Made by a program: the position numbers and the translations under genes
Assembly: GCA_965637545.1 (NCBI GenBank)
Contig: OZ281497.1
Span: forward strand, 8,866,001 to 8,930,000
Origin: Phallusia mammillata
Taxonomy: Eukaryota
Direction: 5' to 3'
DNA length: 64,000 nt
The notes under the pieces: generated by a model
Told to the model about the DNA's origin: nothing
Databases searched by the model: none
The model's input: the letters and a program-made list of their open reading frames with translations, nothing else
Shown here: positions 1 through 64,000 of the stretch, piece after piece
How positions within the stretch are numbered: the stretch's first letter is position 1
Layout of the letters: the number at the start of each line of letters is the position of its first letter

Positions 1-673
1 CGTGACTCAAACTAGGTTCCTGTTCATCCTCTATTTCTTGATTTCTGGTTCGTTGTTCATCAATCATTCCTTGAATTAAATTAGATTGGGATCCAGAATA
101 GTTCAATCCTTGATCGGTCATTCCTTGATCTGAATTTGAAGGACCTGCATGATTATCATCATCCATTGCATAGGTTAAACTAGATTGTTGTAAAGCATCA
201 TCATCTCTTTCTTGGCTTAAGTTTGTTTGGGAAGCATTATTGTCCATTTCACTTTCGGTTGAAGTAGACGCTGACGTTTTATCCACGTTTACATCTTTTG
301 TCGATTTGGAGCTTACGGCATGATGTCGTCTTTTCGTAAACCTTGGTAAAATAGCACGTAAACTTCGCTCCACTGTAGCGTGCTTGGTAGCGCGCCACTT
401 TTTGCTCACAAACGAGGAAAAAACATTTCGTTGAGATTGCCTTGTTTGGGATTCAATGTTGCTCGATGCCGTCAAACTTGTTGAGGGGCCAACTTCTCTG
501 TGTTTTACGGGTAAGCTGACTTTAGGTGATACACGGTTGACTTTAGTTCTACTTGATTGAGAATTAACATTTTCTATTCGTTGATCTAGACCTGGTTGAC
601 GTTCAGCACTACTCAAGTTTGTGGACACTACGGGGTCATCATTGACTTGTAAAGCTGGGCGTTGTGGCAACAT
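1..673 (-). CDS. Unidentified coding exon, open off the left window edge (>=224 aa, Ser/Asp/Gln-rich; MLPQRPALQVNDDPVVSTNL...EDEQEPSLSH)
   Basis: ATG at 673-671 followed by 224 stop-free codons to position 1 in AT-rich DNA. Absent from the ORF track because no stop lies in the window. No recognisable domain. Confidence 0.55.
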   Translation of the reverse strand, partial: MLPQRPALQVNDDPVVSTNLSSAERQPGLDQRIENVNSQSSRTKVNRVSPKVSLPVKHREVGPSTSLTASSNIESQTRQSQRNVFSSFVSKKWRATKHATVERSLRAILPRFTKRRHHAVSSKSTKDVNVDKTSASTSTESEMDNNASQTNLSQERDDDALQQSSLTYAMDDDNHAGPSNSDQGMTDQGLNYSGSQSNLIQGMIDEQRTRNQEIEDEQEPSLSH

Positions 674-1639
674 TTTTGCACTCTCTAATTGTTAGACGTA
701 CTTTGCCTCAACAGTAGAACTTGATACCTTGTACTTATCGAAACTGTAAGGTTAAAAGTTCATTTGACATTTGTATAAAATATTTTGAATCTCAATTTAC
801 TGGTTAACTTTGACAGCGCAGTATGACACAAAGTGCATCCAAACTAAACGTAAGTTATTTCAGTCAGTGTCACTCATGGAGTATCAGACTCATATATGGA
901 TAGATGCGTTTTCAGTTCCTTTAGAAATATAGCAAAATTTTATGACCACCGTTTTTTCATCGAAACCTAAAGATTTACAAACCTCATTTCCTCGTTTCAG
1001 TTTAGGTGCTATACGTGGTGCGGGTGTGACCTGTCGCCGACAACATTAGTTTCATTTTGCCGCCTTGAATAAACGTTTGCTCGTAAATTTACCTTAAAAA
1101 CGAAATTTACGACCGGAAACAACAGCTTGCCAAAAGGAAGTGCCAGATTCGCGAAACAATGTTAGTTAATGATGATATTCTGCCTAAGCATTACCTTTTT
1201 TGGATCTCGCAAAACTACATGTTTAAAAAATTTTTAAGAACCAATATAAAATCAATGTTCAAAATTTTTTACTTAATTTATATTGAACCTATATCTTGCA
1301 TGCTCTTTTGTAAGTTGTGGTTTAGGAACATCCAAGCACTAGCAAATCCAACCAGGACCCTTGGCTCCCCAGGGGGATACGAGCTGTATTCCGGGCTCAC
1401 TATACACGCACCAAAAGTGATCAGAATTTATAATGTTTAGAATTAAGTGTGTTTTGCAAACGACCATTTTTCGACCATTTTCCCCACTATTTGTCCATAT
1501 TGAGGTTTATTTTTAGCAAAAAATTGTCCAGATATATCATGGACTTTAGTGGAGTTTGCTACATTGGTAGAGGGGCCACAGGTCTTATGGGGTTACTTAT
1601 AAAGTGCCACGAGACAATAAAGTAACTTTTAGGGGGGCA

Positions 1640-1666
1640 CGGTGCATGAAAAGTTGAGAACCACTG
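1640..1666. mobile_element. Solitary hAT-type MITE terminus (AAGTTGAGAACCACTG)
   Basis: Matches the reverse complement of the CAGTGGTTCTCAAC terminus also seen at 14994 and 41499. No partner end or TSD found. Confidence 0.45.
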
Positions 1667-2090
1667 TAATAGACGGTAGCTATACCTAAGTGGTGGTTCG
1701 TAAACCTAAACTCAAAAAAGGCAACATTCTAAATGAAAGTTTGGGTAATGCTTACGTTAAACAAATCAAATCAGACGTATTTAGCAATCACATTGAACAA
1801 CTGTTGCAAAAAGAAACTGATTAACCCTTGCACTTATGCTGTGAACCCATTATTTTGCATCTGTTTTGGCACAGATATGGCGCCAAGACCTCGATGACGG
1901 CTTTCGATATTGAATTGTCGATTCAAAGGAATATTTAGTTTAGTTACGTTTCAACGGGATTCTTGAAGACGAGTCCACGAGGGTTTGGAAGGCGCGATGT
2001 GACTTAAGGTAACTCAATTAAGTTGATACCTGGTTGAGGCAATTGAGCCAACTGCCTGAGCGCCTTCAGCGATAGGTTATGAATCTAGAC

Positions 2091-2522
2091 CAGTGCTTGT
2101 CAACCTTTTTTGAAGCGGTACACCCTTTTAACGTTCACTCAAAATTGGTACACCCTAGTGAAAAAAATGTTCAACCCTGTAACACACTGATTCTGTGGTC
2201 CTAACAGAAATAATGATGGGCAAAATACCAACCAGCCATAATCCACTTTCTACTTCAAAATGAACTACCATTAACATCGATTATGAAATGAATGTTAAAC
2301 TATGACGTCACAAATAGAGTTTTGTATCTCAAAATCTACGTACACTAATTGATATGCATGTTGTGCCATATATTGTACACTCCAGTCAGTCTGTTAAACT
2401 GAAACCTGCCTATTGTGATACCTAGTCATAGGTATATTATATTTTGTATCTGGTACACCCCAGTACACCCCATCAAAGTGATACACCCTGGGGTGTACAA
2501 TACACCCGGTTGAAAAGCACTG
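2091..2522. mobile_element. Non-autonomous hAT MITE (432 bp)
   Basis: TIRs CAGTGCTTGTCAACC / GGTTGAAAAGCACTG; perfect 8-bp TSD ATCTAGAC (2083-2090, 2523-2530); repeated subterminal TACACCC motifs. Confidence 0.92.
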
Positions 2523-3063
2523 ATCTAGACGCCTCATAACGTGCTGACAGTCTTGCGGGTGACTTGCAAATGTTCTTGTTCTTGCATTTGCACGTAATTG
2601 ATAGCTGATAATGACACACAGAGCGTTTCTTTTCTTTCTCTGTATTATTGAATAAACGTTTCGAAGGCGAACGATTATATCAGCTTACACAATGGGAAAA
2701 AAATAGAAGGGCGATAAAATCGAAAACAAGCTATTTACAGTAGCGCAAAATTTTAGTTTTGCAGTGAACCTTTTACCTTTAAGTTATAGAACTCATTTTA
2801 TTGCAAATGTGCAATAGGCCTATTATAAAGTCAAAGCACCCTCTAACAGTGCTGCTACGCTTTTCGTAGGTGCGAGCGGCTGTGTTCTACTTAAACCTTG
2901 AACCGGAAACGAGCAGAACATCCTAGATTCTAGAAGAACAAGAAGGCACAAAATTTCTTCGGCATCGAACGAAACGGAAATGTTATATGTTTGTAAGCCT
3001 ATTGTGACGAGTTAAAACACATTTTCCATTGTTGTATGAAATGATCTTGCACCCAAAAATATA

Positions 3064-4486
3064 GGAGATGCGGGACCATTGGGCATGAAGGACCTTTGGG
3101 CCATCATGCGTTTCTCTGAAACTGGTCGCTGTAACGAGTTCTCAGTCATACGTTAAAGTACTTGTGTTGCAATAGTTTTAAAGCTGTAACAACAAGAAGG
3201 TCAGTCACTTACAGAAGAAACTGTGAGCATAGCTAAGTTTTCGCAGCATGAAAGTAAATATTTTGCTCCTTTACATTTTTGTAATTTCTTTATGAGAGAA
3301 AGCTAGTTAAAACACGAAGTTTGCAGGATATTAGTTAGTTAATTGTAGCGTTAGATGAGCATTAGTATTTCTTAAGTTAATCTGTGGAACGTAGTTCAGT
3401 AAGGTAAGTTCGTAATGGCGGCAATACAGGACCATTGAGCCAGTTGTTCACAGGACCATTGGGCATGGCCCTTTGACTTTACACCATTGGGCATGGCCCA
3501 AAGGTCCTTGGCCTATGAAGCTATTGATGCTGGTTGTATTTATTTCTTTTGATTAATATTAGATTTCTTTTTCAATAAAATTGTTCTACTTTCAAACACA
3601 ACACTTAATAAGCTCCCTCATGCGTGGTTTAATGGTCCAGAACAGGGCTGGGGAACCTGCGGCCTAAAGGCCGCATGCGGCCTTTTAGGGCTCTAAGTGC
3701 GGCCTTCGAAGTCAAAATACATTAGATGATGTTCATATTACTACGGCATCAGGTGCTAAAAAATAGACAGAAACGTATTTTTTCACCTTTATTTCACATT
3801 TCTACTTGATTAGTTCTGGTGTGGTACACAAAGCGATTTCCGTAGGACCACCAAGAGCCCAAGGTTCCACAATCTTACTTGTGTTGCAATAGAAAAATTG
3901 TTTGCGCGTATTGGAATGTCTTAAACTCGTCTGTGATGTCACAAGCTGCTCTTAGATCATTGATATTTGTAAACAAGCGAGTTTCCAGGTTAAATATATC
4001 CTGAATGTTTTAGTTAAAGTTGAAAATGTAGTAAGGAATTTTAATTAGATTGGACCGTAATTCCTACAGCTCTACGAGAAAATAGGAAAACGACCATTTT
4101 GTGAGTCAAAAAGTTTGAACACCACTGTCCTTGGCCTGGGAAATAGTACATGCGGCCTAAACGAGTGTCGATAAACCGTTTGGTGGCCTTTATAAACAAA
4201 AAGGTTCCCCACCCCTGGTCCAGAATATTACATAAAAATACTGGCCCAAAGGTCCTTTATGCGAGGCTCAATGGTCCCCAAGGGTAAGGACCTTTGAGCC
4301 ATATTTTTTGCAATTTTTAAAACGGAATATCTTGCCAACGCATTTCCAAATAAGAAAGTTATGCCCTTGTGTAAGTGTGTTAAAACGTGTAGTATTAGTA
4401 CAGGTGTTCAATGGCAATTTTTCTTTCGAACTCAAAGAAATAGTCATGAAAAACTGAATTTTGGCCCAATGGTCCCTAATCTCCCC
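3064..4486. mobile_element. Older TIR element (GGAGA..GGGACCATTGGGC ends) hosting a nested hAT MITE
   Basis: GGAGATGCGGGACCATTGGGC at 3064 is inverted to GCCCAATGGTCCCTAATCTCC near 4464-4484. GGACC(A/T)TTG(G/A)GC motifs recur at about 3430-3510 and 4245-4300. No clear TSD. Confidence 0.55.
3643..4217. mobile_element. Non-autonomous hAT MITE (575 bp) nested in the 3064-4486 element
   Basis: TIRs CAGGGCTGGGGAACCT / AGGTTCCCCACCCCTG; perfect 8-bp TSD GTCCAGAA (3635-3642, 4218-4225). Contains a further hAT-like end (AAGTTTGAACACCACTG, about 4111-4128). Confidence 0.92.
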
Positions 4487-5710
4487 ACTTTAAATGTAAA
4501 CATTGTGCACAATAATATGTGGCCGCTATACGCTCAATATATATATAGGCTATATAGGTAAATACATAAATTCTTGCAGATTGACGTATCGTAGCCCAAA
4601 CGTATAAAACTAAATAACTAAAAGCAAATTTGCTTAAGCTTCCACTTCGTCGCAGAAGGAAAAAAGTCAAAAATGTTTCACACTGATTTTTACAGGAAGT
4701 ACACACTCGCATAGCGGGCAACAATATTTTGCTTTAATTATTTTAACAATCGATGTTCCATATACCATTAACAAACGTAAATTGTGAAAGTCATGTCTAA
4801 GCATTTTTGCTTTTTTAGGCTTAAGCTAAAATTTGGTCAGTATGCAACGCTTAATCGCATTTTAGTAAATCGAAAGTCTGCGGTTCCCATTTGCATTTTA
4901 TTTGACAAAAACGAAGTTAGGGTACCTGTCTAACTACCTCAAACAGATTATTTAGAATGTACGCCAATGTACATTTTAACTGCTTGTCCTAAAGCAAATT
5001 GTTGGTCATATATCAGCGGTCAAGCGTGACCTTGATAAAGTTTGCCTTCATACAAGAAACATATTGAGTTATGATATAATGAAGACAAAACTTATGCTAC
5101 AAAACCTTTTGTGACTGTTTCAAATACAAATCCAGTTACATTTTTAATGGCTAAAGTTCGTGTAACTTTTAACTAAACCATTCGGTGTTTGATGTCTATG
5201 TGGTGATTTAGCTGATCCGGATTCCCTAAAACTTTTGTCTGTGTGTAAAGAAGTGTGACTATAAAGTCTGTAAACTGTGTAACTGTAAACATGTTGCAGC
5301 GGATTACTAAATGTGTAATTTTGCATTAGCTCAATGAAAATAACAGCGAAGCAAGTGTTTATACGTTTGCTACACAAGCGGTTTAGCATAAAATTAAAGT
5401 TGCTTAATTTTAATTTCATCGGTTTTTTTAAATTTTAGCCTGTCAACCCTTGGAATGTTGCCTCTCTATAGAGAGAAACTATAGTTTCCCATTTTATGTG
5501 CTCGTTTTTTATCTTTGTGCCTCTTCTAAAGCAATTCCAAATAGAAAATTCATTTGCACCTCTAGGTGTAATCAATCAAGATATTTGATGGCAAAAGTGT
5601 TGTTGTTGCCTTGCAGTAAATATTTGTGAATAACCCCTACTCTCATTTCATTATGACTCTACCCAGATTTTTACATTTGTAGTTGGCAAAACTAGGTTTT
5701 CAACCTTTGA

Positions 5711-6336
5711 ATGGCTGCACGAGTGGCAAATCAGTTGTCTGTCTTTCGTGGAATTTTAAGAGAACTTGGACATGGAAAGTTAATAGGATCCCCTTCATAC
5801 AAATATATGCTTGACAAGTATAAAAGCAACCAAGTAATGAAACTCATTTTCACGATATTATATTTGTTTATCCTAGTTGAAAACTTACTATTTTGACTGT
5901 AGAAGATTGGTTTGTCTTACCTTCTGTGTATTATTTTTATGACTTTTTTACTAAATATGTTTTTTGTCCAAAGAGAACATTGTTATTTTATGATATCATT
6001 AACCTATGTACGTATGATTGTACACTAGACCCCATTGTAACTATTAATTATGTCACTAATTATAAGTAACTAAACTTTGGGTTATTGTACATTACCTTAC
6101 AGGTTACCGCTGGACGGTTTTGTCGGGAGCAATTCGCTGCAAGCCATGATGCCTCAACTTATTATTGCCTTTTGCGAAGCAGTCGTGAATTTGATGAACT
6201 TATTACAAAATACCATGGTGATGGGGAAGACTCATTGAAGAAAGCAGCAGCTCGAGTTGGTTTGAGTTTGCCAGAAACATATGAAGAAAAAGAACTTGAA
6301 AGCAAAGCAATTGATCCAAATAAAACAGATTTATGA
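5711..6336 (+). CDS. FMC1: Formation of mitochondrial complex V assembly factor 1 (C7orf55), 118 aa, 2 exons
   Basis: Exons 5711-5833 and 6103-6336, GT-AG, phase 0. Motifs FRGILREL, TYYCLLRS and YHGDGEDSLKKAAARVGLSLP align with recalled human FMC1 (FRGLLREL, TYLCLLRS, FHGKGERSVEESAGLVGLKLP). Confidence 0.9.
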
Positions 6337-7016
6337 CACATTTTTAACACATCAACACAACAATGTTTTTACTTTTTGCATATTAAAGGCATTGACCATC
6401 AAAATGGCCCATTGACCATGGGTAGTGATATCGCATTGTGTTACAGTTTTAAGTGAACAGAATTATACTTAATATCCAAGACAAACTGATAAATGCAGAT
6501 ACTGCATCAACCCAAAATATAAAAATTATTGTTTTGCCGACTTAAACATGCAAGTGCTGAGGTTTAGGGGTATTCAGGTCAGAGAATGGTCAGTAAGATA
6601 CAGAGCACCAACCCTCGATCATGGCAGTTTAAGTTTATCTGCATCAGCTAAGTTGAAAGTATAACTAGTCAGTGAATTTATTTTGCACAAAAAAAAGATT
6701 GTTGTCGAGTGTTAAAAAGTTTCATTGGTGTTGCTGTTTAAACAGACAATTGACAAACTATACATACAAATTAAAATACAACAAACTATTGTATTTGTGT
6801 GGAAAGTAGTATGAACTAAACAATAGTAATGTTGAGTTACAAAACTATGCAGCTATGTCAAAATTTCCAGTGACATAAATAAAAGGTTTCAGTGCAACCT
6901 TGTAAACTTCAGTTTTACCCAAAAGGTTAATAACACAGACACATATTGTCCATTTCATTAATGTAGGTACCTAACTAATAACAAAATATATAAAAAAACA
7001 GTGGATACAAACATAA

Positions 7017-7511
7017 CTATTGTTTTTTCTTCTTGCTTTTCTTTTGTTTTTGCTTCTGAGATTTTTTCTTTTTCCGTTTTTTATTTTCTGTTGATGAATC
7101 TGAGTCTGTAAATGCTTTGCCGGATATCACATCATCTGGATAAAGCTCCATGAAACCAGAGTGACCCCAGCGGTCTGTGTTAGTGGTACTTGTTTTGTGG
7201 ACAGTTGTTGATACTTGTGGAGCTTCACTGCTGCTACTTGATTCTGAATAACTGTCACTTGACGGTGAGCGCCGTCGTTTAGATGATTTTGTTTTCTTTT
7301 TCTTGTCATGTTTGCTTGATTTTCTTCTGCTCTCTTTGTGTTTTTTCCACATTTGTTGTTCTTCTTTCATTCGATTTTCAAGTTCAGCACTCATCACAAT
7401 TTTACTGGCAGCATATTTGTTTATTTTGTTTCGTCCCCATGATTCCATAATTTGTGGACCTATTTTGCAATGGTCCACTTTTTGGTCATCTGTATAAACC
7501 AACATTTCCAT
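7017..7511 (-). CDS. NKAPD1: NKAP domain-containing 1-like (C11orf57-like), Lys/Ser-rich nuclear protein, single coding exon (start 7511 or 7448)
   Basis: NRMKEEQQMWK and DRWGHSGFMELYP match recalled NKAPD1 motifs (NKIQEESDMWK, DRWGHSGYKELYP). Poly-Lys tracts present. Confidence 0.75.
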   Translation of the reverse strand: MEMLVYTDDQKVDHCKIGPQIMESWGRNKINKYAASKIVMSAELENRMKEEQQMWKKHKESRRKSSKHDKKKKTKSSKRRRSPSSDSYSESSSSSEAPQVSTTVHKTSTTNTDRWGHSGFMELYPDDVISGKAFTDSDSSTENKKRKKKKSQKQKQKKSKKKKQ

Positions 7512-7680
7512 TTGATAAGATTTTAGGTAGGAGGATTTCTGGCAATTAAGTTATGAAGCTGTTTAAAAAAAGGTGCAATTACACACAATAATTAGGAAAA
7601 AAAACTTTTATTAGAATAGCTTTGTTTACAGTCAAAAATCAACAAGGAAACCATTATCCACAATTCCACACTATTACAAA

Positions 7681-7937
7681 CCAGTCTGCAGAGTGTGGCA
7701 GCTGCACGCGCGATTTTGTTTTTGAAAAAAATTTTTGCACGCCAAGTTTTGGGGTTTGCACGCGAAAATTTTGCACCAAAGGCATTTAATTGGGCTGTCT
7801 TGACCTCTTTTACTTGCTTTGCGCCTGCTGAAATTGGTCTTGCACGCGAACTTACGGGTCGTGCACGCGCGCACGCGGGACATGTAGGTCCTGCACGCAC
7901 GAGATCTCGTCGGGAACTGCCATGTTCTGCAGACTGG
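7681..7937. mobile_element. MITE with CCAGTCTGCAG termini (257 bp), rich in GCACGCG motifs
   Basis: TIRs CCAGTCTGCAGAGTGTGGCAG / CTGCCATGTTCTGCAGACTGG; perfect 8-bp TSD ATTACAAA (7673-7680, 7938-7945). Second copy at 36646. Confidence 0.9.
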
Positions 7938-9064
7938 ATTACAAAGAAAACATTTACCTGGAGTATACACTACACACACAGTAGTTTTCTTGCAGTGATT
8001 GGTCTTTACTCAGGGTACAGCTGTCTAAAACAAATGTAGAAGAATCATCACTTGATGTATTTTGGTTGCTTTAAAAGGCCCGCTCTCCTGTTGTAACTTT
8101 TAATGAAAAATAAAAGTTTCTTTATTATACAAAACGTTATTGTGGAGTCTGGGAAATCCCCGGGTGGTTTTCCACACAAAGATAAAAAGCAGATTTTGTT
8201 AAAAGGGAAACGGTTGGGTTTATTTCTTTGGATGAAATAAATTGTAGTAGTATGGTTTTTTCTCAGATAGCCACGAGGTCAAAATTGGTTGTAAGACGTT
8301 AAGACTTAGCAAAAATCCTGGGCATTAGCGGATTTTAAACATGTATCGGACCTTGGACTTTTCATGCAAAACATATCGGACTTTGGACTTTTTAATTCAA
8401 AACATTTTAATTCGTGTAATTGTCGTGTCATATCATCACGGTCAACCCCGTTCATAACTCGCCTTTTTCTACACAAAAGCTTGACCGGCTGTTAAAACTG
8501 TTGAAACCTGTTTTACTTATTACTGAACCGGTCAATTACTGCTTAAGGCTATCGTTTTATCATCCCCTTACGTGTTAACAGTAACCCACGCATTACTCGG
8601 CCTCCAGCCATGTTATATATGACACTTCTGTAAAGCGATTTAAAGAATAATTACGGTTTAGAACACAGTTAATCTTTTCGGGCGAACGTTTTACAGCTAA
8701 ACCCGTATAACGAGATTTGACCTGAACACTATAAAGATCGACACATTTTAGACTTAAAATCAGTTTATCTAAAGTTACCTAGAGTTACCATAACAGCGCA
8801 AGAGTGACCAGAGTAAGCATTGGAATTGATATCTCACAGTTGATTCGTGGCGCGGTGACTTTTGTGTTGCGTGTTTAGCCGCAAGAGGCGCTCTCGTGGT
8901 ATGCCTTATTGAAATATAATGTGGGAACGTTAGGCTAGTTTTGCGTCTTGTTGTTCGTTTCGACAGTGATAGTTTGTTTGTTTATTAGAGTCAGATATAC
9001 GGCAGTGTGTTTTTATTGTCTACCCACTGGGTCAGTACAAACATAAATTACTTATATCTTTGAC

Positions 9065-9244
9065 CAGTGGTGGGATTCAGCCGGTTCGCAACGGTTCTGT
9101 AGAATCGTCTCACAAAATTTTATGAGATCAGCGAACCGGTTAGCGTTACTGGCTGCTGTCAATAGACTTTTTGCAACAGATCCGGCTGAAAAATATGACT
9201 TTTGTGATAGAACCGGCGGACAAAAAATTAGAATTCTATCACTG
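9065..9244. mobile_element. hAT MITE (180 bp)
   Basis: TIRs CAGTGGTGGGATTC / GAATTCTATCACTG; perfect 8-bp TSD TCTTTGAC (9057-9064, 9245-9252); internal GAACCGG/CCGGTTC motifs. Confidence 0.88.
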
Positions 9245-10158
9245 TCTTTGACCTTCACAACGAACAACGGCACTGTGATAGATATGTTGGCAGAACACCA
9301 GGTAGGTTAAGGCAACTATTTTAGAGGCACTTAACCCTGGGTTCGCAGATCTTAACAAACACATTTCGAGTAACTTCACGCAGCTCCTGGGCTTCTTCAC
9401 CTTTTTGGTAGCGCATATGTTAAACTTCTTGTTTGTTTTTAAGTTTTGAGTTTTCTCTTGTCCTTGGCGCACAACTAAGATCACTCCAACTTTTATACTG
9501 TAGCAAAAGCACTGAAACGTTATGCCAAAAATACAATCGTTTGTTGCAACGCAGCGCTTGTGTAACATTAAATTCCGTCACGGTAATAAACATAAACATC
9601 TTATATCGTCAACAAGACACAAAACACAGTAAACAAAAATTAAGTTATTTGCACCACGAGCATTGCAAAATAGTCCCAAATTTGTACGCGAAAAAAAATC
9701 AAAAAAGATCGAATGCCAAAGCAGGAAATAAAGGTAAAAATGGCGATACTGTTGCTGACTCTTATTAAAATAATAAAATGGATAAAAACAAAATAATCCA
9801 GTTCTAAAATTATGTGACAGTTCCTAAAACTCAGCTGCATCGCCACATTTCATGTATTTATTGTTCAGCTGTTCAAAACCTCAATACTGTCACTTAATGG
9901 TATAAAAACACGTTTTCTGCTGACGTTACAATGTAGTATACTGGGGCTAACACAGCAACATAAAAAAACTTTTGGACGGATTTATAACACAGACCAATAC
10001 GATTTTGTACATGTTGAACGGAGAGTGCAAAATTTAAGGCCAAAGTCAACAGGACAACTTTGTTTAAAATCAGAATTACAAAACTGTGCATGTTTTTTTT
10101 TAAATTACACAGACGTGAATTGCTACGACTTCTTAAGTTCGAAAGTAGCTAAGCGGCG

Positions 10159-13100
10159 CTATATGAACTCAAATTCGTCCTCTAACGATTTTTCCCCGCT
10201 CGAGTTGGCTTTCGGCGAAGGGCGATAGAGTTTATTAATCATTGCCCGTGAAGTGCTTACAAAATTTAACTTTTTGTCTGGTTTGGTTTGAGGTGCGTTG
10301 CATGAAGCAGTCGCCACCTCCTCCACAGTTGACACCGGTTCTGTCGAAACGGATGGGTTGTCAAAGTCAAATTCGCTCTCCAGAGACAACTCTGTAAAAC
10401 TTGTGTTTCGGCCTTTGGAAAGCACTGTACAAGCCCGGGCCTCTGACAGTCTCCTCATTTTATGTTCTTGCGCACTTCCGTTCTCAATGAGGCAAAGAGG
10501 ATAGCTGTTCCGCTGTTTGGGTGGCGCAAGGAGTTTGTTAGCTTCACTGACAAATTGCTGGAAGTCTTCTTGATCACGACAGTAGAAACAAAGGCAGCAG
10601 CTAGGGTCCAGCTTGTTCACATGCGTCTGTAAAGTGCAAATTACAAGCTTCTGTTTCAAAGAACATTCTATGTAAATGTGACACTGATGTAATGACATCA
10701 TGATTTTAATATGACAAAAATTATCATAAAAAAGATGTGTGTTATTAATCACAAATATTTGTTTGAAAAAGTTTTTGGGTTCTGAAAGGTATCATAAACC
10801 TGGAATATTGTCTTAAAATTTGGGTAAATAAATGAAAAGAAATGTGCATTGGAGGTTTGCACAGCAGAATTGCTTGACTATTTGCTTGGTACATGAGGTT
10901 TCTTGATTTGCCTTGTGATTCAACTTAGTTGTATTGTACATCACTGTATTAAGTCAAACACTAAAAAGGGTATGTTAATTTAACAAAGCAGCAATAATTG
11001 TATAAACTTGTCACCGGGTCATACTGTACAGAAATGCTTTTGCTCTTCCCAAATAAATCATCTAATAATACCAGTGATTCAGTACTAAGTAAACCCTAAG
11101 CCAAGTGTAATTGTTCCACCTAACTTTAATTTAAAAACATTGTTCTGTTTGCTTACCTAAACAGTAACATCACAAGAACCAGTAATAGTCTATTGAAATG
11201 CCTAACAAACAAACATAGATCAGGTTCTTAAAAGTTCTCAAGTATGGTAAATTTATCAGCAAGTGGAAGGATTTGACAAAGGGGGAACAAAGCTAACAAC
11301 ATGTAGAAAAGCTATTTTGGGAATTGGTTAGTGAAATTAGTGTTTTGGGGGACATTGGGTAATTTAAGAAGGGAAGGGAAAATAGAAAAAGGTATAAGCC
11401 TCTGACATATACCCCTACCTTTCTTGGCTGCATACTGTGATAGTTTCCTAACTGCTTGTTGCTGAAAGTTGCAGCAGAGTCAGCTGGTTGGCAGTAATGT
11501 GGGTCCAAATAGAACAAATAGTCATCTAAAAATATCAATGAACCAAATTACCTTGCTGCATTTTTGTATGCATTTTTTTGATTTTATTTTACAAGCCAAA
11601 ACTTCAATCAAACCCCCCCAAAGATGAATGGTATTTAGTATTTAAAGCTTGTAGCTATTTTTAATGAGAGTATATTTTGTTCGACTATGTTACAGTCACT
11701 CATCAAAAAAATTAACAATTGCATGAAAAAATAGTTACCAAATGCAAAATGTGAACTATTAAATTTGGAATACTTAACAACAGACAGTCTTCAGACCATG
11801 TAAAGTTAATCAACAATCCCATTTACTCGGTGACAAAACAAATATATATGTTATACACAGTACACTTGTATTATTTGCCTCACCTTGAAAGCCAACAAAA
11901 TACAAGGAGTGCTTTGGCTTTCCCCCAATAATTCCCATGCACTGATCCAAAGCCAGCATGCCTTTCAAACATGGGCTGTAGATTGGATTTAAACAAGCTT
12001 CACCTAATCTAACAGGGATTAAAATGATCACTGATCGTTTCGGAGGATCATCAGCAGTTATATCAATGTCCACTGGTAGAGATGAAGAATGACCATTGGC
12101 AGTATTGTTTGTTGTAGGTACAGTACCATATTTGTGGTCCTTGTCCCAGTGACAGACTTCAACCACATCTTTACAGTACACTAAAAATAGTGACTTTAAT
12201 TTAGACCTTACTGATCAATGATAATATGACATATATATATATATATATATGTTTAAATTGCTATACAAACTTTACACAGGTTGGTCTTACATTGACAATG
12301 GCTATGTTTTTATAAACTGGCCTATAAAACAGCTTGAAGATGACATAGCATATGATCCCAACATTACAAAACTTCGATTGTAACACAGAATGTAAAAAAT
12401 CAGCTTCGCTTTGCACCTGTGCAGTCTTGAGCAACATATACAACAAGTTCATCTAGCAAGGGATTTAGACCTTTGGCACACTCAGTAGCATCCTGCATTA
12501 TGTAGGCTACTGTTCCAGGCCCATACCAATCCCCAGGAGAAAAACGATAACCTAAACCTAACACAAGAGAAATGCGTTGATTTAAATAAAGAGATAATTT
12601 GTTTCAATTTTTAAGTAAATCTGATATGCAAACAAAAGTTAATCTATTTTTTACAAAATTGTAATATAAAGGCATAAGGGTATCATATGAACATTGCATA
12701 CCACTTAAACAATTAAAAAAACAATGGTTAAACAAAATTATATTTTTATGAACCAATTTCTGTCAGTCTATGGATGCTGAAGGGGCATTTGGAGCTTGGA
12801 TCATCAATAAACCACTTTATAATTGTCCTGTGGATTTCACATTCTTTCAACACCCTTTCTTCTGTTTTTCTTTCCTTTGAGAACCATCTCCAATCACGCC
12901 CTACAAAATGTACCCTTGTATACCTTAATATTGTAAATCTTTGAACTGGTAAATTTTTGTAAAGGTTTCCTGTGGTGCATTTTAGTCTCTCAATACAACA
13001 GTTATCATGCCTTACCTAAAAAATGGGTGATAAAACACTGGGCCATCATCATTTGTGCAGTTCTCAACATACAACCCCATCCAGTGTCAGAAGTTAGACC

Positions 13101-14191
13101 TCCATCTGTATAAATCAACACATGTATGAAGATATTAATGTTGTAATACATAAACCTAACACCATAACAGTATAAAACACACATGGGGAAAACAAATTAC
13201 AAAACATGAAAGCACATAAGATACAACAAAAACCAGCATCACTCATCATTCTTCCAACCAATTTTTTTTTGTAAATGACCTTTGATCTGTTAGCAAAACA
13301 TAAATACCTTCCAATGGAGGAAAACCTTTGCGATATGTGAACCAAGGTTTGGAGGCAAAATCTTTCAAAAAACTTTGAAAGTGGTCGTAGTCCTTAGAAA
13401 ACTTATCATCTTGTCCTGGGGAATCTGAAGCAAACAAATGGCACTTACATTATACAAAGCACAGTAATACCATGTGACAAAAAAGTGGTAAAAGCAAACA
13501 ATATTTTCCTATGTAGCCTAACATAACACATGTGTCCAGTTCCAATCAAATTCCATTTTAACCAATAGTATATTGCATATGTAAAATAAGTTCTGCAATA
13601 ACATTCTATGTATGTTTACAATTAACCAGCTTTTTGAAAATCTGTAGCCATTATGTCTCACCAAAAGCAGAATTTTCTATTGGAAGGTGAAAATGATAGC
13701 AGTTTCCAAGCAACCAGAGGGGCAGATCTTTTTTTACACTTGTTCCAGAGCTCATATCTGACATAAATGACATAGAAGTGGTTTGTGCATGAAACATCAA
13801 CCAATAATTAGGTCAGGATTCTTAGGTTAGGTCAGATCTATCTCTCAATTAACTGCCAGTTAAGTAAAATACAACACAAATGCAGAAAACTATTTCTTGC
13901 CCCCTAAGCTTCTTGCTATTTCTTTAATATTTAAGCAAACACAAACAAACTCTTCAAAACATAAATGTTGGATGTTACCATAAACTGACAATATTCAGAA
14001 TAGCTAAACTAAACTATGAACAGCTTCTTACCAAATTTAAAGTTATTCCAGGCTTCCAAAAACTTGGTTTTCATGGTGTCGTTTTCATCTGATTGCTTTG
14101 AGCTGTTTGGAGATCTTTCATTCGTCTGTGATCCAAATGACAATAACTTCATGTCGCTAATAAACCCGTCCATGGCCGCTTTAATCGACAT
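10159..14191 (-). CDS. ATG4: Cysteine protease ATG4C/D-like (peptidase C54), 540 aa, 9 exons
   Basis: Exons 14191-14032, 13757-13662, 13424-13308, 13105-13016, 12900-12754, 12557-12417, 12180-11884, 11525-11419, 10626-10159; all GT-AG and phase-consistent (1623 nt). Motifs [17 protein letters not shown], catalytic [32 protein letters not shown] (Asp/His), LDPSC and C-terminal LIR-like EDEFEFI. Confidence 0.95.
12231..12250. repeat. (AT)10 microsatellite in an ATG4 intron
   Basis: Direct reading. Confidence 0.9.
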
Positions 14192-14789
14192 TTTGAAAGT
14201 TCGGTGGATTGCGATCAAGCACCATACGCCGCAAAGAGAAACGTGATCTTTTGAAATCTTATTGTCGGCTTAGAAGATTCAATTGGCCCAGTGGAAAAGT
14301 TCAAAGCAAAGAAGTCATTATCTTTATTGAAGATAAAAAGTTCACACGTTGTACTGACTACATTGTGTCGCCGTATTAACGGGAAACTTAGCAACCTTTT
14401 TATACAGTGACATCATCACCTGGCAAAACGTTGTTTAGTCAACCGTAAATTCAGCAACAAAGTCACGTGAATAGTATACCTGGCAATAAAATGGATGACC
14501 CAACGACCAAGATTATAAATGACCTGAAATAAAAAATATTATCTGAATATTTAGTATCTCTTTATCTTTAAGTATGTATAACCTATTCATAGTAAATAAA
14601 TCATAGATAACTTACTCTGTGCTTAAATTAACAGGTAGGCTATATGGAATTTTCACACAAATTAACTAACACAGGCGTACGAAGATAGAAAGTATTTGCA
14701 CATTTATTGTTGTTTCTATCACTTTCCATTCAAACAGCGCGACGATGGAAAAGAAAACACAGCATTAACAAAACGCATAAGCTTTAGAC

Positions 14790-14994
14790 CAACTTTTTTA
14801 TTGTCGGGGCCCAATGGTATTTTTTAAGTGTGTAGAGAACCGCAAAAAATCGAAACCTTTAGAAAATCACTAAAGAAGATGACTTTGAAAGCTAAAATAG
14901 CAATGTTTGGTGGTTTTCTGAGGTCTGGCGCGAGCCGCAAAATAAGTATTTGGGAGTCGTATGCGGCCCCGAAAACCGAGTTTGAGAACCACTG
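14790..14994. mobile_element. hAT MITE with a damaged left terminus
   Basis: Intact right end TTGAGAACCACTG; 8-bp TSD CTTTAGAC on both sides (14782-14789, 14995-15002). The left end reads CAACTTTTT, as if about 10 nt of the TIR were deleted. Confidence 0.7.
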
Positions 14995-16423
14995 CTTTAG
15001 ACACATTGAGACGTGATTTATTTTTAAAATGAAGCATGGGTTTTAAACAGGCAATCACTGGGTCTATTTAATCTGCAAAATAAGACAGTCCCTGTAGAGA
15101 CTTGTGGCATGCAAAACTTACATCTCCCGCTCGCGAGCTTTTTTAGCCAGCCCTTTTTAGATTTGTTTAGGCAGGATAGTTTTATTTTTGGTGAAACTTT
15201 TCGCGTAGCCTTTAGTCAAATTTGGCGTGTATAAAAACGGAAAAACAACTCGCGCGTGCAGCTACCATACTGTGCAAACTCGGAGCACTGTTTGCAGTAA
15301 TCAGTCAAGCAAAGCGGCTCCCAGGGTAGATAATTAACGGTAAAGATGCAGTGCGTTTACCATCTTTCCACCAACTCTACCTTCTAGTCTGTCGCGCTCT
15401 TTAACGTTTTACCGTTGCGCAGCTATCTCCAGGAAGGTCAGTAGTTTAGTGCAATTGTGTCACTACGATTTTCAGACCGAGTGAATTAAACTTAACTTTA
15501 ACATACTAAAGGCATGTAGACCGGACGTACAGCGTAGCGAAGCGAGGTTGGGCGAACCATCAACGTTTTGGTGAAGGTAGTGCAAATACCACAACTGTTT
15601 GGCGGAAGATAAAAACGTTATAGATTATATATCTGACACAAATGCCTTAATGTAAAAAATGTAAGCCCGACTGAGGTACAAACTGTTCCGGTGAAGGGTT
15701 TGAGCAGGTTGAACAGGTTGCGGAATTTTGTTCTTGTTTCAGTACATCGCCAGCAAGTTTTGATTAGTTGTTTTCGTTAGTCAGACCCCTTGTGTCCAGA
15801 CAAACAACTAATTGTAGGATTCCAATTTCGCTTGGTCGCATGTTCAGAACATCGGTTTTCCTAATTTTTCAATCCAAAAAATAACAGTATTGTCAATGTA
15901 CGGCACAAACATTATCATAAAAAAAACAGACGGCTAAATACAAAAACCCAGATGAAATACGGCATATGTCATATGCGAACAACTCCTCGTTTTTCTTCAT
16001 GGTTGTGCCCGCGTTCCCTTACAAGGCATCCGGTCACGAACTACATGCCATATTATCTCAAGGAAAATCACACACTTGATCGCAAACGTGCTCACAAATG
16101 GCTTAATTTTCACATACAAATCCCATATGTAACGTAATGTTTAAGTGCCCTGTAATTATTTCGAGCTTGAGGCCGAATGTTTCCTTTTTTCACTCTAACT
16201 AATTCAATATTAATTTCCGTGCAAATCGTTACGTCCTAGTTTGACCTTTATGGTTGACTGACCTCGCTTGTCAAATGAACCACTTTCCTAGTTTTTGAAA
16301 TAAACCAAATAGCGGTTATCGAAGGGGTGTGCATACAAAGTAGTTACGAACATGTTAAACGTTTGGGTGGTGTTGAAAATGCAGTATAGATTTACAATGA
16401 TGTCAGTGCGTAGACTACAAAAA

Positions 16424-16481
16424 TGTAGCAAGGAACTATTTATACAAGCATTCTGTAGCAAGGAACTATTTATACAAGCAT
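16424..16481. repeat. Short tandem duplication (TGTAGCAAGGAACTATTTATACAAGCAT x2)
   Basis: Direct reading. Confidence 0.85.
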
Positions 16482-16738
16482 ACAAGCACGTTTTACTTAG
16501 CTGTACAGTTTATTAAATGTTTTTTTTTAAACATTTTTTTAATTTAAATTAGTTCCTTTTTCCTCAAGTGGTATCAAACGTTATCGTTTAATTTTCTGCC
16601 TCATATAAAAACAGTATTCGTTCGTATCAGAATCGCAAGCAAAATATTGGCACATCAGTTAGAATTGTGATAAAATAATGAATCTTTGCTGTGCTTTTAG
16701 CTGAAAGGAACAATACAGCGATCATTAAAGTGATTAAA

Positions 16739-19700
16739 ATGGTTTTGAAAAGTCCCTTTCCTAACGTGCGGATTCCGTCAAAACCTTTTGGGAAGTATAT
16801 GCTGGACATGTGGAAAACGTATGGGGACTCTATCGCAGTGGTGAGTGTGCTTGGGCTTGCGAGAAAAAAATTACAAATTCAGTAACACCGATTTTTCACA
16901 AAATGACCCTTAGAGGCATAAAAGCCTTCTTGTTAAAGAATTACGTCAAGATTAAGTTCTAAGTTTCAGCAATTAAGTGCTTAATTTTTTGTAAGTCTTT
17001 AAACACTCATAACGACGTTTCTCTCCGTTTTGTCAAGTTGAGCCATGCAGACATATGATTTCATAAGCTAAAATCAGAAATTTATTTAAGCTTCATTCTA
17101 ACATGCTTCACAACTTGAAACTGTGAGTAAAAATGACGAAGATATTGTGGTGAATAAAAACCTGAAGTTGATTATGCAAATGCTACAATTAAAACGCTTT
17201 CTTTATATTTGGTACCAACTTTTGCAGATCGATGACGCGACGGGAGGGGCCACCTATACGTACAAACAACTACACAGTCATGCTGTCCAGTGTGCAAGCA
17301 TGTTTCGCGGAATGGGTATTACTAGGGGCGACGAGATTGCAATGTGCTGTGTAGTAGGTCATAATAGTCGCATCTGCCTGGTGCGGAGCAATAGTAAAGA
17401 CTTGCGACCCCAACTGCGAAAAAGGTTACAGTTTGTTATGTGAAGAGTAAAACCCAACAGAGTGCAAACAAGTAGTGAAAATTTATTATTCAGATCCATG
17501 TTTAAATTCCTCATTTAAATTTCCTGATTCGTTGTGCAGAAACAAAAAAAAACTACTGCTTGCAAAAGCTCTTTAACTTTAGGGTAAAAAAACTTTAGGG
17601 TTGCTATAGGGTAAAAGCTTAATACTGTGAGCATGCTCTTTGTGTGTGTTAACATTCTGCTAAGAACAGAATAAATCCAATTTGCCTTGTTTGTGGATTG
17701 CAGATGACATGGTATCCGCTCTAAGTCGTTCAAATCCAAAGTTAGTTTTTATCGATGGAGAGAGTTTTATAATGATGAACAGAATTGTAAAGGAATGTGT
17801 TCCTACCATTCAGGTACCTCTGTATAAATGTAATGGACCGTCAGAATAACACATTAATCCCTTCGTTAAGATTGATGTTGTTTGTCTTGTTTTTAAGTTT
17901 ATTTTTTCTGTCAAAAAATGTGAGGATTGTCCGAGCTTCTGGTCTTTGTTGAAAAAGACGAAGGAAATAGGTAAAAATAATTGACAAATTTAAAATACTT
18001 TTGTAAGCCCACGAAACATAATAAAACTTTAAAATAACTGTACACCCTTGTAAGATACATAAAATATCACTCTAATTTGTAGACATTGAAAATGGTGGAA
18101 GTGTAAACGACGCAGTAATGTATATTTCCACGAGTGGCACCACTGGAAAGCCAAAGGATATCATACTTACAAGCGCAAATATGGTGTCGATTTTAACCAT
18201 TTCAAGGTGAATTACATTAAATCAAAATATAGGCTTTCATATATTATCCAGCACATCCAAATCCGTTTTCAAATATTAAAAATATTATTATATCAGGTTT
18301 ATGATACGACTGAATTGTATAGATGCTTATAATCAGTACAGTCTTAAGATAAACTATTTCCGTAGCAATAATCGTAATTGAAACGTAAGGATGGAATGGT
18401 AACCCGCCGGACTTACTAAATATCTGCCACTTGTTCCTCAATGTAATCAGAATCTATCTGTTACAAAATCGTAAGTTATATCACTTTTAGAATCGCACAT
18501 CGCCATTCAAGAAAAGACGTGCTCTTAATGGTGCTTCCCTTATTTCGGGGTGGAGGATTTATGTTTTCTTTTATGTGCCTTGACCAAGGTGCAACATTGG
18601 TTGTGGAAAACAGCACTCCTGTCCGACATGTATTGCAAAGCATAGACAAACGGAAGGTTAGATTTAAACAAGGCAATATAGGCAGAACAAAATCTGCAGG
18701 GGGCAACAATACTGTGGCTTTACACAAACTGCTTTAAACACAGTTTTTAGAACCATAATTTATTTGTTTAAGAGTTTTTGGAGCCAAAATTTATTTTTAA
18801 AAACTTTTCCATCCATTAGCAACGCTAGCAGACGAAAAAAATGCTCACTTTGTTACAAAACAGTACAATGGCCATCACGATGAATTGTGTTTTTTAGGCA
18901 ACCCTGATGATCGCGGTACCAAATTTTCTTTACCAAATGGCGAAATGTGCTCATACGACGCATTATGACACGTCATCGTTAAATCGGATGATATGTGGTG
19001 CAGCCCCAATGCCAAAATATGTCGCTGATTTAGCGGTGAAAGTATTTGGAGCAACAATTATACAAAGTATGTACCAAATGCAAATCCAATAGATATTTTC
19101 CCTCTTTAAAAATGCCAATGTGGCAATTCGAAAAAAAACTTTTTGTACACATATACTACATTTTTGCAAAGAATAGACCAAAAAATAATAAAGCAAAGCA
19201 AACACACGATATAAAAATGTGTAATATGTGTTTATTATTTTACCCAGCTCACAAAAACTCTTCATTACAAAACCTACATTTTGATTACAAAATCACTTGC
19301 AACAGACAATATAAAAGCTAATATGCTTATATGTTAATAATTGCTGCTTTTAAGGTTATGGTTTGTCTGAATGCATGAAAATCACTTCGGGATTAGATCC
19401 AGATTGTCCACAGACATCCGTAGGAACCTTGAATTGCAATATTATGCTAAAGGTAAATATACCACCACTATTGTATCATTAATGTATTGTATCCTATTGT
19501 GACACTTTAGACTAGAGAATCGGACAAAATAGTTGCAAGATTTTCTTCTTCACTTTTACTTTTAGGTAATTGATTTGCAAACTAGAAAGGAACTTGGTAC
19601 TCTGGGGAAAGGGGAACTTTGTGTAAAAGCACCCCAGGTTTGAAAAAAAAAGTTTGTTTTATTTTTACTCGGCGGCGGAAAACGAAAGTAATTGAAACTA

Positions 19701-21205
19701 AATGCTTTTTTGGCGTTTGTGATACCAATTGATACGGCATACATTACTAAACAATGCATTGGTGTACTGGTTGTTTGGTTCGATAATTTAATGAGGTATA
19801 ATCAAACCATTTTTATGTGAGTTTTTTGTATCAAACTCGTTTCATGTGAAAATAATTCGACCAAAAAAACCTTAATTTTTTATGTCTTTGTCTTACTTTT
19901 TTGTTACAAACAGTTAATGAAGGGTTACCTTGACCAGCCCGGGAAAACTGCTCAATGCATTGACTCAGACGGGTGGTTTCACACAGGTGACTACGGTTAC
20001 TATGACAGCCACGGGTATGTGTACGTCATCGACAGGATCACAGACCTTATACAGTGCGGCCAAGCAAAGGTTAAAACTTAAAAATAACACTTTTTTGAAA
20101 CTAAGTATAGTTAAATGAAGTCTAATCCTTGACAGCTACTATAAGTGTTGCTTGTGAATACTAAACTACGGTATATTGATTAGATTTGTTTTTGTCGTAT
20201 CTTTTTATGATGCTCTAAGTCTAAGAGGAAACATGGCACGTCTAATTGTAAGTTAGTACTGATTTACGTATCATTTTTTGGTATTGCTCTAGAGCAGGGG
20301 TCCGCCAATACTTTTTGGCGCGACCCTAAAAAAAATTGCTCTAAATTATCGCGACCCAAGCATTTTGTTAGCATGTAAGTTTGTGGAATATACTAAGCAA
20401 CTAGATATCAATACTATGACTGCTATTATGCTTTGGTCAGTTGCTATTTTCTTGCACAAATTAAAGCGAAACTCAGCACATAAAACAGTATGTAAACGAA
20501 CGTATTTATTCAGCAAAACGGTAACAGAAAAGCATGACCGCTTGCGCAGTTGCGCTTAACTTATTGCATTGTTACATAGACTACGCAGTGACATGTAACA
20601 ATGCAATAATAATTAGGTTGAAAATACTGAAAGTTACTATAGATACTATAAATGCAATGCTTATATTCGACCCAAATTTGGGTCGCGATCCACTATTTGC
20701 GGACCCCTGCTCTAGAGTAGAGTCTAGACATAACTTAGATTATACCAACAAATGCCCAAGCTGGCAGCTACTCATTAAAATCGAACAAAAATTACAATTT
20801 GTAAAGTTTCCAGGTAAATATACTTTATGCATGTTTTGTCCAGTTGGCACCACAGGAATTTGATAACATCTTGTTAAGTCAGCACAAAATTGCTGACGCA
20901 GCGGTGGTAGGTGTACCACATGAAGAGTTAGGGGAAGTACCTGTTGCGTTTGTGGTCAAAAAAGACGCAAACCTAACCGAGGAAGACATTTTACACCACA
21001 TCAGTGGTAAGTAGTAACTTGTGAATGTCTTCCTTTGTTAAGGCTTAATACAATATAAGCTTGTTTTTTTAATGTAGATAAAATGTATTTACACAATCTG
21101 TTACGGGGAAGGATTTGCTTTATAAAAGAAATCCCAAGAGCCGGGTACACTAAAGTTCAACGAAAACAGCTGCGGGAAAGTAGGTTATCGGACAACATAC
21201 TTTGA
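16739..21205 (+). CDS. 4-coumarate:CoA ligase / firefly luciferase-like acyl-CoA synthetase (ANL superfamily), 12 exons, frameshift in exon 2 (possible pseudogene, null allele or assembly error)
   Basis: Exons 16739-16840, 17228-17424, 17704-17813, 17898-17970, 18083-18206, 18491-18656, 18898-19066, 19355-19452, 19566-19637, 19914-20069, 20844-21006, 21078-21205. Motifs YISTSGTTGKPK, GAAP, SYGLSE, GELCVKAPQLMKGY, GWFHTGD, DAAVVGVPHEELGEVPVAFVV and C-terminal Lys (PRAGYTKV). Every junction is phase-consistent except exon 2 (197 nt, 3n+1 needed). Confidence 0.88.
20295..20709. mobile_element. hAT MITE (415 bp) in intron 10 of the ligase gene
   Basis: TIRs CAGGGGTCCGCCAATA / TATTTGCGGACCCCTG; perfect TSD CTCTAGAG (20287-20294, 20710-20717). 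Confidence 0.93.
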
Positions 21206-21219
21206 TTCCACAAGCGAAT

Positions 21220-21753
21220 GGGTGCCTTCGAATACTACAGGTGCGCTAGGTGCGCTTGGTACCCCGCTTGGTAATCATTTTTCGTACAACGTAACTTAAA
21301 AATAGTGCAGGTAACTCTCTTTGGTGCGATTAAACTCATAACAGTTACGACGTAACTCGAAAATACTGCAGCTGTCCTGTTTTTTGCGACAAATCGTAAA
21401 TACTCCAGTGAACGTTAAAACACGCATATAATGCTGGAAAAGTGTTACGATAGTCCTAACACATACCCCAAACTTAAACCCTAAACTTAAACCCTAACCC
21501 TAACCCTAACCCTAACCCTAACCCTAACCCTAACCCTAACCCTAATCTTAACCAAATCATTAAAAACAGTACCTTCAGCATTATTACGTTACGTCGCAGT
21601 AACTACAAGTTTCCTCGCTTCAAAAAAGGTTACCTGCACTATTTTAGGGGTTTGTTGCATTAAAACGAGTTACCTGTAGCATACCTAGCGAAGTACCTAG
21701 CGGACTAAGCGCACTTAGCGCACCAAGCGGACCTGCTGTTTTCGAAGGCACCG
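21220..21753. mobile_element. MITE with 9-bp TSD (MULE- or Merlin-like) carrying an internal telomere-type array
   Basis: TIRs GGTGCCTTCGAA / TTCGAAGGCACC; TSD CAAGCGAAT (21211-21219, 21754-21762); long internal inverted segments (AAATAGTGCAGGTAAC / GTTACCTGCACTATTT). Confidence 0.85.
21492..21545 (-). repeat. Interstitial telomere-type repeat (TTAGGG)9 with degenerate flanks
   Basis: Nine perfect CCCTAA units on the + strand inside the 21220-21753 element. Confidence 0.95.
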
Positions 21754-23496
21754 CAAGCGAATAAAGCTGACCGATTTGCTTCTTTTTCTTTCGAGCCACG
21801 TTTCCAAGTCCAAAAATACAATAAACTTAGTTGAAAATCACATCGTTCACGTCTTAGTTAACACATTTTTTTGGCAAGTTTAATGTGTATGTACCAGATC
21901 AGTTTGGTTGGTGCTTAAAACTGTCGGATTCTGAAGAATCTACGACCTTCTGTGGAATTAGAAAATCGAAATATGGGTGTTAAGCTTGGGCCTGAAACAA
22001 ATTCAAGCTTAGGTTATCCTCAGACAAAAGAAGACAATAATACACTTGTTGCGTTGTTTGACTGCGATTTGATGAATCTGACACGAGAATAGGTTTCATT
22101 TCATATAAATAACGGGTTCAAATCTTTGAACTTAAGTTCGCATGCACTTATTACATAGGCAAACCCGGCGCAAGAGGTTCCGCCTCTGTTCCAAAGGATG
22201 CTTTGCTTTTAAAAAAACTGGGTGATAAATACAACATCCTTCAGAATGTTATCGTTGTCAAACAAATTTTTACAGGTCAAAATGTGAAACGTGTTTTAGA
22301 CCGATCATCTACAACTGCTCATGGTTTATATTTTTGTGTTACTTGCTGCACCATTGATAGATGCATGTACGAAGACAGTAAATGCAGAACAATTTATTTT
22401 GCAATTCCACGCAATTAAGCAGAGAAATATAGTGTGGTTTTAGTAAATCTTTTATTCAGTAACCCACAATGTTTAGACAAGCCACAGCTGGTACATAATT
22501 AGTTTCCTATTAGCTATATTGAGAAACTTTTCATGATATATCTCAAGCATGTAGCTTAAGAAACTAGTTTATATAGTTTCCTCCGACGAATAAAGTTTTT
22601 TATTACTTCCCGTCATGTATAGGCCTACAACATGTCCATATAAAGCGCACTCTTTCAAAAAACTCTGTCGCAAGGCTTTTGGTTACGAATTGTGACTGTA
22701 TGGGCCAGGTATTGATGTACTATCACAAGTTTGTCATTTCTGCACACAAACGATAATTTCTTGTTTTGCCAAAAAACATCAGGATTTAGTTGTTATTTTT
22801 CCAAGTAAATCTTTTTGCAGAAGTATATTTGCAAACATGGTTTTGACAACCTCAGGCCCAAGACTTTCGTTTACTTTGTTGATTAGTGAAAAAGATCAAT
22901 GTTAACTAGTAACTTCCGGAAAGCTAGTTAAAAGGCGAAACTAATGTATATAGACATCACCTGATTGTGTGTTGCCGCTACAGAAAAAACAATGAACTTT
23001 TACTGCGAATACATATAAGGTCAAGCCTAAGTTGACTCTAATATAGTTAACATAAACATAATAGGGGGAAACCTGCCAGCTGTCGACAAACGGAAGTTAG
23101 CTGAGCGTGTGAAGTGACAAAGTGCACAACCTTCTAGCCTTTACAGGATGAAGACCTCTAAAGCTGCAGTTGACCAAAGCTTGCAGTACATTAAAAGAAC
23201 ACAGTTGCCGTTAGACACGTACAAAGTACAACACAGACTTTAAAAGAAGAAACTTGGCGAGCCAAAGCGTTGTTGGAAAGAATAATGGTCATTGTGGTGA
23301 AAGAATAAATTAGAATACATTTTGAGACAGTGAGTTAGAACGTGCGCACAAAGACATTCAGTATTTGCGTTTACCTAATGATAATTTCGAACAATTTACC
23401 GAGTCAAAACTAGAAACAGTATGACCACCAGTAACGTGCATTTTTCATCATTTTTTTCGTCATTTTTTATTTTTCGCAGAACACTGACAAATAAAC

Positions 23497-24180
23497 ATGG
23501 CCGAAGCGTTAACTGATAAATTTGAGGTCAAGAGCCTGACTATGGAAGACTACGAGAAAGAGGTCGCCGATTTCATTCAGGAGTTTTACACAAAAGGCGA
23601 CGTGCTTTTCCAAGCCTCAAATTCGACGTTGGAGGACGAAAATGGCATTTACGAGTTTCGGGCAAAAGTAGCCATCCAACATCATGGAGCTTCATTTGGG
23701 ATGTACGAAAAATCTACAGGAAAGCTAGTGGCGGTCAAGGTGAATTTCGTGCACAGCAAAAACTGCACCAGCACCCCTACCAGCATGCTGAGCGAGAAGT
23801 ATAGCTCAGAGAACATGTCCGAAAATGCCGAAGTTGTGATTCGTTTTGTAGACGTTTTTTTGGGCGACGTCTTTACTGAATTGCAGACCGACAAGTACAT
23901 GGAACTAGGCATGACCTGCGTTCATCGTGATTTTACAAAACTAGGAATGGCAACTTATCTAGGCAAACTTAGCGAGATCAGAGCCAAGGAACTGGGGTGT
24001 CAGTACTTGGTGTCGTTTGCAACTTCGGCGTACTCTCAGAAGATATGCGCCAAATTCGGATTTACACTCCTCCGTGAGATTGTGTACGCAGACTACGTTG
24101 ATAAACCTACTGGCAAAAAGCCCTTCAAATCAATTCCTGGACAAACGCACGCAAGGCTCTTTTACCAAAAAATATGCTGA
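23497..24180 (+). CDS. GNAT N-acyltransferase resembling insect-type arylalkylamine (dopamine) N-acetyltransferases, 227 aa, single coding exon
   Basis: Acceptor TTTTCGCAG ends at 23479, just before the ATG. C-terminal LGMTCVHRDFTKLGMA...ATSAYSQKICAKFGFTLLREIVYADY resembles insect Dat/AANATL (ILSVD..YRGLGIA...CSSHYSARVMEKLGF....FADY). Confidence 0.8.
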   Translation: MAEALTDKFEVKSLTMEDYEKEVADFIQEFYTKGDVLFQASNSTLEDENGIYEFRAKVAIQHHGASFGMYEKSTGKLVAVKVNFVHSKNCTSTPTSMLSEKYSSENMSENAEVVIRFVDVFLGDVFTELQTDKYMELGMTCVHRDFTKLGMATYLGKLSEIRAKELGCQYLVSFATSAYSQKICAKFGFTLLREIVYADYVDKPTGKKPFKSIPGQTHARLFYQKIC

Positions 24181-26187
24181 GCAATAGTATGACTGTGTGG
24201 CAAGCTTAGTAGGCACTGAACAACTGCAGTTTTTCTTCGAACTGTATGAAAACATAATTTAGCACCCCTGCATTAATGCTTTACTGTTAATTCTGAACAC
24301 AAACATCATACCATTTTACAAGCCTTTCAAAGCAACCGGACACTGACGTTGTTACGTGTCAATGGTGCCGCCTGTGACATCACAACCATCATCATGCAGC
24401 AAGACTTTTCGTTGCTAAGTTTTTGCTAACGATTTGGTTAACTATTTTAACAAATAATAGCCAGTAATGTTATCCAGTCTTGAATATCCCATATACCATT
24501 CTAGGAAACTCCATTTTGATGAATATGTTTGTTATTTTGCAACGTTGCGTCAGAATGATAATGTGCTGAAAGTCGTTGTACGTGCTAGCGCTAAATATAT
24601 ATAACACAGAACATGACTCGATTAGAATGGGTTGTCATAAATTACAGTGTCGTACAACGGACAAATGCCTTGAACTCTACAGTGCACGCACCAAAGATGT
24701 TTGTTGGCGTTTGAAACCGTGTATATTTGCAAAAGGCTATTTTATGCATAAACAACTACAGTAATTTGTTTTTCGCAAGCGTTGTGACGTCAGCTAAATA
24801 AACAGACGTTGAATTGATGTAGATGGCGTTCGTGTGACGTATTTTGAGTTGTTTTCAAAGGAAAACGAACTAAACAGACTTTAGTAGCTACCATTAGTAT
24901 CAATTTTGAGCACAATGTTAAACGCTGAATCAGTATTACGGCTTCGTCATTCAATACGTGAAGCACTATAATTTTAACGGCTGTCAAAGCACAGGCCTGT
25001 CTCCCTGTAGGCTTGGAACTGATTTGCATTAAGTTTGGTGACGCGATGGTGTGAGTTTATAGCGTAGCGCGCAGTTAATGCTGGTGCTTAAATTCTATTT
25101 TTTGACGAGGTGGATCAAGCGAGTTCATGTTTGTTTTACAAAGCTTTATAACAATCTTTTACGTCGCATTAAAGCGCGTAAATTGCAACATGTCATAGCT
25201 GTAGTAGTACAAGCTTTCTGACAGGCAGGTAACAAAGAGAGTGCGAATATCTGTTTTAAGGTTTTTCATTGCAGGCAAAAAGCATTACGCTTTGAGATTC
25301 ACATTTGTGTGTTTATATTACTTTGACAGCAAGAAAGCCTTTAGTTATTTACGAAAAGGGCTACTTCGCAAATCCAATCGTTATGAGTGCCACATAGTTC
25401 GAAATTAGTCGTACTATGCAAAAATATGGTAAGTTTTGTTCAATAACTCTTTCAACGTATGTTCGACATCGCTATAAAAAAAAATTTTTAGTTTTTGGTA
25501 CGAATACAGAGTTGTTTTCACTCACAGCGCAGCACACGCAGTCGTCATTCATTGGCAGCATATCATATGATTCGTCTTTCACTCACAGCATGACAAAATA
25601 GTCGTTTCTTTTTGTGGTGCCTTTAGCCAGGTGGGGATTGGAGGCAAGACTCACAGCCCATTGTCTAGTTATAAAGGTGCAAAAGCAGTTTAAATTAACT
25701 CGCAAGTAACCAGCTTAGGGCCTATATAATAACATTTGTATTGTCATTACAACATAAATTGTTAGCACAAAGATAGTATTTGGGTGTGAAACATCACAAT
25801 AATTCGGCAGTTCCTATTGTCCTCCCTTCTGTTGGTTTTATTTCACCTAACGATGACAATACAAACCTTCGAAATGTTATGATGTTTTACACTCAACTAC
25901 TGGCTTGTATAATTTGCTCACAACAATTAGAATCGTACATTGTGTACCTACGTGAGGTTCAACATTGTACATTAACACGCTTGTCCGCACAAAATTAGTA
26001 AATATGGGCGCAGCCCTTTTCAGGAATTATGCCAACGTAGGTACGAATAACAATTTTCAAGAGAAGGTTTAATTGCGTCAACTTACAAAAAGAGAATTTA
26101 GTGACTAAAGACTAAACTTAGATATTAAATATTTTTTACCTCAAACAGGTACCACGTGCCCAAAATAGCTAACACAATAAACGTAGT

Positions 26188-26895
26188 ATGACACCGAATT
26201 GTGACGCACGTTTACTGCTACAACGTATATCCGCCCAACATAATGACGCGATGCCTTTTCTGAACCGAATCGTCAACTACAACGTCACAGTTGACCCATT
26301 GTATGAAACAGCTCAGTCAAGCATCGATAAATGCACAAAATGGGAAAATTTCAGACTTGGCGGAGCGTTGAAGAAAAACGGCGCATTTGTGTATGAAGAA
26401 ATTGGTTCAAAGCGAATTGCTTCAATGCTCATTCGCTCAGCTCACGACTGTCGCGCTCCAAATACTTCCCTGCTGTTGGAATATGCAAAATTAAAACCTG
26501 ACAATCTGGGAAATCCCCTCGATGCGATTCTGGAATTTACAGGGCAAGTAGCGAAGGAAACGTTGCAGGACGTAAGGACTAACCGGTATGTGTGTTTAAA
26601 GGCGCTGTATACCGACGAACACTTTGTGAGACAGGGTTTAGCCCGTTCTTTGTTGTATAACAATGAAGTATGGGCGCGTTATCAAGACTACGACACTGTT
26701 TTAGCCTTAAGTACCTCAAGACATTTGACTAGCTTGCTGGAAACCTCCGGTTATACTTTGCAAAGAAGTGAACAGTTGCCAAAATTTGCAGAAATGAGCA
26801 AGGTCAACCAGAGATGTGGAAAACCTGTTGTCAAATCCCAAGCATTTTTGTGTGTGTTTGTTAAACGTTTGTGTAGATTTATTCCCAAGCTTTGA
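26188..26895 (+). CDS. Second, divergent GNAT N-acyltransferase (AANAT-like), 235 aa, single coding exon
   Basis: Acceptor ends at 26148. YVCLKALYTDEHFVRQGLARSLL (motif A, RQGLA) and LSTSRHLTSLLETSGY parallel the upstream paralog; similar length. Confidence 0.68.
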   Translation: MTPNCDARLLLQRISAQHNDAMPFLNRIVNYNVTVDPLYETAQSSIDKCTKWENFRLGGALKKNGAFVYEEIGSKRIASMLIRSAHDCRAPNTSLLLEYAKLKPDNLGNPLDAILEFTGQVAKETLQDVRTNRYVCLKALYTDEHFVRQGLARSLLYNNEVWARYQDYDTVLALSTSRHLTSLLETSGYTLQRSEQLPKFAEMSKVNQRCGKPVVKSQAFLCVFVKRLCRFIPKL

Positions 26896-27885
26896 TGTAA
26901 AAGTGATGGATCGTTATTGAGCTATGAAAGGTTTTCTTGAGTCGAAAACCGCTTCATGTGACCAAAAACGTTTTTTATTTCTGTATTATTTCATATGCTG
27001 GGCCTTGAGCCAAAAAAGAGAAACATGACTTTTGATTTTAATACACGTCAATCTGCATTCTACGTATACATTGTCATATACATCATTTCTTTTTTTAATT
27101 TACTTTTTTATGGTTTGATTTTGTGCTCCTTTTCATCTGTTAATGCCATGGTAACAAATAATTGCTTTTACAACCTGGCGAATATACTTCACACCCTATT
27201 ATATGTGGATTATATTGTTTTCAACTGTCCAAACCAAAAAATCACTTTTGCAAAAGTTACATCATATTTGACACCTAAACCTAAATCCTTTGACCCAAAC
27301 TGATGTAAAGCATATTACATCGCAGATTACAAAGAGACTGTACAAAGCTAACTTCGTGGAAGTGCCGTTAGCTGCGATTTTTCCGTGAGGAAACACTAAA
27401 AAACAATATTTTGACATGCTCAAAGAAATAATATATTTGCACCGTAACGTAACATATCAACAGTGAACTTTCACGAAGAAACCTATGTCGACAGATAATT
27501 TGCAACAAACATAAAGAACAGTTTAGAAGCGTGTAGATTACAAATAAAACGAGAATTTAAACATGAATGCTGAATGTAACCAAAATCCAACACTGGTTAA
27601 ATTTAGGCAGAACCTTGCAACTGAGATGTATGGAAGCAAACCTTTGCCTGTTAGGTTCAATGATTGACTATACTGTTATGCCAGTGATTAATTTTGTGTT
27701 TTTAGTGCTTATGTGGTGTTCAACATTGGCAACAACTCAAGAACAGCAACAGCGCAAAAAATATTTCATCAACTTCGCTGGGCGAGACTTTGCTAAAGAA
27801 CAAAATACGCGTTGACAGCGGCAGGAAACGCGCATAACAAGTGCCTCAAATTTAATTACTCTATGACGTCATAAAAGGCGTTACG

Positions 27886-30800
27886 TCACATGTTGCTAGG
27901 GGTTTGTTCGCTGACAGATTCTGTTGATTCCTGGCCGCTGGCAGTGGCATTGTTTTTTGGTTCTTCAACTTCGCTCATTCCTTTCAGTTCAAGAATATCT
28001 AGAGTTTGTTGAATTCTCCTAACTGCTGCCTTCCTCCTGCTTCTGACGTCGTCTTCTCCAGGAGCACCACTAGCACTTACACCATCAAGTTGGATCAATT
28101 TTCTTGTAAGCATCTCCTCCAGTTTAAGATATGTTTTCTCTCCCTTATGTCCGTTGAATAGATCCACCTCTTTCTCAATAGTATCCAAGTCCTCCAATAC
28201 AGATTCGATTTTCTTTTTTGCCGCTGCAACACGATGGTCTTCTTCTGGAGCTGGTTGGGCGACCTTTTCCTCGGGTTTGGTTTGTCGGTTCGGTACTGGT
28301 GGCATAGAATCGCTTGATACTTGTTTCGTTTTCCCGTTTTGTGACGGTGATTTAGTGGATTTGGAAGACGATACGGTTTTTCCTGCTGATGGTATAGGTT
28401 GACCCGGCGATTGGTGAATCACTTGAATGGGAACAACTCTTTCCTTCGGTTGCTGGCTCTATATAAAAGAAATGATAATGTAAAAAACGAGCAACATCTA
28501 TTAATACCCATGTCTCAATGCAGTTACACACAGAAATGTAAAATGACTTAAAACAACAAAACAAACAGTCACACCATAACCGTTTGGTCAATGTATGCAA
28601 TCAGCACGCAACTAGGTGGGGTTACGAGGGCAATGTGACGGTACGTGACGTCACATCATAACAAGGTGTATTACATGCACGAGACAAAAAGGGTCAGCGC
28701 TCAAACCAGCGTAAAACAGCTGTCAGTGACTTAAAGCCTGCATAGGACGGACGTGAAATGGCGATGAAAGCCCATGGGACAGGAGACATGCTCAGTGACT
28801 GTGAAGTCATAATTGCGCGGCGACAATGACGCTTTTGACGTGGATCATTAAATTCAATATGATTTGGTAAAGGTAATGACATTAAGAGGCCATATAGGTT
28901 GGTTCTGCTTCGTTTGCATAAATCGAGTGTTTCTATTACATGCTTAAATGGGATACAAAAGGAAGTTTGCTGCTGAAAACGATGGTTTGGGTAAATCCTG
29001 TTGACGCAAAGGCAGTGACATGCATAGCAGTTATAAACAACAGGCAAATGACAGTGAAACCACTCGCAAGTCCCAAGCCAATCCAAGCCTGTTGAACCTC
29101 AATATTTGATGGTTCCGTTGACGTTTTTAACTCCACTGGCGAAAGCTCAGTCTCAAGTATGCCAGTCCCATCTTCAATAAAATCAGGGGGTGCATCTGGA
29201 CCATCTACAGATGTGTTGTCTTCAGGAGTTTCGTTCAAGGAAGCACCGTGACTAGATTTTTCCGGCGAAGGTGTAGTAATGCGATCAAACGGCACGGGAT
29301 CGCCTGGACTTTGCGCAGTAATACTAAGTTCGCCTTCTAAAGACTGATCGCTGGGAGAATCGGGTAAAAACGGAAGGGGTATGGCAGGGGGCGCATGGGG
29401 TATTGAAGAAGGGGTAACACAATCTGCCGTGGTACTAGAGACCGGGGTTTGCCTACGTGTGGGCTGTTCAATCATCACTGTAACAGGTTGCGGTTCGCAA
29501 ACATCAGGATAAACAAACTTCTCAGGCTCAAGCCCTACATGTTGCACTGGTATAGAAATACAACTATTTGGAGAACGTACTTGCGCAGGTCTTTGGTCTG
29601 ATGAGGAAAATTGCTGGTGCGATGGCTGTTGTTGCTGTTGTTGGTATTGATATTGCCCTGATTGGTGAGGATAAAATCCGGGCTGCTGCATCCTTGCATG
29701 TTGATACTGTGGCTGTGGTTGTGGCATATTTCGTGGATTATGTTGTCGTTGTTGTTGCCATTGCTGCTGAGATGGTGGCACCCGCTCGTGCTGAACTGGT
29801 ATCGTACGAGATTGCTTTGCTGTGTTCTGTACACAAGGGAATATAGGGTCAAGTTCGTTAAGCTAATAAAATCGTTTGCCTTTGCCAACTAAACGTATTG
29901 CGTATTTGCCACACGAAAGCAAAAATTTATTAAAAGTTTTCCAGTGTAAAAATGTTGTGTGCATGCTGGACAATAAACCTAAGTTTTAACACACATAGGG
30001 ACATGCAAAATTAACGATAATGACAGATTCGATTATCACCTAGCAAATTAGAGCCACAGTAATCTGAACATTTCTAACACTCTTTCGACTAAAATACCAA
30101 AGCGGTTACACTCAATTTTAAAGTAATCCTGAATCGCTAGCCGAATTTTGATACGCCTAAAGTGGTTGTGATAAATTCGAAAAACCCGTTTACTAATACT
30201 TTTGGAGTCTATAAAAGTTGACTGCAACGTTTGATGGTTAAGCTTGCCTAAACCTGTACATTATAACTCGCATTTTGTATTTGAGAAACAAAATGCTACT
30301 ACAGTCTAACATAGTCTAAAACACTAAAATTCAAATGCATTTATTGTCAAATTATAAACAAAACTGTTCACCGTACCATATTCCTTTCTTTATCCATTGG
30401 AACTGTTAACACTGGGCTTGGCGCTTGTTGCCTCTTCATAACATCAACGAACATAGCTAACAACCGCTCTCTTGAACTTAGTTTAGGCGAAAATTCGCTA
30501 TTCAATAATCGCTAAGCGTTCTTAAGGACTCGTCGAACAAATAACACTCTGCGACTGTAGGCTGTTTTTATAGCACGCTCGTTGTGACGTCACAGCGGAC
30601 CAGACGAGCCGAGATTATTCGAGAACTGCGGCGACTGTTTGAGCACATTCGACGTTCGTTAATCGCATTTTTTGGCTTGCAATGACTGGTGTTTGAAAAT
30701 AGTGGCTCTTTTGTACCGATCGGGCCTCAAAATTTTTCCTTTTGTATTTAGCGGATAGATAATTTTCTTTTAATAAACTGGCTAAATCAGACAACACATT

Positions 30801-31582
30801 ATTATTACATTTCGTTTTCTGGAAAGCTACATTATTAAAATTTTTATCTTCTGGTGGATCTGTTATTACCTGTCTTGCTAAAAAATGCATTTATGATGCT
30901 GGTTTCTGTCTACTGTTACTTCGCATTAAAAAAATGAAAAGATCGTAATTTTTTGTTTATTTCTAAAACTGTGCAATAAGTGTCCAAGCAACTAACCACT
31001 TTCTACATTATAAATGCAATTATTTTACACAAAAACAGACTTACCTTAGATTTACACAAAAACAGACTTACCTTAGGAGGCCTTGGGTCAGTCCAGGTTG
31101 TTGTCCTCGAGTTGTGGTCAATAAAGAATGGCCATTTAGAATTGTCATCTATTCGCATCTCCCAACCTGCAGTTTTATTAATTTGCTATGAACATACCAA
31201 TCCATAAAAACAGCAGCTTACATTTGTGTCAAAAAAATTATTTAGATTTATGAAAAACATTAAGTCAGTTGTTCCAAAGGCTTTATGAGATATATGACTC
31301 CCTAACAGCAAGCATAGCAAATCATATTGATGCAACTGTATGCATTAAGTATTACAAATATAATACATGTAAGATTCCTCAGTAATTATAAGCAGGTTAG
31401 TTTCACATGTATTTTAGAATACGTAGGGCTAACATTTAATTTAGTAGGAAACCTTATTGATTTTCCACAGGATTCATTGTTTTATATACAATATCTACCT
31501 TTACATCAAACACACCTGGCGGTAAAGGTTCATCCAATCGTAGATCAGGCGGTTTGGGAAATCCTGATTGAAATTGTGACAT
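27886..31582 (-). CDS. BAG3: BAG family chaperone regulator 3-like (WW + IPV motifs + Pro-rich + BAG domain)
   Basis: Exons 31582-31516 (MSQF...DEPLPP), 31166-31072 ([31 protein letters not shown]), 29826-29098 (RTIPVQH, ISIPVQH, PxxP; the 29098 donor is inferred) and 28458-27886 (VVPIQV; BAG domain [10 protein letters not shown]...[18 protein letters not shown]...[20 protein letters not shown]). Phases are consistent. Confidence 0.9.
30377..30454 (-). CDS. BAG3: Alternative first coding exon of BAG3 ([26 protein letters not shown]) giving a WW-less isoform
   Basis: ATG-initiated 78-nt exon ending ATG|GTACGG, phase 0, compatible with the acceptor at 29826. TATA and CRE motifs lie upstream. 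Confidence 0.55.
30565..30592 (-). promoter_or_regulatory. Candidate internal BAG3 promoter: CRE palindrome TGACGTCA (30585-30592) plus TATAAAAA (30572-30565)
   Basis: Both motifs read directly, about 110-140 nt upstream of the alternative ATG at 30454. Confidence 0.5.
31024..31076. repeat. 27-bp tandem duplication of the BAG3 WW-exon splice donor
   Basis: TTTACACAAAAACAGACTTACCTTAG occurs twice, giving CTAAG|GTAAGT twice on the minus strand. Confidence 0.9.
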
Positions 31583-31880
31583 AGCAACAGAAATCAATAT
31601 TCAGTATATTTTAAGCCAATGCCCAAGTATTTTTTTGTTATAAAACAGGATAATTTACTTGTAAAATTAGTGCCAACACCTGTAAAGTGTCAAATATTAG
31701 AAAAGTGAATGCATTTCAATATTGGCAGCTTATATTGTGCAATTAAAAAACACACAAATATGATTGTGTAAAATTAAATGTAAATGGGCAAAATCGGTGA
31801 AATGCAATAAACTCTTGTCACTCACAGTGCTAAACACATAGTGTACAAAAAGCAAACATTGAAAAGTGTACTAAAACTTG

Positions 31881-34800
31881 CTACTTTGTGGCTGATTGTA
31901 GATCCTGAATTTCCTCCTCAAGTGTATTGATTTTCTCATTTCTCTGAACTGTGGCCGCTGCAATAATCTGCTGGGCCTGTTTGAATGACATGTACTGTAT
32001 GTCACGTACCAAAATATCTGGTGATGCTGTGGCAAGTTTGTGAAGATTGTGATATCCTAGTTTGTGCAATTGCTTAGCTCTAGCAAGCTTCACACCAGGA
32101 ATTTCCATCAACATTGTCAGTTCTGGTGAAGTACTAAACTGCAAGGATTTCATTACTCTTTCAAAAAGTGCTGTATATGGCCAAAACTTTTCTACTTCTT
32201 CAGTAAAATGCAAAGTGCTTGAGGCAAAAGCAACTGTGCTTGATAACAAGTTTTGAAGAAAACCTCTTGGCTGATTAAACTGTGAGGCAACATCCCATAT
32301 CGAGCGACCTTTGTACAGCTGGTACAGCATGATTGTAACATAAAACCGTCTAAACACCAGTTCATTAACTTTGGTCTTTCTCAAATTTCTGCCTGATGCT
32401 TTAAGTGCAATATAATGTTCAGAAATCCCCACAGCAGACGCTGCTTTGACATCACCAGGGGAAAAATTATTCATTTCATTTAAGTACATCAGCCAGTTAG
32501 GGTCAACAGAGTGTGCTGCTTCATAAGGGGTCACGAGGTATAATAAATGGAAATAATTCTCCAAGACTAAGCCATGCAGCCCATGTTCCAAGTCATGAAA
32601 TAGTAACTCACTTATGTTAATATCCACGGAACCTTTATGCACAGCACAACCTATAGTGGATATCTCTAAAGCACCATCATCTGTTTGGGACACAAGGTTC
32701 AGTTCCAGTAGTTCCTTCAATGAATTGTCAACAATACTACTGATAACATTGCTTGATTTCTCACCAATAGCATCCAACATACCAGGTGACGCCTGTTTTA
32801 TCGTGGACACCTGCTTTGAAAACAGTGTATGTTGAAAATAGTCACACACATCAGACTGGCTTTTAACCACTCTAAGACCAATTAGGTTTAGCAGAAGTGC
32901 TTTGAAACCTTTGCCATTGTCATACATCATGCTGCTTAAACACATCTCAATGTGTCCACTTAACAAATGTTTCACCTTTTCTTTGTCTCTGTTGTCAAAT
33001 ATTAAGAAACTTTCACCTTTTGTGTCAATACCAGCTCTGCCGGCACGACCAATCATTTGTTTGTATTGTGCACAGGTCATAAATGAACGACCAACATATG
33101 GTGAGCGGATAATGACCCTTCTAGCTGGTAAGTTGACTCCTGCAGCTAGGGTAGATGTGCATGTAATTACAGATATCGCACCACTTCTGTACGCATTTTC
33201 AATTAGTTGCCTTTCATCAGATGTTAAACCACTGTGGTGATAGGCAATACCATAGGGAATAGTACCTTGCAAAATCGGACATATAACACCATCAGATTGT
33301 AAATACATTTCATTCAAAAGTGTCATTTTTTCCTTTTCTTTGTGTGTAAAAAATGTTTTAGGCAATAGCTTACAAATTAATACTGCAACATTCTCACAAT
33401 TCTTTTTCGTTGGACAAAACACAAGGCAAGAATGGTCAGGCACAACTTCTTTTATTAACGTAGACAACTGATCAGAATCAGCTTTTTCAGTTTCCTTTGT
33501 CTCCGAAAATATAGTGCGGACATGTGTCAGTTCTTCTCCAGCCCTTAACTTGTTGCTATCTACCTCATAGATATGATTGTCCACTTTAACATATTCAGAT
33601 AATTCTACAGGCCTGAAATCATCAGTAAATGTCTGTGCATTCAGAAAAGATGCCAGTTCATCAATATTTCCAATTGTAGCAGACATGCCTACAATCTGAC
33701 TGTCAGGATTTTGATGTATGACCTTTGTTAACATAGATTCCAATGTAGCACCGCGCTTTCCACCTTCCCCTAGCATATGCAACTCATCAACAACATACAA
33801 ACCTATTTCCTCCAGCCTTTGCTCATCAATAAGTGAGTTTACCAATGAGTTGGCTTTTTCCATAGTGCAAATGTAAAGCACATTTTTAGATCGCCTTTTT
33901 CTTGGAGGGAACCTGCCTTTGCTACCAGCATATTCTTCAACAAGAAAATCACACTCCATAGCGAATAATGCAATACTTTGAACCTTTTCTTGAGCTATAG
34001 CAACAAATGGAACGACCAAAACTGCATTTTTATGTTTACACAATATAGTCCGCATTATCAATATTTCAGCTACTAAAGTTTTTCCACCACTGGTAGGCAA
34101 GGAGTAAATTAGGTTTTGACCTGAGGTTACACCATCCATTGACAAGCACTTGTGTTGCCAATCATACAATGTATCAATTCCCCTTGAAGATTTTAAAAGC
34201 TCTTTCACTCTCTTTGGCAAACCATAAAAATCTTCCTCATTGTGCGTCAATTGGTTGTCATGTTTTTTTATTGGTTTAATCATTGGCGAAACCTGTGCAT
34301 TGTTTTGCAACTTTTGCCTTATTCGATCTGACAAGTTTGATATAACTTTTGTATTTTTTGGAGTGGAGGTCGACATATTCTCAAACAGTTTTTCGGCAAA
34401 AGGTGATGATGCTTCTGTGTGTTTGCTTTTAATGTTATTACTTGTTTCAGTTGAATCAACTTGTGTCAAAACTGTAGCCTGTTCTTCAGCTTGAGGAGCA
34501 AAACATTGCTTCTCCAGTAATGATAAATCAACATTGTCAAACACAGAGTCTTGTAGTATGCTCATTTCATGACTGGAATTGCACAGTTTGTTATGTTTTG
34601 TTCCTTCATCACTTCCTGTTTCCATAAAGTAATCTACATCATTTTCATTCTGTTCAAACAATGAAGGTGACCCAGATCTGGCAAGATTGTTTTTTGATAC
34701 TGTTTTGCTTTCTTGTTTTGGGGAAAGTGAAGATTTACTGTTAACAAGTGGCACTGTGGCTTTGCTTTTCATGTCATTGCTGAATATTTCTACACTGCTA

Positions 34801-34883
34801 TTAGAGTCTAGCAATGAGAGCTGAGTCAGACTTGATTTTCTTCGCTTTTTACTGAGACGCTTTGGGGTGTTTCTTGTCTTCAT
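31881..34883 (-). CDS. HELQ: Helicase POLQ-like (HEL308), 1000 aa, intronless
   Basis: Single ORF with SF2 motifs SLPTSGGKT, VVDELHML, GMSATIGN, AYHHSGL, TSTLAAGVNLPARRV, QMIGRAGRAG and C-terminal HhH (EIPGVKLARAKQL). No polymerase domain, so HELQ rather than POLQ. Confidence 0.95.
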   Translation of the reverse strand: MKTRNTPKRLSKKRRKSSLTQLSLLDSNSSVEIFSNDMKSKATVPLVNSKSSLSPKQESKTVSKNNLARSGSPSLFEQNENDVDYFMETGSDEGTKHNKLCNSSHEMSILQDSVFDNVDLSLLEKQCFAPQAEEQATVLTQVDSTETSNNIKSKHTEASSPFAEKLFENMSTSTPKNTKVISNLSDRIRQKLQNNAQVSPMIKPIKKHDNQLTHNEEDFYGLPKRVKELLKSSRGIDTLYDWQHKCLSMDGVTSGQNLIYSLPTSGGKTLVAEILIMRTILCKHKNAVLVVPFVAIAQEKVQSIALFAMECDFLVEEYAGSKGRFPPRKRRSKNVLYICTMEKANSLVNSLIDEQRLEEIGLYVVDELHMLGEGGKRGATLESMLTKVIHQNPDSQIVGMSATIGNIDELASFLNAQTFTDDFRPVELSEYVKVDNHIYEVDSNKLRAGEELTHVRTIFSETKETEKADSDQLSTLIKEVVPDHSCLVFCPTKKNCENVAVLICKLLPKTFFTHKEKEKMTLLNEMYLQSDGVICPILQGTIPYGIAYHHSGLTSDERQLIENAYRSGAISVITCTSTLAAGVNLPARRVIIRSPYVGRSFMTCAQYKQMIGRAGRAGIDTKGESFLIFDNRDKEKVKHLLSGHIEMCLSSMMYDNGKGFKALLLNLIGLRVVKSQSDVCDYFQHTLFSKQVSTIKQASPGMLDAIGEKSSNVISSIVDNSLKELLELNLVSQTDDGALEISTIGCAVHKGSVDINISELLFHDLEHGLHGLVLENYFHLLYLVTPYEAAHSVDPNWLMYLNEMNNFSPGDVKAASAVGISEHYIALKASGRNLRKTKVNELVFRRFYVTIMLYQLYKGRSIWDVASQFNQPRGFLQNLLSSTVAFASSTLHFTEEVEKFWPYTALFERVMKSLQFSTSPELTMLMEIPGVKLARAKQLHKLGYHNLHKLATASPDILVRDIQYMSFKQAQQIIAAATVQRNEKINTLEEEIQDLQSATK

Positions 34884-35674
34884 TTTAATTTAAATTTTAA
34901 ATCAGTTCATGACATCAACAGTGTAAATTCATATCATATCATTATCATTGTCTCAAATCTCAATAAAATCAACTAAAAAGTGTGACACTAAAGTTTAATG
35001 GCAGAATAGCAAAACATGTGTTTGCCTTCTTCTATTGCTTAGGCTGCAACCGGACAGTGCGGACACCGGAGAGGACTATGGCTCAAATAGTCTAGAGTAA
35101 AATGTTATGACATTTATACCGAAAAACAATAATTACATAAAATATTAAACAAGCACGGTTTCGTATTTAGGAACTCACACGACTTAGATTTGAAATTAAT
35201 GCCAGATTAACTCAAATGTACATGTACTCTGCAGAGTTCGTTGCAATGGCATTCCCGAACTTTCTTTCAGGTTTTAGTTTTTACAGTCGGACTCAAACGA
35301 CAAATGACTCGATCAGCAATTTTTGTGGACTCATGTTAAAAAAGGATGGAAGATGATACAGCTAACTTGGTTGATTTCTATTAATTCTATTGGAATCATT
35401 ATTCAATTTTATTATTTGTTGTTGGTTTTGATTTGATTATTTCGAAATGGTCTTCAATGCGAGGTTTATCACTTGAAATTAACAATAAACACATAAAGAA
35501 ACGGCGAAAAGTAGTTCTGCTTTTTATCCGGGAAAGTGATGTTTAAAGTTTAACTGTTCTCTTTTTTAACTATATTATTTTCATTTCTCTTTACATTTTA
35601 TAAACGGCAAGAATTTTATCTGTGCCATAGATATGTAGTATCTTTGCCTGTATCCTTGCATGGAGTGAGGCAAT

Positions 35675-36219
35675 GGGCCACTCTAAAATACGCAATCTAC
35701 GCAAGCTATACGCAATCTATATCCCGTTTCCATGGCCGTTGGTCCGATCGGACTTTTCCGCTATTTCAGTCCGATCGGACGCAATAAGGAATGACTCAGC
35801 AATTTTTTCAGCGTTTTCGCGGACTTCCTCGCGAGGAGGTCCGATGGGACTTTTAAAAGTCCGATCGGACCAACGGCCATGGAAACGGGATATAAGATGT
35901 TGACGGTTAGTGCTATTAGGGTCAGGGTGACGGTTTGTGATACAATTAACTTTATAATTTAATTTCAGATGCGTTTCAGGTCTAATTTTCTCTACAAGTG
36001 TTAACATGCGGTACCATACAGTGTTTAGTACCACTCTCAACACATATGAGAATATTAAGCCCAAACTGGACATCTAAAACTAAATTATAGTGTTAATTTT
36101 ATTATAAACCCTCACCCAGACCCTAAAAGCCCTAACCGTCAACATTTTTTAAAGGTTGCATACGTTTTATAAGCAGATTGCGTACAGATTGCGTAGATTG
36201 CGTATTTGTAGAGGAGCCC
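35675..36219. mobile_element. MITE with GGGC(C/T)(A/C)CTCTA..ATACGCAAT termini (545 bp), with a nested palindromic element
   Basis: TIRs of about 30 bp; 8-bp TSD GAGGCAAT (35667-35674, 36220-36227); degenerate TTAGGG-like inverted motifs inside. Confidence 0.88.
35718..35893. mobile_element. Small nested fold-back element (near-perfect ~38-bp TIRs ATATCCCGTTTCCATGGCCGTTGGTCCGATCGGACTTT)
   Basis: Inverted copies at about 35718-35756 and 35855-35893, flanked by TA/ATAT. Superfamily ambiguous. Confidence 0.75.
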
Positions 36220-36645
36220 GAGGCAATTCCCTCACTGCTCACTCTATGTTTTCCGCTTGAGTAATTTGCGGCACATTTTGTTTTCTTTGCGTTAATTTGC
36301 CAAAATTACTGATTTTGTGTTGAGTGTTGGCAAGGACACGGTTTTTCAGTTTTACTGTTTTCTTGAGCCAGTGACACAACATACCTCTATTTTTCGGTTT
36401 GTCGCAACTACCGTACGTGATCGAAAGCAACCATTGTAATTGACGGTAATTAAAAGTTAAAACTAATAAATACCGATCGACCCAGTTAAAATGCAAGTGT
36501 AAGTTACGAATAGGATATTGTTTGAAATCTTAGTGTATTTAAATAATAAACTATTTCAACACACTGTCTTTGCTCAGTTGCTATTGCTAGCCGTCCTTGA
36601 TCGTAATTTCTGTAGTGCATTCACTGCATTGGCCATTGGTGTTCC

Positions 36646-36898
36646 CCAGTCTGCAGTGCAGAGTATGGCAGCTGAGCTGTGCAGCATGCACGCGCGATTT
36701 TGTTTTTTAAAAAAAAATTGGCACGCCGAATTTTCTGCGTTGCACGTGGCAATTTTGCACCAAAAAGGCATTGATTGTCCTGTCTTAAACTCTCTATCGC
36801 TTGCTTTGCGCCTGCTGAAATTGGTCTTGCACGCGAATTTACGGGTCTTGCACACGCGCACACAGGCGTTGGTGTAGGTCCTGCACGCACCAGATCTA
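36646..36898. mobile_element. Right-truncated copy of the CCAGTCTGCAG MITE (7681-7937 family)
   Basis: Collinear similarity with 7681-7906 up to AGATCT. Right TIR missing. Confidence 0.85.
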
Positions 36899-37079
36899 AA
36901 CAAAAAAACTTTTGTTTTATTTAAAGTAGGAAAGAAAGAAACAGCACAGGAGATGCCCCTGGTGAATTCATTTATTAACTTAAAAAAGATAAATAAAAAA
37001 CATATTTTTTAATCATAGCTTTGTAAGTTTTAAATTTTACAGTTTTGTTTGGTCTAAAGTGGACATACAAAAAACCTTG

Positions 37080-38699
37080 ATGTCTACTAGTGTTAACCCT
37101 AAACACAGAACATTTCTGTCAAATGACTTCAACAGCAAAAAAACTCAGACCTGGGCTGCAATTAGCATTGGTGTAGTCATTTTTGCATTTGGCATTCCTA
37201 TTTGGTGGAAGACTACTGAAGTTTACAGGGCTTCTTTGCCATTTGATGAAATCTCTTCATTGTATGAAGATAAAAGTCTGATTGTAAAGGTTCCAATATT
37301 GGTAAAAGTTCCAGAAAATGCAGACAATGTTGCAGACATTCTTACCAACGCATTAAAACTTGATTTAAATAATGACATGAAAGGTCAAATAAAGTTTTTG
37401 TACAGCTTTGATGATATGAATTCCAAAAGTAACAAGTTTACTGGCATTGTAATTAGGTTACATGTCAAGTCAACTGAACAGATGGAAGCACATGTAGCCA
37501 AAGATGGGACAATCACATGCACTCTACCAAATACAGAAAAGAACACAATCGATCAATTATCATTACTTATTAGGGATTTAATCAAAGATGTCATTATTAA
37601 CGAAGCCCTCTTGCATCATATGGTTGGAAACATTTATCGAACCACACATGAGGATCGACATGACAGAAATCTAATTAAAATGGTGCAAGCCAATCCAAAA
37701 TTTGAGCTATTGTTTTCCTTGCTCTGTCCAGAGCCACAAGTTCAAGCTGCAACCTGGGACATGGAAAAAGACTCTGAAATGTTTTTGACACCAATGTTAA
37801 ATAAACTACAGCATTTGTTTGATTTTCATGTCGGATCTCAGATTTTATACTACACCGCTATACCGTACAAGCCCAAAGTAAAAAAGGATGAACAAAATAA
37901 GGCTTTGTATCGGTACCTCACACCACAACAGTTGTCATTGGTGATAAACCCAATTGAAGGTCGACTTGGATCACAAGTGTCTTCAGATCCAACACTAAAC
38001 TTTGTCGTTTATCTTACTGAAAAAAAGTTTACACCATTGTACATTAAAACTGAGAATGGTGACCTTTCCAAAAGTAATGCTTTTCTGGTCCCAAGATGGG
38101 GCTCAATGCAGTTCTACAACATAAAAAACATAAGTGAATCAAATGGCCTGACAAGAGTTGATCCTCAAATATTTATGAGTGCATTTATTCCCCATCTCCG
38201 TATTCTTCTTGGCTTGCAAAATAATCCATATGTTGGGGAACAGATCATTTTCGAGGATGCTGGGTATGAAAATATAGCAGACTGGGAATTAAACTACTTG
38301 TACAGGCTAAGAACTGTAGAGCATATAGCCTCTTCAATTCACACGCTCCACTCATTGTCAAAGCTTTTAAATCAAATCAGTAACATAGTGATAAATGACA
38401 ATATTGCCACTGAGGTGTATGATGCTGTTGAATCAATAATCAAAGCCAAAGCTGCACTTAAAAATGGTGACCTTGAGACTGCTTTGAAATATTCGAAAAA
38501 AGCGTTTATAGCTTCTGAAACTGCATTTTTTGACCCTACTCTATTGGAATTACTGTATTTTCCAGAGGACCAAAAATTTGCAATTTATATTCCACTATTT
38601 CTGCCAATTAGTTTACCAATATTGATTTCCTTACGCTACGCTTTTCAAAGATGTCGCAAAAAGGATTTTGATGAGGAAGAAAAAGAAAAAACTGATTAA
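37080..38699 (+). CDS. PIGS: GPI transamidase component PIG-S, 539 aa, intronless CDS
   Basis: ATG at 37080 after the acceptor TTTTACAG (37042). N-terminal TM (IGVVIFAFGIPIWWKTTEVYRASLP), AFLVPRWG, ASETAFFDPTLLELLYFPEDQKFAIYIPLFLP and C-terminal KEKTD ER-retrieval-like motif all match PIG-S. Confidence 0.96.
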   Translation: MSTSVNPKHRTFLSNDFNSKKTQTWAAISIGVVIFAFGIPIWWKTTEVYRASLPFDEISSLYEDKSLIVKVPILVKVPENADNVADILTNALKLDLNNDMKGQIKFLYSFDDMNSKSNKFTGIVIRLHVKSTEQMEAHVAKDGTITCTLPNTEKNTIDQLSLLIRDLIKDVIINEALLHHMVGNIYRTTHEDRHDRNLIKMVQANPKFELLFSLLCPEPQVQAATWDMEKDSEMFLTPMLNKLQHLFDFHVGSQILYYTAIPYKPKVKKDEQNKALYRYLTPQQLSLVINPIEGRLGSQVSSDPTLNFVVYLTEKKFTPLYIKTENGDLSKSNAFLVPRWGSMQFYNIKNISESNGLTRVDPQIFMSAFIPHLRILLGLQNNPYVGEQIIFEDAGYENIADWELNYLYRLRTVEHIASSIHTLHSLSKLLNQISNIVINDNIATEVYDAVESIIKAKAALKNGDLETALKYSKKAFIASETAFFDPTLLELLYFPEDQKFAIYIPLFLPISLPILISLRYAFQRCRKKDFDEEEKEKTD

Positions 38700-39159
38700 A
38701 GTGCATGTGTGTTTTAAAGTTTTACAATCAAAAGTTTGTGCCGAACTGTTTGATCTTTAACCCAATGTTCAATCTCAAATTCAAACACTGTGCACTCTAC
38801 ATTTTTTATTTGTTTTAAATTATGCCCAAACTTTTGGGCAGGCAATGGGATTTATGTTCGTATTCAGAAAAATCGGAAAGAGTTTGTTTCATGTCCAAAG
38901 ATTTTATAATGATTATCATTTGTCTTTCTGTTTGCGTGTCTACTGCATTACATGGGTGTTATCATGAAATGTTAACCATTGTTCAACTGTCAATGGAACA
39001 ACGAAATTGACTGTAAGATGCAACAACCCTTTTTCAAACTTTGTTGTTTGACAGATGATTTATAAAATAGCTCAGTAGGATAAAAAAGTAAAACATCTGT
39101 ATTATCTAATGTAAAAAGGAAAACATTTTATAATGTTGCAATAACAGTAATATATAAGC

Positions 39160-42100
39160 ATGAAGTGCCAAGCCTGTGGTGGCAAATTGGTTGACGACAG
39201 TCATGGGTTAGAAGCTACACTGGTAAGTTAAAGTTAACATTGATATGTACAGTCTAGCAGTGGCTTAGTAAAGTAAAATGTGTGGTCTTCTATGAAAAGT
39301 TGCTGCAAAAAAGATAATAGCTGTTTTAATTTAAAAGGTTTTAATTAGAGACCGTCTAACTTGCCCAATCATTTATGAAGTTGTATGCTATATTTATGGG
39401 TCCCCTTCCCTGAAGGGGACACATTGTTTTTGTCTATATATATATTTTTTTTCTAATGCGGATTTGTTCCCACATTTTGGTCAAGAAAGAATGGTTCAAA
39501 CTTTTTCAAATTTACACACATTACAGATATTGGTCTAAAGATGGTCCACGTGAATTTTGATCCCTCGGTTCACCCACAGCCCCCCAAAACGTAAAATTTT
39601 TAACGCGGATTTGTTCCCACGTTTTGATCAAGAAAGAATGGTTCAAACTTTTTCATATTTACACACAATATAGATATTGGTCTAAAGATGGTCCATGTGA
39701 ATTTTGACCCCATTTGATCCCTCAGTTCACCCACGGCCCCTCAAAACGTGAATTTTTAAACGCAGATTTGTTCCCACGTTTTGGTCAAGAAAGAATGGTT
39801 CAAACTTTTTCATATTTACACACATTATAGATATTGGTCAAAAGATGGTCCATGTGAATTTTGACTCCGTTTGACCCCTCGGTTCACCCACATCCCCCCA
39901 AAACGTGAAACTTTTAAAACGGCTATACTTGCTAAAGCAGATGTTTCTGGAGTTTCATACTTTTTGATTGGTACATTGCAGCGTATTTTAAACTATTTTG
40001 TGATTTGAGGTTGTATATATCCATTTTCACCCCTTTACCCCCAAATATTTGTTTGTTTGTTCACATGTTATTGAGGCCAGAAATACAAGACTTAACCTGC
40101 TGAAATTTTTAACACCTGTGGATAGGGTGCTACTTGTTGGCTGGTAAAAATATCAGTGCAATCGGCTCAGTAATAGTAAAAATATGTTTTTACATGCTGT
40201 CTTCTGTCATATTTGTGCTCGCTCAGTGCACAGCTGACGCAATGGGAGTGATTGGCCATAGTGGCGCATAGAAAAAAATGCCTCTGCTTCACGCATGAAC
40301 GCAGTGGTTACGTGACCATTTTCTCAGTCAGATAGAAGTCTCAACTCTCAAGGGAGTAATTCACTTGTTTACGATTAAGGCGGGTGAATGCAGCGGGAGT
40401 GCTCAGCTTGACGTCCGGACCGACGTTTTATGAGGCAGTCGTGTCGGTGATTAGAAATCGGCTGTTTTTGCGCAGCTATGCTATGTCGTTTTATTAAGTT
40501 ATCAAGCACATTTTAAGTTTTGGAAAATTGTGTTTAAAAACTGACCTTGAACGACAATATCAAGGTCAAAGTATGAGAATAAATTGAAAGTATTTTTCCT
40601 GTTCCTATTTACTGTTTTTTGTAATTATATGACAATAATGATGCAAAAACAATAAGGACAAAACTTTTTGGGTTAAGGCTAAAGTTGGTTAAGCTTGTCC
40701 TTAAGAATCTAAAAATAACCAGGATGTTTGTTTACCATAAATCCGCACAAACGCGCGTGTGGGGACCCATTCGTTTTTGCTTGCAAAAACAATCATATGT
40801 GTAGATCAAATGATGTGTATAGTAAATTGGTAAATATCTAACAGTGATTGTGCCCTATTTTTACTGTTACCAAATCGCATATGCATATGTGTGGGGACCC
40901 ATTAGATTATGCTTGCAGAAACAATTAGGTTATAAAGTGCCAGGAAAAAGATAGGGACCCAATGAAATGTAGGTGCCAAATATATATCCATTATAAATAT
41001 AGTAAATGGAATGTGTGATACATCATTAAATATGATGTAGCATAGGGTTGCCATATTTTATAATACACAATCCCTGACAAAATTTATCTCAGTTGAGTTA
41101 ACCCAGTTTTTCTCAGTCGTTTTTGTCATTTTTTCTAAACGGTTCCTTTGCCATTATTTCGAGGGCTCGCGGTCCGCAAGCCTGAACGTGTATTTCAGAA
41201 AAACGAAAATTGATTGCAAGATTTTAGCTAGTTGTGCAAAATTGCGCATAACAATAATCCAAATCTGACCTCACAGACAAGACAAAAGCAATACAATTGT
41301 GCGCGAACAATTGCATTTTCGTGGGTTGTCCTGCAATAAAGCCTATTGTTTAGCAATGGAGACGGTCGATTCTCACTTTCACTTTGATTCAAACTTATTC
41401 AGTTGTACAAACTGACGCCAAATATAAATATAGAAATATATATTTGCGGTCCCCGCAAAATACCCTAAAGGACCGCGGATCCCAGTTTGAGAACCGCTGC
41501 GTTAACCATTTTTGCAATCCAAACACTTCTATTCCGGAATAAATTAAAAATATATTCGGAAGTCGCATGGACGGCGACACGAGAAAACGTTAGATACGGT
41601 GCTCTGATCCTTGTCAATAAACTTTCTGCGTAGGCTCTGTTTAGTTAACTTTGTTAGGCTAAGCTCACTACTCTTACTATGCCTGAAACAATAAGCACAC
41701 ATATCAGGGGTCTCCAACCTTTACCAGTACCACTCTAAAAACCATTCGGACCAATTTCACACAGAAAAAAACTAACAACGGGATCCACAAACACCTTTTT
41801 AAATTTGAAATAAAATGCCACTGAAAAAATGTTTTTATGTCTCACGACATTCGACTTTTCGTTGTTAGTTGGTGCCTTGCATATAAGGTACACAGTTAAA
41901 GCAAATGAAATTTCCCACGTTCCCACGTAGCATCGAATGGTGTGTTTTCTTGAGACGCGGATTTTTATTTGTGTATTTAACGCGTACTGTTAGACAACTA
42001 GTGACAAACAGGTATTGCTACGCGCACACACACTGCAAAACGAAACAGTAACTTTGTGCGTTAACTTGCGCGCCGCCAGTTTACCTCTTTACGTTTCATG

Positions 42101-45100
42101 GCATAGACGCGGTTGTAGCTTACTATCAGAAACTTTCTCCGTTTTACATTAATTTCACAGTATATATTTTTTTCTTTTTATATTCCTGACTTTTAAGTAC
42201 ATTTTAACATTTCTCCCTGACGCAGATTTGAACACTGAATTCCCTGAAGGTTGTCTCAGCCATGTTTGTCAACCTGCCACTAAATTACTGACTTTTTGTT
42301 CAGAATTGAAAAAAAATCATAATAGTTGATGTGATTTCAGTTATGGTGGACTTTGTAAGATTGTTTGATTCCTCATAAGCAGAAAAGACCTGTTTCGTTT
42401 TTACGAAAATGCAAGGAAATTTGTGTTCATAAAATATTCGGTTTCGTCCGAATGGCAACAAATTTTCTGGTCAAAACCTAATCTTTGTAGAAATGGCTAT
42501 ATAATTCGGCAAACTAAAAATTTAGTACACCACTAGTTATGGGTCCCCTTCCCTGAAGGGGACACATATTGATTTTACTCGAATTGTTTTTAGTTTTTTT
42601 CTTTTTTTTTCTTCCTTTTTTTTTCTTCCCAAAGTTTGTCTCGTTTTTCCATCAAATGTTTGATGGATTTGGCTGAAATTTACACAGATGGTAGATATAG
42701 TTATGTAGATGTGCATCCCACTTTGTTTTTGTTGATAACCCGAGTATTTACCCCGCTCGCCCCCTAAAATGGGTATTTTTTCCCCGAAGTTTGTACGACT
42801 TGTTTTTCCATCAAATGTTTGATGGATTTGGCTGAAATTTACACAGATGGTAGATATAGTTATGTAGATTTGCATCCCACTTTGTTTTTGTTGATAACCC
42901 CAGTATTTACCCCGCTCGCCTCCTAAAATGGGTGTTTTTACCCAAAGTTTGTCCGACTCGTTTTTCCATCAAATGTTTGATGGATTTGGCTGAAATTTAC
43001 AAAGATATATTTATGTAGATGTGCATCCCACTTTTTTTTTTTATAACCCCAGTATTTACCCCGCTAGCCCCCTAAAATGGGTGAGTTTTTGAACAGTGTC
43101 AGAATTAGCTGAAATTTGGATTTCTTGTTTAGTATGCCATTTATAGGTGTCGATTGTTGTGTTCAACCCTGTAGTCCTAGAATTTACCCCACAAGCCCCT
43201 AAAGTGTAAAACGTATTTGTATGTTACTGGGCACCACAAATGAAAGATTTCTTTGGAGCAATAGTGTTACAAGGGCAACCAGTTGTATGTTGTTCGTTGG
43301 TGGGTTGCTTGGTGGTCGTTTTTGCGCCATGGCAGTTAGGGGCTTGTTAACAGCCCTATGACGTCAGAAACAGTAACGGTTGTTGCTCAAAACACCTCTA
43401 GTGGTCGAAATTTTAAACATTGGCGGATTGGGCTGAAATTTTGCAGTACTATTGATTGAGTCATTGTGGTTTTTACATATTTTTTAGTTTGTCTGTGGAA
43501 CCCAATTAGTTGCCCTACTAGCCCCCTAAAATGGGTCAGTTTTTTAAAACGTTAAATAGGACATACTTCAAACAATATCTGGGGTGAATCTAATTTTATA
43601 GTTTGTATTGTACATAGTATTATTATTTAAGCCCAATGCCGATCACTGTTACCTTACAACACCCGACTTTCTCATGGTTATCTCTTGAATTTCATTATTT
43701 TTAACTTTGCATGTGTGGGGACCCATGAGTTTTTGCGTGCAGAAACGACTCAAGTTATAAAAGACGATGGCTAATATGGGACCCAATACAAAATAAGCAT
43801 AGGAAATATATCAATGTTTTAAAATAGGTTATAGTGTATATGCAAGGGCAATATGTGCTAAGCCACCCTTCTAGTTGTAATTAATTTCCATACATGCAAT
43901 GAAGTGCACAACATAGGTTTTTGCAGATATATATTTATTCGATTTATTTTTATTTTTTAGGTTTGCATGGATTGTGGGGACATCAGTTCATCTGCTGCTG
44001 TCAGTAACTTTCAAGCTGCCGATGAAGGTGAATTGATTGGCACCAAAATTGCTTCAAGCTCTTCAAAGTTTGAACACAAATATAGTTTTTACTCAAGTGA
44101 CAAAAAAGAAAGGTATGGCAGGTCCTTTTGTGGTAAACAAAATTTGTTTTGTTGACAAAAAAGTTTTACTAAATGTGGATTAACACTCATGTCTAGATAA
44201 ATTAAATAAATAATCCCATACAGCATCAAAAAATAATAATGTGTTATTCTGTCCAACTAATTTGCAATGAAGTCCACAGTATTTGCAACTTGATAATTTA
44301 TTTTACTCTTGATCACCATCTGAGTATTATTGAAATAAACAGTAGAGGAACCTAAAATGTATTTCAAACAGGGCGAGACTGAGAAACAAAAAGTATATTG
44401 AAGAAATGAGAAATGGTTGCACACCGTTTGTAGAGAATGATCAACAAATCATGGAGACTGCAACAACCATATTTGAAACTTACGGAATAAAGTTGGCATT
44501 TAATCGAAAACATGTGTATAAACTTCAAATAGCTGGTAAGTTAATTGAACATTTTTGGCATTTAATCGAAAACATGTGTATAAACTTCAAATAGCTGGTA
44601 AGTTAATTGAACATTTTTGCAAAAACTTATTAAACTTTATAATTATATAATAGTTATATATATTTTTATGTTTGTTTGTCACAGACGTTTTTGACTGTCC
44701 AAACCTTAACTTAAAATACATCAGATATTTTATACATAAAAGGTCATTGTTGTAACTTTAACTTGTTTCAGCTTCCTGTCTCTATGTTGCTCTTAACCAG
44801 CATGGGCTGAATGTAACACCTGATAAAGTGCGCAAGGCGATGCAAGCACCTTTACCAGGTTTCATGAAGATTCTTGGCATGGTAAAACGGGTTGTGCAAC
44901 AACTTAACCTTTAAATATTTTTTCAATGATATTAACAAAAAAATGTGTTTAAAATATCGTCATATATTCTGCTGCAAAAAAAAATCATTTTCTGTCCTAT
45001 GCATTGACAGGTTAAACAAGAGGCAGATATGTCATCACCATCACCTTTGGGTGTCAATGACACATTTGTTGGATCCTTGAAAGTTTTGGAAAATAAGTAA

Positions 45101-46765
45101 GTTGTCTTAGTTTACCATGGCTTTTTATTGAAACCAATGCACTGTGATGATATAATATCGTATGGCTGGTCCCTACAAGCCCGACTTGAGTTTTATCTCC
45201 ACAAGCCAGAAACTGTAATGACTGGGTTTTTTTGTGCATTTAAGATTGTAAAGTGCACTTTATTGTATCTCTCCTCTTTTTTTCCTGAACAGTGTTTCTT
45301 AAACATGTTTTTTACAGACCAATACTGCGACAAAAAGCAGAGAAGATTTTTGAGTTTCTTGGGAAACTTGAGCTAACTGCAGGGTTTTCTCCGAGAACAG
45401 TCTCTTACACTGCAGGGTATCTTGCCTTCATATCAGAGGAAAAACAGTAAGGCTACAAAAATTACTACAATAAAACAAACCTTGGTAAAATTAAATTTGT
45501 TTTGTTGGTCAAATGCACATTAGGAGATAAATTTACATGTTGCCTGCTTAACAGTTTCCCATTTTTTGAATTTTTTTTTTTTTTGACTGAAACAGACCAT
45601 ATTTATGTCAATAATGGTTAAACTGACCAATCACAGCTCAAAAAATCAGTAAAATGCTGATGGCACAAATTCCAACAATGTTTTGATAAGTTTTAAAAAT
45701 TTAGCCCCAAAACATTGATGCATTTTTTACAGCCAGAAAGTGTGCACCTCGTTTGCCAACTTTTGTCATCAGAATTCCATTGGGAACTTCAACAGAGTGT
45801 TACTGCGTGATTTTCGTGAGCGCGTCTTCATTCTTGCCAGACGGTAATGTTGAATAAAAAGTGACTAAGTAACATGACTCGCCCGGGTTTTTTGTCTAGT
45901 TTACAGCCGGATCGTATTAATGTTTTGACACTGCAAAACTCTTTCAAGTAAATTTATTTGTAATAAAATGTATGTTTGGTTCGATTTTGTTTAATTTTTT
46001 GAGCCCCACCTTTCCAATTGGCTCCTCTAAAATACGCAATCTTGCTGTAAAATATATGAAACTTCTGAAAATGTCGACAGTTAAAGCCATTAGGGCCGGG
46101 TCGAGGGTTTGCGATTATGATAACATTATGATTCAAACTTACACCCCTATTGGGCTGATATTCTCGAATGTTTTGGGCTTGTACTAAACACCGCGTCCTA
46201 ACCTATGTTAGAATATCAGCCCAAAAAGTGTAGTTTACGTATTTTATAGTAGCCCCTCTTTCTAATTGTTTTATTTCAGTTGGAAATACCATCCCAAGCG
46301 TAGAATAATTGATGCAATATTTTTGTTGTTTAAAGTTTTATGCCAATTTCGTCAAGGTGTTTGTACAATTACAGCATATTATAATGCAGGTTACCATGGA
46401 TAGATGACAACGACATACGACTTGAGAGATTTCATCGCCTTATCGACGACGTACTTAAACACAATGGTGCTCTTTTTCAATTACCAAGCAGCACACAAAC
46501 AGACCACGTTTTCGTCAAAACTGAAAAAACTCGCGATTTTACTGAGAATGAGTTTCTTTGTACACCGCCAACATATTTAAATACAACAGAATACCAGCTC
46601 GCAGAAAATGATGGCCCAGACGTTAAACGTTTAAAAACTGCCTCAATGTCTGAGACTTTAGATGAAGATGACATACCTGAATCTGAACTGCACCAATACG
46701 TTCGCAACCCTGAAGAAATCGACCGATTAATAAGGATAAAAGAAGAACTCGACCAAGAAAAATAA
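39160..46765 (+). CDS. BRF2: TFIIB-related factor 2 (Pol III TFIIIB 50 kDa subunit), 396 aa, 8 exons
   Basis: Exons 39160-39222, 43961-44112, 44372-44535, 44772-44881, 45011-45096, 45318-45446, 45733-45843, 46390-46765 (1191 nt, phases consistent). Zn ribbon CQACG...VDDSH...VCMDCG; LTAGFSPRTVSYTAGYLAF; LPWI; C-terminal DEDDIPESELHQYVRNPEEI resembles recalled human DENISDSEIEQYLRTPQEV. Confidence 0.88.
39393..40922 (+). mobile_element. Helentron-associated / DINE-1-like non-autonomous element A in BRF2 intron 1
   Basis: 5' subTIR ATGGGTCCCC overlapping the hairpin GTCCCCTT-CCCTG-AAGGGGAC; three ~150-bp tandem repeats; GACCTTGA..TCAAGGTC palindrome; 3' subTIR GGGGACCCAT (40761) plus stem-loop GTTTTTGC-TT-GCAAAAAC; the 3' end is duplicated at 40893. 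Confidence 0.75.
39457..39915 (+). repeat. Three ~146-158-bp tandem repeats inside element A
   Basis: Unit GCGGATTTGTTCCCAC...GAAAGAATGGTTCAAACTTTTTC...CCCTCGGTTCACCCAC occurs three times. Confidence 0.9.
41104..41499. mobile_element. Older hAT MITE in BRF2 intron 1
   Basis: Right end TTTGAGAACCGCTG; degenerate left end CAGTTTTTCTCA; near-TSD AGTTAACC/CGTTAACC. Confidence 0.55.
42536..43746 (+). mobile_element. Helentron-associated / DINE-1-like element B (same termini as A)
   Basis: Identical 5' ATGGGTCCCCTTCCCTGAAGGGGACACAT; T-rich microsatellite; three ~158-bp tandem repeats; 3' GGGGACCCAT (43717) plus stem-loop GTTTTTGC-GT-GCAGAAAC. Confidence 0.78.
42628..43082 (+). repeat. Three ~158-bp tandem repeats inside element B
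   Basis: Unit CCAAAGTTTG...CCATCAAATGTTTGATGGATTTGGCTGAAATTTACAC...CCCCTAAAATGGGT occurs three times. Confidence 0.9.
44493..44618 (+). repeat. 62-bp tandem duplication spanning the BRF2 exon 3 donor
   Basis: TTGGCATTTAATCGAAAACATGTGTATAAACTTCAAATAGCTG|GTAAGTTAATTGAACATTT occurs twice. Confidence 0.92.
46020..46256. mobile_element. Shorter, degenerate member of the GGGCTCCTCTAAAATACGCAAT MITE family in BRF2 intron 7
   Basis: Left end GGCTCCTCTAAAATACGCAAT; right end TACGTATTTTATAGTAGCCC; imperfect flanking duplication. Confidence 0.65.
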
Positions 46766-48689
46766 TTTAAGATTTTGATTTAATTTCGTTTTCAAAACAG
46801 ATTAATCTGTTGCGTTGCGGTATGAACATTGTGTTAATTAGTTTTTTTTTCCTGTCGATTGCTGATTTTTAAAGAATTTTTTCTTATTTTTATTCCCTCC
46901 ATTCTTTTTCTTCTTCACAAAAACAAAATGCGTTTGAGTATTTTTATCCAGAAAGTCATTTGTTTAGAAAAGACAAGCAGATTTATTGGATGCTGGATGG
47001 TGCTAGGTAGTCATTTGGAGGGACTATTGCACTTTATTGTTACTTACTGACCAAACCCGGACGGAGTCGCGAGAACGCCATTTAATACAAAATCATAGGT
47101 TTGTATTATCGCATAAAAGTGGTGCAAAACGAATTCCACTGAAGATGTTGTCATATAAATCTAAAATTTGAACGAGACCAACAAGAGTGCACGCCCCGTG
47201 CATTTTCCCAGCTCCGTATTATGCAAGAACTATTAGGCAATGTAAGCACGTGCTGAGAAAAAAATATAGCTGCACAGTAATTTTTGACAGTCGCGTTTTT
47301 AATAGTATCACAAAGTTTATATGTACCGCCAAGTGAAAATGTATATAGTTGAAAGGTGGTTCGTGCTAAAAGTTTAGGAAGACCTGCCCTGAAAGACAAT
47401 CTATTCACTTACTTACTTAAATCTACTCATTACGTTGCGAAATGTCACTTTGTATGATATCATAAGTGCAGGCAAGGTTAGGCAGTTGCTGGACGATAAA
47501 TGGCAATCGTCCTTTAAAGTCTTCTATCAACAAAAAACAACTTAATTGATCACAGCCTAACGATTTCCGTTCTGCTCCAATCCTGTGCACAGTAACTGCT
47601 CATAGTCTGAGCCCGACAGCAAGACTGTACGCTGCACGTGCTAATGCGACAAGGATTTGCTAGCCGAGCACGACTATGATGCAACTATTAGTTCAAAAAG
47701 TTCTTGTGCATTGAACAGTGAATCAATTCATGTAGTCAAATTTGAAATGACTTTGAGAACCAGAAAAGCAAGAGTACTGCTTGTTGATGTGTCCAGTTTA
47801 GGCTCGGTACTCAGATTGGCAAGTTAAAAGTTTAATTAAGACAGGGTTTTATGTTTTTCTCCTGTATTGTGGGTTTAGTTTTATCTATGCTGGTTAAGTT
47901 GTGGGCTGTAAAACAAAATCTGTAAAATAAAAAGCTTGTTTGGCGTGAATTTTGCTGTTTGGGCGCATGATTTCCCACATGTTCTGATCTGGGTATATGT
48001 ACCTATACACACTAAAGTGATTAGACCAGCTGTACCATATGGACATTTTGACTATATGAGACTGCATGGTAACCTAATTTAAATGCAATTGGCACAAAAG
48101 TTCTGGTTTAAATGTGAGCTTTGAAGACTGGTGTTTTTCCAAACGTTCGAGTGAGGCTGACTACAGGGCATAAAGTTACAGGCAGTTGTTTTCATTTTGT
48201 CGGACAGGAAGCAAGCTTTAAACGCGTCTTGTAAATCTAGATCACCCGACTGGCTGCGCTTCCCGACTTAATTATGGCTTCATCCATCTCTATGAAATCA
48301 CTACCTCAAGTATAGGTAAATGTCCAATGTCCATGTGCGAAGATGAGTCATTAAATGAATATATTTTGTGCGCATAGTTGGCAAATAAATGATGGAATAT
48401 TAGTAACTGATAAAATTAAGATAATTGTTATGCTTTATGTCAAAAGAAACAAGAAGTATCTTTGACTGTCATTGCACAGTATGTCATATATTTAGCAAGA
48501 TTGGGTAGTAAAAACTTCGTTTCGTATCGACAGTTTACGCGATTATCAACCAAGTAATGGTTTGAACTTAAAACAAAAATAATCTTTGGTCGTTAGTTTC
48601 ACTGCAAGCTGTTTTCCTTATTTTCGAGGTGGTGACAATACGCAGATTTTTTTAAATGATGTAAATTTTACTTGTGGCCTTACAAAAAG

Positions 48690-51600
48690 ATGTCGCAGGC
48701 GGAGGGAGCTATTCCATTGCTTCCTACCCATCCAACTGAAAGCCCACCGAACTATTACAGCACCGAAAGACCGCATGAGCGCCGGGATGGTGTAACACTT
48801 ATGACTCCTAGCCCTTTGCCCCGGGAGGATCCCTTTCCAGAACGGGGTCGGGCAAGGACAGTATCATCTATTGCCCCGATGCCCACCTCATGTTACACTA
48901 TCAACATGTTCTTATTTTTTCTTACCTGTTTTCAACTGATGAACTTGCTTACCTTGACGTACACTGACAGCGTGCTGAATTACATCTCGAAACGTTTTCG
49001 GATACCGAACACAATGGCTTCGTTCATACCAAGCAGTTACCAGATCGGCAACATGGTAGTCATTATACCTGTTTCGTTTTTCGGTAGTCAGTTCAACCGG
49101 CCTCGAATTATTGCTGTTGGTGTTTTCCTAATGATTATCGGGCTAGGATGCTGCGTCTTGCCTCATTTTATATTACCAGCACCGCACATTACCAATTCAA
49201 GTAGTACAGATGTTTGTTTGCCAGTTTTTCGATACGGATTAAATCAAACTCTCAAGAAATCAGGTTCCCTTTCGGTACCCGTAAGCGGTTTTCAAACTGA
49301 CGTCATGGCATCGTCAACTAGCCTTCCCTGCAACGCTAACGGCACAACATACAACCCAGCAATTATGCTTATTATTGGTAAGTCTGTGTGATATTACAGT
49401 TTGTTTAAAGTTTGAGTAATGAAACTTTCAGCTGACTACGAAACACATATTAAAGTTTTTTTTGAATGACAAAAACAGATCGACATTGTGGTCGCTGCAT
49501 TTGTGAAAAAAATTGTTTGCGTTGTGTTTAAAGAAACACAAAATCATTTGATAGCAAAGTTGTGAAGAGTTTTTTAAATTTGGATAAGATTAAGACACAA
49601 GTATAGCATATTTTGTTTTCTAGGTCATGTGCTCATCGGATGTGGAGCTGCTCCACTTTGGCCACTAGGTGTCTCTTACATAGATGATCACGTGGTCATT
49701 CGAAAGATTCCAGTGTACTTAGGTAAATCAGCTGTTATACACACTTTCCTGATTTAAGTACTTGACTTTGGCAAACGTTGTTTACACATATGTGAGTAAC
49801 TTACTTCGTGTGCTCAAGAACTTCCCTTTGAAATGTTTGTTTATGCTATAAATTATATGTACGCCAAAACGACATAATGTTCAAGTTTACTTTGTCCGTT
49901 GCTGAAATTGCAGTTCTCTGCAGTAAAAGTGTATACGACGTAGTCCTTTGTCAAACTTTTCTATGGGTTTGAAAACTGCACAATTTATCTCAGATGTAAT
50001 TTTAAAACGTTATAATTTTAGGGATTTTCATTGGTACTACACTGACTGGACCTGTTTTCGGATTTCTTACCGGGAGTGTCACTTCTTCTATCTACGTGAC
50101 GTTGAACAATCCCCACCATGTTCAACCAAGTAACCCTGCATGGATTGGAGCATGGTGGTTAGGTAAACGCTTTTAAAGCTTGTAGTTTACTTTACTGTTG
50201 TAGTGACATATGTGACTTATCGGTTTGCCATTCGACAACAAAGCCGTGATGATGTAAACCTAATTTCTGTCGGGCGTTTGATTTGAAATGTCAACAAAGT
50301 CAGAGCAGTTCAATTGCTAGAACCAGTATTCAAAAAATAACTTTAGTTTACAATGTGTGCAATTTTTTACACAACTTAAAATATTTCTCAAGATAATTTC
50401 AATACGATTCTTTCACAAGTATATCATGTACATAATTGAAAGTCGATACCCATGTAGTTTTAAATCGACAGTGGCTAACTAAAGTGTTTGACTTGATCAT
50501 CATCATCACAATACGCCACTTAGTTGTGAGAAAAACATCTGCCTTCCGTCTGCTTTTCCACTGATCCAACGACAGAGAAATGAGCTTTTTACTGTGTCGT
50601 CATTGGCGTCTTTCCTGTCGCATGGCGTGATTGTCGCCCTACGAAACTAAACTTTAACGCAAAAGAAAACAAATCGTTATTGACTCATTTGCTCCTCAAG
50701 TTAGTGGAAAAGCGGCATTGTGATGATATGCTCTTTATTTATAATCGTGCCGTATGCTCCTGGACTGTTCGGCTATTGGCTTAATTATTTTTGTGTTGAA
50801 TTTAATCTAAACACCAGCCGTTTCTCTTCCAATTAAACATTATGTACTTACATCTTTACCTTTTCACACTAACAACCGGCAGCGTGTTTGCTCCATCAAA
50901 TGATGCGTTATTTTTAGCAATAATTAGTACCATTTTATTAGTAGTTTAACCAAATTTAAAAATGTGTAAAGGCAACCAAAGATTCTATTTAAATAGGATA
51001 CTGACGATGCTGTAATAGCGAAATATATATATCTTTAAAACCAAAGGGTAAACGACTAAGTGTTTTTCTGAACTTACATCTATTGCTATAAGGCTTTTTA
51101 GTCTTCATCCACCAAGCAACGGACTGGGTGATTCCAGCTTTAAGTTTCAATTACGAGTAAGGCAACCAAATTATTGATTCTCTATTTAGTTTCTCAATGG
51201 TGACATAAGTCAAATAGAATTAAGGACCTTTTACATTTCTTTTACAGGTTATTTGGTAGCTGGCCTTATTCTTATTCTGTTCTTGTTCCCCTTTGCATTT
51301 TACCCGGCTTCTTTACCAGTGTCCGGACAGAAATTGGCTGAACTCGCAGAAATTGAAGTTTTAATTGAAAGAAGAATCATGGTGAGTCAGTGGGGTGGGT
51401 AAATCAATCTTAGAATATAAGCAAAAAGCTGCGTGCTTGTGGTAGCATATTTTGTTACTATAGGCATAACCGATGTGCATTGGTTCTTGACAAGTTTTCG
51501 CAAGGCTTTTGCTTTTGATACAGGTTTCAAAATTATTGCAAAAAAAGCGTATAACCTACCTTAAAATGACAAGATAAACATAAAGTGGCAACTGGAATTT

Positions 51601-54600
51601 GATTTGAAGCGTTTATAGATACAACAATCACGACACACTCAAATATGTGAACATACTTGATTGGGTATCCCGATTTCGATAGGCCTGAGGTGGCGAAGTA
51701 ATGTCGCATCATGATAATGCGCGTGAAAGCAGTACCAAGAAGGTGGTATGTCATTAAATTGCCTGGAATGGGGTTGACCGCAGTGTAGTTACCACAAACG
51801 TATCAGGGCATAACAAGTACCCGCATTTAAACGCTCAAACACAACACAGCGCAAAAAAAACTTGAAAAGTTGTAGACAAAATATTTCAGGAAACTTTATT
51901 GTAAACGACAAATTTCAAACCCAAAGTAACACATTCTGTTGCTTTCATTAACCATGTTCAGTTTGGTTTACTGTGGAGCAAACCCTTCAATAAAATGTAA
52001 ATAAAATACTGAACAAATTAGTTTCGATGTTAAACTAAATAGTAACCTAGTTCAAGCAAATCCTGAACTGTATTAGGTTGCTTTGAAAGAAAAATCTCTT
52101 CAAGCGGCTCAGAGCATTTGTTTACCACGCGTGATAGATCGGTTTTGTCGTGATCCACTACTCGCTAAAAACCCCAGTCGATATGTTATGATCGTACGTG
52201 ACTTCAGAAGCCTATGTGTATTGCACCACACCTCTTGCTGTCCGTGGGGTGATCACTCAATCGCCCAATCATGTGCACCGGGTCACGTGTGCATTATGCA
52301 GAGGTTACTTTGGTTCAAACAATTGCTGCAACTGTTTAACTAAGTACTGATACACTTTCAACTACGTTTTTTCCATTTTACGACTTGTTAACTAAGTATA
52401 GTGATTATTCCAGCAATAGTGCACAAATTCTGCATTTAACATCTACGGCTTTGCAAAGGAATTTTTTCTCACAAGAGTAGATATATGTTAATATTGACAA
52501 TCATTTATTTCAACATGTTAAGTTAAGACAATCACAAGAATCATAATCAGGTAATTATCTCTTTCGAGGCAGAAACATTGCCTCGTTATCATCGAATTTG
52601 AATTTAAAGTTCTTTGTTGAATACAAATTGGCTTAAATGCCCCGTTTTTAAATGTGTATTAAACTTTCAGTCGAGATCTCAATCAATGGTCGAAGCCAGT
52701 GCAGCCCTCGAAGTCGAAAGTTGTATGTCTCAATCGGAAACTAGCAGTGTTACTGGGTGTGTGGGATCAAGAAGGTTACAGGAATGCGACGATTCAGCTC
52801 CTGTACAAGTCCTTTCGCAACTTGCAGGTTTAGAAATGGTCCTTTATAGTTTTTTCCTTCAATGCCCATTTTATAAAAGAAATCAAAGTTGACGTTTTTT
52901 GAGCTCCTGGAAAGCACGTGATTGATTGGTAGAAGCGCTTTGTTTGTAACATTGAGACTGCTTAGAAGACGTTTCTTAGTTTCTTGTCATGTGAAAGTGA
53001 AATCGTAATGGCCACCAAACCCAACATGCCTAGGTTCAACTTCTACTGGAAATTCATAAAACCTGTAAACAGAAAACCTTAAATTCCTTTACAAAATTTC
53101 TACTTAAGTTAAGTTAAACAAGCATTAGAAAAAAGTACATCGCGTTGACAGATTAAGGACGTTATGCTTAGCACAGCAATTGTGTGTAAAGACAACCAAG
53201 TACATATTTCAAGATATAAACAAGGTTTGGCATTATATGCAAATTTTCTCTGCGCAGAAATGACGTGTGCGGTAAAAAGAACTCTCGCTACGCCTTTAGT
53301 GGTGACAGCAATTGTGGCATACGTGGCTATGGCAAATCTGGTATCTGGTGTTTCCACATTCGGGTCAACTTACTTGCAACGAACCTTCAATGTGATGAGA
53401 AGCACTTCCGACATGTTGATAGGTGGGAGAATAACGTAATGTGTGTGGTGTGCATAAGGTTAATTTATAACAAAGGAAAGTTTTATTTCCCTTAATATAT
53501 AGTTATCGATTTTCAGCCGTGTTGACTTACAATCCAATGTGCAAAATACGACAACAATTTATTGGAAGGATTCCATATACACGGAAAACATGTAAATTGC
53601 ATTTTAAATCCCAAATGACACTTAACTTACTTGCATGTAAAAAAATAGTGCCATCAGTGGCTGAAGAATTTATACAGTCGACGGTGTCTGCGTTCGTTCA
53701 ACCCTTAACGCGTTTCCGTTTTTATCATGTCAATTGGCACATTCACAGGTTACTTAAGACTAGGCGTACCAGTCGCTAATCAGGTAAACATGATGATGTA
53801 TATAGGTGCAGCGCTTTAACTTTGATCCTTTCTGCTTTGTAAATTTATTTCAAGGTCTACCAGCTACTTCTGACCTGGAGTGCGATTTGTTGCGAATATT
53901 CTGACATGATCTTTTTTAACTCTTGTTGGTAGGTGGCGTCTGTATACCTCTCGGTATTCTTGGCACATTCTGTGGTGGGTATCTCATGAAACGCTACAAT
54001 TTCGATATTCGACAGACGTTGATCTACACTGTGGTTATGTCTGGCATTGGATGCGGATTTTTCGTCTTTCTTTTTGCATTTGGATGCGAGAACCAAAAGA
54101 TCGCTGGCATCACTGCTCCCTACAGGTAAACTTTTTTTTTTGAAGTTTTGCTATAAGTTATATTTGATTAACGACCATAGCAAATGGCTGGAGGCCATAT
54201 TACAGTCCTCTAGTTCTAGCGATGAACTTCTATACCTTAACTTTCTTTAACTTTTTTGTATTTTACTTACATGCAACTATTCCGACTGTACTTGTAACGC
54301 TGTGGTACTGTCGTGTCTTATTCTATGTGGAATTATACCAGCTCCTCGAAAATAATAACAGCGACTTGACTGGAACGTCCAGTATTTATTATCTTTATTT
54401 ATTTGTTTGAATAAAACTCTGTAACTGTAAAGCTTTGTGGCCAATTGTGCTCTTAATTGCACGATAGCGATTCCAGCAGAGGATTGACACCGCTATGCCA
54501 GAGGGCCTGCGATTTTTAGTACTTATGTATAGTTCCACAGTACTTCAGGTATAATTCCAGGAGCTAGCACACGTTCAAACAATTTAGTAAAAAATGTTTA

Positions 54601-56118
54601 TGGTAATCCAGAACATACTGAAAAGACGATTTTTCTTACTATATAAGTTCAGTGTGCAAATCCTGTTTTTAACTTCAATAAAATAATACTCTTTATATTT
54701 TCTTTTCTTGCAGTATTGACAACAGTACCACATTAAACAGTACTTGCAACGTGGATTGTCACTGTCGAAAGGGTCAGTTCCTTATGGTTTGCGGCTCAGA
54801 TCGGACCAACTACATTTCACCGTGTTATGCCGGTTGCACAACAGCAGTTCACATACAACAAGAAAATCCGTTTAAAAAAATAACGGTACGTGCATTGTGA
54901 TATACCGCGCAGATTATGACGTTTAGTTTGATGGACTTATTATTATGGTTCAATTGAGTCACTCAAACACAGTTGACCCCTTATAAGAATTGTATTTAAA
55001 CACATTGTATGACTATTTATATTTTTTGCAAAAAGTGATAACAAAGTATGGGGCAAAACATAATTTCTCATTCGATTTGCAGTATATGAACTTAACACAC
55101 TTTCTTTATGCAAAAAAGCCTTGAATGCTGATATTAGGCGTAAAGACAAAATATCTATAATCAACAAGGACTCATATTTATCAAAGACTTAAATTTTTCA
55201 ACATTTTAATTTTGATGCGATGCAAAAAAAATTGATTTTTTTTTCCTAATTTTGCCTTTTAGGAATACAGGAATTGTTCATGTATCGCTGATAATCATCA
55301 CAAGGCGGTCAATGGAGCGTGCCAATCGTCGCACTGCACAGGAATGCTTGCCGCTTTCATGACTATGGCTGGCCTAGGTGTGATGGCTGTGACATTTTGC
55401 CAGGCGCCTGTGTATGTTGTCCTCCTGCGTGTTCTCGATTCCAGAGATAAAGCGTTGGGTATTGGCCTGATGGCTTTTTTATCTAGAGTTTTAGGTGGGT
55501 GAGATTTTTTGTCGAACAAGTTTTAATGTTAGTAATTTGAGGGCCATTTTGAAATAAAACATTGTCAAACCGGACTTCTTGTAAGGACCCAAATGTAACA
55601 GTAATTTTAGTGTAAAGTCAAAACTGCTAGTTGTAATTTAACATTTTATTTCCTATCCCCGCTCTTGTAATATTTCGGTGACATTTTCGTCGTGCTTATT
55701 CCAAAACATCTGGAACCAATATAAAGTGATTGAAATAAAAATAACACTTTGAGTCCCTTCGATTCTCAAAAAATGTCAAGTAGATCCACTAATTTTCCTT
55801 TTTATGTGTTTTTTGGCTTTTACAGGCTATATACCTGGACCTATATGGTTCGGTCTTATCCTCGATAAGAGCTGCATATACTGGAGCAGTAAGTGTTTGG
55901 GCAAATCTTCGTGCCTTTTGTACAACAACCGAGGTCTTCGCTTCAGTTACGTGGGTTTGTGCGTGTCCTGTGCCGTTGCCTACGTTCTTGTATTTGTGGT
56001 GTCGTTTGTATGGATGGAGTATCACAAAGAGAAGTACGAAAAAACGCTTCCCGTGCCCAGACAAGATGGACAGGAGGAGGATGAAACTACAGACGAATCG
56101 AGAGAATGGTGGAGATAG
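48690..56118 (+). CDS. SLCO: Solute carrier organic anion transporter (OATP/SLCO family), 757 aa, 10 exons; subfamily not assignable
   Basis: Exons 48690-49377, 49624-49722, 50022-50162, 51248-51381, 52671-52827, 53258-53422, 53933-54125, 54714-54885, 55263-55494, 55826-56118 (2274 nt). Motifs IEKRF-like ISKRF, SFIPSSYQIG, LGVSYIDD, WIGAWWLGYL signature, Kazal-like CNVDCHC...VCGSD...YISPCYAGC and PGPIWFGLILDKSCIYW. Confidence 0.94.
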
Positions 56119-57402
56119 CCCAGATGGTCGCAAAGTTTTACTAATGGTGTAGCTCATGGTTCCCAACCTTTATCGACGAGAAGAATTCAAAACATTTTCA
56201 TTCCTTCCTATAATAGACTAGGCCTACATAGTAGATGATAACCCATACAAAGATCATTTAAAATTAAGTCTTTTATGTTCAACTTGTACAGCAGGTGTTT
56301 TACTATAGTTTAGCCGCTCACCTAACTTGGAGACCATTCCAGCTTGAAAAACCCTGGTGCTGTCTATATTAGACAGTGTATGTTCTTGTTCTTGTGTTTG
56401 TTTGGAAAAAGAACTGGTTGAAATTAATGAAGTGTATTTTTTGCCCAAATGTGTGTATGCTGGGGTCACAGATCCTATTGAGGACATGAGTTCCTTAATT
56501 GGCACTTTAACCGTTTTGGAATTGCGTTTTTAAATGTGTCGTTAACTGTGATAAATCTATTATAACTTATACGAACTGTCCCAACAGTTTTAATGAGCGT
56601 GATCGGCCAGTCTTTTATACTGGAGTCTTGTAGAGTAGACGAATTAGATATTTCTGCTTGAGAACCTCCTAAACTTGGGCCATGGCTTGACTTGAAATGG
56701 TTGTGATGAATCGAGAACTATTCGTCTTGCGTTCTAAATCTATGCATACATATTGCTGTAGCATTTGTTTGCACGGCCACGACACCTTACCGCCAAAGTT
56801 TTTGTTCTATACTGGAGTTCTCTATCGGTATAACAGAATACGATTGGTACGTTTTTGAGAAATTTCCCTTTGTATATTTTGGTTCTTTGTGCATTAGAAC
56901 TCGCCTTGCCAATCATATGTGCCGTTTTTGTCGTTACTAACCGTTTTTGTTTCTTTAAATTTCTAATTTTGGATCCACAATTTTAGTGCTATTGTTAAAC
57001 GTGTAACATTTAATGAGATTTTAAATTGCTTGGAGTTTTGTTTTGTATTTATGCTATGAATAAAGTTTAGCAGATTTTTGTCGCTGTCTCTTTTGTCTCT
57101 TTAAACATGACTGTTAAATGTAATTTAAATTTTTTTAGGATTTAAATACTAGTACAATTTACCCAAAATTTTTGCCTTCTGAAACAATTTGTCTAGCTTC
57201 AGCGAGCTGCCAAAAACTTTACACAATTAGCAACTCATTGCAGCAAATTTAACGTTCATTGTTTCGGGACAAAGCCTTTGTTACGTTGTATGTTGCATCA
57301 TAATAAATCTTTTTAAGTCTGTATGCCTTAAAACTGTTAAGACTAACTTGTATTTAAGTTCACTTCAAAGCTAAACAAGTACTAATGCTGCACTAGTGAT
57401 GC

Positions 57403-58006
57403 ATGGCGTTCAGATTGAAAACCAAGGCAAAGACCTATGTAAGTCGCCAACCTTCTTCAGGATGGGGCCCAATGTACCAAAGTCCTCATTACTGCCCTAC
57501 AGAACTGTTTTATGTGGCTCATTTGAGAGATAAACAAGCGCTACACAATGTGCTGCTGGCCTCATTAAGACAAAAAATTAACGATTTCCAACAAGGTTTG
57601 GCTCTAGCGGACAAAGTCAAAGAACAAAGTAAGTTAAATTGTCTATCTATGTGACAATTGTAAGATATGTGAAAAAAATTTAAAAACATAAAAAAATACA
57701 GTTTATGAGCGTTGTCTGCTAAAAAAGTATCAGAACCATGTCCAATGCTTTGTAATTAAAACAAAAAAAAACAAGCATTTTATTCAAGGCCCAAGAATAG
57801 ATGAAATTCCGTCTCGACCGTTTCAAACAAGGCGTGCCGAAAATCCCGTGCGATCTGTAGGTGACGGTGGTGATGTCACGGCCAATGAGACGTCGAACGT
57901 CACCGAAGGCAAATGTCCAAGTGGAAAACTGGAATACTTAGGACAACGTAGAAAGAAAAATCTGGCCGCTGTGCCTGAATTTCGAGCTGGTTTAAACAAC
58001 GTTTAG
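57403..58006 (+). CDS. Unidentified 147-aa protein, 2 exons
   Basis: Exons 57403-57628 (A|GTAAGT) and 57789-58006 join in phase 1 into an open frame ending in TAG. No recognisable domain. Confidence 0.6.
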
Positions 58007-58724
58007 TTGATGATGCGAAACTAGTTGCATATTAAAGCTAAATCGTGGCACGAACAATTTGCCGACTTGGTTTTGTTGTTTGTTTCGAGTGTGGTCTAAA
58101 TTTAAACAAACGGTGAGCAAAATGTCATTTACAAAATTGCAATTAGTGCCATTAAATTTAAATTGAGTAAATTCTAAATAATTGCACAAAATTGTTTTTA
58201 CACATGTTTTTTATTGTATACTATATAATATTTATTTGCGCATCAAGATTCGGTTCAATATTGAACATAAGCAATCTTTTACGCCTGTCACAAGCAACTG
58301 GTACTTAGTATTTATCGGTGTCTTGTTTTTGAGAAAGGATTCAGTTTTGATGCAGAGTTATGTACGCACAACGTGCGTCGCACATATGATAAATGATTAA
58401 CATGAAACAAAAAATGAACACCCTTGAAGGGTGGAGGTTATTGCGCTGTAATAGCCAGTTTTTGCCAAATGGTCAGTAATTTTTGACATTGGCTTCACCT
58501 TGTTGTATTTGAAAACAAGTTGTATTTGAAATAAAATATACCCTGCACACAATTTTCACAGAACAATGTGCATTTAGAAATAAAGGGTAATACAATTAAA
58601 AAGCGGCTTGTGGTGAAAAACAGGTAACGAAAAGTTACCGAATTGTTAGTTGACGATATAATTGAATCTAGCAAATAAGGGAGATATTTGTAACGAAATT
58701 AAACAATGTATACGTTATTCAAAG

Positions 58725-59123
58725 CCGAGTTGCAAGCGGGTCCGTAATCTGAGCCCGAACCCGGCCGGAACCCGAAAGTATAAGCCCGAAGCCCGGCCCA
58801 AACCCTGAACGTTTTTGCTAAGCCCGTTTAGGCCCGAAATTTTGATTGACAGGTCTATCCACGAAAGCCTTGCAACAAAGGATGAGAATAAGAAAGACAA
58901 CAAACATAATGAACATTAGTAGACAATGGGGTAAACAATACGTTTTAGAGGAGGGTGGGCATTAGGTCAAAGCCAGAGTTACTTAGCTAAGTGATTTTAT
59001 GTAAAAAAAAGGTGGACACGGAACGTAAAGTCAGGCCCGTTTTAAGCCCGTTTTCTTACAAATAACTAAGCCCAAACCCGACCCGAATCCGGTCCGAAAA
59101 GCCCGGCCCGACTTGCAACTCTG
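58725..59123. mobile_element. hAT MITE (399 bp) with GCCCG subterminal repeats, upstream of the CUB gene
   Basis: Termini CCGAGTTGCAAG / CTTGCAACTCTG; perfect TSD ATTCAAAG (58717-58724, 59124-59131). Confidence 0.9.
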
Positions 59124-59328
59124 ATTCAAAGCATTATTCACCGATCAGTTTCGCAAAAGTTACAAAACAAAATACAGTAACTCACTTCCTTACAATTAGG
59201 AGGAATAGATTGTCACTGATTAAAGATTTAGCTGTTGGCAGAAGTTTAGATGTATAACTTAAACTGTAGTGAAGAGTTACGTACTTTGTCAGCTGTTGTA
59301 ACCTATTCTCTGGGACTTACAGAAACCT

Positions 59329-61649
59329 ATGGAAATTTTTGTGGTTGGATCTATGGTAACATTTGTGTTAACAAGTTCATCGTGCTCAGGTATGAAAGGT
59401 TATTGTGTTGCTGATGTTGCTGTGGGTGTATAAAAGTTTTTTGCACCAAATGGGAGTACATATGTCAGCCAACATTTCAAGAACACATAATTTGATATTT
59501 AGATTTTCATCACATTGAAGTATTTTGCAGAGATTTTTTGAAACTTTAATTACATCTGTGTTGATTTGTTGTACCACATTAAATGACGCACATAATAGAC
59601 ATATCATTTACCCCAATCAGCAGATCAAAAATAGCGGTTTATACAAAAAATTTTGGTCCTTTGGCAGAACTTATTTGGACACCACAATTGGGCCTCAAAT
59701 CGATTTTTAAGTTACAATATCTTTAAATTTTTCCCCAAACCCAATAACAACTTTTCCGCAGCAGGTATAGTTGGTAGATTGAAAATGCAAATATTTTCTT
59801 TGTTGTAAAATACTTCTGCAATCTGAACCAAAGAGCAGATAAACACCAAATCAACCTAAAATATGATTACGTGCATGCGTAGATTTATGTATTTAGAAAC
59901 AAACATTACAAAACACAATACAAAAAAATGTGTTTACATTTTTATGTACATTAAGCATTTGTATATATAATAGCTTAGAACTAATGATATTCGCAGGACA
60001 ATACAGCATATGCAACCAGCCATTGCTCACTCAAGCATCGGGAAACATCTCATCACCCGATTATCCGTTGAATTACGATGTCCAGATTAATTGCAACACA
60101 ACGATTATAGGAGCTGTTGATAAAGTATTACAAATTGTCTTTGTAAAGAATAAACACTGTATCCAAACTAATTTTGGTTTTGTTTAAAGGTTATTAAAAT
60201 CAGTTTTCTGGATTTTGACATCGAATCTCATGCCAATTGCAGTTCCGATAATCTGCAAATTAGTGACGGAAAGGTATTTTTTGAACAAACAATTAGAATT
60301 ACGTTTTTAGTTGTAGCGACCGAGTCTTTATCAATATGTTTTAAGATCCTCCAAGTTGTGTTTTATGTTGACACGTCATATTGTTTCGTGTTTGTCATGT
60401 AGGGGATTGGTGAACGGTTTTGTGGTTCACAAATTCCGGCGGACAGCATTTCTCGCTATTCCAATGTAACAATAGTTTTCCGGACGGACTACAGTGTCAG
60501 TGGAAAAGGATTTTTCATCCAATGGAGTTCAATGGGTAAACAAAATCAATGCTGATCAAAATTTGTTTTGTTATGTGGTCTTACAATATATATTGAAATA
60601 TATGGTTTTCCTTTTTTATTTAAATCTTAAATGTTCATGATATCTTATGATACTATCTAGCCATAATAAAACTCGTTCAAAAATATGTATTGTGCTAAAT
60701 GACAACGGTAAAAATGACAACGGTAATACACAAAAAATATAAACGGGTTACAGCTTTATGCCATGAGCATTACCAATGAAGACTTCATTTTTTACAGCTT
60801 TAGTTGATCCAAGCACTCAATCTATGGTTGATGAAACCACAGCCCAAGCGAAACATGCAAGTCAATTGACAACCAATAAAGCCAACACCAGGAGGGTTAC
60901 ATACATGGAAAACGTATCTAGCATTGCAACCACAAAGCCCCAAATGACTACTTCTGCAACTCAAATGACTACAAATAATAATACTTTACTACAACAAACA
61001 ATGACTCCGAATGGTACTACTCCCATGACATCAGGTAATCAAACGAATGCTGAAACAGACAAGTCTCAAACAACTGACCGAAAAAAACAGCTTTGTTTCA
61101 AGTTTTGTTCATTTGCACTTAAATTAAAAAAAAACGAAAATAGGTTGTAACACAAAGATTGTGCGTGCTACACTTGCAGATTGGTACATCTACAGATTAG
61201 GTTGTTTGTTTAGTCGTATTTTTTGCGAAAAATGTGAAATTTAAACAAAGTTTTAAATAGCTACTAACGATTAATAATTATTGGTAATTAAAATGTTGAT
61301 TGATGTAAGCTTGAGAGAAAGTGGAGAGCTTTGAACTGACGTTTCGGAAAAAAGTAAAGGCAGTGTTTTTTAGAATCCAGTAAAAAAAACACCTCGACAG
61401 TAAAAAACGGCACTAACTGGGTTTTAATTCCAAATATTTCACTAAATAGTGGAATCTTGTTTGTGCAATAGCCTACTAACAATACTGATGTTTTTCACAT
61501 TTGACGAAAACATACGTTTTACAGGAACAACGGGTGAAACAACAACTACTGAAATCGAAGAAACAAGCTCAGGGTGTCAAATACATCAGCGTGTTCCTGA
61601 CATTGCAATGCTGATACTTTTTGGATTTTATCTTTTAATAAGTTTGTAA
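59329..61649 (+). CDS. Predicted GPI-anchored cell-surface protein: signal peptide + one CUB domain + Thr-rich mucin stalk, 255 aa, 6 exons
   Basis: Exons 59329-59389, 59997-60124, 60190-60273, 60403-60535, 60798-61034, 61525-61649 (768 nt). CUB motifs C...GNISSPDYPLNY..INC, FLDFDIESHANCSSDNL, FCG, FRTDYSVSGKGF. C-terminus TSSG + spacer + hydrophobic tail with no cytoplasmic residues. Confidence 0.85.
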
Positions 61650-62127
61650 ACTTATTTGGGTATTTCACCATAAATGTCTTGCATTATGCTTTTGTTACAC
61701 ATCTTCTGTATTAAGTTACCAAAGGTAGAGTTAAAAAAACATAGACTTTAAAAGGAGCTTTAATAAAAACAAAACGTATTTGGTTCGTAAACAATAGTTT
61801 CGACAATTGATTATTCTCTCCTCATATGTTTTATATAAGCGCTTTTTATGGTAACATCTTCAAACAACTTTCTCTCTAATCTGTGTGAATTATATACTGT
61901 GTTTGCTTACCATGTGTATATTTTAATCGTATGGCAAAAATATGGTTGTGTGTTCCCAATTTAGATAAGTTTGTCGTAATAAATTGTTCTTTAAGTAACG
62001 TATTGTCTTTTCTATAAACGATTTGCAGTAAACTATGATTTTTATCTCGATGTATAGCATTTTCCCATCGTACTCCAGGAGTTACAATAAATAAAACTAC
62101 CCAAGCTATGGCCCTCCTGCTGTACTT

Positions 62128-62228
62128 GTTAGTTTCATCACAATAATTTCCATTTCAAAAGGCGTTATTTTGTAAACATGTTAGTTTCATCACAATAATT
62201 TCCATTTCAAAATGCGCTATTTTGTAAA
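62128..62228 (+). repeat. ~52-bp tandem duplication (GTTAGTTTCATCACAATAATTTCCATTTCAAAA...TATTTTGTAAAC x2)
   Basis: Direct reading. Confidence 0.85.
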
Positions 62229-62488
62229 CGACAAATGTAAGTAGAGATTGTAACGAAATCAAACAATGTATACGCTTTTTAACCTATTAGTCACCGGTCA
62301 CTTTACCCAGATGTTAAGCTGCGTCGTCACCGAACAGCAACTCACTTCCTTCCAATTAGGAGGAATAGACTGTGACAGTTTAAAGTTTTTGTTCTTGGCA
62401 GAAGTTTAGATGTATAACTTGAATTGTAGTGAAGAGTTAAGCAACTCGTCCGCTGTTGTAACTTATTCTCTGGGACTTACAGAAAACT

Positions 62489-62549
62489 ATGGTAATTTTT
62501 GCGATTGTATCGTTGGTATCATTTGTGTTAACAAGTACATCGAGCGCAG
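62489..62549 (+). CDS. First (signal-peptide) exon of a tandem paralog of the CUB gene (MVIFAIVSLVSFVLTSTSSAG); downstream exons not identified in the window
   Basis: 62339-62549 is collinear with 59179-59389, including a TATA-like GTATAACTT, the ATG position, the 61-nt exon length and the phase-1 donor. Confidence 0.7.
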
Positions 62550-64000
62550 GTTTCTAAATGGTGTAGGTTAAAAGGCTTTTTGTACTGTACACTAAGGGGG
62601 TGTTAATACGTCATCCGAAATTCGACTCAAGTATATTTGCACATTACCGTTGGCATTAAAAATGCTTTGATCAGTTGTATTACATTAGAAAGTCGCACCT
62701 TGTATACGCACTCTTCTTATTTCCTTATTTCACTTCTACAATCATTAGGCTAAAAGGGTTTTTATTACTTTTATCTATATTTGAAACTATCTATATTTGC
62801 AGACTATTACTGGTTTTGACACTGAATTCGCCAATCTTTACAGAAGCAAGAAGTACAATAGCAACAGATACATGGATAAAAACAACCCTGATCAAGGCGA
62901 CCTGTTTACCCTGATCAAGGCGACCTGTATCGAGTGTCGAAACGTCGGAATAAAAATAAAATTGCCAGAAGAGCTCCACAAATTTGAAATAGTTTTTAGA
63001 TGTTTTTTTTATGTAAACTTGAAAGAAGTATAGAAATTCTTATGTACACTGTTCAACCATACGTTCCTTATGATTGCTCAGGTTTGCTCAATACTGCAAT
63101 AGGGTTCACCACTGTCTTTATAAATCATACAACGGGCCAGGTAATTGTATTTTAAGATTGAAGTAGCAGTATTTTCAAGTGTCAAAAAATCCAAATGACC
63201 CAACATAAGACAAAGAAAAACGACACTTAAAACTAAAGTTTCGTCTGAAATAATCGAAGACAAGTTGTGAGGCTTTTAGCGTTGTGCATTGCATTTCGTG
63301 ATCTAAAGATGTGTTCTATCCAGTATATAATAGTATTAATTAATAAAGCGGAATATGTCTGTGTTTTTAGTCTCATACAAATTGCACATGTTACATATTT
63401 AGATACAGTTTTACTTTTTTACAACAGGAAACAAATAATTAGAGATGTACAGAACATGATAAAAGTTCAATAACGGCAGTCAAATTTGTTGCAGATTATT
63501 TTAAACCACTGCTATTTACATAAAATGTTTTCAATAGTTCATTTAATATTTACACCACAGTGAAAAATTTTAAGAATTGTTTGGAAAAAAATCACGAAGG
63601 TATTCGACATGAAAATGCTAAACAAGTTCTGCAATAAAAGGCAAAATTGCAAAAAAGTGTTACAAATAAACGCAAATTTTTATTATTTTTACAAGGCGTT
63701 TTACTTTTCGTTAAGGCATTATCGAAAACTGTATTTCAATCTGTCCCTAGCTGTTGGAAGCTAAATAAGTTAAACGTTTTAAAATACTATTGCGTCATCC
63801 TTGGTACCACAAATTTCCCCGGTTTCAAATGCACATAAAATTTAATAGAAAAACAGTGAGAATGATAAGTATTTGAATCAAAGGTGAATTTAGGATGATT
63901 ATCTGCGCAGAGTTCGTATTCCCCACTGCCCCTGGGGTTACAGGACCTAAAATATATTTTGGTTTAATATAGTGATTTTAATCACGTCTAGAAGTTAATG

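Follow-up and report, generated by a model that had tools for sequence, protein, structure and literature searches.

In Drosophila, the Ebony protein joins an adenylation domain of the ANL type with a domain of the AANAT fold (PMC6070697). In the related insect enzymes, the iAANATs, catalysis has been assigned in Dm-AANATA to Glu47 of the DEPLN motif, and Arg153 and an active-site His are conserved (PMC6070697). Homologues of iaaNAT were earlier reported in Ciona and Saccoglossus (PMC4394704). Most Ciona genes are trans-spliced at acceptors in the 5'-UTR (PMC11155486).

The locus lies in a 64-kb window of the Phallusia mammillata genome, the whole stretch of DNA that was analysed, which also encodes a PIG-S with 99% identity to the P. 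mammillata protein. An ANL (luciferase/4CL-type) acyl-CoA ligase gene (16739-21205) is followed by GNAT1 (23497-24180) and then by GNAT2 (26188-26895), all on the + strand, as are the exons, splice sites and other signals given below. A sequence-only reading had proposed these three consecutive enzyme genes, with a ligase start at 16739 and a spacing of about 2-2.3 kb, and both the coordinates and the start proved right in a spliced 12-exon gene model, with measured gaps of 2291 nt between the ligase and GNAT1 and 2007 nt between GNAT1 and GNAT2. It had also held that no other gene lies in between, which agrees with searches that found no Pfam match among intergenic ORFs of at least 60 aa, no Rfam family and no tRNA between the genes; only transposon remnants could be recognised there. 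The reads and contigs of sequencing runs, among them X2, X4, X6 and X8, were examined over positions 16600-22599.

The ligase exons are located at 16739-16840, 17228-17424, 17704-17813, 17898 or 17925 to 17970, 18083-18206, 18491-18656, 18898-19066, 19355-19452, 19566-19637, 19914-20069, 20844-21006 and 21078-21205, with the stop codon at 21203-21205. Spliced RNA contigs from run X6 bear out six of the introns, and GT..AG ends are found at every boundary. Pfam AMP-binding (PF00501) matches four exon pieces with E values of 4e-4 to 6e-6 and AMP-binding_C (PF13193) matches at 7e-12; the pieces miss the cut-off for whole proteins for no other reason than that each is one exon. The nearest solved structures in the PDB are beetle luciferases and plant 4CL, and the spliced translation contains TSGTTGKPK, YGLSE, HTGD, VIDRITDLI and PRAGYTKVQR, which we take to be the ANL A3 P-loop, A5, A7, the A8 hinge and the A10 lysine motif, respectively. 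The assignment to the luciferase/4CL kind of ANL enzyme was thus borne out by domains, structures and motifs together, and the acid that the enzyme activates is probably fatty or aromatic. Its C-terminus, -NIL, is not PTS1-like.

In the window, the ligase does not have an uninterrupted frame. At 17343-17357 in exon 2, 14 nt are missing and two nearby bases differ, which shifts the frame, and translation ends at codon 101. An identical allele with the extra 14 nt is present in runs X4 and X8. Three read sets span the site and two have the intact allele; restoring the 14 nt gives a stop-free ORF of 514-523 aa in which all 12 exons are open and all the ANL core motifs are intact. An assembly slip was considered and rejected, since a spliced RNA contig of X6 (record 16, 17227-17424) matches the window exactly and therefore bears the deletion, while the 14 nt are present in X4 and X8. 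The frameshift that the sequence-only reading had entered as a caveat is real, but it is a true allele and not an artefact of assembly. The ligase allele in the assembled haplotype is null and other individuals have an intact one; the ligase is accordingly dispensable, at least when heterozygous or in that animal.

Both GNAT ORFs are intact and each is a single coding exon. GNAT1 (227 aa) matched the PDB entry 4fd5 at an E value of 1e-7 as a single sequence, and its family profile gave full-length matches to 4fd5 (2e-32) and 3te4 (2e-22). In a search with the AF2 model of GNAT1 (pLDDT 92.8), the top 23 PDB folds were insect iAANATs, the Ebony C-terminal domain and a chlorella-virus polyamine acetyltransferase, with TM scores of 0.71-0.84, and the matches below these fell to about 0.5. 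An ortholog at 71% identity gave a dN of 0.20 with dS saturated, and on this sequence comparison GNAT1 is under purifying selection. GNAT2 (235 aa; 214 aa if translation starts at Met22, 26251) is only 21% identical to GNAT1 by BLASTP (E 4e-10) and a word search found no relatives, yet it aligned to the GNAT family by hhalign with 95% probability, and the top 21 fold matches of its AF2 model (pLDDT 87) were iAANATs with TM scores of 0.62-0.72. By sequence and model, GNAT2 is a very divergent iAANAT-fold paralog, and the identification of two insect-type AANAT-like enzymes was upheld by profile, hhalign and fold.

The catalytic residues of the insect enzymes are replaced at several positions. 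The DEPLN motif reads KGDVL in GNAT1 (Asp35-Val36) and VDPLY in GNAT2 (Asp-Pro), with Asp in place of the catalytic Glu in both; across the 40 aligned sequences of the family, the column of this residue has 13 E, 10 D and 6 N. The Arg153 position is Thr147 in GNAT1 and Val in GNAT2, and the column of the active-site His holds Gln216 in GNAT1, with His218 two residues on, and no His in GNAT2. The G-x-A of the CoA loop is kept, and so is the Ser pair in GNAT1. The two proteins are probably enzymes that use an acyl-CoA to N-acylate an amine. Their C-termini are -KIC and -PKL, respectively.

Ligase intron 10 holds one MITE-like repeat, and a second lies directly 3' of the ligase stop. The former (20287-20717) has 24-nt terminal inverted repeats that are 96% complementary and occurs in very high copy number, with contig words that reach a depth of about 1.6e5 in run X2. 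The latter is a polymorphic insertion of 543 bp (21211-21753) that begins 5 nt 3' of the ligase stop; its terminal inverted repeats are 36 nt long, it contains a (CCCTAA)n tract and its target duplication is about 9 nt. Runs X2 and X4 join 21210 directly to 21754, which defines a MITE-free allele. In that allele the AATAAA of the ligase (21760-21765) lies 12 nt after the stop; in the haplotype of the window the MITE pushes it 543 nt further downstream.

Beyond the end of the ligase, the RNA contigs of X6 connect to GNAT1. Loose ends after 20069 and after 21006 continue with the same 29 letters, which match the window uniquely at 23480-23508, so the exon 10 donor (AAG/GT, 20067-20071) and the exon 11 donor (GTG/GTAAGT, 21004-21012), both canonical GT, are joined to one acceptor, and in the second case exon 12 is skipped. 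This acceptor, a polypyrimidine tract followed by CAG (23461-23479), is the sole strong acceptor-like site in the 200 nt upstream of the GNAT1 ATG and places the start of the GNAT1 exon at 23480, 17 nt 5' of the ATG. Since two ligase donors are cis-spliced to the GNAT1 acceptor, the ligase and GNAT1 share a transcript; the evidence consists of contigs from one run and a MITE-bearing haplotype, and it speaks to presence and not to proportions. The co-regulation proposed for the cluster thereby gains physical support, which was unexpected, in the case of the ligase and GNAT1. A further X6 contig (21878-22034) lies inside the ligase-GNAT1 spacer, another (20582-21006) begins within intron 10, depth is close to zero over 21000-21799, and ligase exon 12 is uncovered, although contigs cannot prove its absence. 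The chimeric RNAs run into stop codons at 23485 and 23492, which lie 9 and 2 nt short of the GNAT1 ATG and preclude a fusion protein. They encode a C-terminally truncated ligase that does not have the subdomain bearing the A10 lysine and is, in this haplotype, also frameshifted.

The pairing of the genes was then compared with that at related loci. No ANL similarity was seen near GNAT homologues in 10 distinct neighbourhoods (within 10 kb on either side, or to the contig end if shorter), namely two in Ciona, two in Styela and six other contig contexts, all of them holding family members that are paralogs at 29-52% identity. The sole clear ortholog, that at 71%, sits on a contig of 2.2 kb, and the comparison therefore covers paralog loci only. 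Within that range the adjacency expected of the cluster was not conserved (0 of 10), and the linkage in relatives that characterises a metabolic gene cluster was absent from the 10 paralog neighbourhoods. One member of the GNAT family in Styela begins 10 nt past the model of the MVD gene that precedes it. Most likely, the adjacency is particular to this lineage and does not reflect selection for a pathway cluster.

The explanation that we hold to be the more probable, with some reserve, is that neighbouring genes are joined by read-through or operon-like transcription and do not constitute a pathway cluster. The acceptor at 23480 would be the ordinary 5'-UTR acceptor of GNAT1, probably one that receives the spliced leader, like those of most genes in ascidians. 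Transcription of the ligase would continue for 2.3 kb into GNAT1, aided by the displaced poly(A) signal, a role for the MITE that we infer, and the chimeras would either arise as by-products of read-through or reflect an operon-like unit whose spacer is unusually long. Against a reading as plain neighbours, it can be said that a pathway unit would show the same co-transcription of both enzyme types. A constitutive unit, independent of the MITE and of metabolism, in which a promoterless GNAT1 (perhaps also GNAT2) is driven from the ligase promoter and released by a spliced leader at 23480, with the chimeras as minor side products, is possible but rather doubtful. It would fit an acceptor so close to the GNAT1 ATG that is used by two different ligase donors, the spacer RNA, the Styela gene just past MVD, and the frequency of operons and 5'-UTR trans-splice acceptors in ascidians (PMC2760879, PMC11155486), but genes of Ciona-type operons abut at less than 100 bp (PMC2760879) and the ligase stop and the acceptor are 2274 nt apart here (1731 nt in the MITE-free allele); in addition, the MITE-free allele has its AATAAA right after the ligase stop, and the RNA comes from a single, MITE-bearing data set.

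The co-regulated two-step pathway first suggested, in which the ligase makes a fatty, cinnamoyl-type or other acyl-CoA and GNAT1 and/or GNAT2 transfers the acyl group to an arylalkylamine to give N-acyl amines, in a split and CoA-mediated parallel to insect Ebony or to plant 4CL with tyramine N-hydroxycinnamoyltransferase (THT), seems unlikely. The uninterrupted succession of the genes on one strand, the splicing of ligase exons to GNAT1, the ability of iAANATs to take long-chain acyl-CoAs (PMC6070697), the match of the Ebony C-terminal domain to the GNAT family and the purifying selection on GNAT1 would all suit such a pathway; that none of the 10 other family loci adjoins an ANL gene, that the ligase is null in the reference individual, that the chimeric RNAs have lost the C-terminal subdomain with the A10 lysine, and that both GNATs have Asp for the catalytic Glu and no Arg153, GNAT2 being also without the conserved His, argue against it. 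The differing C-termini of the three proteins give no sign of a common compartment, which also counts against a shared pathway. The proposal was therefore left without support, and while it is possible that the GNATs use the ligase product, none of the tests run favoured this. The tunichromes and morulin of P. mammillata are modified peptides (PMC3039461) and not obvious products of an acyl-CoA:amine reaction. It is very improbable that the ligase is decaying in this lineage, with its exons serving mainly as an untranslated leader or promoter donor for GNAT1: the frameshift allele, the uncovered exon 12 together with the joining of exons 10 and 11 to GNAT1, and the X6 contig whose start in intron 10 allows an internal start site would be in keeping with decay, but every exon is open and every core motif intact once the 14 nt are restored, two of three read sets carry the intact allele, and the contigs do not demonstrate that exon 12 is missing.

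The genes of the locus share features with several known systems. The ligase has AMP-binding, AMP-binding_C and the core motifs in common with firefly luciferase, plant 4CL and Drosophila CG6178-type acyl-CoA synthetases, and it differs from them in its -NIL end, which is not PTS1-like, and in being null in the reference. The GNATs resemble the insect iAANATs (Drosophila Dat/AANATA, AANATL2/L7 and AgmNAT; Aedes aaNAT2 and aaNAT5b) in profile and fold (TM 0.62-0.84), whereas the insect enzymes carry the catalytic Glu, Arg153 and the conserved His. As in Ciona operons, same-strand neighbours are found here on one primary transcript, in one data set and one haplotype, and the pair resembles such an operon in having a single-exon downstream gene with an acceptor just 5' of its ATG (PMC2760879, PMC11155486); Ciona operons, in contrast, have gaps of less than 100 bp, usually 0 bp (PMC2760879), and the spacer from ligase stop to acceptor is 1.7-2.3 kb here. 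Plant 4CL with THT is alike as a reaction scheme, in which a GNAT that acylates amines acts after an ANL ligase. Plant THT comes from another GNAT lineage, all the fold and profile matches found here are iAANAT-type, and nothing points to hydroxycinnamate use. Drosophila Ebony (beta-alanyl-dopamine synthase) presents the same pairing of an ANL activating enzyme with an iAANAT-fold amine-acylating module, and its C-terminal domain (6dym) is a significant profile and fold match of the GNAT family, but Ebony is one NRPS-type polypeptide with a phosphopantetheine carrier, whereas the Phallusia genes are separate and of the CoA-ligase type. An Ebony-like single polypeptide was rejected on the grounds of the separate ORFs, the stops before the GNAT1 ATG and a Pfam search that found no carrier domain in the ligase pieces. 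That the ligase and GNAT1 (perhaps with GNAT2) form a lineage-specific co-transcribed unit, a split and CoA-mediated counterpart of Ebony that would yield N-acyl amides of the catecholamine or tyramine type in an ascidian noted for chemistry of the dehydrodopamine type, is quite unlikely, though if true, the natural 14-nt null allele would be a ready knock-out for the discovery of the product of such a split Ebony.

The three consecutive enzyme genes proposed in the sequence-only reading are confirmed: they lie on the plus strand between an ATG4-like cysteine protease gene, with Peptidase_C54 exons at 10159-12181 on the minus strand, and a BAG-domain gene on the minus strand from 27886. The identities given to them were also borne out, the first as an ANL acyl-CoA ligase by Pfam pieces and luciferase/4CL matches, the other two as GNATs by iAANAT profile and fold matches. 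The window also holds an NKAP-like ORF (7017-7511, minus strand), a HELQ/POLQ-like helicase as a long intronless ORF of 1000 aa (31881-34883, minus strand), an intronless PIG-S gene of 546 aa (37059-38699, plus strand) and the first exon of an OATP/SLCO transporter (48672-49391, plus strand). The window belongs to the ascidian Phallusia mammillata; PIG-S is 99% identical to this species' UniProt entry, the next best matches being other tunicates at 40-54%. Single-exon housekeeping genes, such as the helicase and PIG-S, are apparently frequent in the window. Scanning the locus for Rfam families and for tRNAs gave none.

N runs are absent from the window, and at the ligase a chain of ANL exons is visible in stop-to-stop frames. 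The exon pieces match successive positions of the Pfam AMP-binding profile, AMP-binding_C is matched by the penultimate exon (E 7e-12), and the hinge-region exon has beetle luciferases and plant 4-coumarate:CoA ligases as its nearest relatives (E about 1e-13), before fatty-acyl-CoA synthetases. Six introns with GT..AG ends are confirmed by spliced contigs of the RNA run X6, and the remaining exon boundaries are all canonical. The model has 12 exons at 16739-21205 on the plus strand, and the start originally placed at 16739 is correct in it.

A frame change in exon 2, near 17350, leads the spliced coding sequence to a stop at codon 101. Contigs from X4, a DNA run of another study, and from the run X8 each have 14 extra nt at this site, with two or three nearby substitutions, and when reconstructed they prove to be one and the same ligase allele. 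With this allele, the 12 exons encode a protein of 514-523 aa without stops, the range reflecting two possible exon 4 acceptors, and the protein carries the P-loop, YGLSE, HTGD, the hinge and the A10 lysine; by our own reading, the restored stretch appears to fit the usual ANL pattern free of gaps. X6 record 16 spans exon 2 exactly (17227-17424) and is identical to the window, which shows that the deletion allele exists and is transcribed and spliced. An assembly error is ruled out by this independent spliced RNA contig, which agrees with the window, and by the two other runs, which share one allele that is 14 nt longer. A tiny intron is likewise ruled out, since just 16-17 nt would be removable, AG is missing where it would be needed, and the stretch is kept in the RNA contig. 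Because the RNA contig carries the deletion and X4 and X8 carry the intact allele, the frameshift is a segregating null allele rather than a fixed pseudogene or a fault of the assembly, and a natural null of the ligase is documented.

Two mobile elements are found at the ligase, each with terminal inverted repeats and enormous contig depth. The MITE-like element in intron 10 (20287-20717) has 24-nt inverted ends that are 96% complementary, and ranks with the most repeated sequences of the read sets, its depth reaching up to about 1.6e5. The other, a MITE of 543 bp at 21211-21753, has 36-nt terminal inverted repeats and contains a telomere-like (CCCTAA)n tract at about 21476-21545. It is absent in the runs X2 and X4, whose contigs join 21210 straight to 21754, and is therefore an insertion polymorphism. 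The insertion begins 5 nt 3' of the ligase stop, between the stop codon and AATAAA; the empty allele has AATAAA 12 nt past the stop, and the window has it 543 nt further, at 21760.

The X6 contigs that end at ligase exon 10 (20069) and exon 11 (21006), both with canonical donors, continue with an identical 29 letters that occur in the window a single time, at 23480-23508. A polypyrimidine tract with CAG immediately precedes that site, which is 17 nt 5' of the ATG of GNAT1, the first of the two single-exon acyltransferase genes (23497-24180, plus strand). As k-mer overlap is unable to create such junctions, they show cis-splicing from the ligase exons to that of GNAT1. Ligase exon 12 and the MITE are all but uncovered in X6, and a small X6 contig lies in the ligase-GNAT1 spacer. 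The exon 10 form reads ...QAK-NTDK-stop, the stop falling 2 nt before the GNAT1 ATG, and the exon 11 form reads ...HHIS-EH-stop, with the stop 9 nt before it. In these RNAs, the ligase frame is without the C-terminal subdomain or the A10 lysine. A ligase-GNAT1 fusion protein is ruled out by the in-frame stops ahead of the ATG, at 23485 or 23492, in both junction forms. An X6 RNA contig at 20582-21006 begins within intron 10 and, after exon 11, continues in the GNAT1 exon; it may reflect a retained intron, or else an internal start, perhaps derived from a repeat, for a GNAT1 leader.

Most Ciona genes are trans-spliced at 5' UTR acceptors (PMC11155486), and by this analogy 23479/23480 is probably the ordinary leader acceptor of GNAT1. 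Ligase transcription that failed to terminate would reach it as the next strong acceptor, and a hairpin-forming MITE that pushes the poly(A) signal 543 nt away may plausibly cause the skipping of exon 12. The locus offers a clear example in which a MITE inserted at a poly(A) signal, and still segregating, accompanies splicing of the upstream gene onto its neighbour's 5'-UTR acceptor. This arrangement and the null allele are relevant to genome annotation, as predictors may fuse or break the ligase and GNAT1 models.

GNAT1 has 227 aa and as a single sequence matches Aedes aaNAT2 (E 1e-7). An exhaustive search found 232 relatives, and among the 20 looked up, the named ones are all from Ciona or Styela, one bearing the name arylalkylamine N-acetyltransferase 1-like; a word-index search returned one relative only. 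The 40-sequence family profile has full-length matches to 4fd5 (E 2e-32) and Drosophila Dat (E 2e-22). The AlphaFold model (pLDDT 92.8) has insect iAANATs, the Ebony C-terminal domain and a chlorella-virus polyamine acetyltransferase as its first 23 PDB fold matches, with TM 0.71-0.84, after which scores fall to about 0.5 with generic GNATs. Compared with the iAANAT residues described in PMC6070697, GNAT1 has Asp35 in place of the catalytic DEPLN Glu, Thr147 in place of Arg153, and Gln216, with His218 nearby, in place of the active-site His. Its ortholog in another species, 71% identical, differs by a dN of 0.20 with dS saturated, so that dN only can be read; GNAT1 is thus constrained.

GNAT2 (26188/26251-26895, plus strand) is 21% identical to GNAT1 (E 4e-10) and matches the GNAT1 family profile with 95% probability. 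Its sequence gave no match in the PDB and a word-index search returned only itself; its model (pLDDT 87) ranks iAANATs first in a fold search. It has Asp, Val and no His at the DEPLN Glu, Arg153 and His positions, and the CoA-loop G-x-A is retained in the GNATs. The C-terminus of GNAT2 (26875-26895) is -PKL, a PTS1-like tripeptide, which GNAT1 (-KIC) and the ligase (-NIL) are without. Exact-protein look-ups with GNAT1 and GNAT2 matched no contigs.

Synteny was tested from the GNAT side, by tblastn with the full intact ligase against ten distinct neighbourhoods of GNAT family members: two from Ciona, two from Styela, those of a 52% homologue on 7-11 kb contigs and of the 71% ortholog on its 2.2-kb contig, and four further contigs of large or medium size. 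The ligase matched nothing in any of them. This absence is not final, as the orthologous locus in close relatives is out of reach and the ortholog's context is a 2.2-kb contig only. The recurrent feature there is GNATs in tandem pairs; same-strand iAANAT-like pairs lie 8-9 kb apart on contigs from other genomes (L015, 27-638 and 10079-10681; L010, 2075-2239 and 11011-11196), so tandem duplication is common in the family. At 7259-11220 on L010, Styela clava OZ123514.1, a mevalonate-diphosphate-decarboxylase (MVD) model ends 10 nt before a same-strand iAANAT-like gene in operon-like fashion, with another copy from the family about 8 kb upstream.

The sequence-only reading took the trio as a two-step pathway, the ligase making an acyl-CoA for the GNATs, and the interpretation stands in part: gene identities and co-transcription, through the ligase-GNAT1 junctions, are supported, and conservation (0/10 neighbourhoods) and the pathway are not. 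The reaction logic works, ligase and GNAT1 share a transcript, iAANATs can use long-chain acyl-CoAs, and Ebony unites an ANL-type domain with an AANAT-fold domain, as profile and fold matches also show (PMC6070697). P. mammillata is moreover rich in DOPA- and TOPA-derived compounds, but its best-known amides are modified peptides (PMC3039461). Counting against the pathway are the ligase-free neighbourhoods, the unrelated MVD gene adjoining a GNAT in Styela, a reference animal that itself carries a null ligase, and C-termini of the three proteins that point to no shared compartment. Null and intact animals provide a cheap natural experiment on the idea. Few metabolic gene clusters occur in animals, and an acid-activating enzyme whose transcription is linked to that of an amine acyltransferase would, in a chordate relative, merit testing.

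The ligase and the GNATs are new members of known families, and the read-through or operon-like link of the ligase to GNAT1 is well documented. The literature on tunicate AANATs is sparse; as iaaNAT homologues in Ciona were published previously (PMC4394704), the occurrence of the family in a tunicate is not new. In classical Ciona operons the genes abut (PMC2760879), whereas here a spacer of 1.7-2.3 kb places the arrangement outside that definition.

What the first reader, a model, noticed from the sequence alone, without database searches (positions are those of the whole stretch)
28936..29097. BAG3 exon reads through a weak donor into a 53-codon extension encoding a transmembrane helix, suggesting a membrane-anchored, BAG-less isoform
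Seen: the large BAG3 exon stays open past the inferred phase-0 donor GAG|GTTCAA (29098/29097) to a TAA at 28936 and encodes [30 protein letters not shown], a hydrophobic stretch of about 20 residues near the C-terminus. Splicing instead joins the BAG-domain exon at 28458. Established: BAG3 is a soluble co-chaperone linking HSPB8 (IPV motifs), WW ligands and Hsp70 (BAG domain), and I know of no membrane-anchored form. Inference: intron retention would give a tail-anchored IPV/PxxP scaffold that recruits small HSPs to a membrane without binding Hsp70.
Basis: partly seen in the sequence, partly recalled or inferred. Interest (0 to 1): 0.7.

Follow-up and report, generated by a model that had tools for sequence, protein, structure and literature searches.

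The report
Retained last intron of ascidian BAG3
The 53-codon "membrane tail" is the start of the last intron of the sea squirt Phallusia mammillata BAG3 gene; a minority of transcripts keep this intron, but the tail is absent from two related species and is about what chance gives, so the finding is ordinary.

Summary
The sequence observation is correct. The large exon (29826-29098, minus strand) stays open for 53 codons past the donor GAG|GTTCAA to a TAA at 28938-28936. The extension holds an uncharged run of about 22 hydrophobic residues. The gene is the Phallusia mammillata BAG3 orthologue (WW, IPV motifs, BAG domain). A deposited 489-aa protein and spliced contigs in four RNA runs confirm the junction 29098 to 28458.

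Three of those four runs also hold unspliced contigs across the whole intron (28459-29097). The gene's other introns have no contig cover, so low-level retention of this last, weak-donor intron is real.

The membrane-anchor reading is not supported:
- The read-through is 39 unrelated, non-TM codons in one relative and 8 codons in another.
- The extension DNA does not align between species, although an 87-nt block further down the same intron does.
- A null built from the intron's own T-rich composition gives an open, TM-like read-through in 1-5% of trials.

- An internal donor at 29581 (CAA|GTACGT) removes 161 codons in frame. It is used in all four runs, and the donor site is conserved in both relatives.
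- A conserved alternative first exon (30454-30377) bypasses the WW domain.

Interest is low.

The parts
31516..31582 (-). Exon 1 coding part of the WW-containing isoform (ATG at 31582-31580). The 5'UTR reaches at least 31636. Donor is CAG|GTGTGT.
   Evidence: Sequence; matches the first residues of P0001; joint 31164/31514 (cut +2) in three runs and contigs reaching 31636.
31072..31166 (-). Exon 2, encoding the WW domain. Donor is AAG|GTAAGT.
   Evidence: Sequence; Pfam WW PF00397, E 6.9e-11, at residues 20-50 of P0001; joints 31164/31514 and 29826/31072.
30377..30555 (-). Alternative first exon. Its ATG is at 30454 and it encodes 26 codons ending in phase 0 at ATG|GTACGG. It splices to 29826 and gives an isoform without the WW domain.
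   Evidence: Joint 29826/30377 in X1, X5 and X8, with contigs reaching 30536-30555; sequence; the peptide is 83% conserved in L001 at 180-248.
30566..30592 (-). Promoter-like elements of the alternative first exon: TGACGTCA at 30592-30585 and TATAAAA at 30572-30566, about 15-30 nt upstream of the contig ends.
   Evidence: Sequence; TGACGTCA match; the same arrangement at the start of L001. Promoter function is inferred.
29098..29826 (-). Exon 3 in its long form, 243 codons. It carries two IPV motifs ([15 protein letters not shown]), a Q-rich stretch and a P-rich stretch.
   Evidence: 98% identical to residues 55-299 of P0001; joints at both ends.
29098..29580 (-). Part of exon 3 removed by the internal donor CAA|GTACGT (29581|29580). 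The removal is 483 nt, or 161 codons, in frame. It takes out the second IPV motif and the P-rich region.
   Evidence: GT..AG joint 28458/29581 in all four runs, at depth similar to the canonical joint; the donor is conserved in phase 0 in L001 and L002.
28459..29097 (-). Intron 3, the last intron, 639 nt. It has a weak donor GTTCAA and the acceptor tatag. Most transcripts remove it; a minority keep it whole.
   Evidence: Joint 28458/29098 in four runs. Unspliced contigs: X1 28528-29127, X5 28452-28691 and 28666-29127, X17 28748-29066; none in X8.
28936..29097 (-). The finding itself: a 53-codon read-through frame plus TAA at the 5' end of intron 3, with an uncharged hydrophobic run at residues 4-25.
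   Evidence: no Pfam family; no conservation.
28758..28844 (-). Conserved non-coding block inside intron 3, downstream of the TAA. It has CRE-like half-sites (ACGTCA; TGACTTCA here, TGACGTCA in L001).
   Evidence: blastn gives 81.6% identity over 87 nt, E 7e-20, against the L001 intron. It is the only significant match in the intron. A 2-nt gap breaks any shared frame.
27886..28458 (-). Exon 4 coding part: the VVPIQVIH motif, the BAG domain and the stop TGA at 27888-27886. The 3'UTR continues to about 27409-27494.
   Evidence: Pfam BAG, E 1.4e-17; matches the C-terminal part of P0001; contigs 27409/27490-28458 in all runs.

Best explanation
The stretch 28936-29097 is the first 162 bases of the last intron of the Phallusia mammillata BAG3 orthologue.

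Most transcripts remove the intron by an ordinary GT-AG splice. Its donor, GAG|GTTCAA, is very weak: it has no purine at +3 and no G at +5. The donor also competes with a strong in-frame donor 483 nt upstream in the same exon (CAA|GTACGT).

Because the donor is weak and the intron is the last one, a minority of transcripts keep the whole intron. I infer that these transcripts persist because no exon junction lies downstream of their stop codon to mark them for decay.

The open 53-codon frame and its hydrophobic run are a by-product of the T-rich intron sequence, not a selected coding segment. The gene's real, conserved isoform variety comes from the alternative donor at 29581 and the alternative first exon at 30454-30377.
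For: **Canonical product**
- P0001 (UniProt A0A6F9D866, Phallusia mammillata) reads ...PSNIE|[12 protein letters not shown]....

**RNA evidence**
- Four runs from four studies show the 28458/29098 joint and the 28458/29581 joint, so they are RNA.
- Three of them also hold unspliced contigs across intron 3, at roughly 6-21% of the exon-4 word depth. This is a rough measure.
- The other introns (29959-30280, 30603-30924, 31247-31407) and the downstream spacer (27061-27221) have zero cover in all four runs. That excludes DNA contamination and shows the retention is specific to this intron.

**No conservation**
- The read-through is 39 codons in L001 (KD maximum 1.26) and 8 codons in L002.
- The peptides do not align.
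- The MAFFT alignment of the extension needs gaps of 2, 6 and 15 nt.
- blastn finds nothing in the extension but finds an 87-nt block at 28844-28758.
- For comparison, exon 4 is 69% identical at protein level.

**Chance level**
- 1-5% per intron of this composition.

**Weak donor is shared**
- All three species have a donor with T at +3: GTTCAA, GTTTTG and GTTAAG.

**Precedent**
- Human BAG3 is a published example of a transcript with intron retention after heat shock (PMC5224492).
Against: - Retention is selective for this intron and not negligible, so some read-through protein may be made.
- The hydrophobic run is good enough (KD 2.17, no charges over 43 residues) to be called a TM helix by any predictor. 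It sits at a tail-anchor-like distance from the C-terminus.
- The per-site chance of open plus this hydrophobic is only 0.3-1%.
- Both relatives are fairly distant (53-69% protein identity in the exons), so a young, species-specific coding gain cannot be excluded.
- Contigs cannot show whether the unspliced RNA is polyadenylated, cytoplasmic or translated.
Confidence: 0.85

Rival explanations
1. This is a regulated ('detained') intron. The weak donor is kept by selection so that a pool of unspliced BAG3 RNA can be held back or finished on demand, for example under stress, or so that the upstream donor can compete. The RNA event is functional but the encoded tail is irrelevant. This overlaps with the best explanation on what the peptide is.
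For: - Only this intron is retained.
- A weak donor with T at +3 is present in all three species.
- Retention differs between runs, from none in X8 to about a fifth of exon-4 word depth in X1.
- Human BAG3 shows heat-shock intron retention (PMC5224492).
Against: - No condition-resolved data: the runs are coded and their libraries are not on record.
- Contig depth is a poor measure of level.
- Last introns with weak sites are retained passively in many genes.
- Two further species sharing T at +3 is weak evidence for selection.
Confidence: 0.2
2. Intron retention yields a functional, BAG-less, tail-anchored BAG3 isoform that carries the IPV and P-rich scaffold to a membrane. It would be a recent gain specific to Phallusia mammillata.
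For: - Unspliced RNA exists in 3 of 4 runs.
- The stop lies in what becomes the last exon, so escape from junction-dependent decay is expected (inference).
- The TM-like run has KD 2.17 and 28 residues follow it.
- No intron variants were seen in the three runs that cover it.
Against: - Neither the frame nor the sequence is conserved in two relatives.
- The extension evolves like a neutral intron while a nearby block is conserved.
- The pattern is expected by chance in 1-5% of introns of this composition.
- The extension has no Pfam or other family, and no paper with the search terms describes a membrane-anchored BAG3.
- There is no evidence of export or translation.
Confidence: 0.05
3. The intron cover comes from a separate transcript that starts at an internal promoter, the conserved CRE-like block at 28844-28758. 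That transcript would run into exon 4 and give a BAG-domain-only product. It would not be retention in full-length mRNA.
For: - A conserved 87-nt block with CRE-like sites.
- A full TGACGTCA at 28653-28646.
- The gene's alternative promoter has the same motif.
- The X5 contig 28452-28691 runs from the intron into exon 4.
Against: - Contigs in X1 and X5 extend upstream of the block, through the extension and into the last 30 letters of exon 3 (to 29127). X17 covers 28748-29066. So at least part of the cover continues from exon 3.
- No TATA-like element follows the block.
Confidence: 0.07

Closest known systems
Vertebrate BAG3 (BAG family molecular chaperone regulator 3)
   Same: It has the same order of parts: an N-terminal WW domain, IPV motifs, a P-rich middle and a C-terminal BAG domain. 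The human gene also shows intron retention under heat shock (PMC5224492).
   Different: - The ascidian gene has a conserved WW-less isoform from a second first exon.
- It has an in-frame internal donor that removes the second IPV motif and the P-rich region.
- It carries a third IPV-like motif (VVPIQVIH) just before the BAG domain.
- Orthology was not tested by a tree.
Retained or detained last introns with weak 5' splice sites
   Same: The whole intron is present in a minority of RNA and the other introns of the gene are clean. The donor departs from the consensus at +3 to +6, and the stop has no downstream junction.
   Different: Regulation, nuclear detention and polyadenylation status could not be tested with contigs.
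Tail-anchored membrane proteins
   Same: On paper the read-through product has one hydrophobic segment near the C-terminus and no N-terminal signal-like run.
   Different: The segment lies in an intron and is not conserved in relatives. It is within chance for this composition. Nothing shows translation or membrane insertion.
Alternative 5' splice sites inside a coding exon (exitron-like in-frame shortening)
   Same: Donor 29581 and donor 29098 share the acceptor at 28458. Both are phase 0, and both were seen in four runs.
   Different: This is the event that actually operates at this exon, and it is not the one the finding proposed. A 281-aa WW+BAG protein from another tunicate (P0006) has the short architecture as its only known form.

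Membership tests
BAG3 co-chaperone | C-terminal BAG domain | tested here: met
   Pfam PF02179: E 1.4e-17 on the exon-4 translation and E 4.4e-17 on P0001.
BAG3 co-chaperone | N-terminal WW domain | tested here: met
   Pfam PF00397, E 6.9e-11, at residues 20-50 of P0001. It is encoded at 31166-31072.
BAG3 co-chaperone | IPV motifs that bind small heat-shock proteins | tested here: met
   The motifs [15 protein letters not shown] and VVPIQVIH can be read in the translation and are conserved in L001 and L002. Binding itself was not tested.
BAG3 co-chaperone | Orthology shown by phylogeny against the other BAG paralogues | not tested
   No tree was built. The assignment rests on domain order alone.
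Tail-anchored membrane protein (the proposed retention isoform) | A single hydrophobic segment of about 20 residues within about 30-40 residues of the C-terminus | tested here: met
   KD 19-residue maximum 2.17 at residues 6-24 of the extension, with 28 residues after the run. No dedicated TM predictor was available.
Tail-anchored membrane protein (the proposed retention isoform) | The segment is part of a mature, translated mRNA | not testable with these tools
   Contigs show unspliced RNA in 3 of 4 runs. They cannot show polyadenylation, export or translation.
Tail-anchored membrane protein (the proposed retention isoform) | The segment is kept as coding sequence in relatives | tested here: not met
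   The read-through is 39 unrelated codons (KD 1.26) in L001 and 8 codons in L002. There is no DNA or protein alignment.
Intron retention | Continuous RNA cover of the whole intron reaching into the flanking exons, with the other introns of the gene uncovered | tested here: met
   Contigs: X1 28528-29127; X5 28452-28691 plus 28666-29127; X17 28748-29066. Introns 1 and 2 and the spacer have zero cover. The exon-side overlap is 30 letters, one short of the tool's formal bridging rule of 31.
Intron retention | Retention is regulated by condition or compartment | not testable with these tools
   The runs are coded, their libraries are not on record, and contigs carry no reliable level.
Alternative 5' splice site | Two GT donors joined to one acceptor in RNA, keeping the frame | tested here: met
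   Joints 28458/29098 and 28458/29581, both CT..AC on the plus strand, appear in all four runs. Both are phase 0 by reading.

The most novel reading that the evidence does not exclude
Phallusia mammillata has recently gained a BAG-less BAG3 isoform by retention of its last intron. The chance-born hydrophobic tail would anchor the WW/IPV/P-rich scaffold to a membrane, which would make it a young, species-specific tail-anchored co-chaperone fragment.
Probability: 0.05. Interest if true: 0.5.

Novelty: already known. Interest (0 to 1): 0.15.

Why it matters
As it stands, the result corrects a gene model reading and is not a discovery. The proposed membrane-anchored BAG3 is most likely the translation of an intron.

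The useful output is a checked isoform map of an ascidian BAG3 gene:
- two first exons, one with and one without the WW domain;
- two donors in exon 3, one keeping and one removing the second IPV motif and the P-rich region;
- a selectively retained last intron with a weak donor shared by three species.

Phallusia eggs are transparent and take injected mRNA, so this map would let someone test what the WW domain and the second IPV motif add. Only if the retention product proved to be translated and membrane-bound would this say something new about BAG3 biology.

Tried and rejected
- **Other donors or a hidden exon inside the intron.** I looked for donors such as CAT|GTAATA at 28940 that could make the extension part of a spliced exon. 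No joint other than the five listed appears in any of the four runs.
- **Coding potential of the conserved intronic block.** A 130-aa ORF (28694-29086) in another frame spans it. It has no Pfam family. The L001 counterpart loses the frame after a 2-nt gap. I rejected it as coding.
- **Intronic polyadenylation.** This could explain why the X1 intron contig ends at 28528. No AATAAA lies nearby, and X5 covers through to exon 4. Rejected.
- **DNA contamination as the source of intron cover.** Rejected, because the other introns and the spacer have zero cover.
- **Word search with exon 3 plus the extension.** It found only P0001 and P0002. Neither carries the extension: P0001 is the spliced form and P0002 is another species' own read-through. 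The length filter (163-518 aa) would hide short fragments, so this is not proof of absence.
- **Look-up of P0001 in the contig collection.** It gave nothing.
- **Accession DRR090687, the source of L001.** It is not mentioned in the paper library, so the relative's species name is unknown. The species behind L002-L006 (metagenome contigs) is also unknown.
- **The large representative protein search.** Not used, since the family scans and the relatives had already settled the question.

Full report
**1. What is in the sequence**

On the minus strand the reading frame of the large exon is open from the acceptor at 29826 (acag|AAC) to a TAA at 28938-28936. The proposed donor GAG|GTTCAA lies at 29098|29097 in phase 0, and 53 sense codons follow it.

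The extension has no charged residue for its first 43 positions. It holds a hydrophobic run at residues 4-25, with a Kyte-Doolittle 19-residue maximum of 2.17, and 28 residues follow the run.

The next exon starts at 28458 in phase 0 and carries a BAG domain (PF02179, E 1.4e-17).

**2. What gene it is**

A word search with exon 3 plus the extension found a 489-aa Phallusia mammillata protein, P0001 (UniProt A0A6F9D866). Its source calls it "extensin", which is a misnomer. It is 98% identical over the exon, and Pfam finds WW and BAG domains in it.

P0001 reads ...PSNIE|[12 protein letters not shown]..., which is the splice from 29098 to 28458. From P0001 and the sequence, the coding exons are:

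| Exon | Coordinates (minus strand) | Content |
|---|---|---|
| 1 | 31582-31516 | Start codon |
| 2 | 31166-31072 | WW domain |
| 3 | 29826-29098 | RTIPVQHE, Q-rich run, SIPVQHV, P-rich region |
| 4 | 28458-27886 | [11 protein letters not shown] domain, stop |

This is the BAG3 domain order, so I treat the gene as the ascidian BAG3 orthologue. I did not build a tree.

**3. RNA evidence**

Run searches found many runs of one organism whose contig sets total 12-33 million letters. I laid four of them, from four studies, on 26900-31700. All four show GT..AG joints, so they are RNA. The joints were:

| Joint | Runs | Meaning |
|---|---|---|
| 28458/29098 | 4 | Canonical splice |
| 28458/29581 | 4 | Internal donor in exon 3 |
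| 29826/30377 | 3 | Alternative first exon to exon 3 |
| 29826/31072 | 3 | WW exon to exon 3 |
| 31164/31514 (cut +2) | 3 | Exon 1 to exon 2 |

Three runs also hold contigs that are colinear with the genome across intron 3:
- X1: 28528-29127, word depth 7.2
- X5: 28452-28691 and 28666-29127, word depth about 8.4
- X17: 28748-29066, word depth 2.8
- X8: none

The exon-4 contigs have word depths of 34.6, 89.6, 46 and 23.9 (X1, X5, X17, X8). The unspliced form is therefore very roughly 6-21% where it is seen. The tool warns that contig depth is a poor measure.

The other introns of the gene and the spacer downstream (27061-27221) have zero cover in all four runs. So the intron cover is not DNA contamination, and retention is specific to this last intron.

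The X1 and X5 contigs reach 30 letters into exon 3. That is the k-1 overlap expected of a branch in the assembly graph. It is one letter short of the tool's formal bridging rule of 31.

**4. Why this intron**

The donor matches the metazoan consensus MAG|GTRAGT at only 2 of the 7 variable positions: it has T at +3, C at +4, A at +5 and A at +6. The gene's other donors are GTGTGT, GTAAGT, GTACGG and GTACGT.

The intron is also the last one. In a retaining transcript the TAA therefore has no exon junction downstream, and escape from junction-dependent decay is expected. That step is inference from established knowledge.

Human BAG3 is a published example of a transcript whose introns are retained after heat shock (PMC5224492).

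**5. Is the tail conserved?**

Two relatives were recovered:
- L001 is a 2.6-kb Logan contig from run DRR090687. It is colinear with the gene from the alternative first exon to the BAG exon. Exon 4 is 69% identical at protein level.
- L002 to L006 are 8.5-8.9 kb contigs from metagenome assemblies. They belong to a more distant tunicate with the same WW exon, exon 3 and BAG exon.

The read-through compares as follows:

| Species | Donor | Read-through | KD maximum |
|---|---|---|---|
| P. mammillata | GAG\|GTTCAA | 53 codons | 2.17 |
| L001 | CAG\|GTTTTG | 39 unrelated codons | 1.26 |
| L002 | GAG\|GTTAAG | 8 codons | not applicable |

The two longer peptides give no BLASTP alignment at E<=100. 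The MAFFT alignment of the extension needs gaps of 2, 6 and 15 nt.

blastn between the two introns finds nothing in the first 162 nt. It does find an 87-nt block at 81.6% identity (E 7e-20) at 28844-28758, downstream of the TAA. The intron therefore contains a constrained element, but the extension is not it.

**6. Chance**

- Translating from every GT in the window until a stop gives at least 53 codons at 7% of sites. Open plus KD>=1.6 occurs at 1.2% of sites, and open plus at least the observed KD at 0.33%. This null includes real coding sequence.
- A first-order Markov null built from the intron's own composition (35% T on the sense strand) gives 11.9% open, 4.8% open with KD>=1.6 and 1.0% open with at least the observed KD.
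- The opposite strand of the same stretch is also open for 51 codons, which fits a compositional cause.
- A genome-wide scan should meet many such introns.

**7.

- **An internal donor in exon 3.** CAA|GTACGT at 29581|29580 is phase 0 and joins the same acceptor. It removes 161 codons, including SIPVQHV and the P-rich region. Its word depth is similar to the canonical joint in every run: 35 vs 16, 40 vs 54, 8 vs 12 and 20 vs 14. The donor is conserved in phase 0 in L001 (CAA|GTACGT) and L002 (CAA|GTAGGT). A 281-aa WW+BAG protein from another tunicate, P0006, has just this short architecture.
- **An alternative first exon.** Its ATG is at 30454 and its donor at 30377. It encodes 26 residues and joins exon 3 directly, giving a WW-less isoform. 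It is the only 5' exon seen in X1. It is 83% conserved in L001. TGACGTCA and TATAAAA precede it in both species.

**8. Verdict**

- The functional reading, a membrane-anchored BAG-less isoform, fails the conservation test and is within chance.
- I put 0.85 on plain intron with passive or regulatory retention and a chance ORF.
- I put about 0.05 on a functional, species-specific anchored isoform.
- No paper with the search terms describes a membrane-anchored BAG3.
- The earlier-findings look-up returned only an unrelated note on 16739-26895.

Noticed in passing
window 28758-28844 (minus); L001 1682-1766: An 87-nt block inside the last BAG3 intron is 82% identical between two ascidian species while the rest of the intron does not align. 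It carries CRE-like sites, and a 2-nt gap rules out a shared reading frame. It may be an intronic enhancer or an internal promoter.
   Followed up: partly
window 2303, 24785, 27864, 28646, 30585, 43359, 49298: The palindrome TGACGTCA occurs 7 times against 0.66 expected from shuffles. Three of the seven lie in the BAG3 gene: at the alternative promoter, in intron 3, and 15 nt after the stop codon.
   Followed up: partly
window about 31024-31078 (minus): A tandem duplication of about 27 nt includes the exon-2 donor (CTAAG|GTAAGTCTGTTTTTGTGTAAA, twice). RNA joints use only the first copy, at 31072.
   Followed up: partly
window 31881-34883 (minus): An uninterrupted 1000-codon ORF encodes a HELQ/POLQ-like helicase (Pfam DEAD, Helicase_C, HTH_61, POLQ_helical, HHH_5). 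It ends about 300 nt upstream of the BAG3 start codon. An intronless form of this gene is unusual for an animal.
   Followed up: partly
window 37059-38699 (plus): An uninterrupted 546-codon ORF encodes the GPI transamidase subunit PIG-S (Pfam PF10510, E 9e-125). It too appears to be a single exon.
   Followed up: partly
P0001 (UniProt A0A6F9D866): The deposited Phallusia protein is named 'extensin', probably because of its P/Q-rich middle. By domains it is a BAG3-like co-chaperone. It differs from the window by a two-residue PQ insertion and two substitutions.
   Followed up: yes
window 27801; 28348; 29157; 29389; 29391: Allelic differences appear in the RNA contigs: a 9-nt insertion in the 3'UTR in X17 and four single-base differences in exons 3 and 4. 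No differences were seen in the contigs that cover intron 3.
   Followed up: no
window 26900-27060: RNA contigs in all four runs run off the low end of the laid stretch. They belong to a neighbouring transcript downstream of BAG3, and I did not look at it.
   Followed up: no
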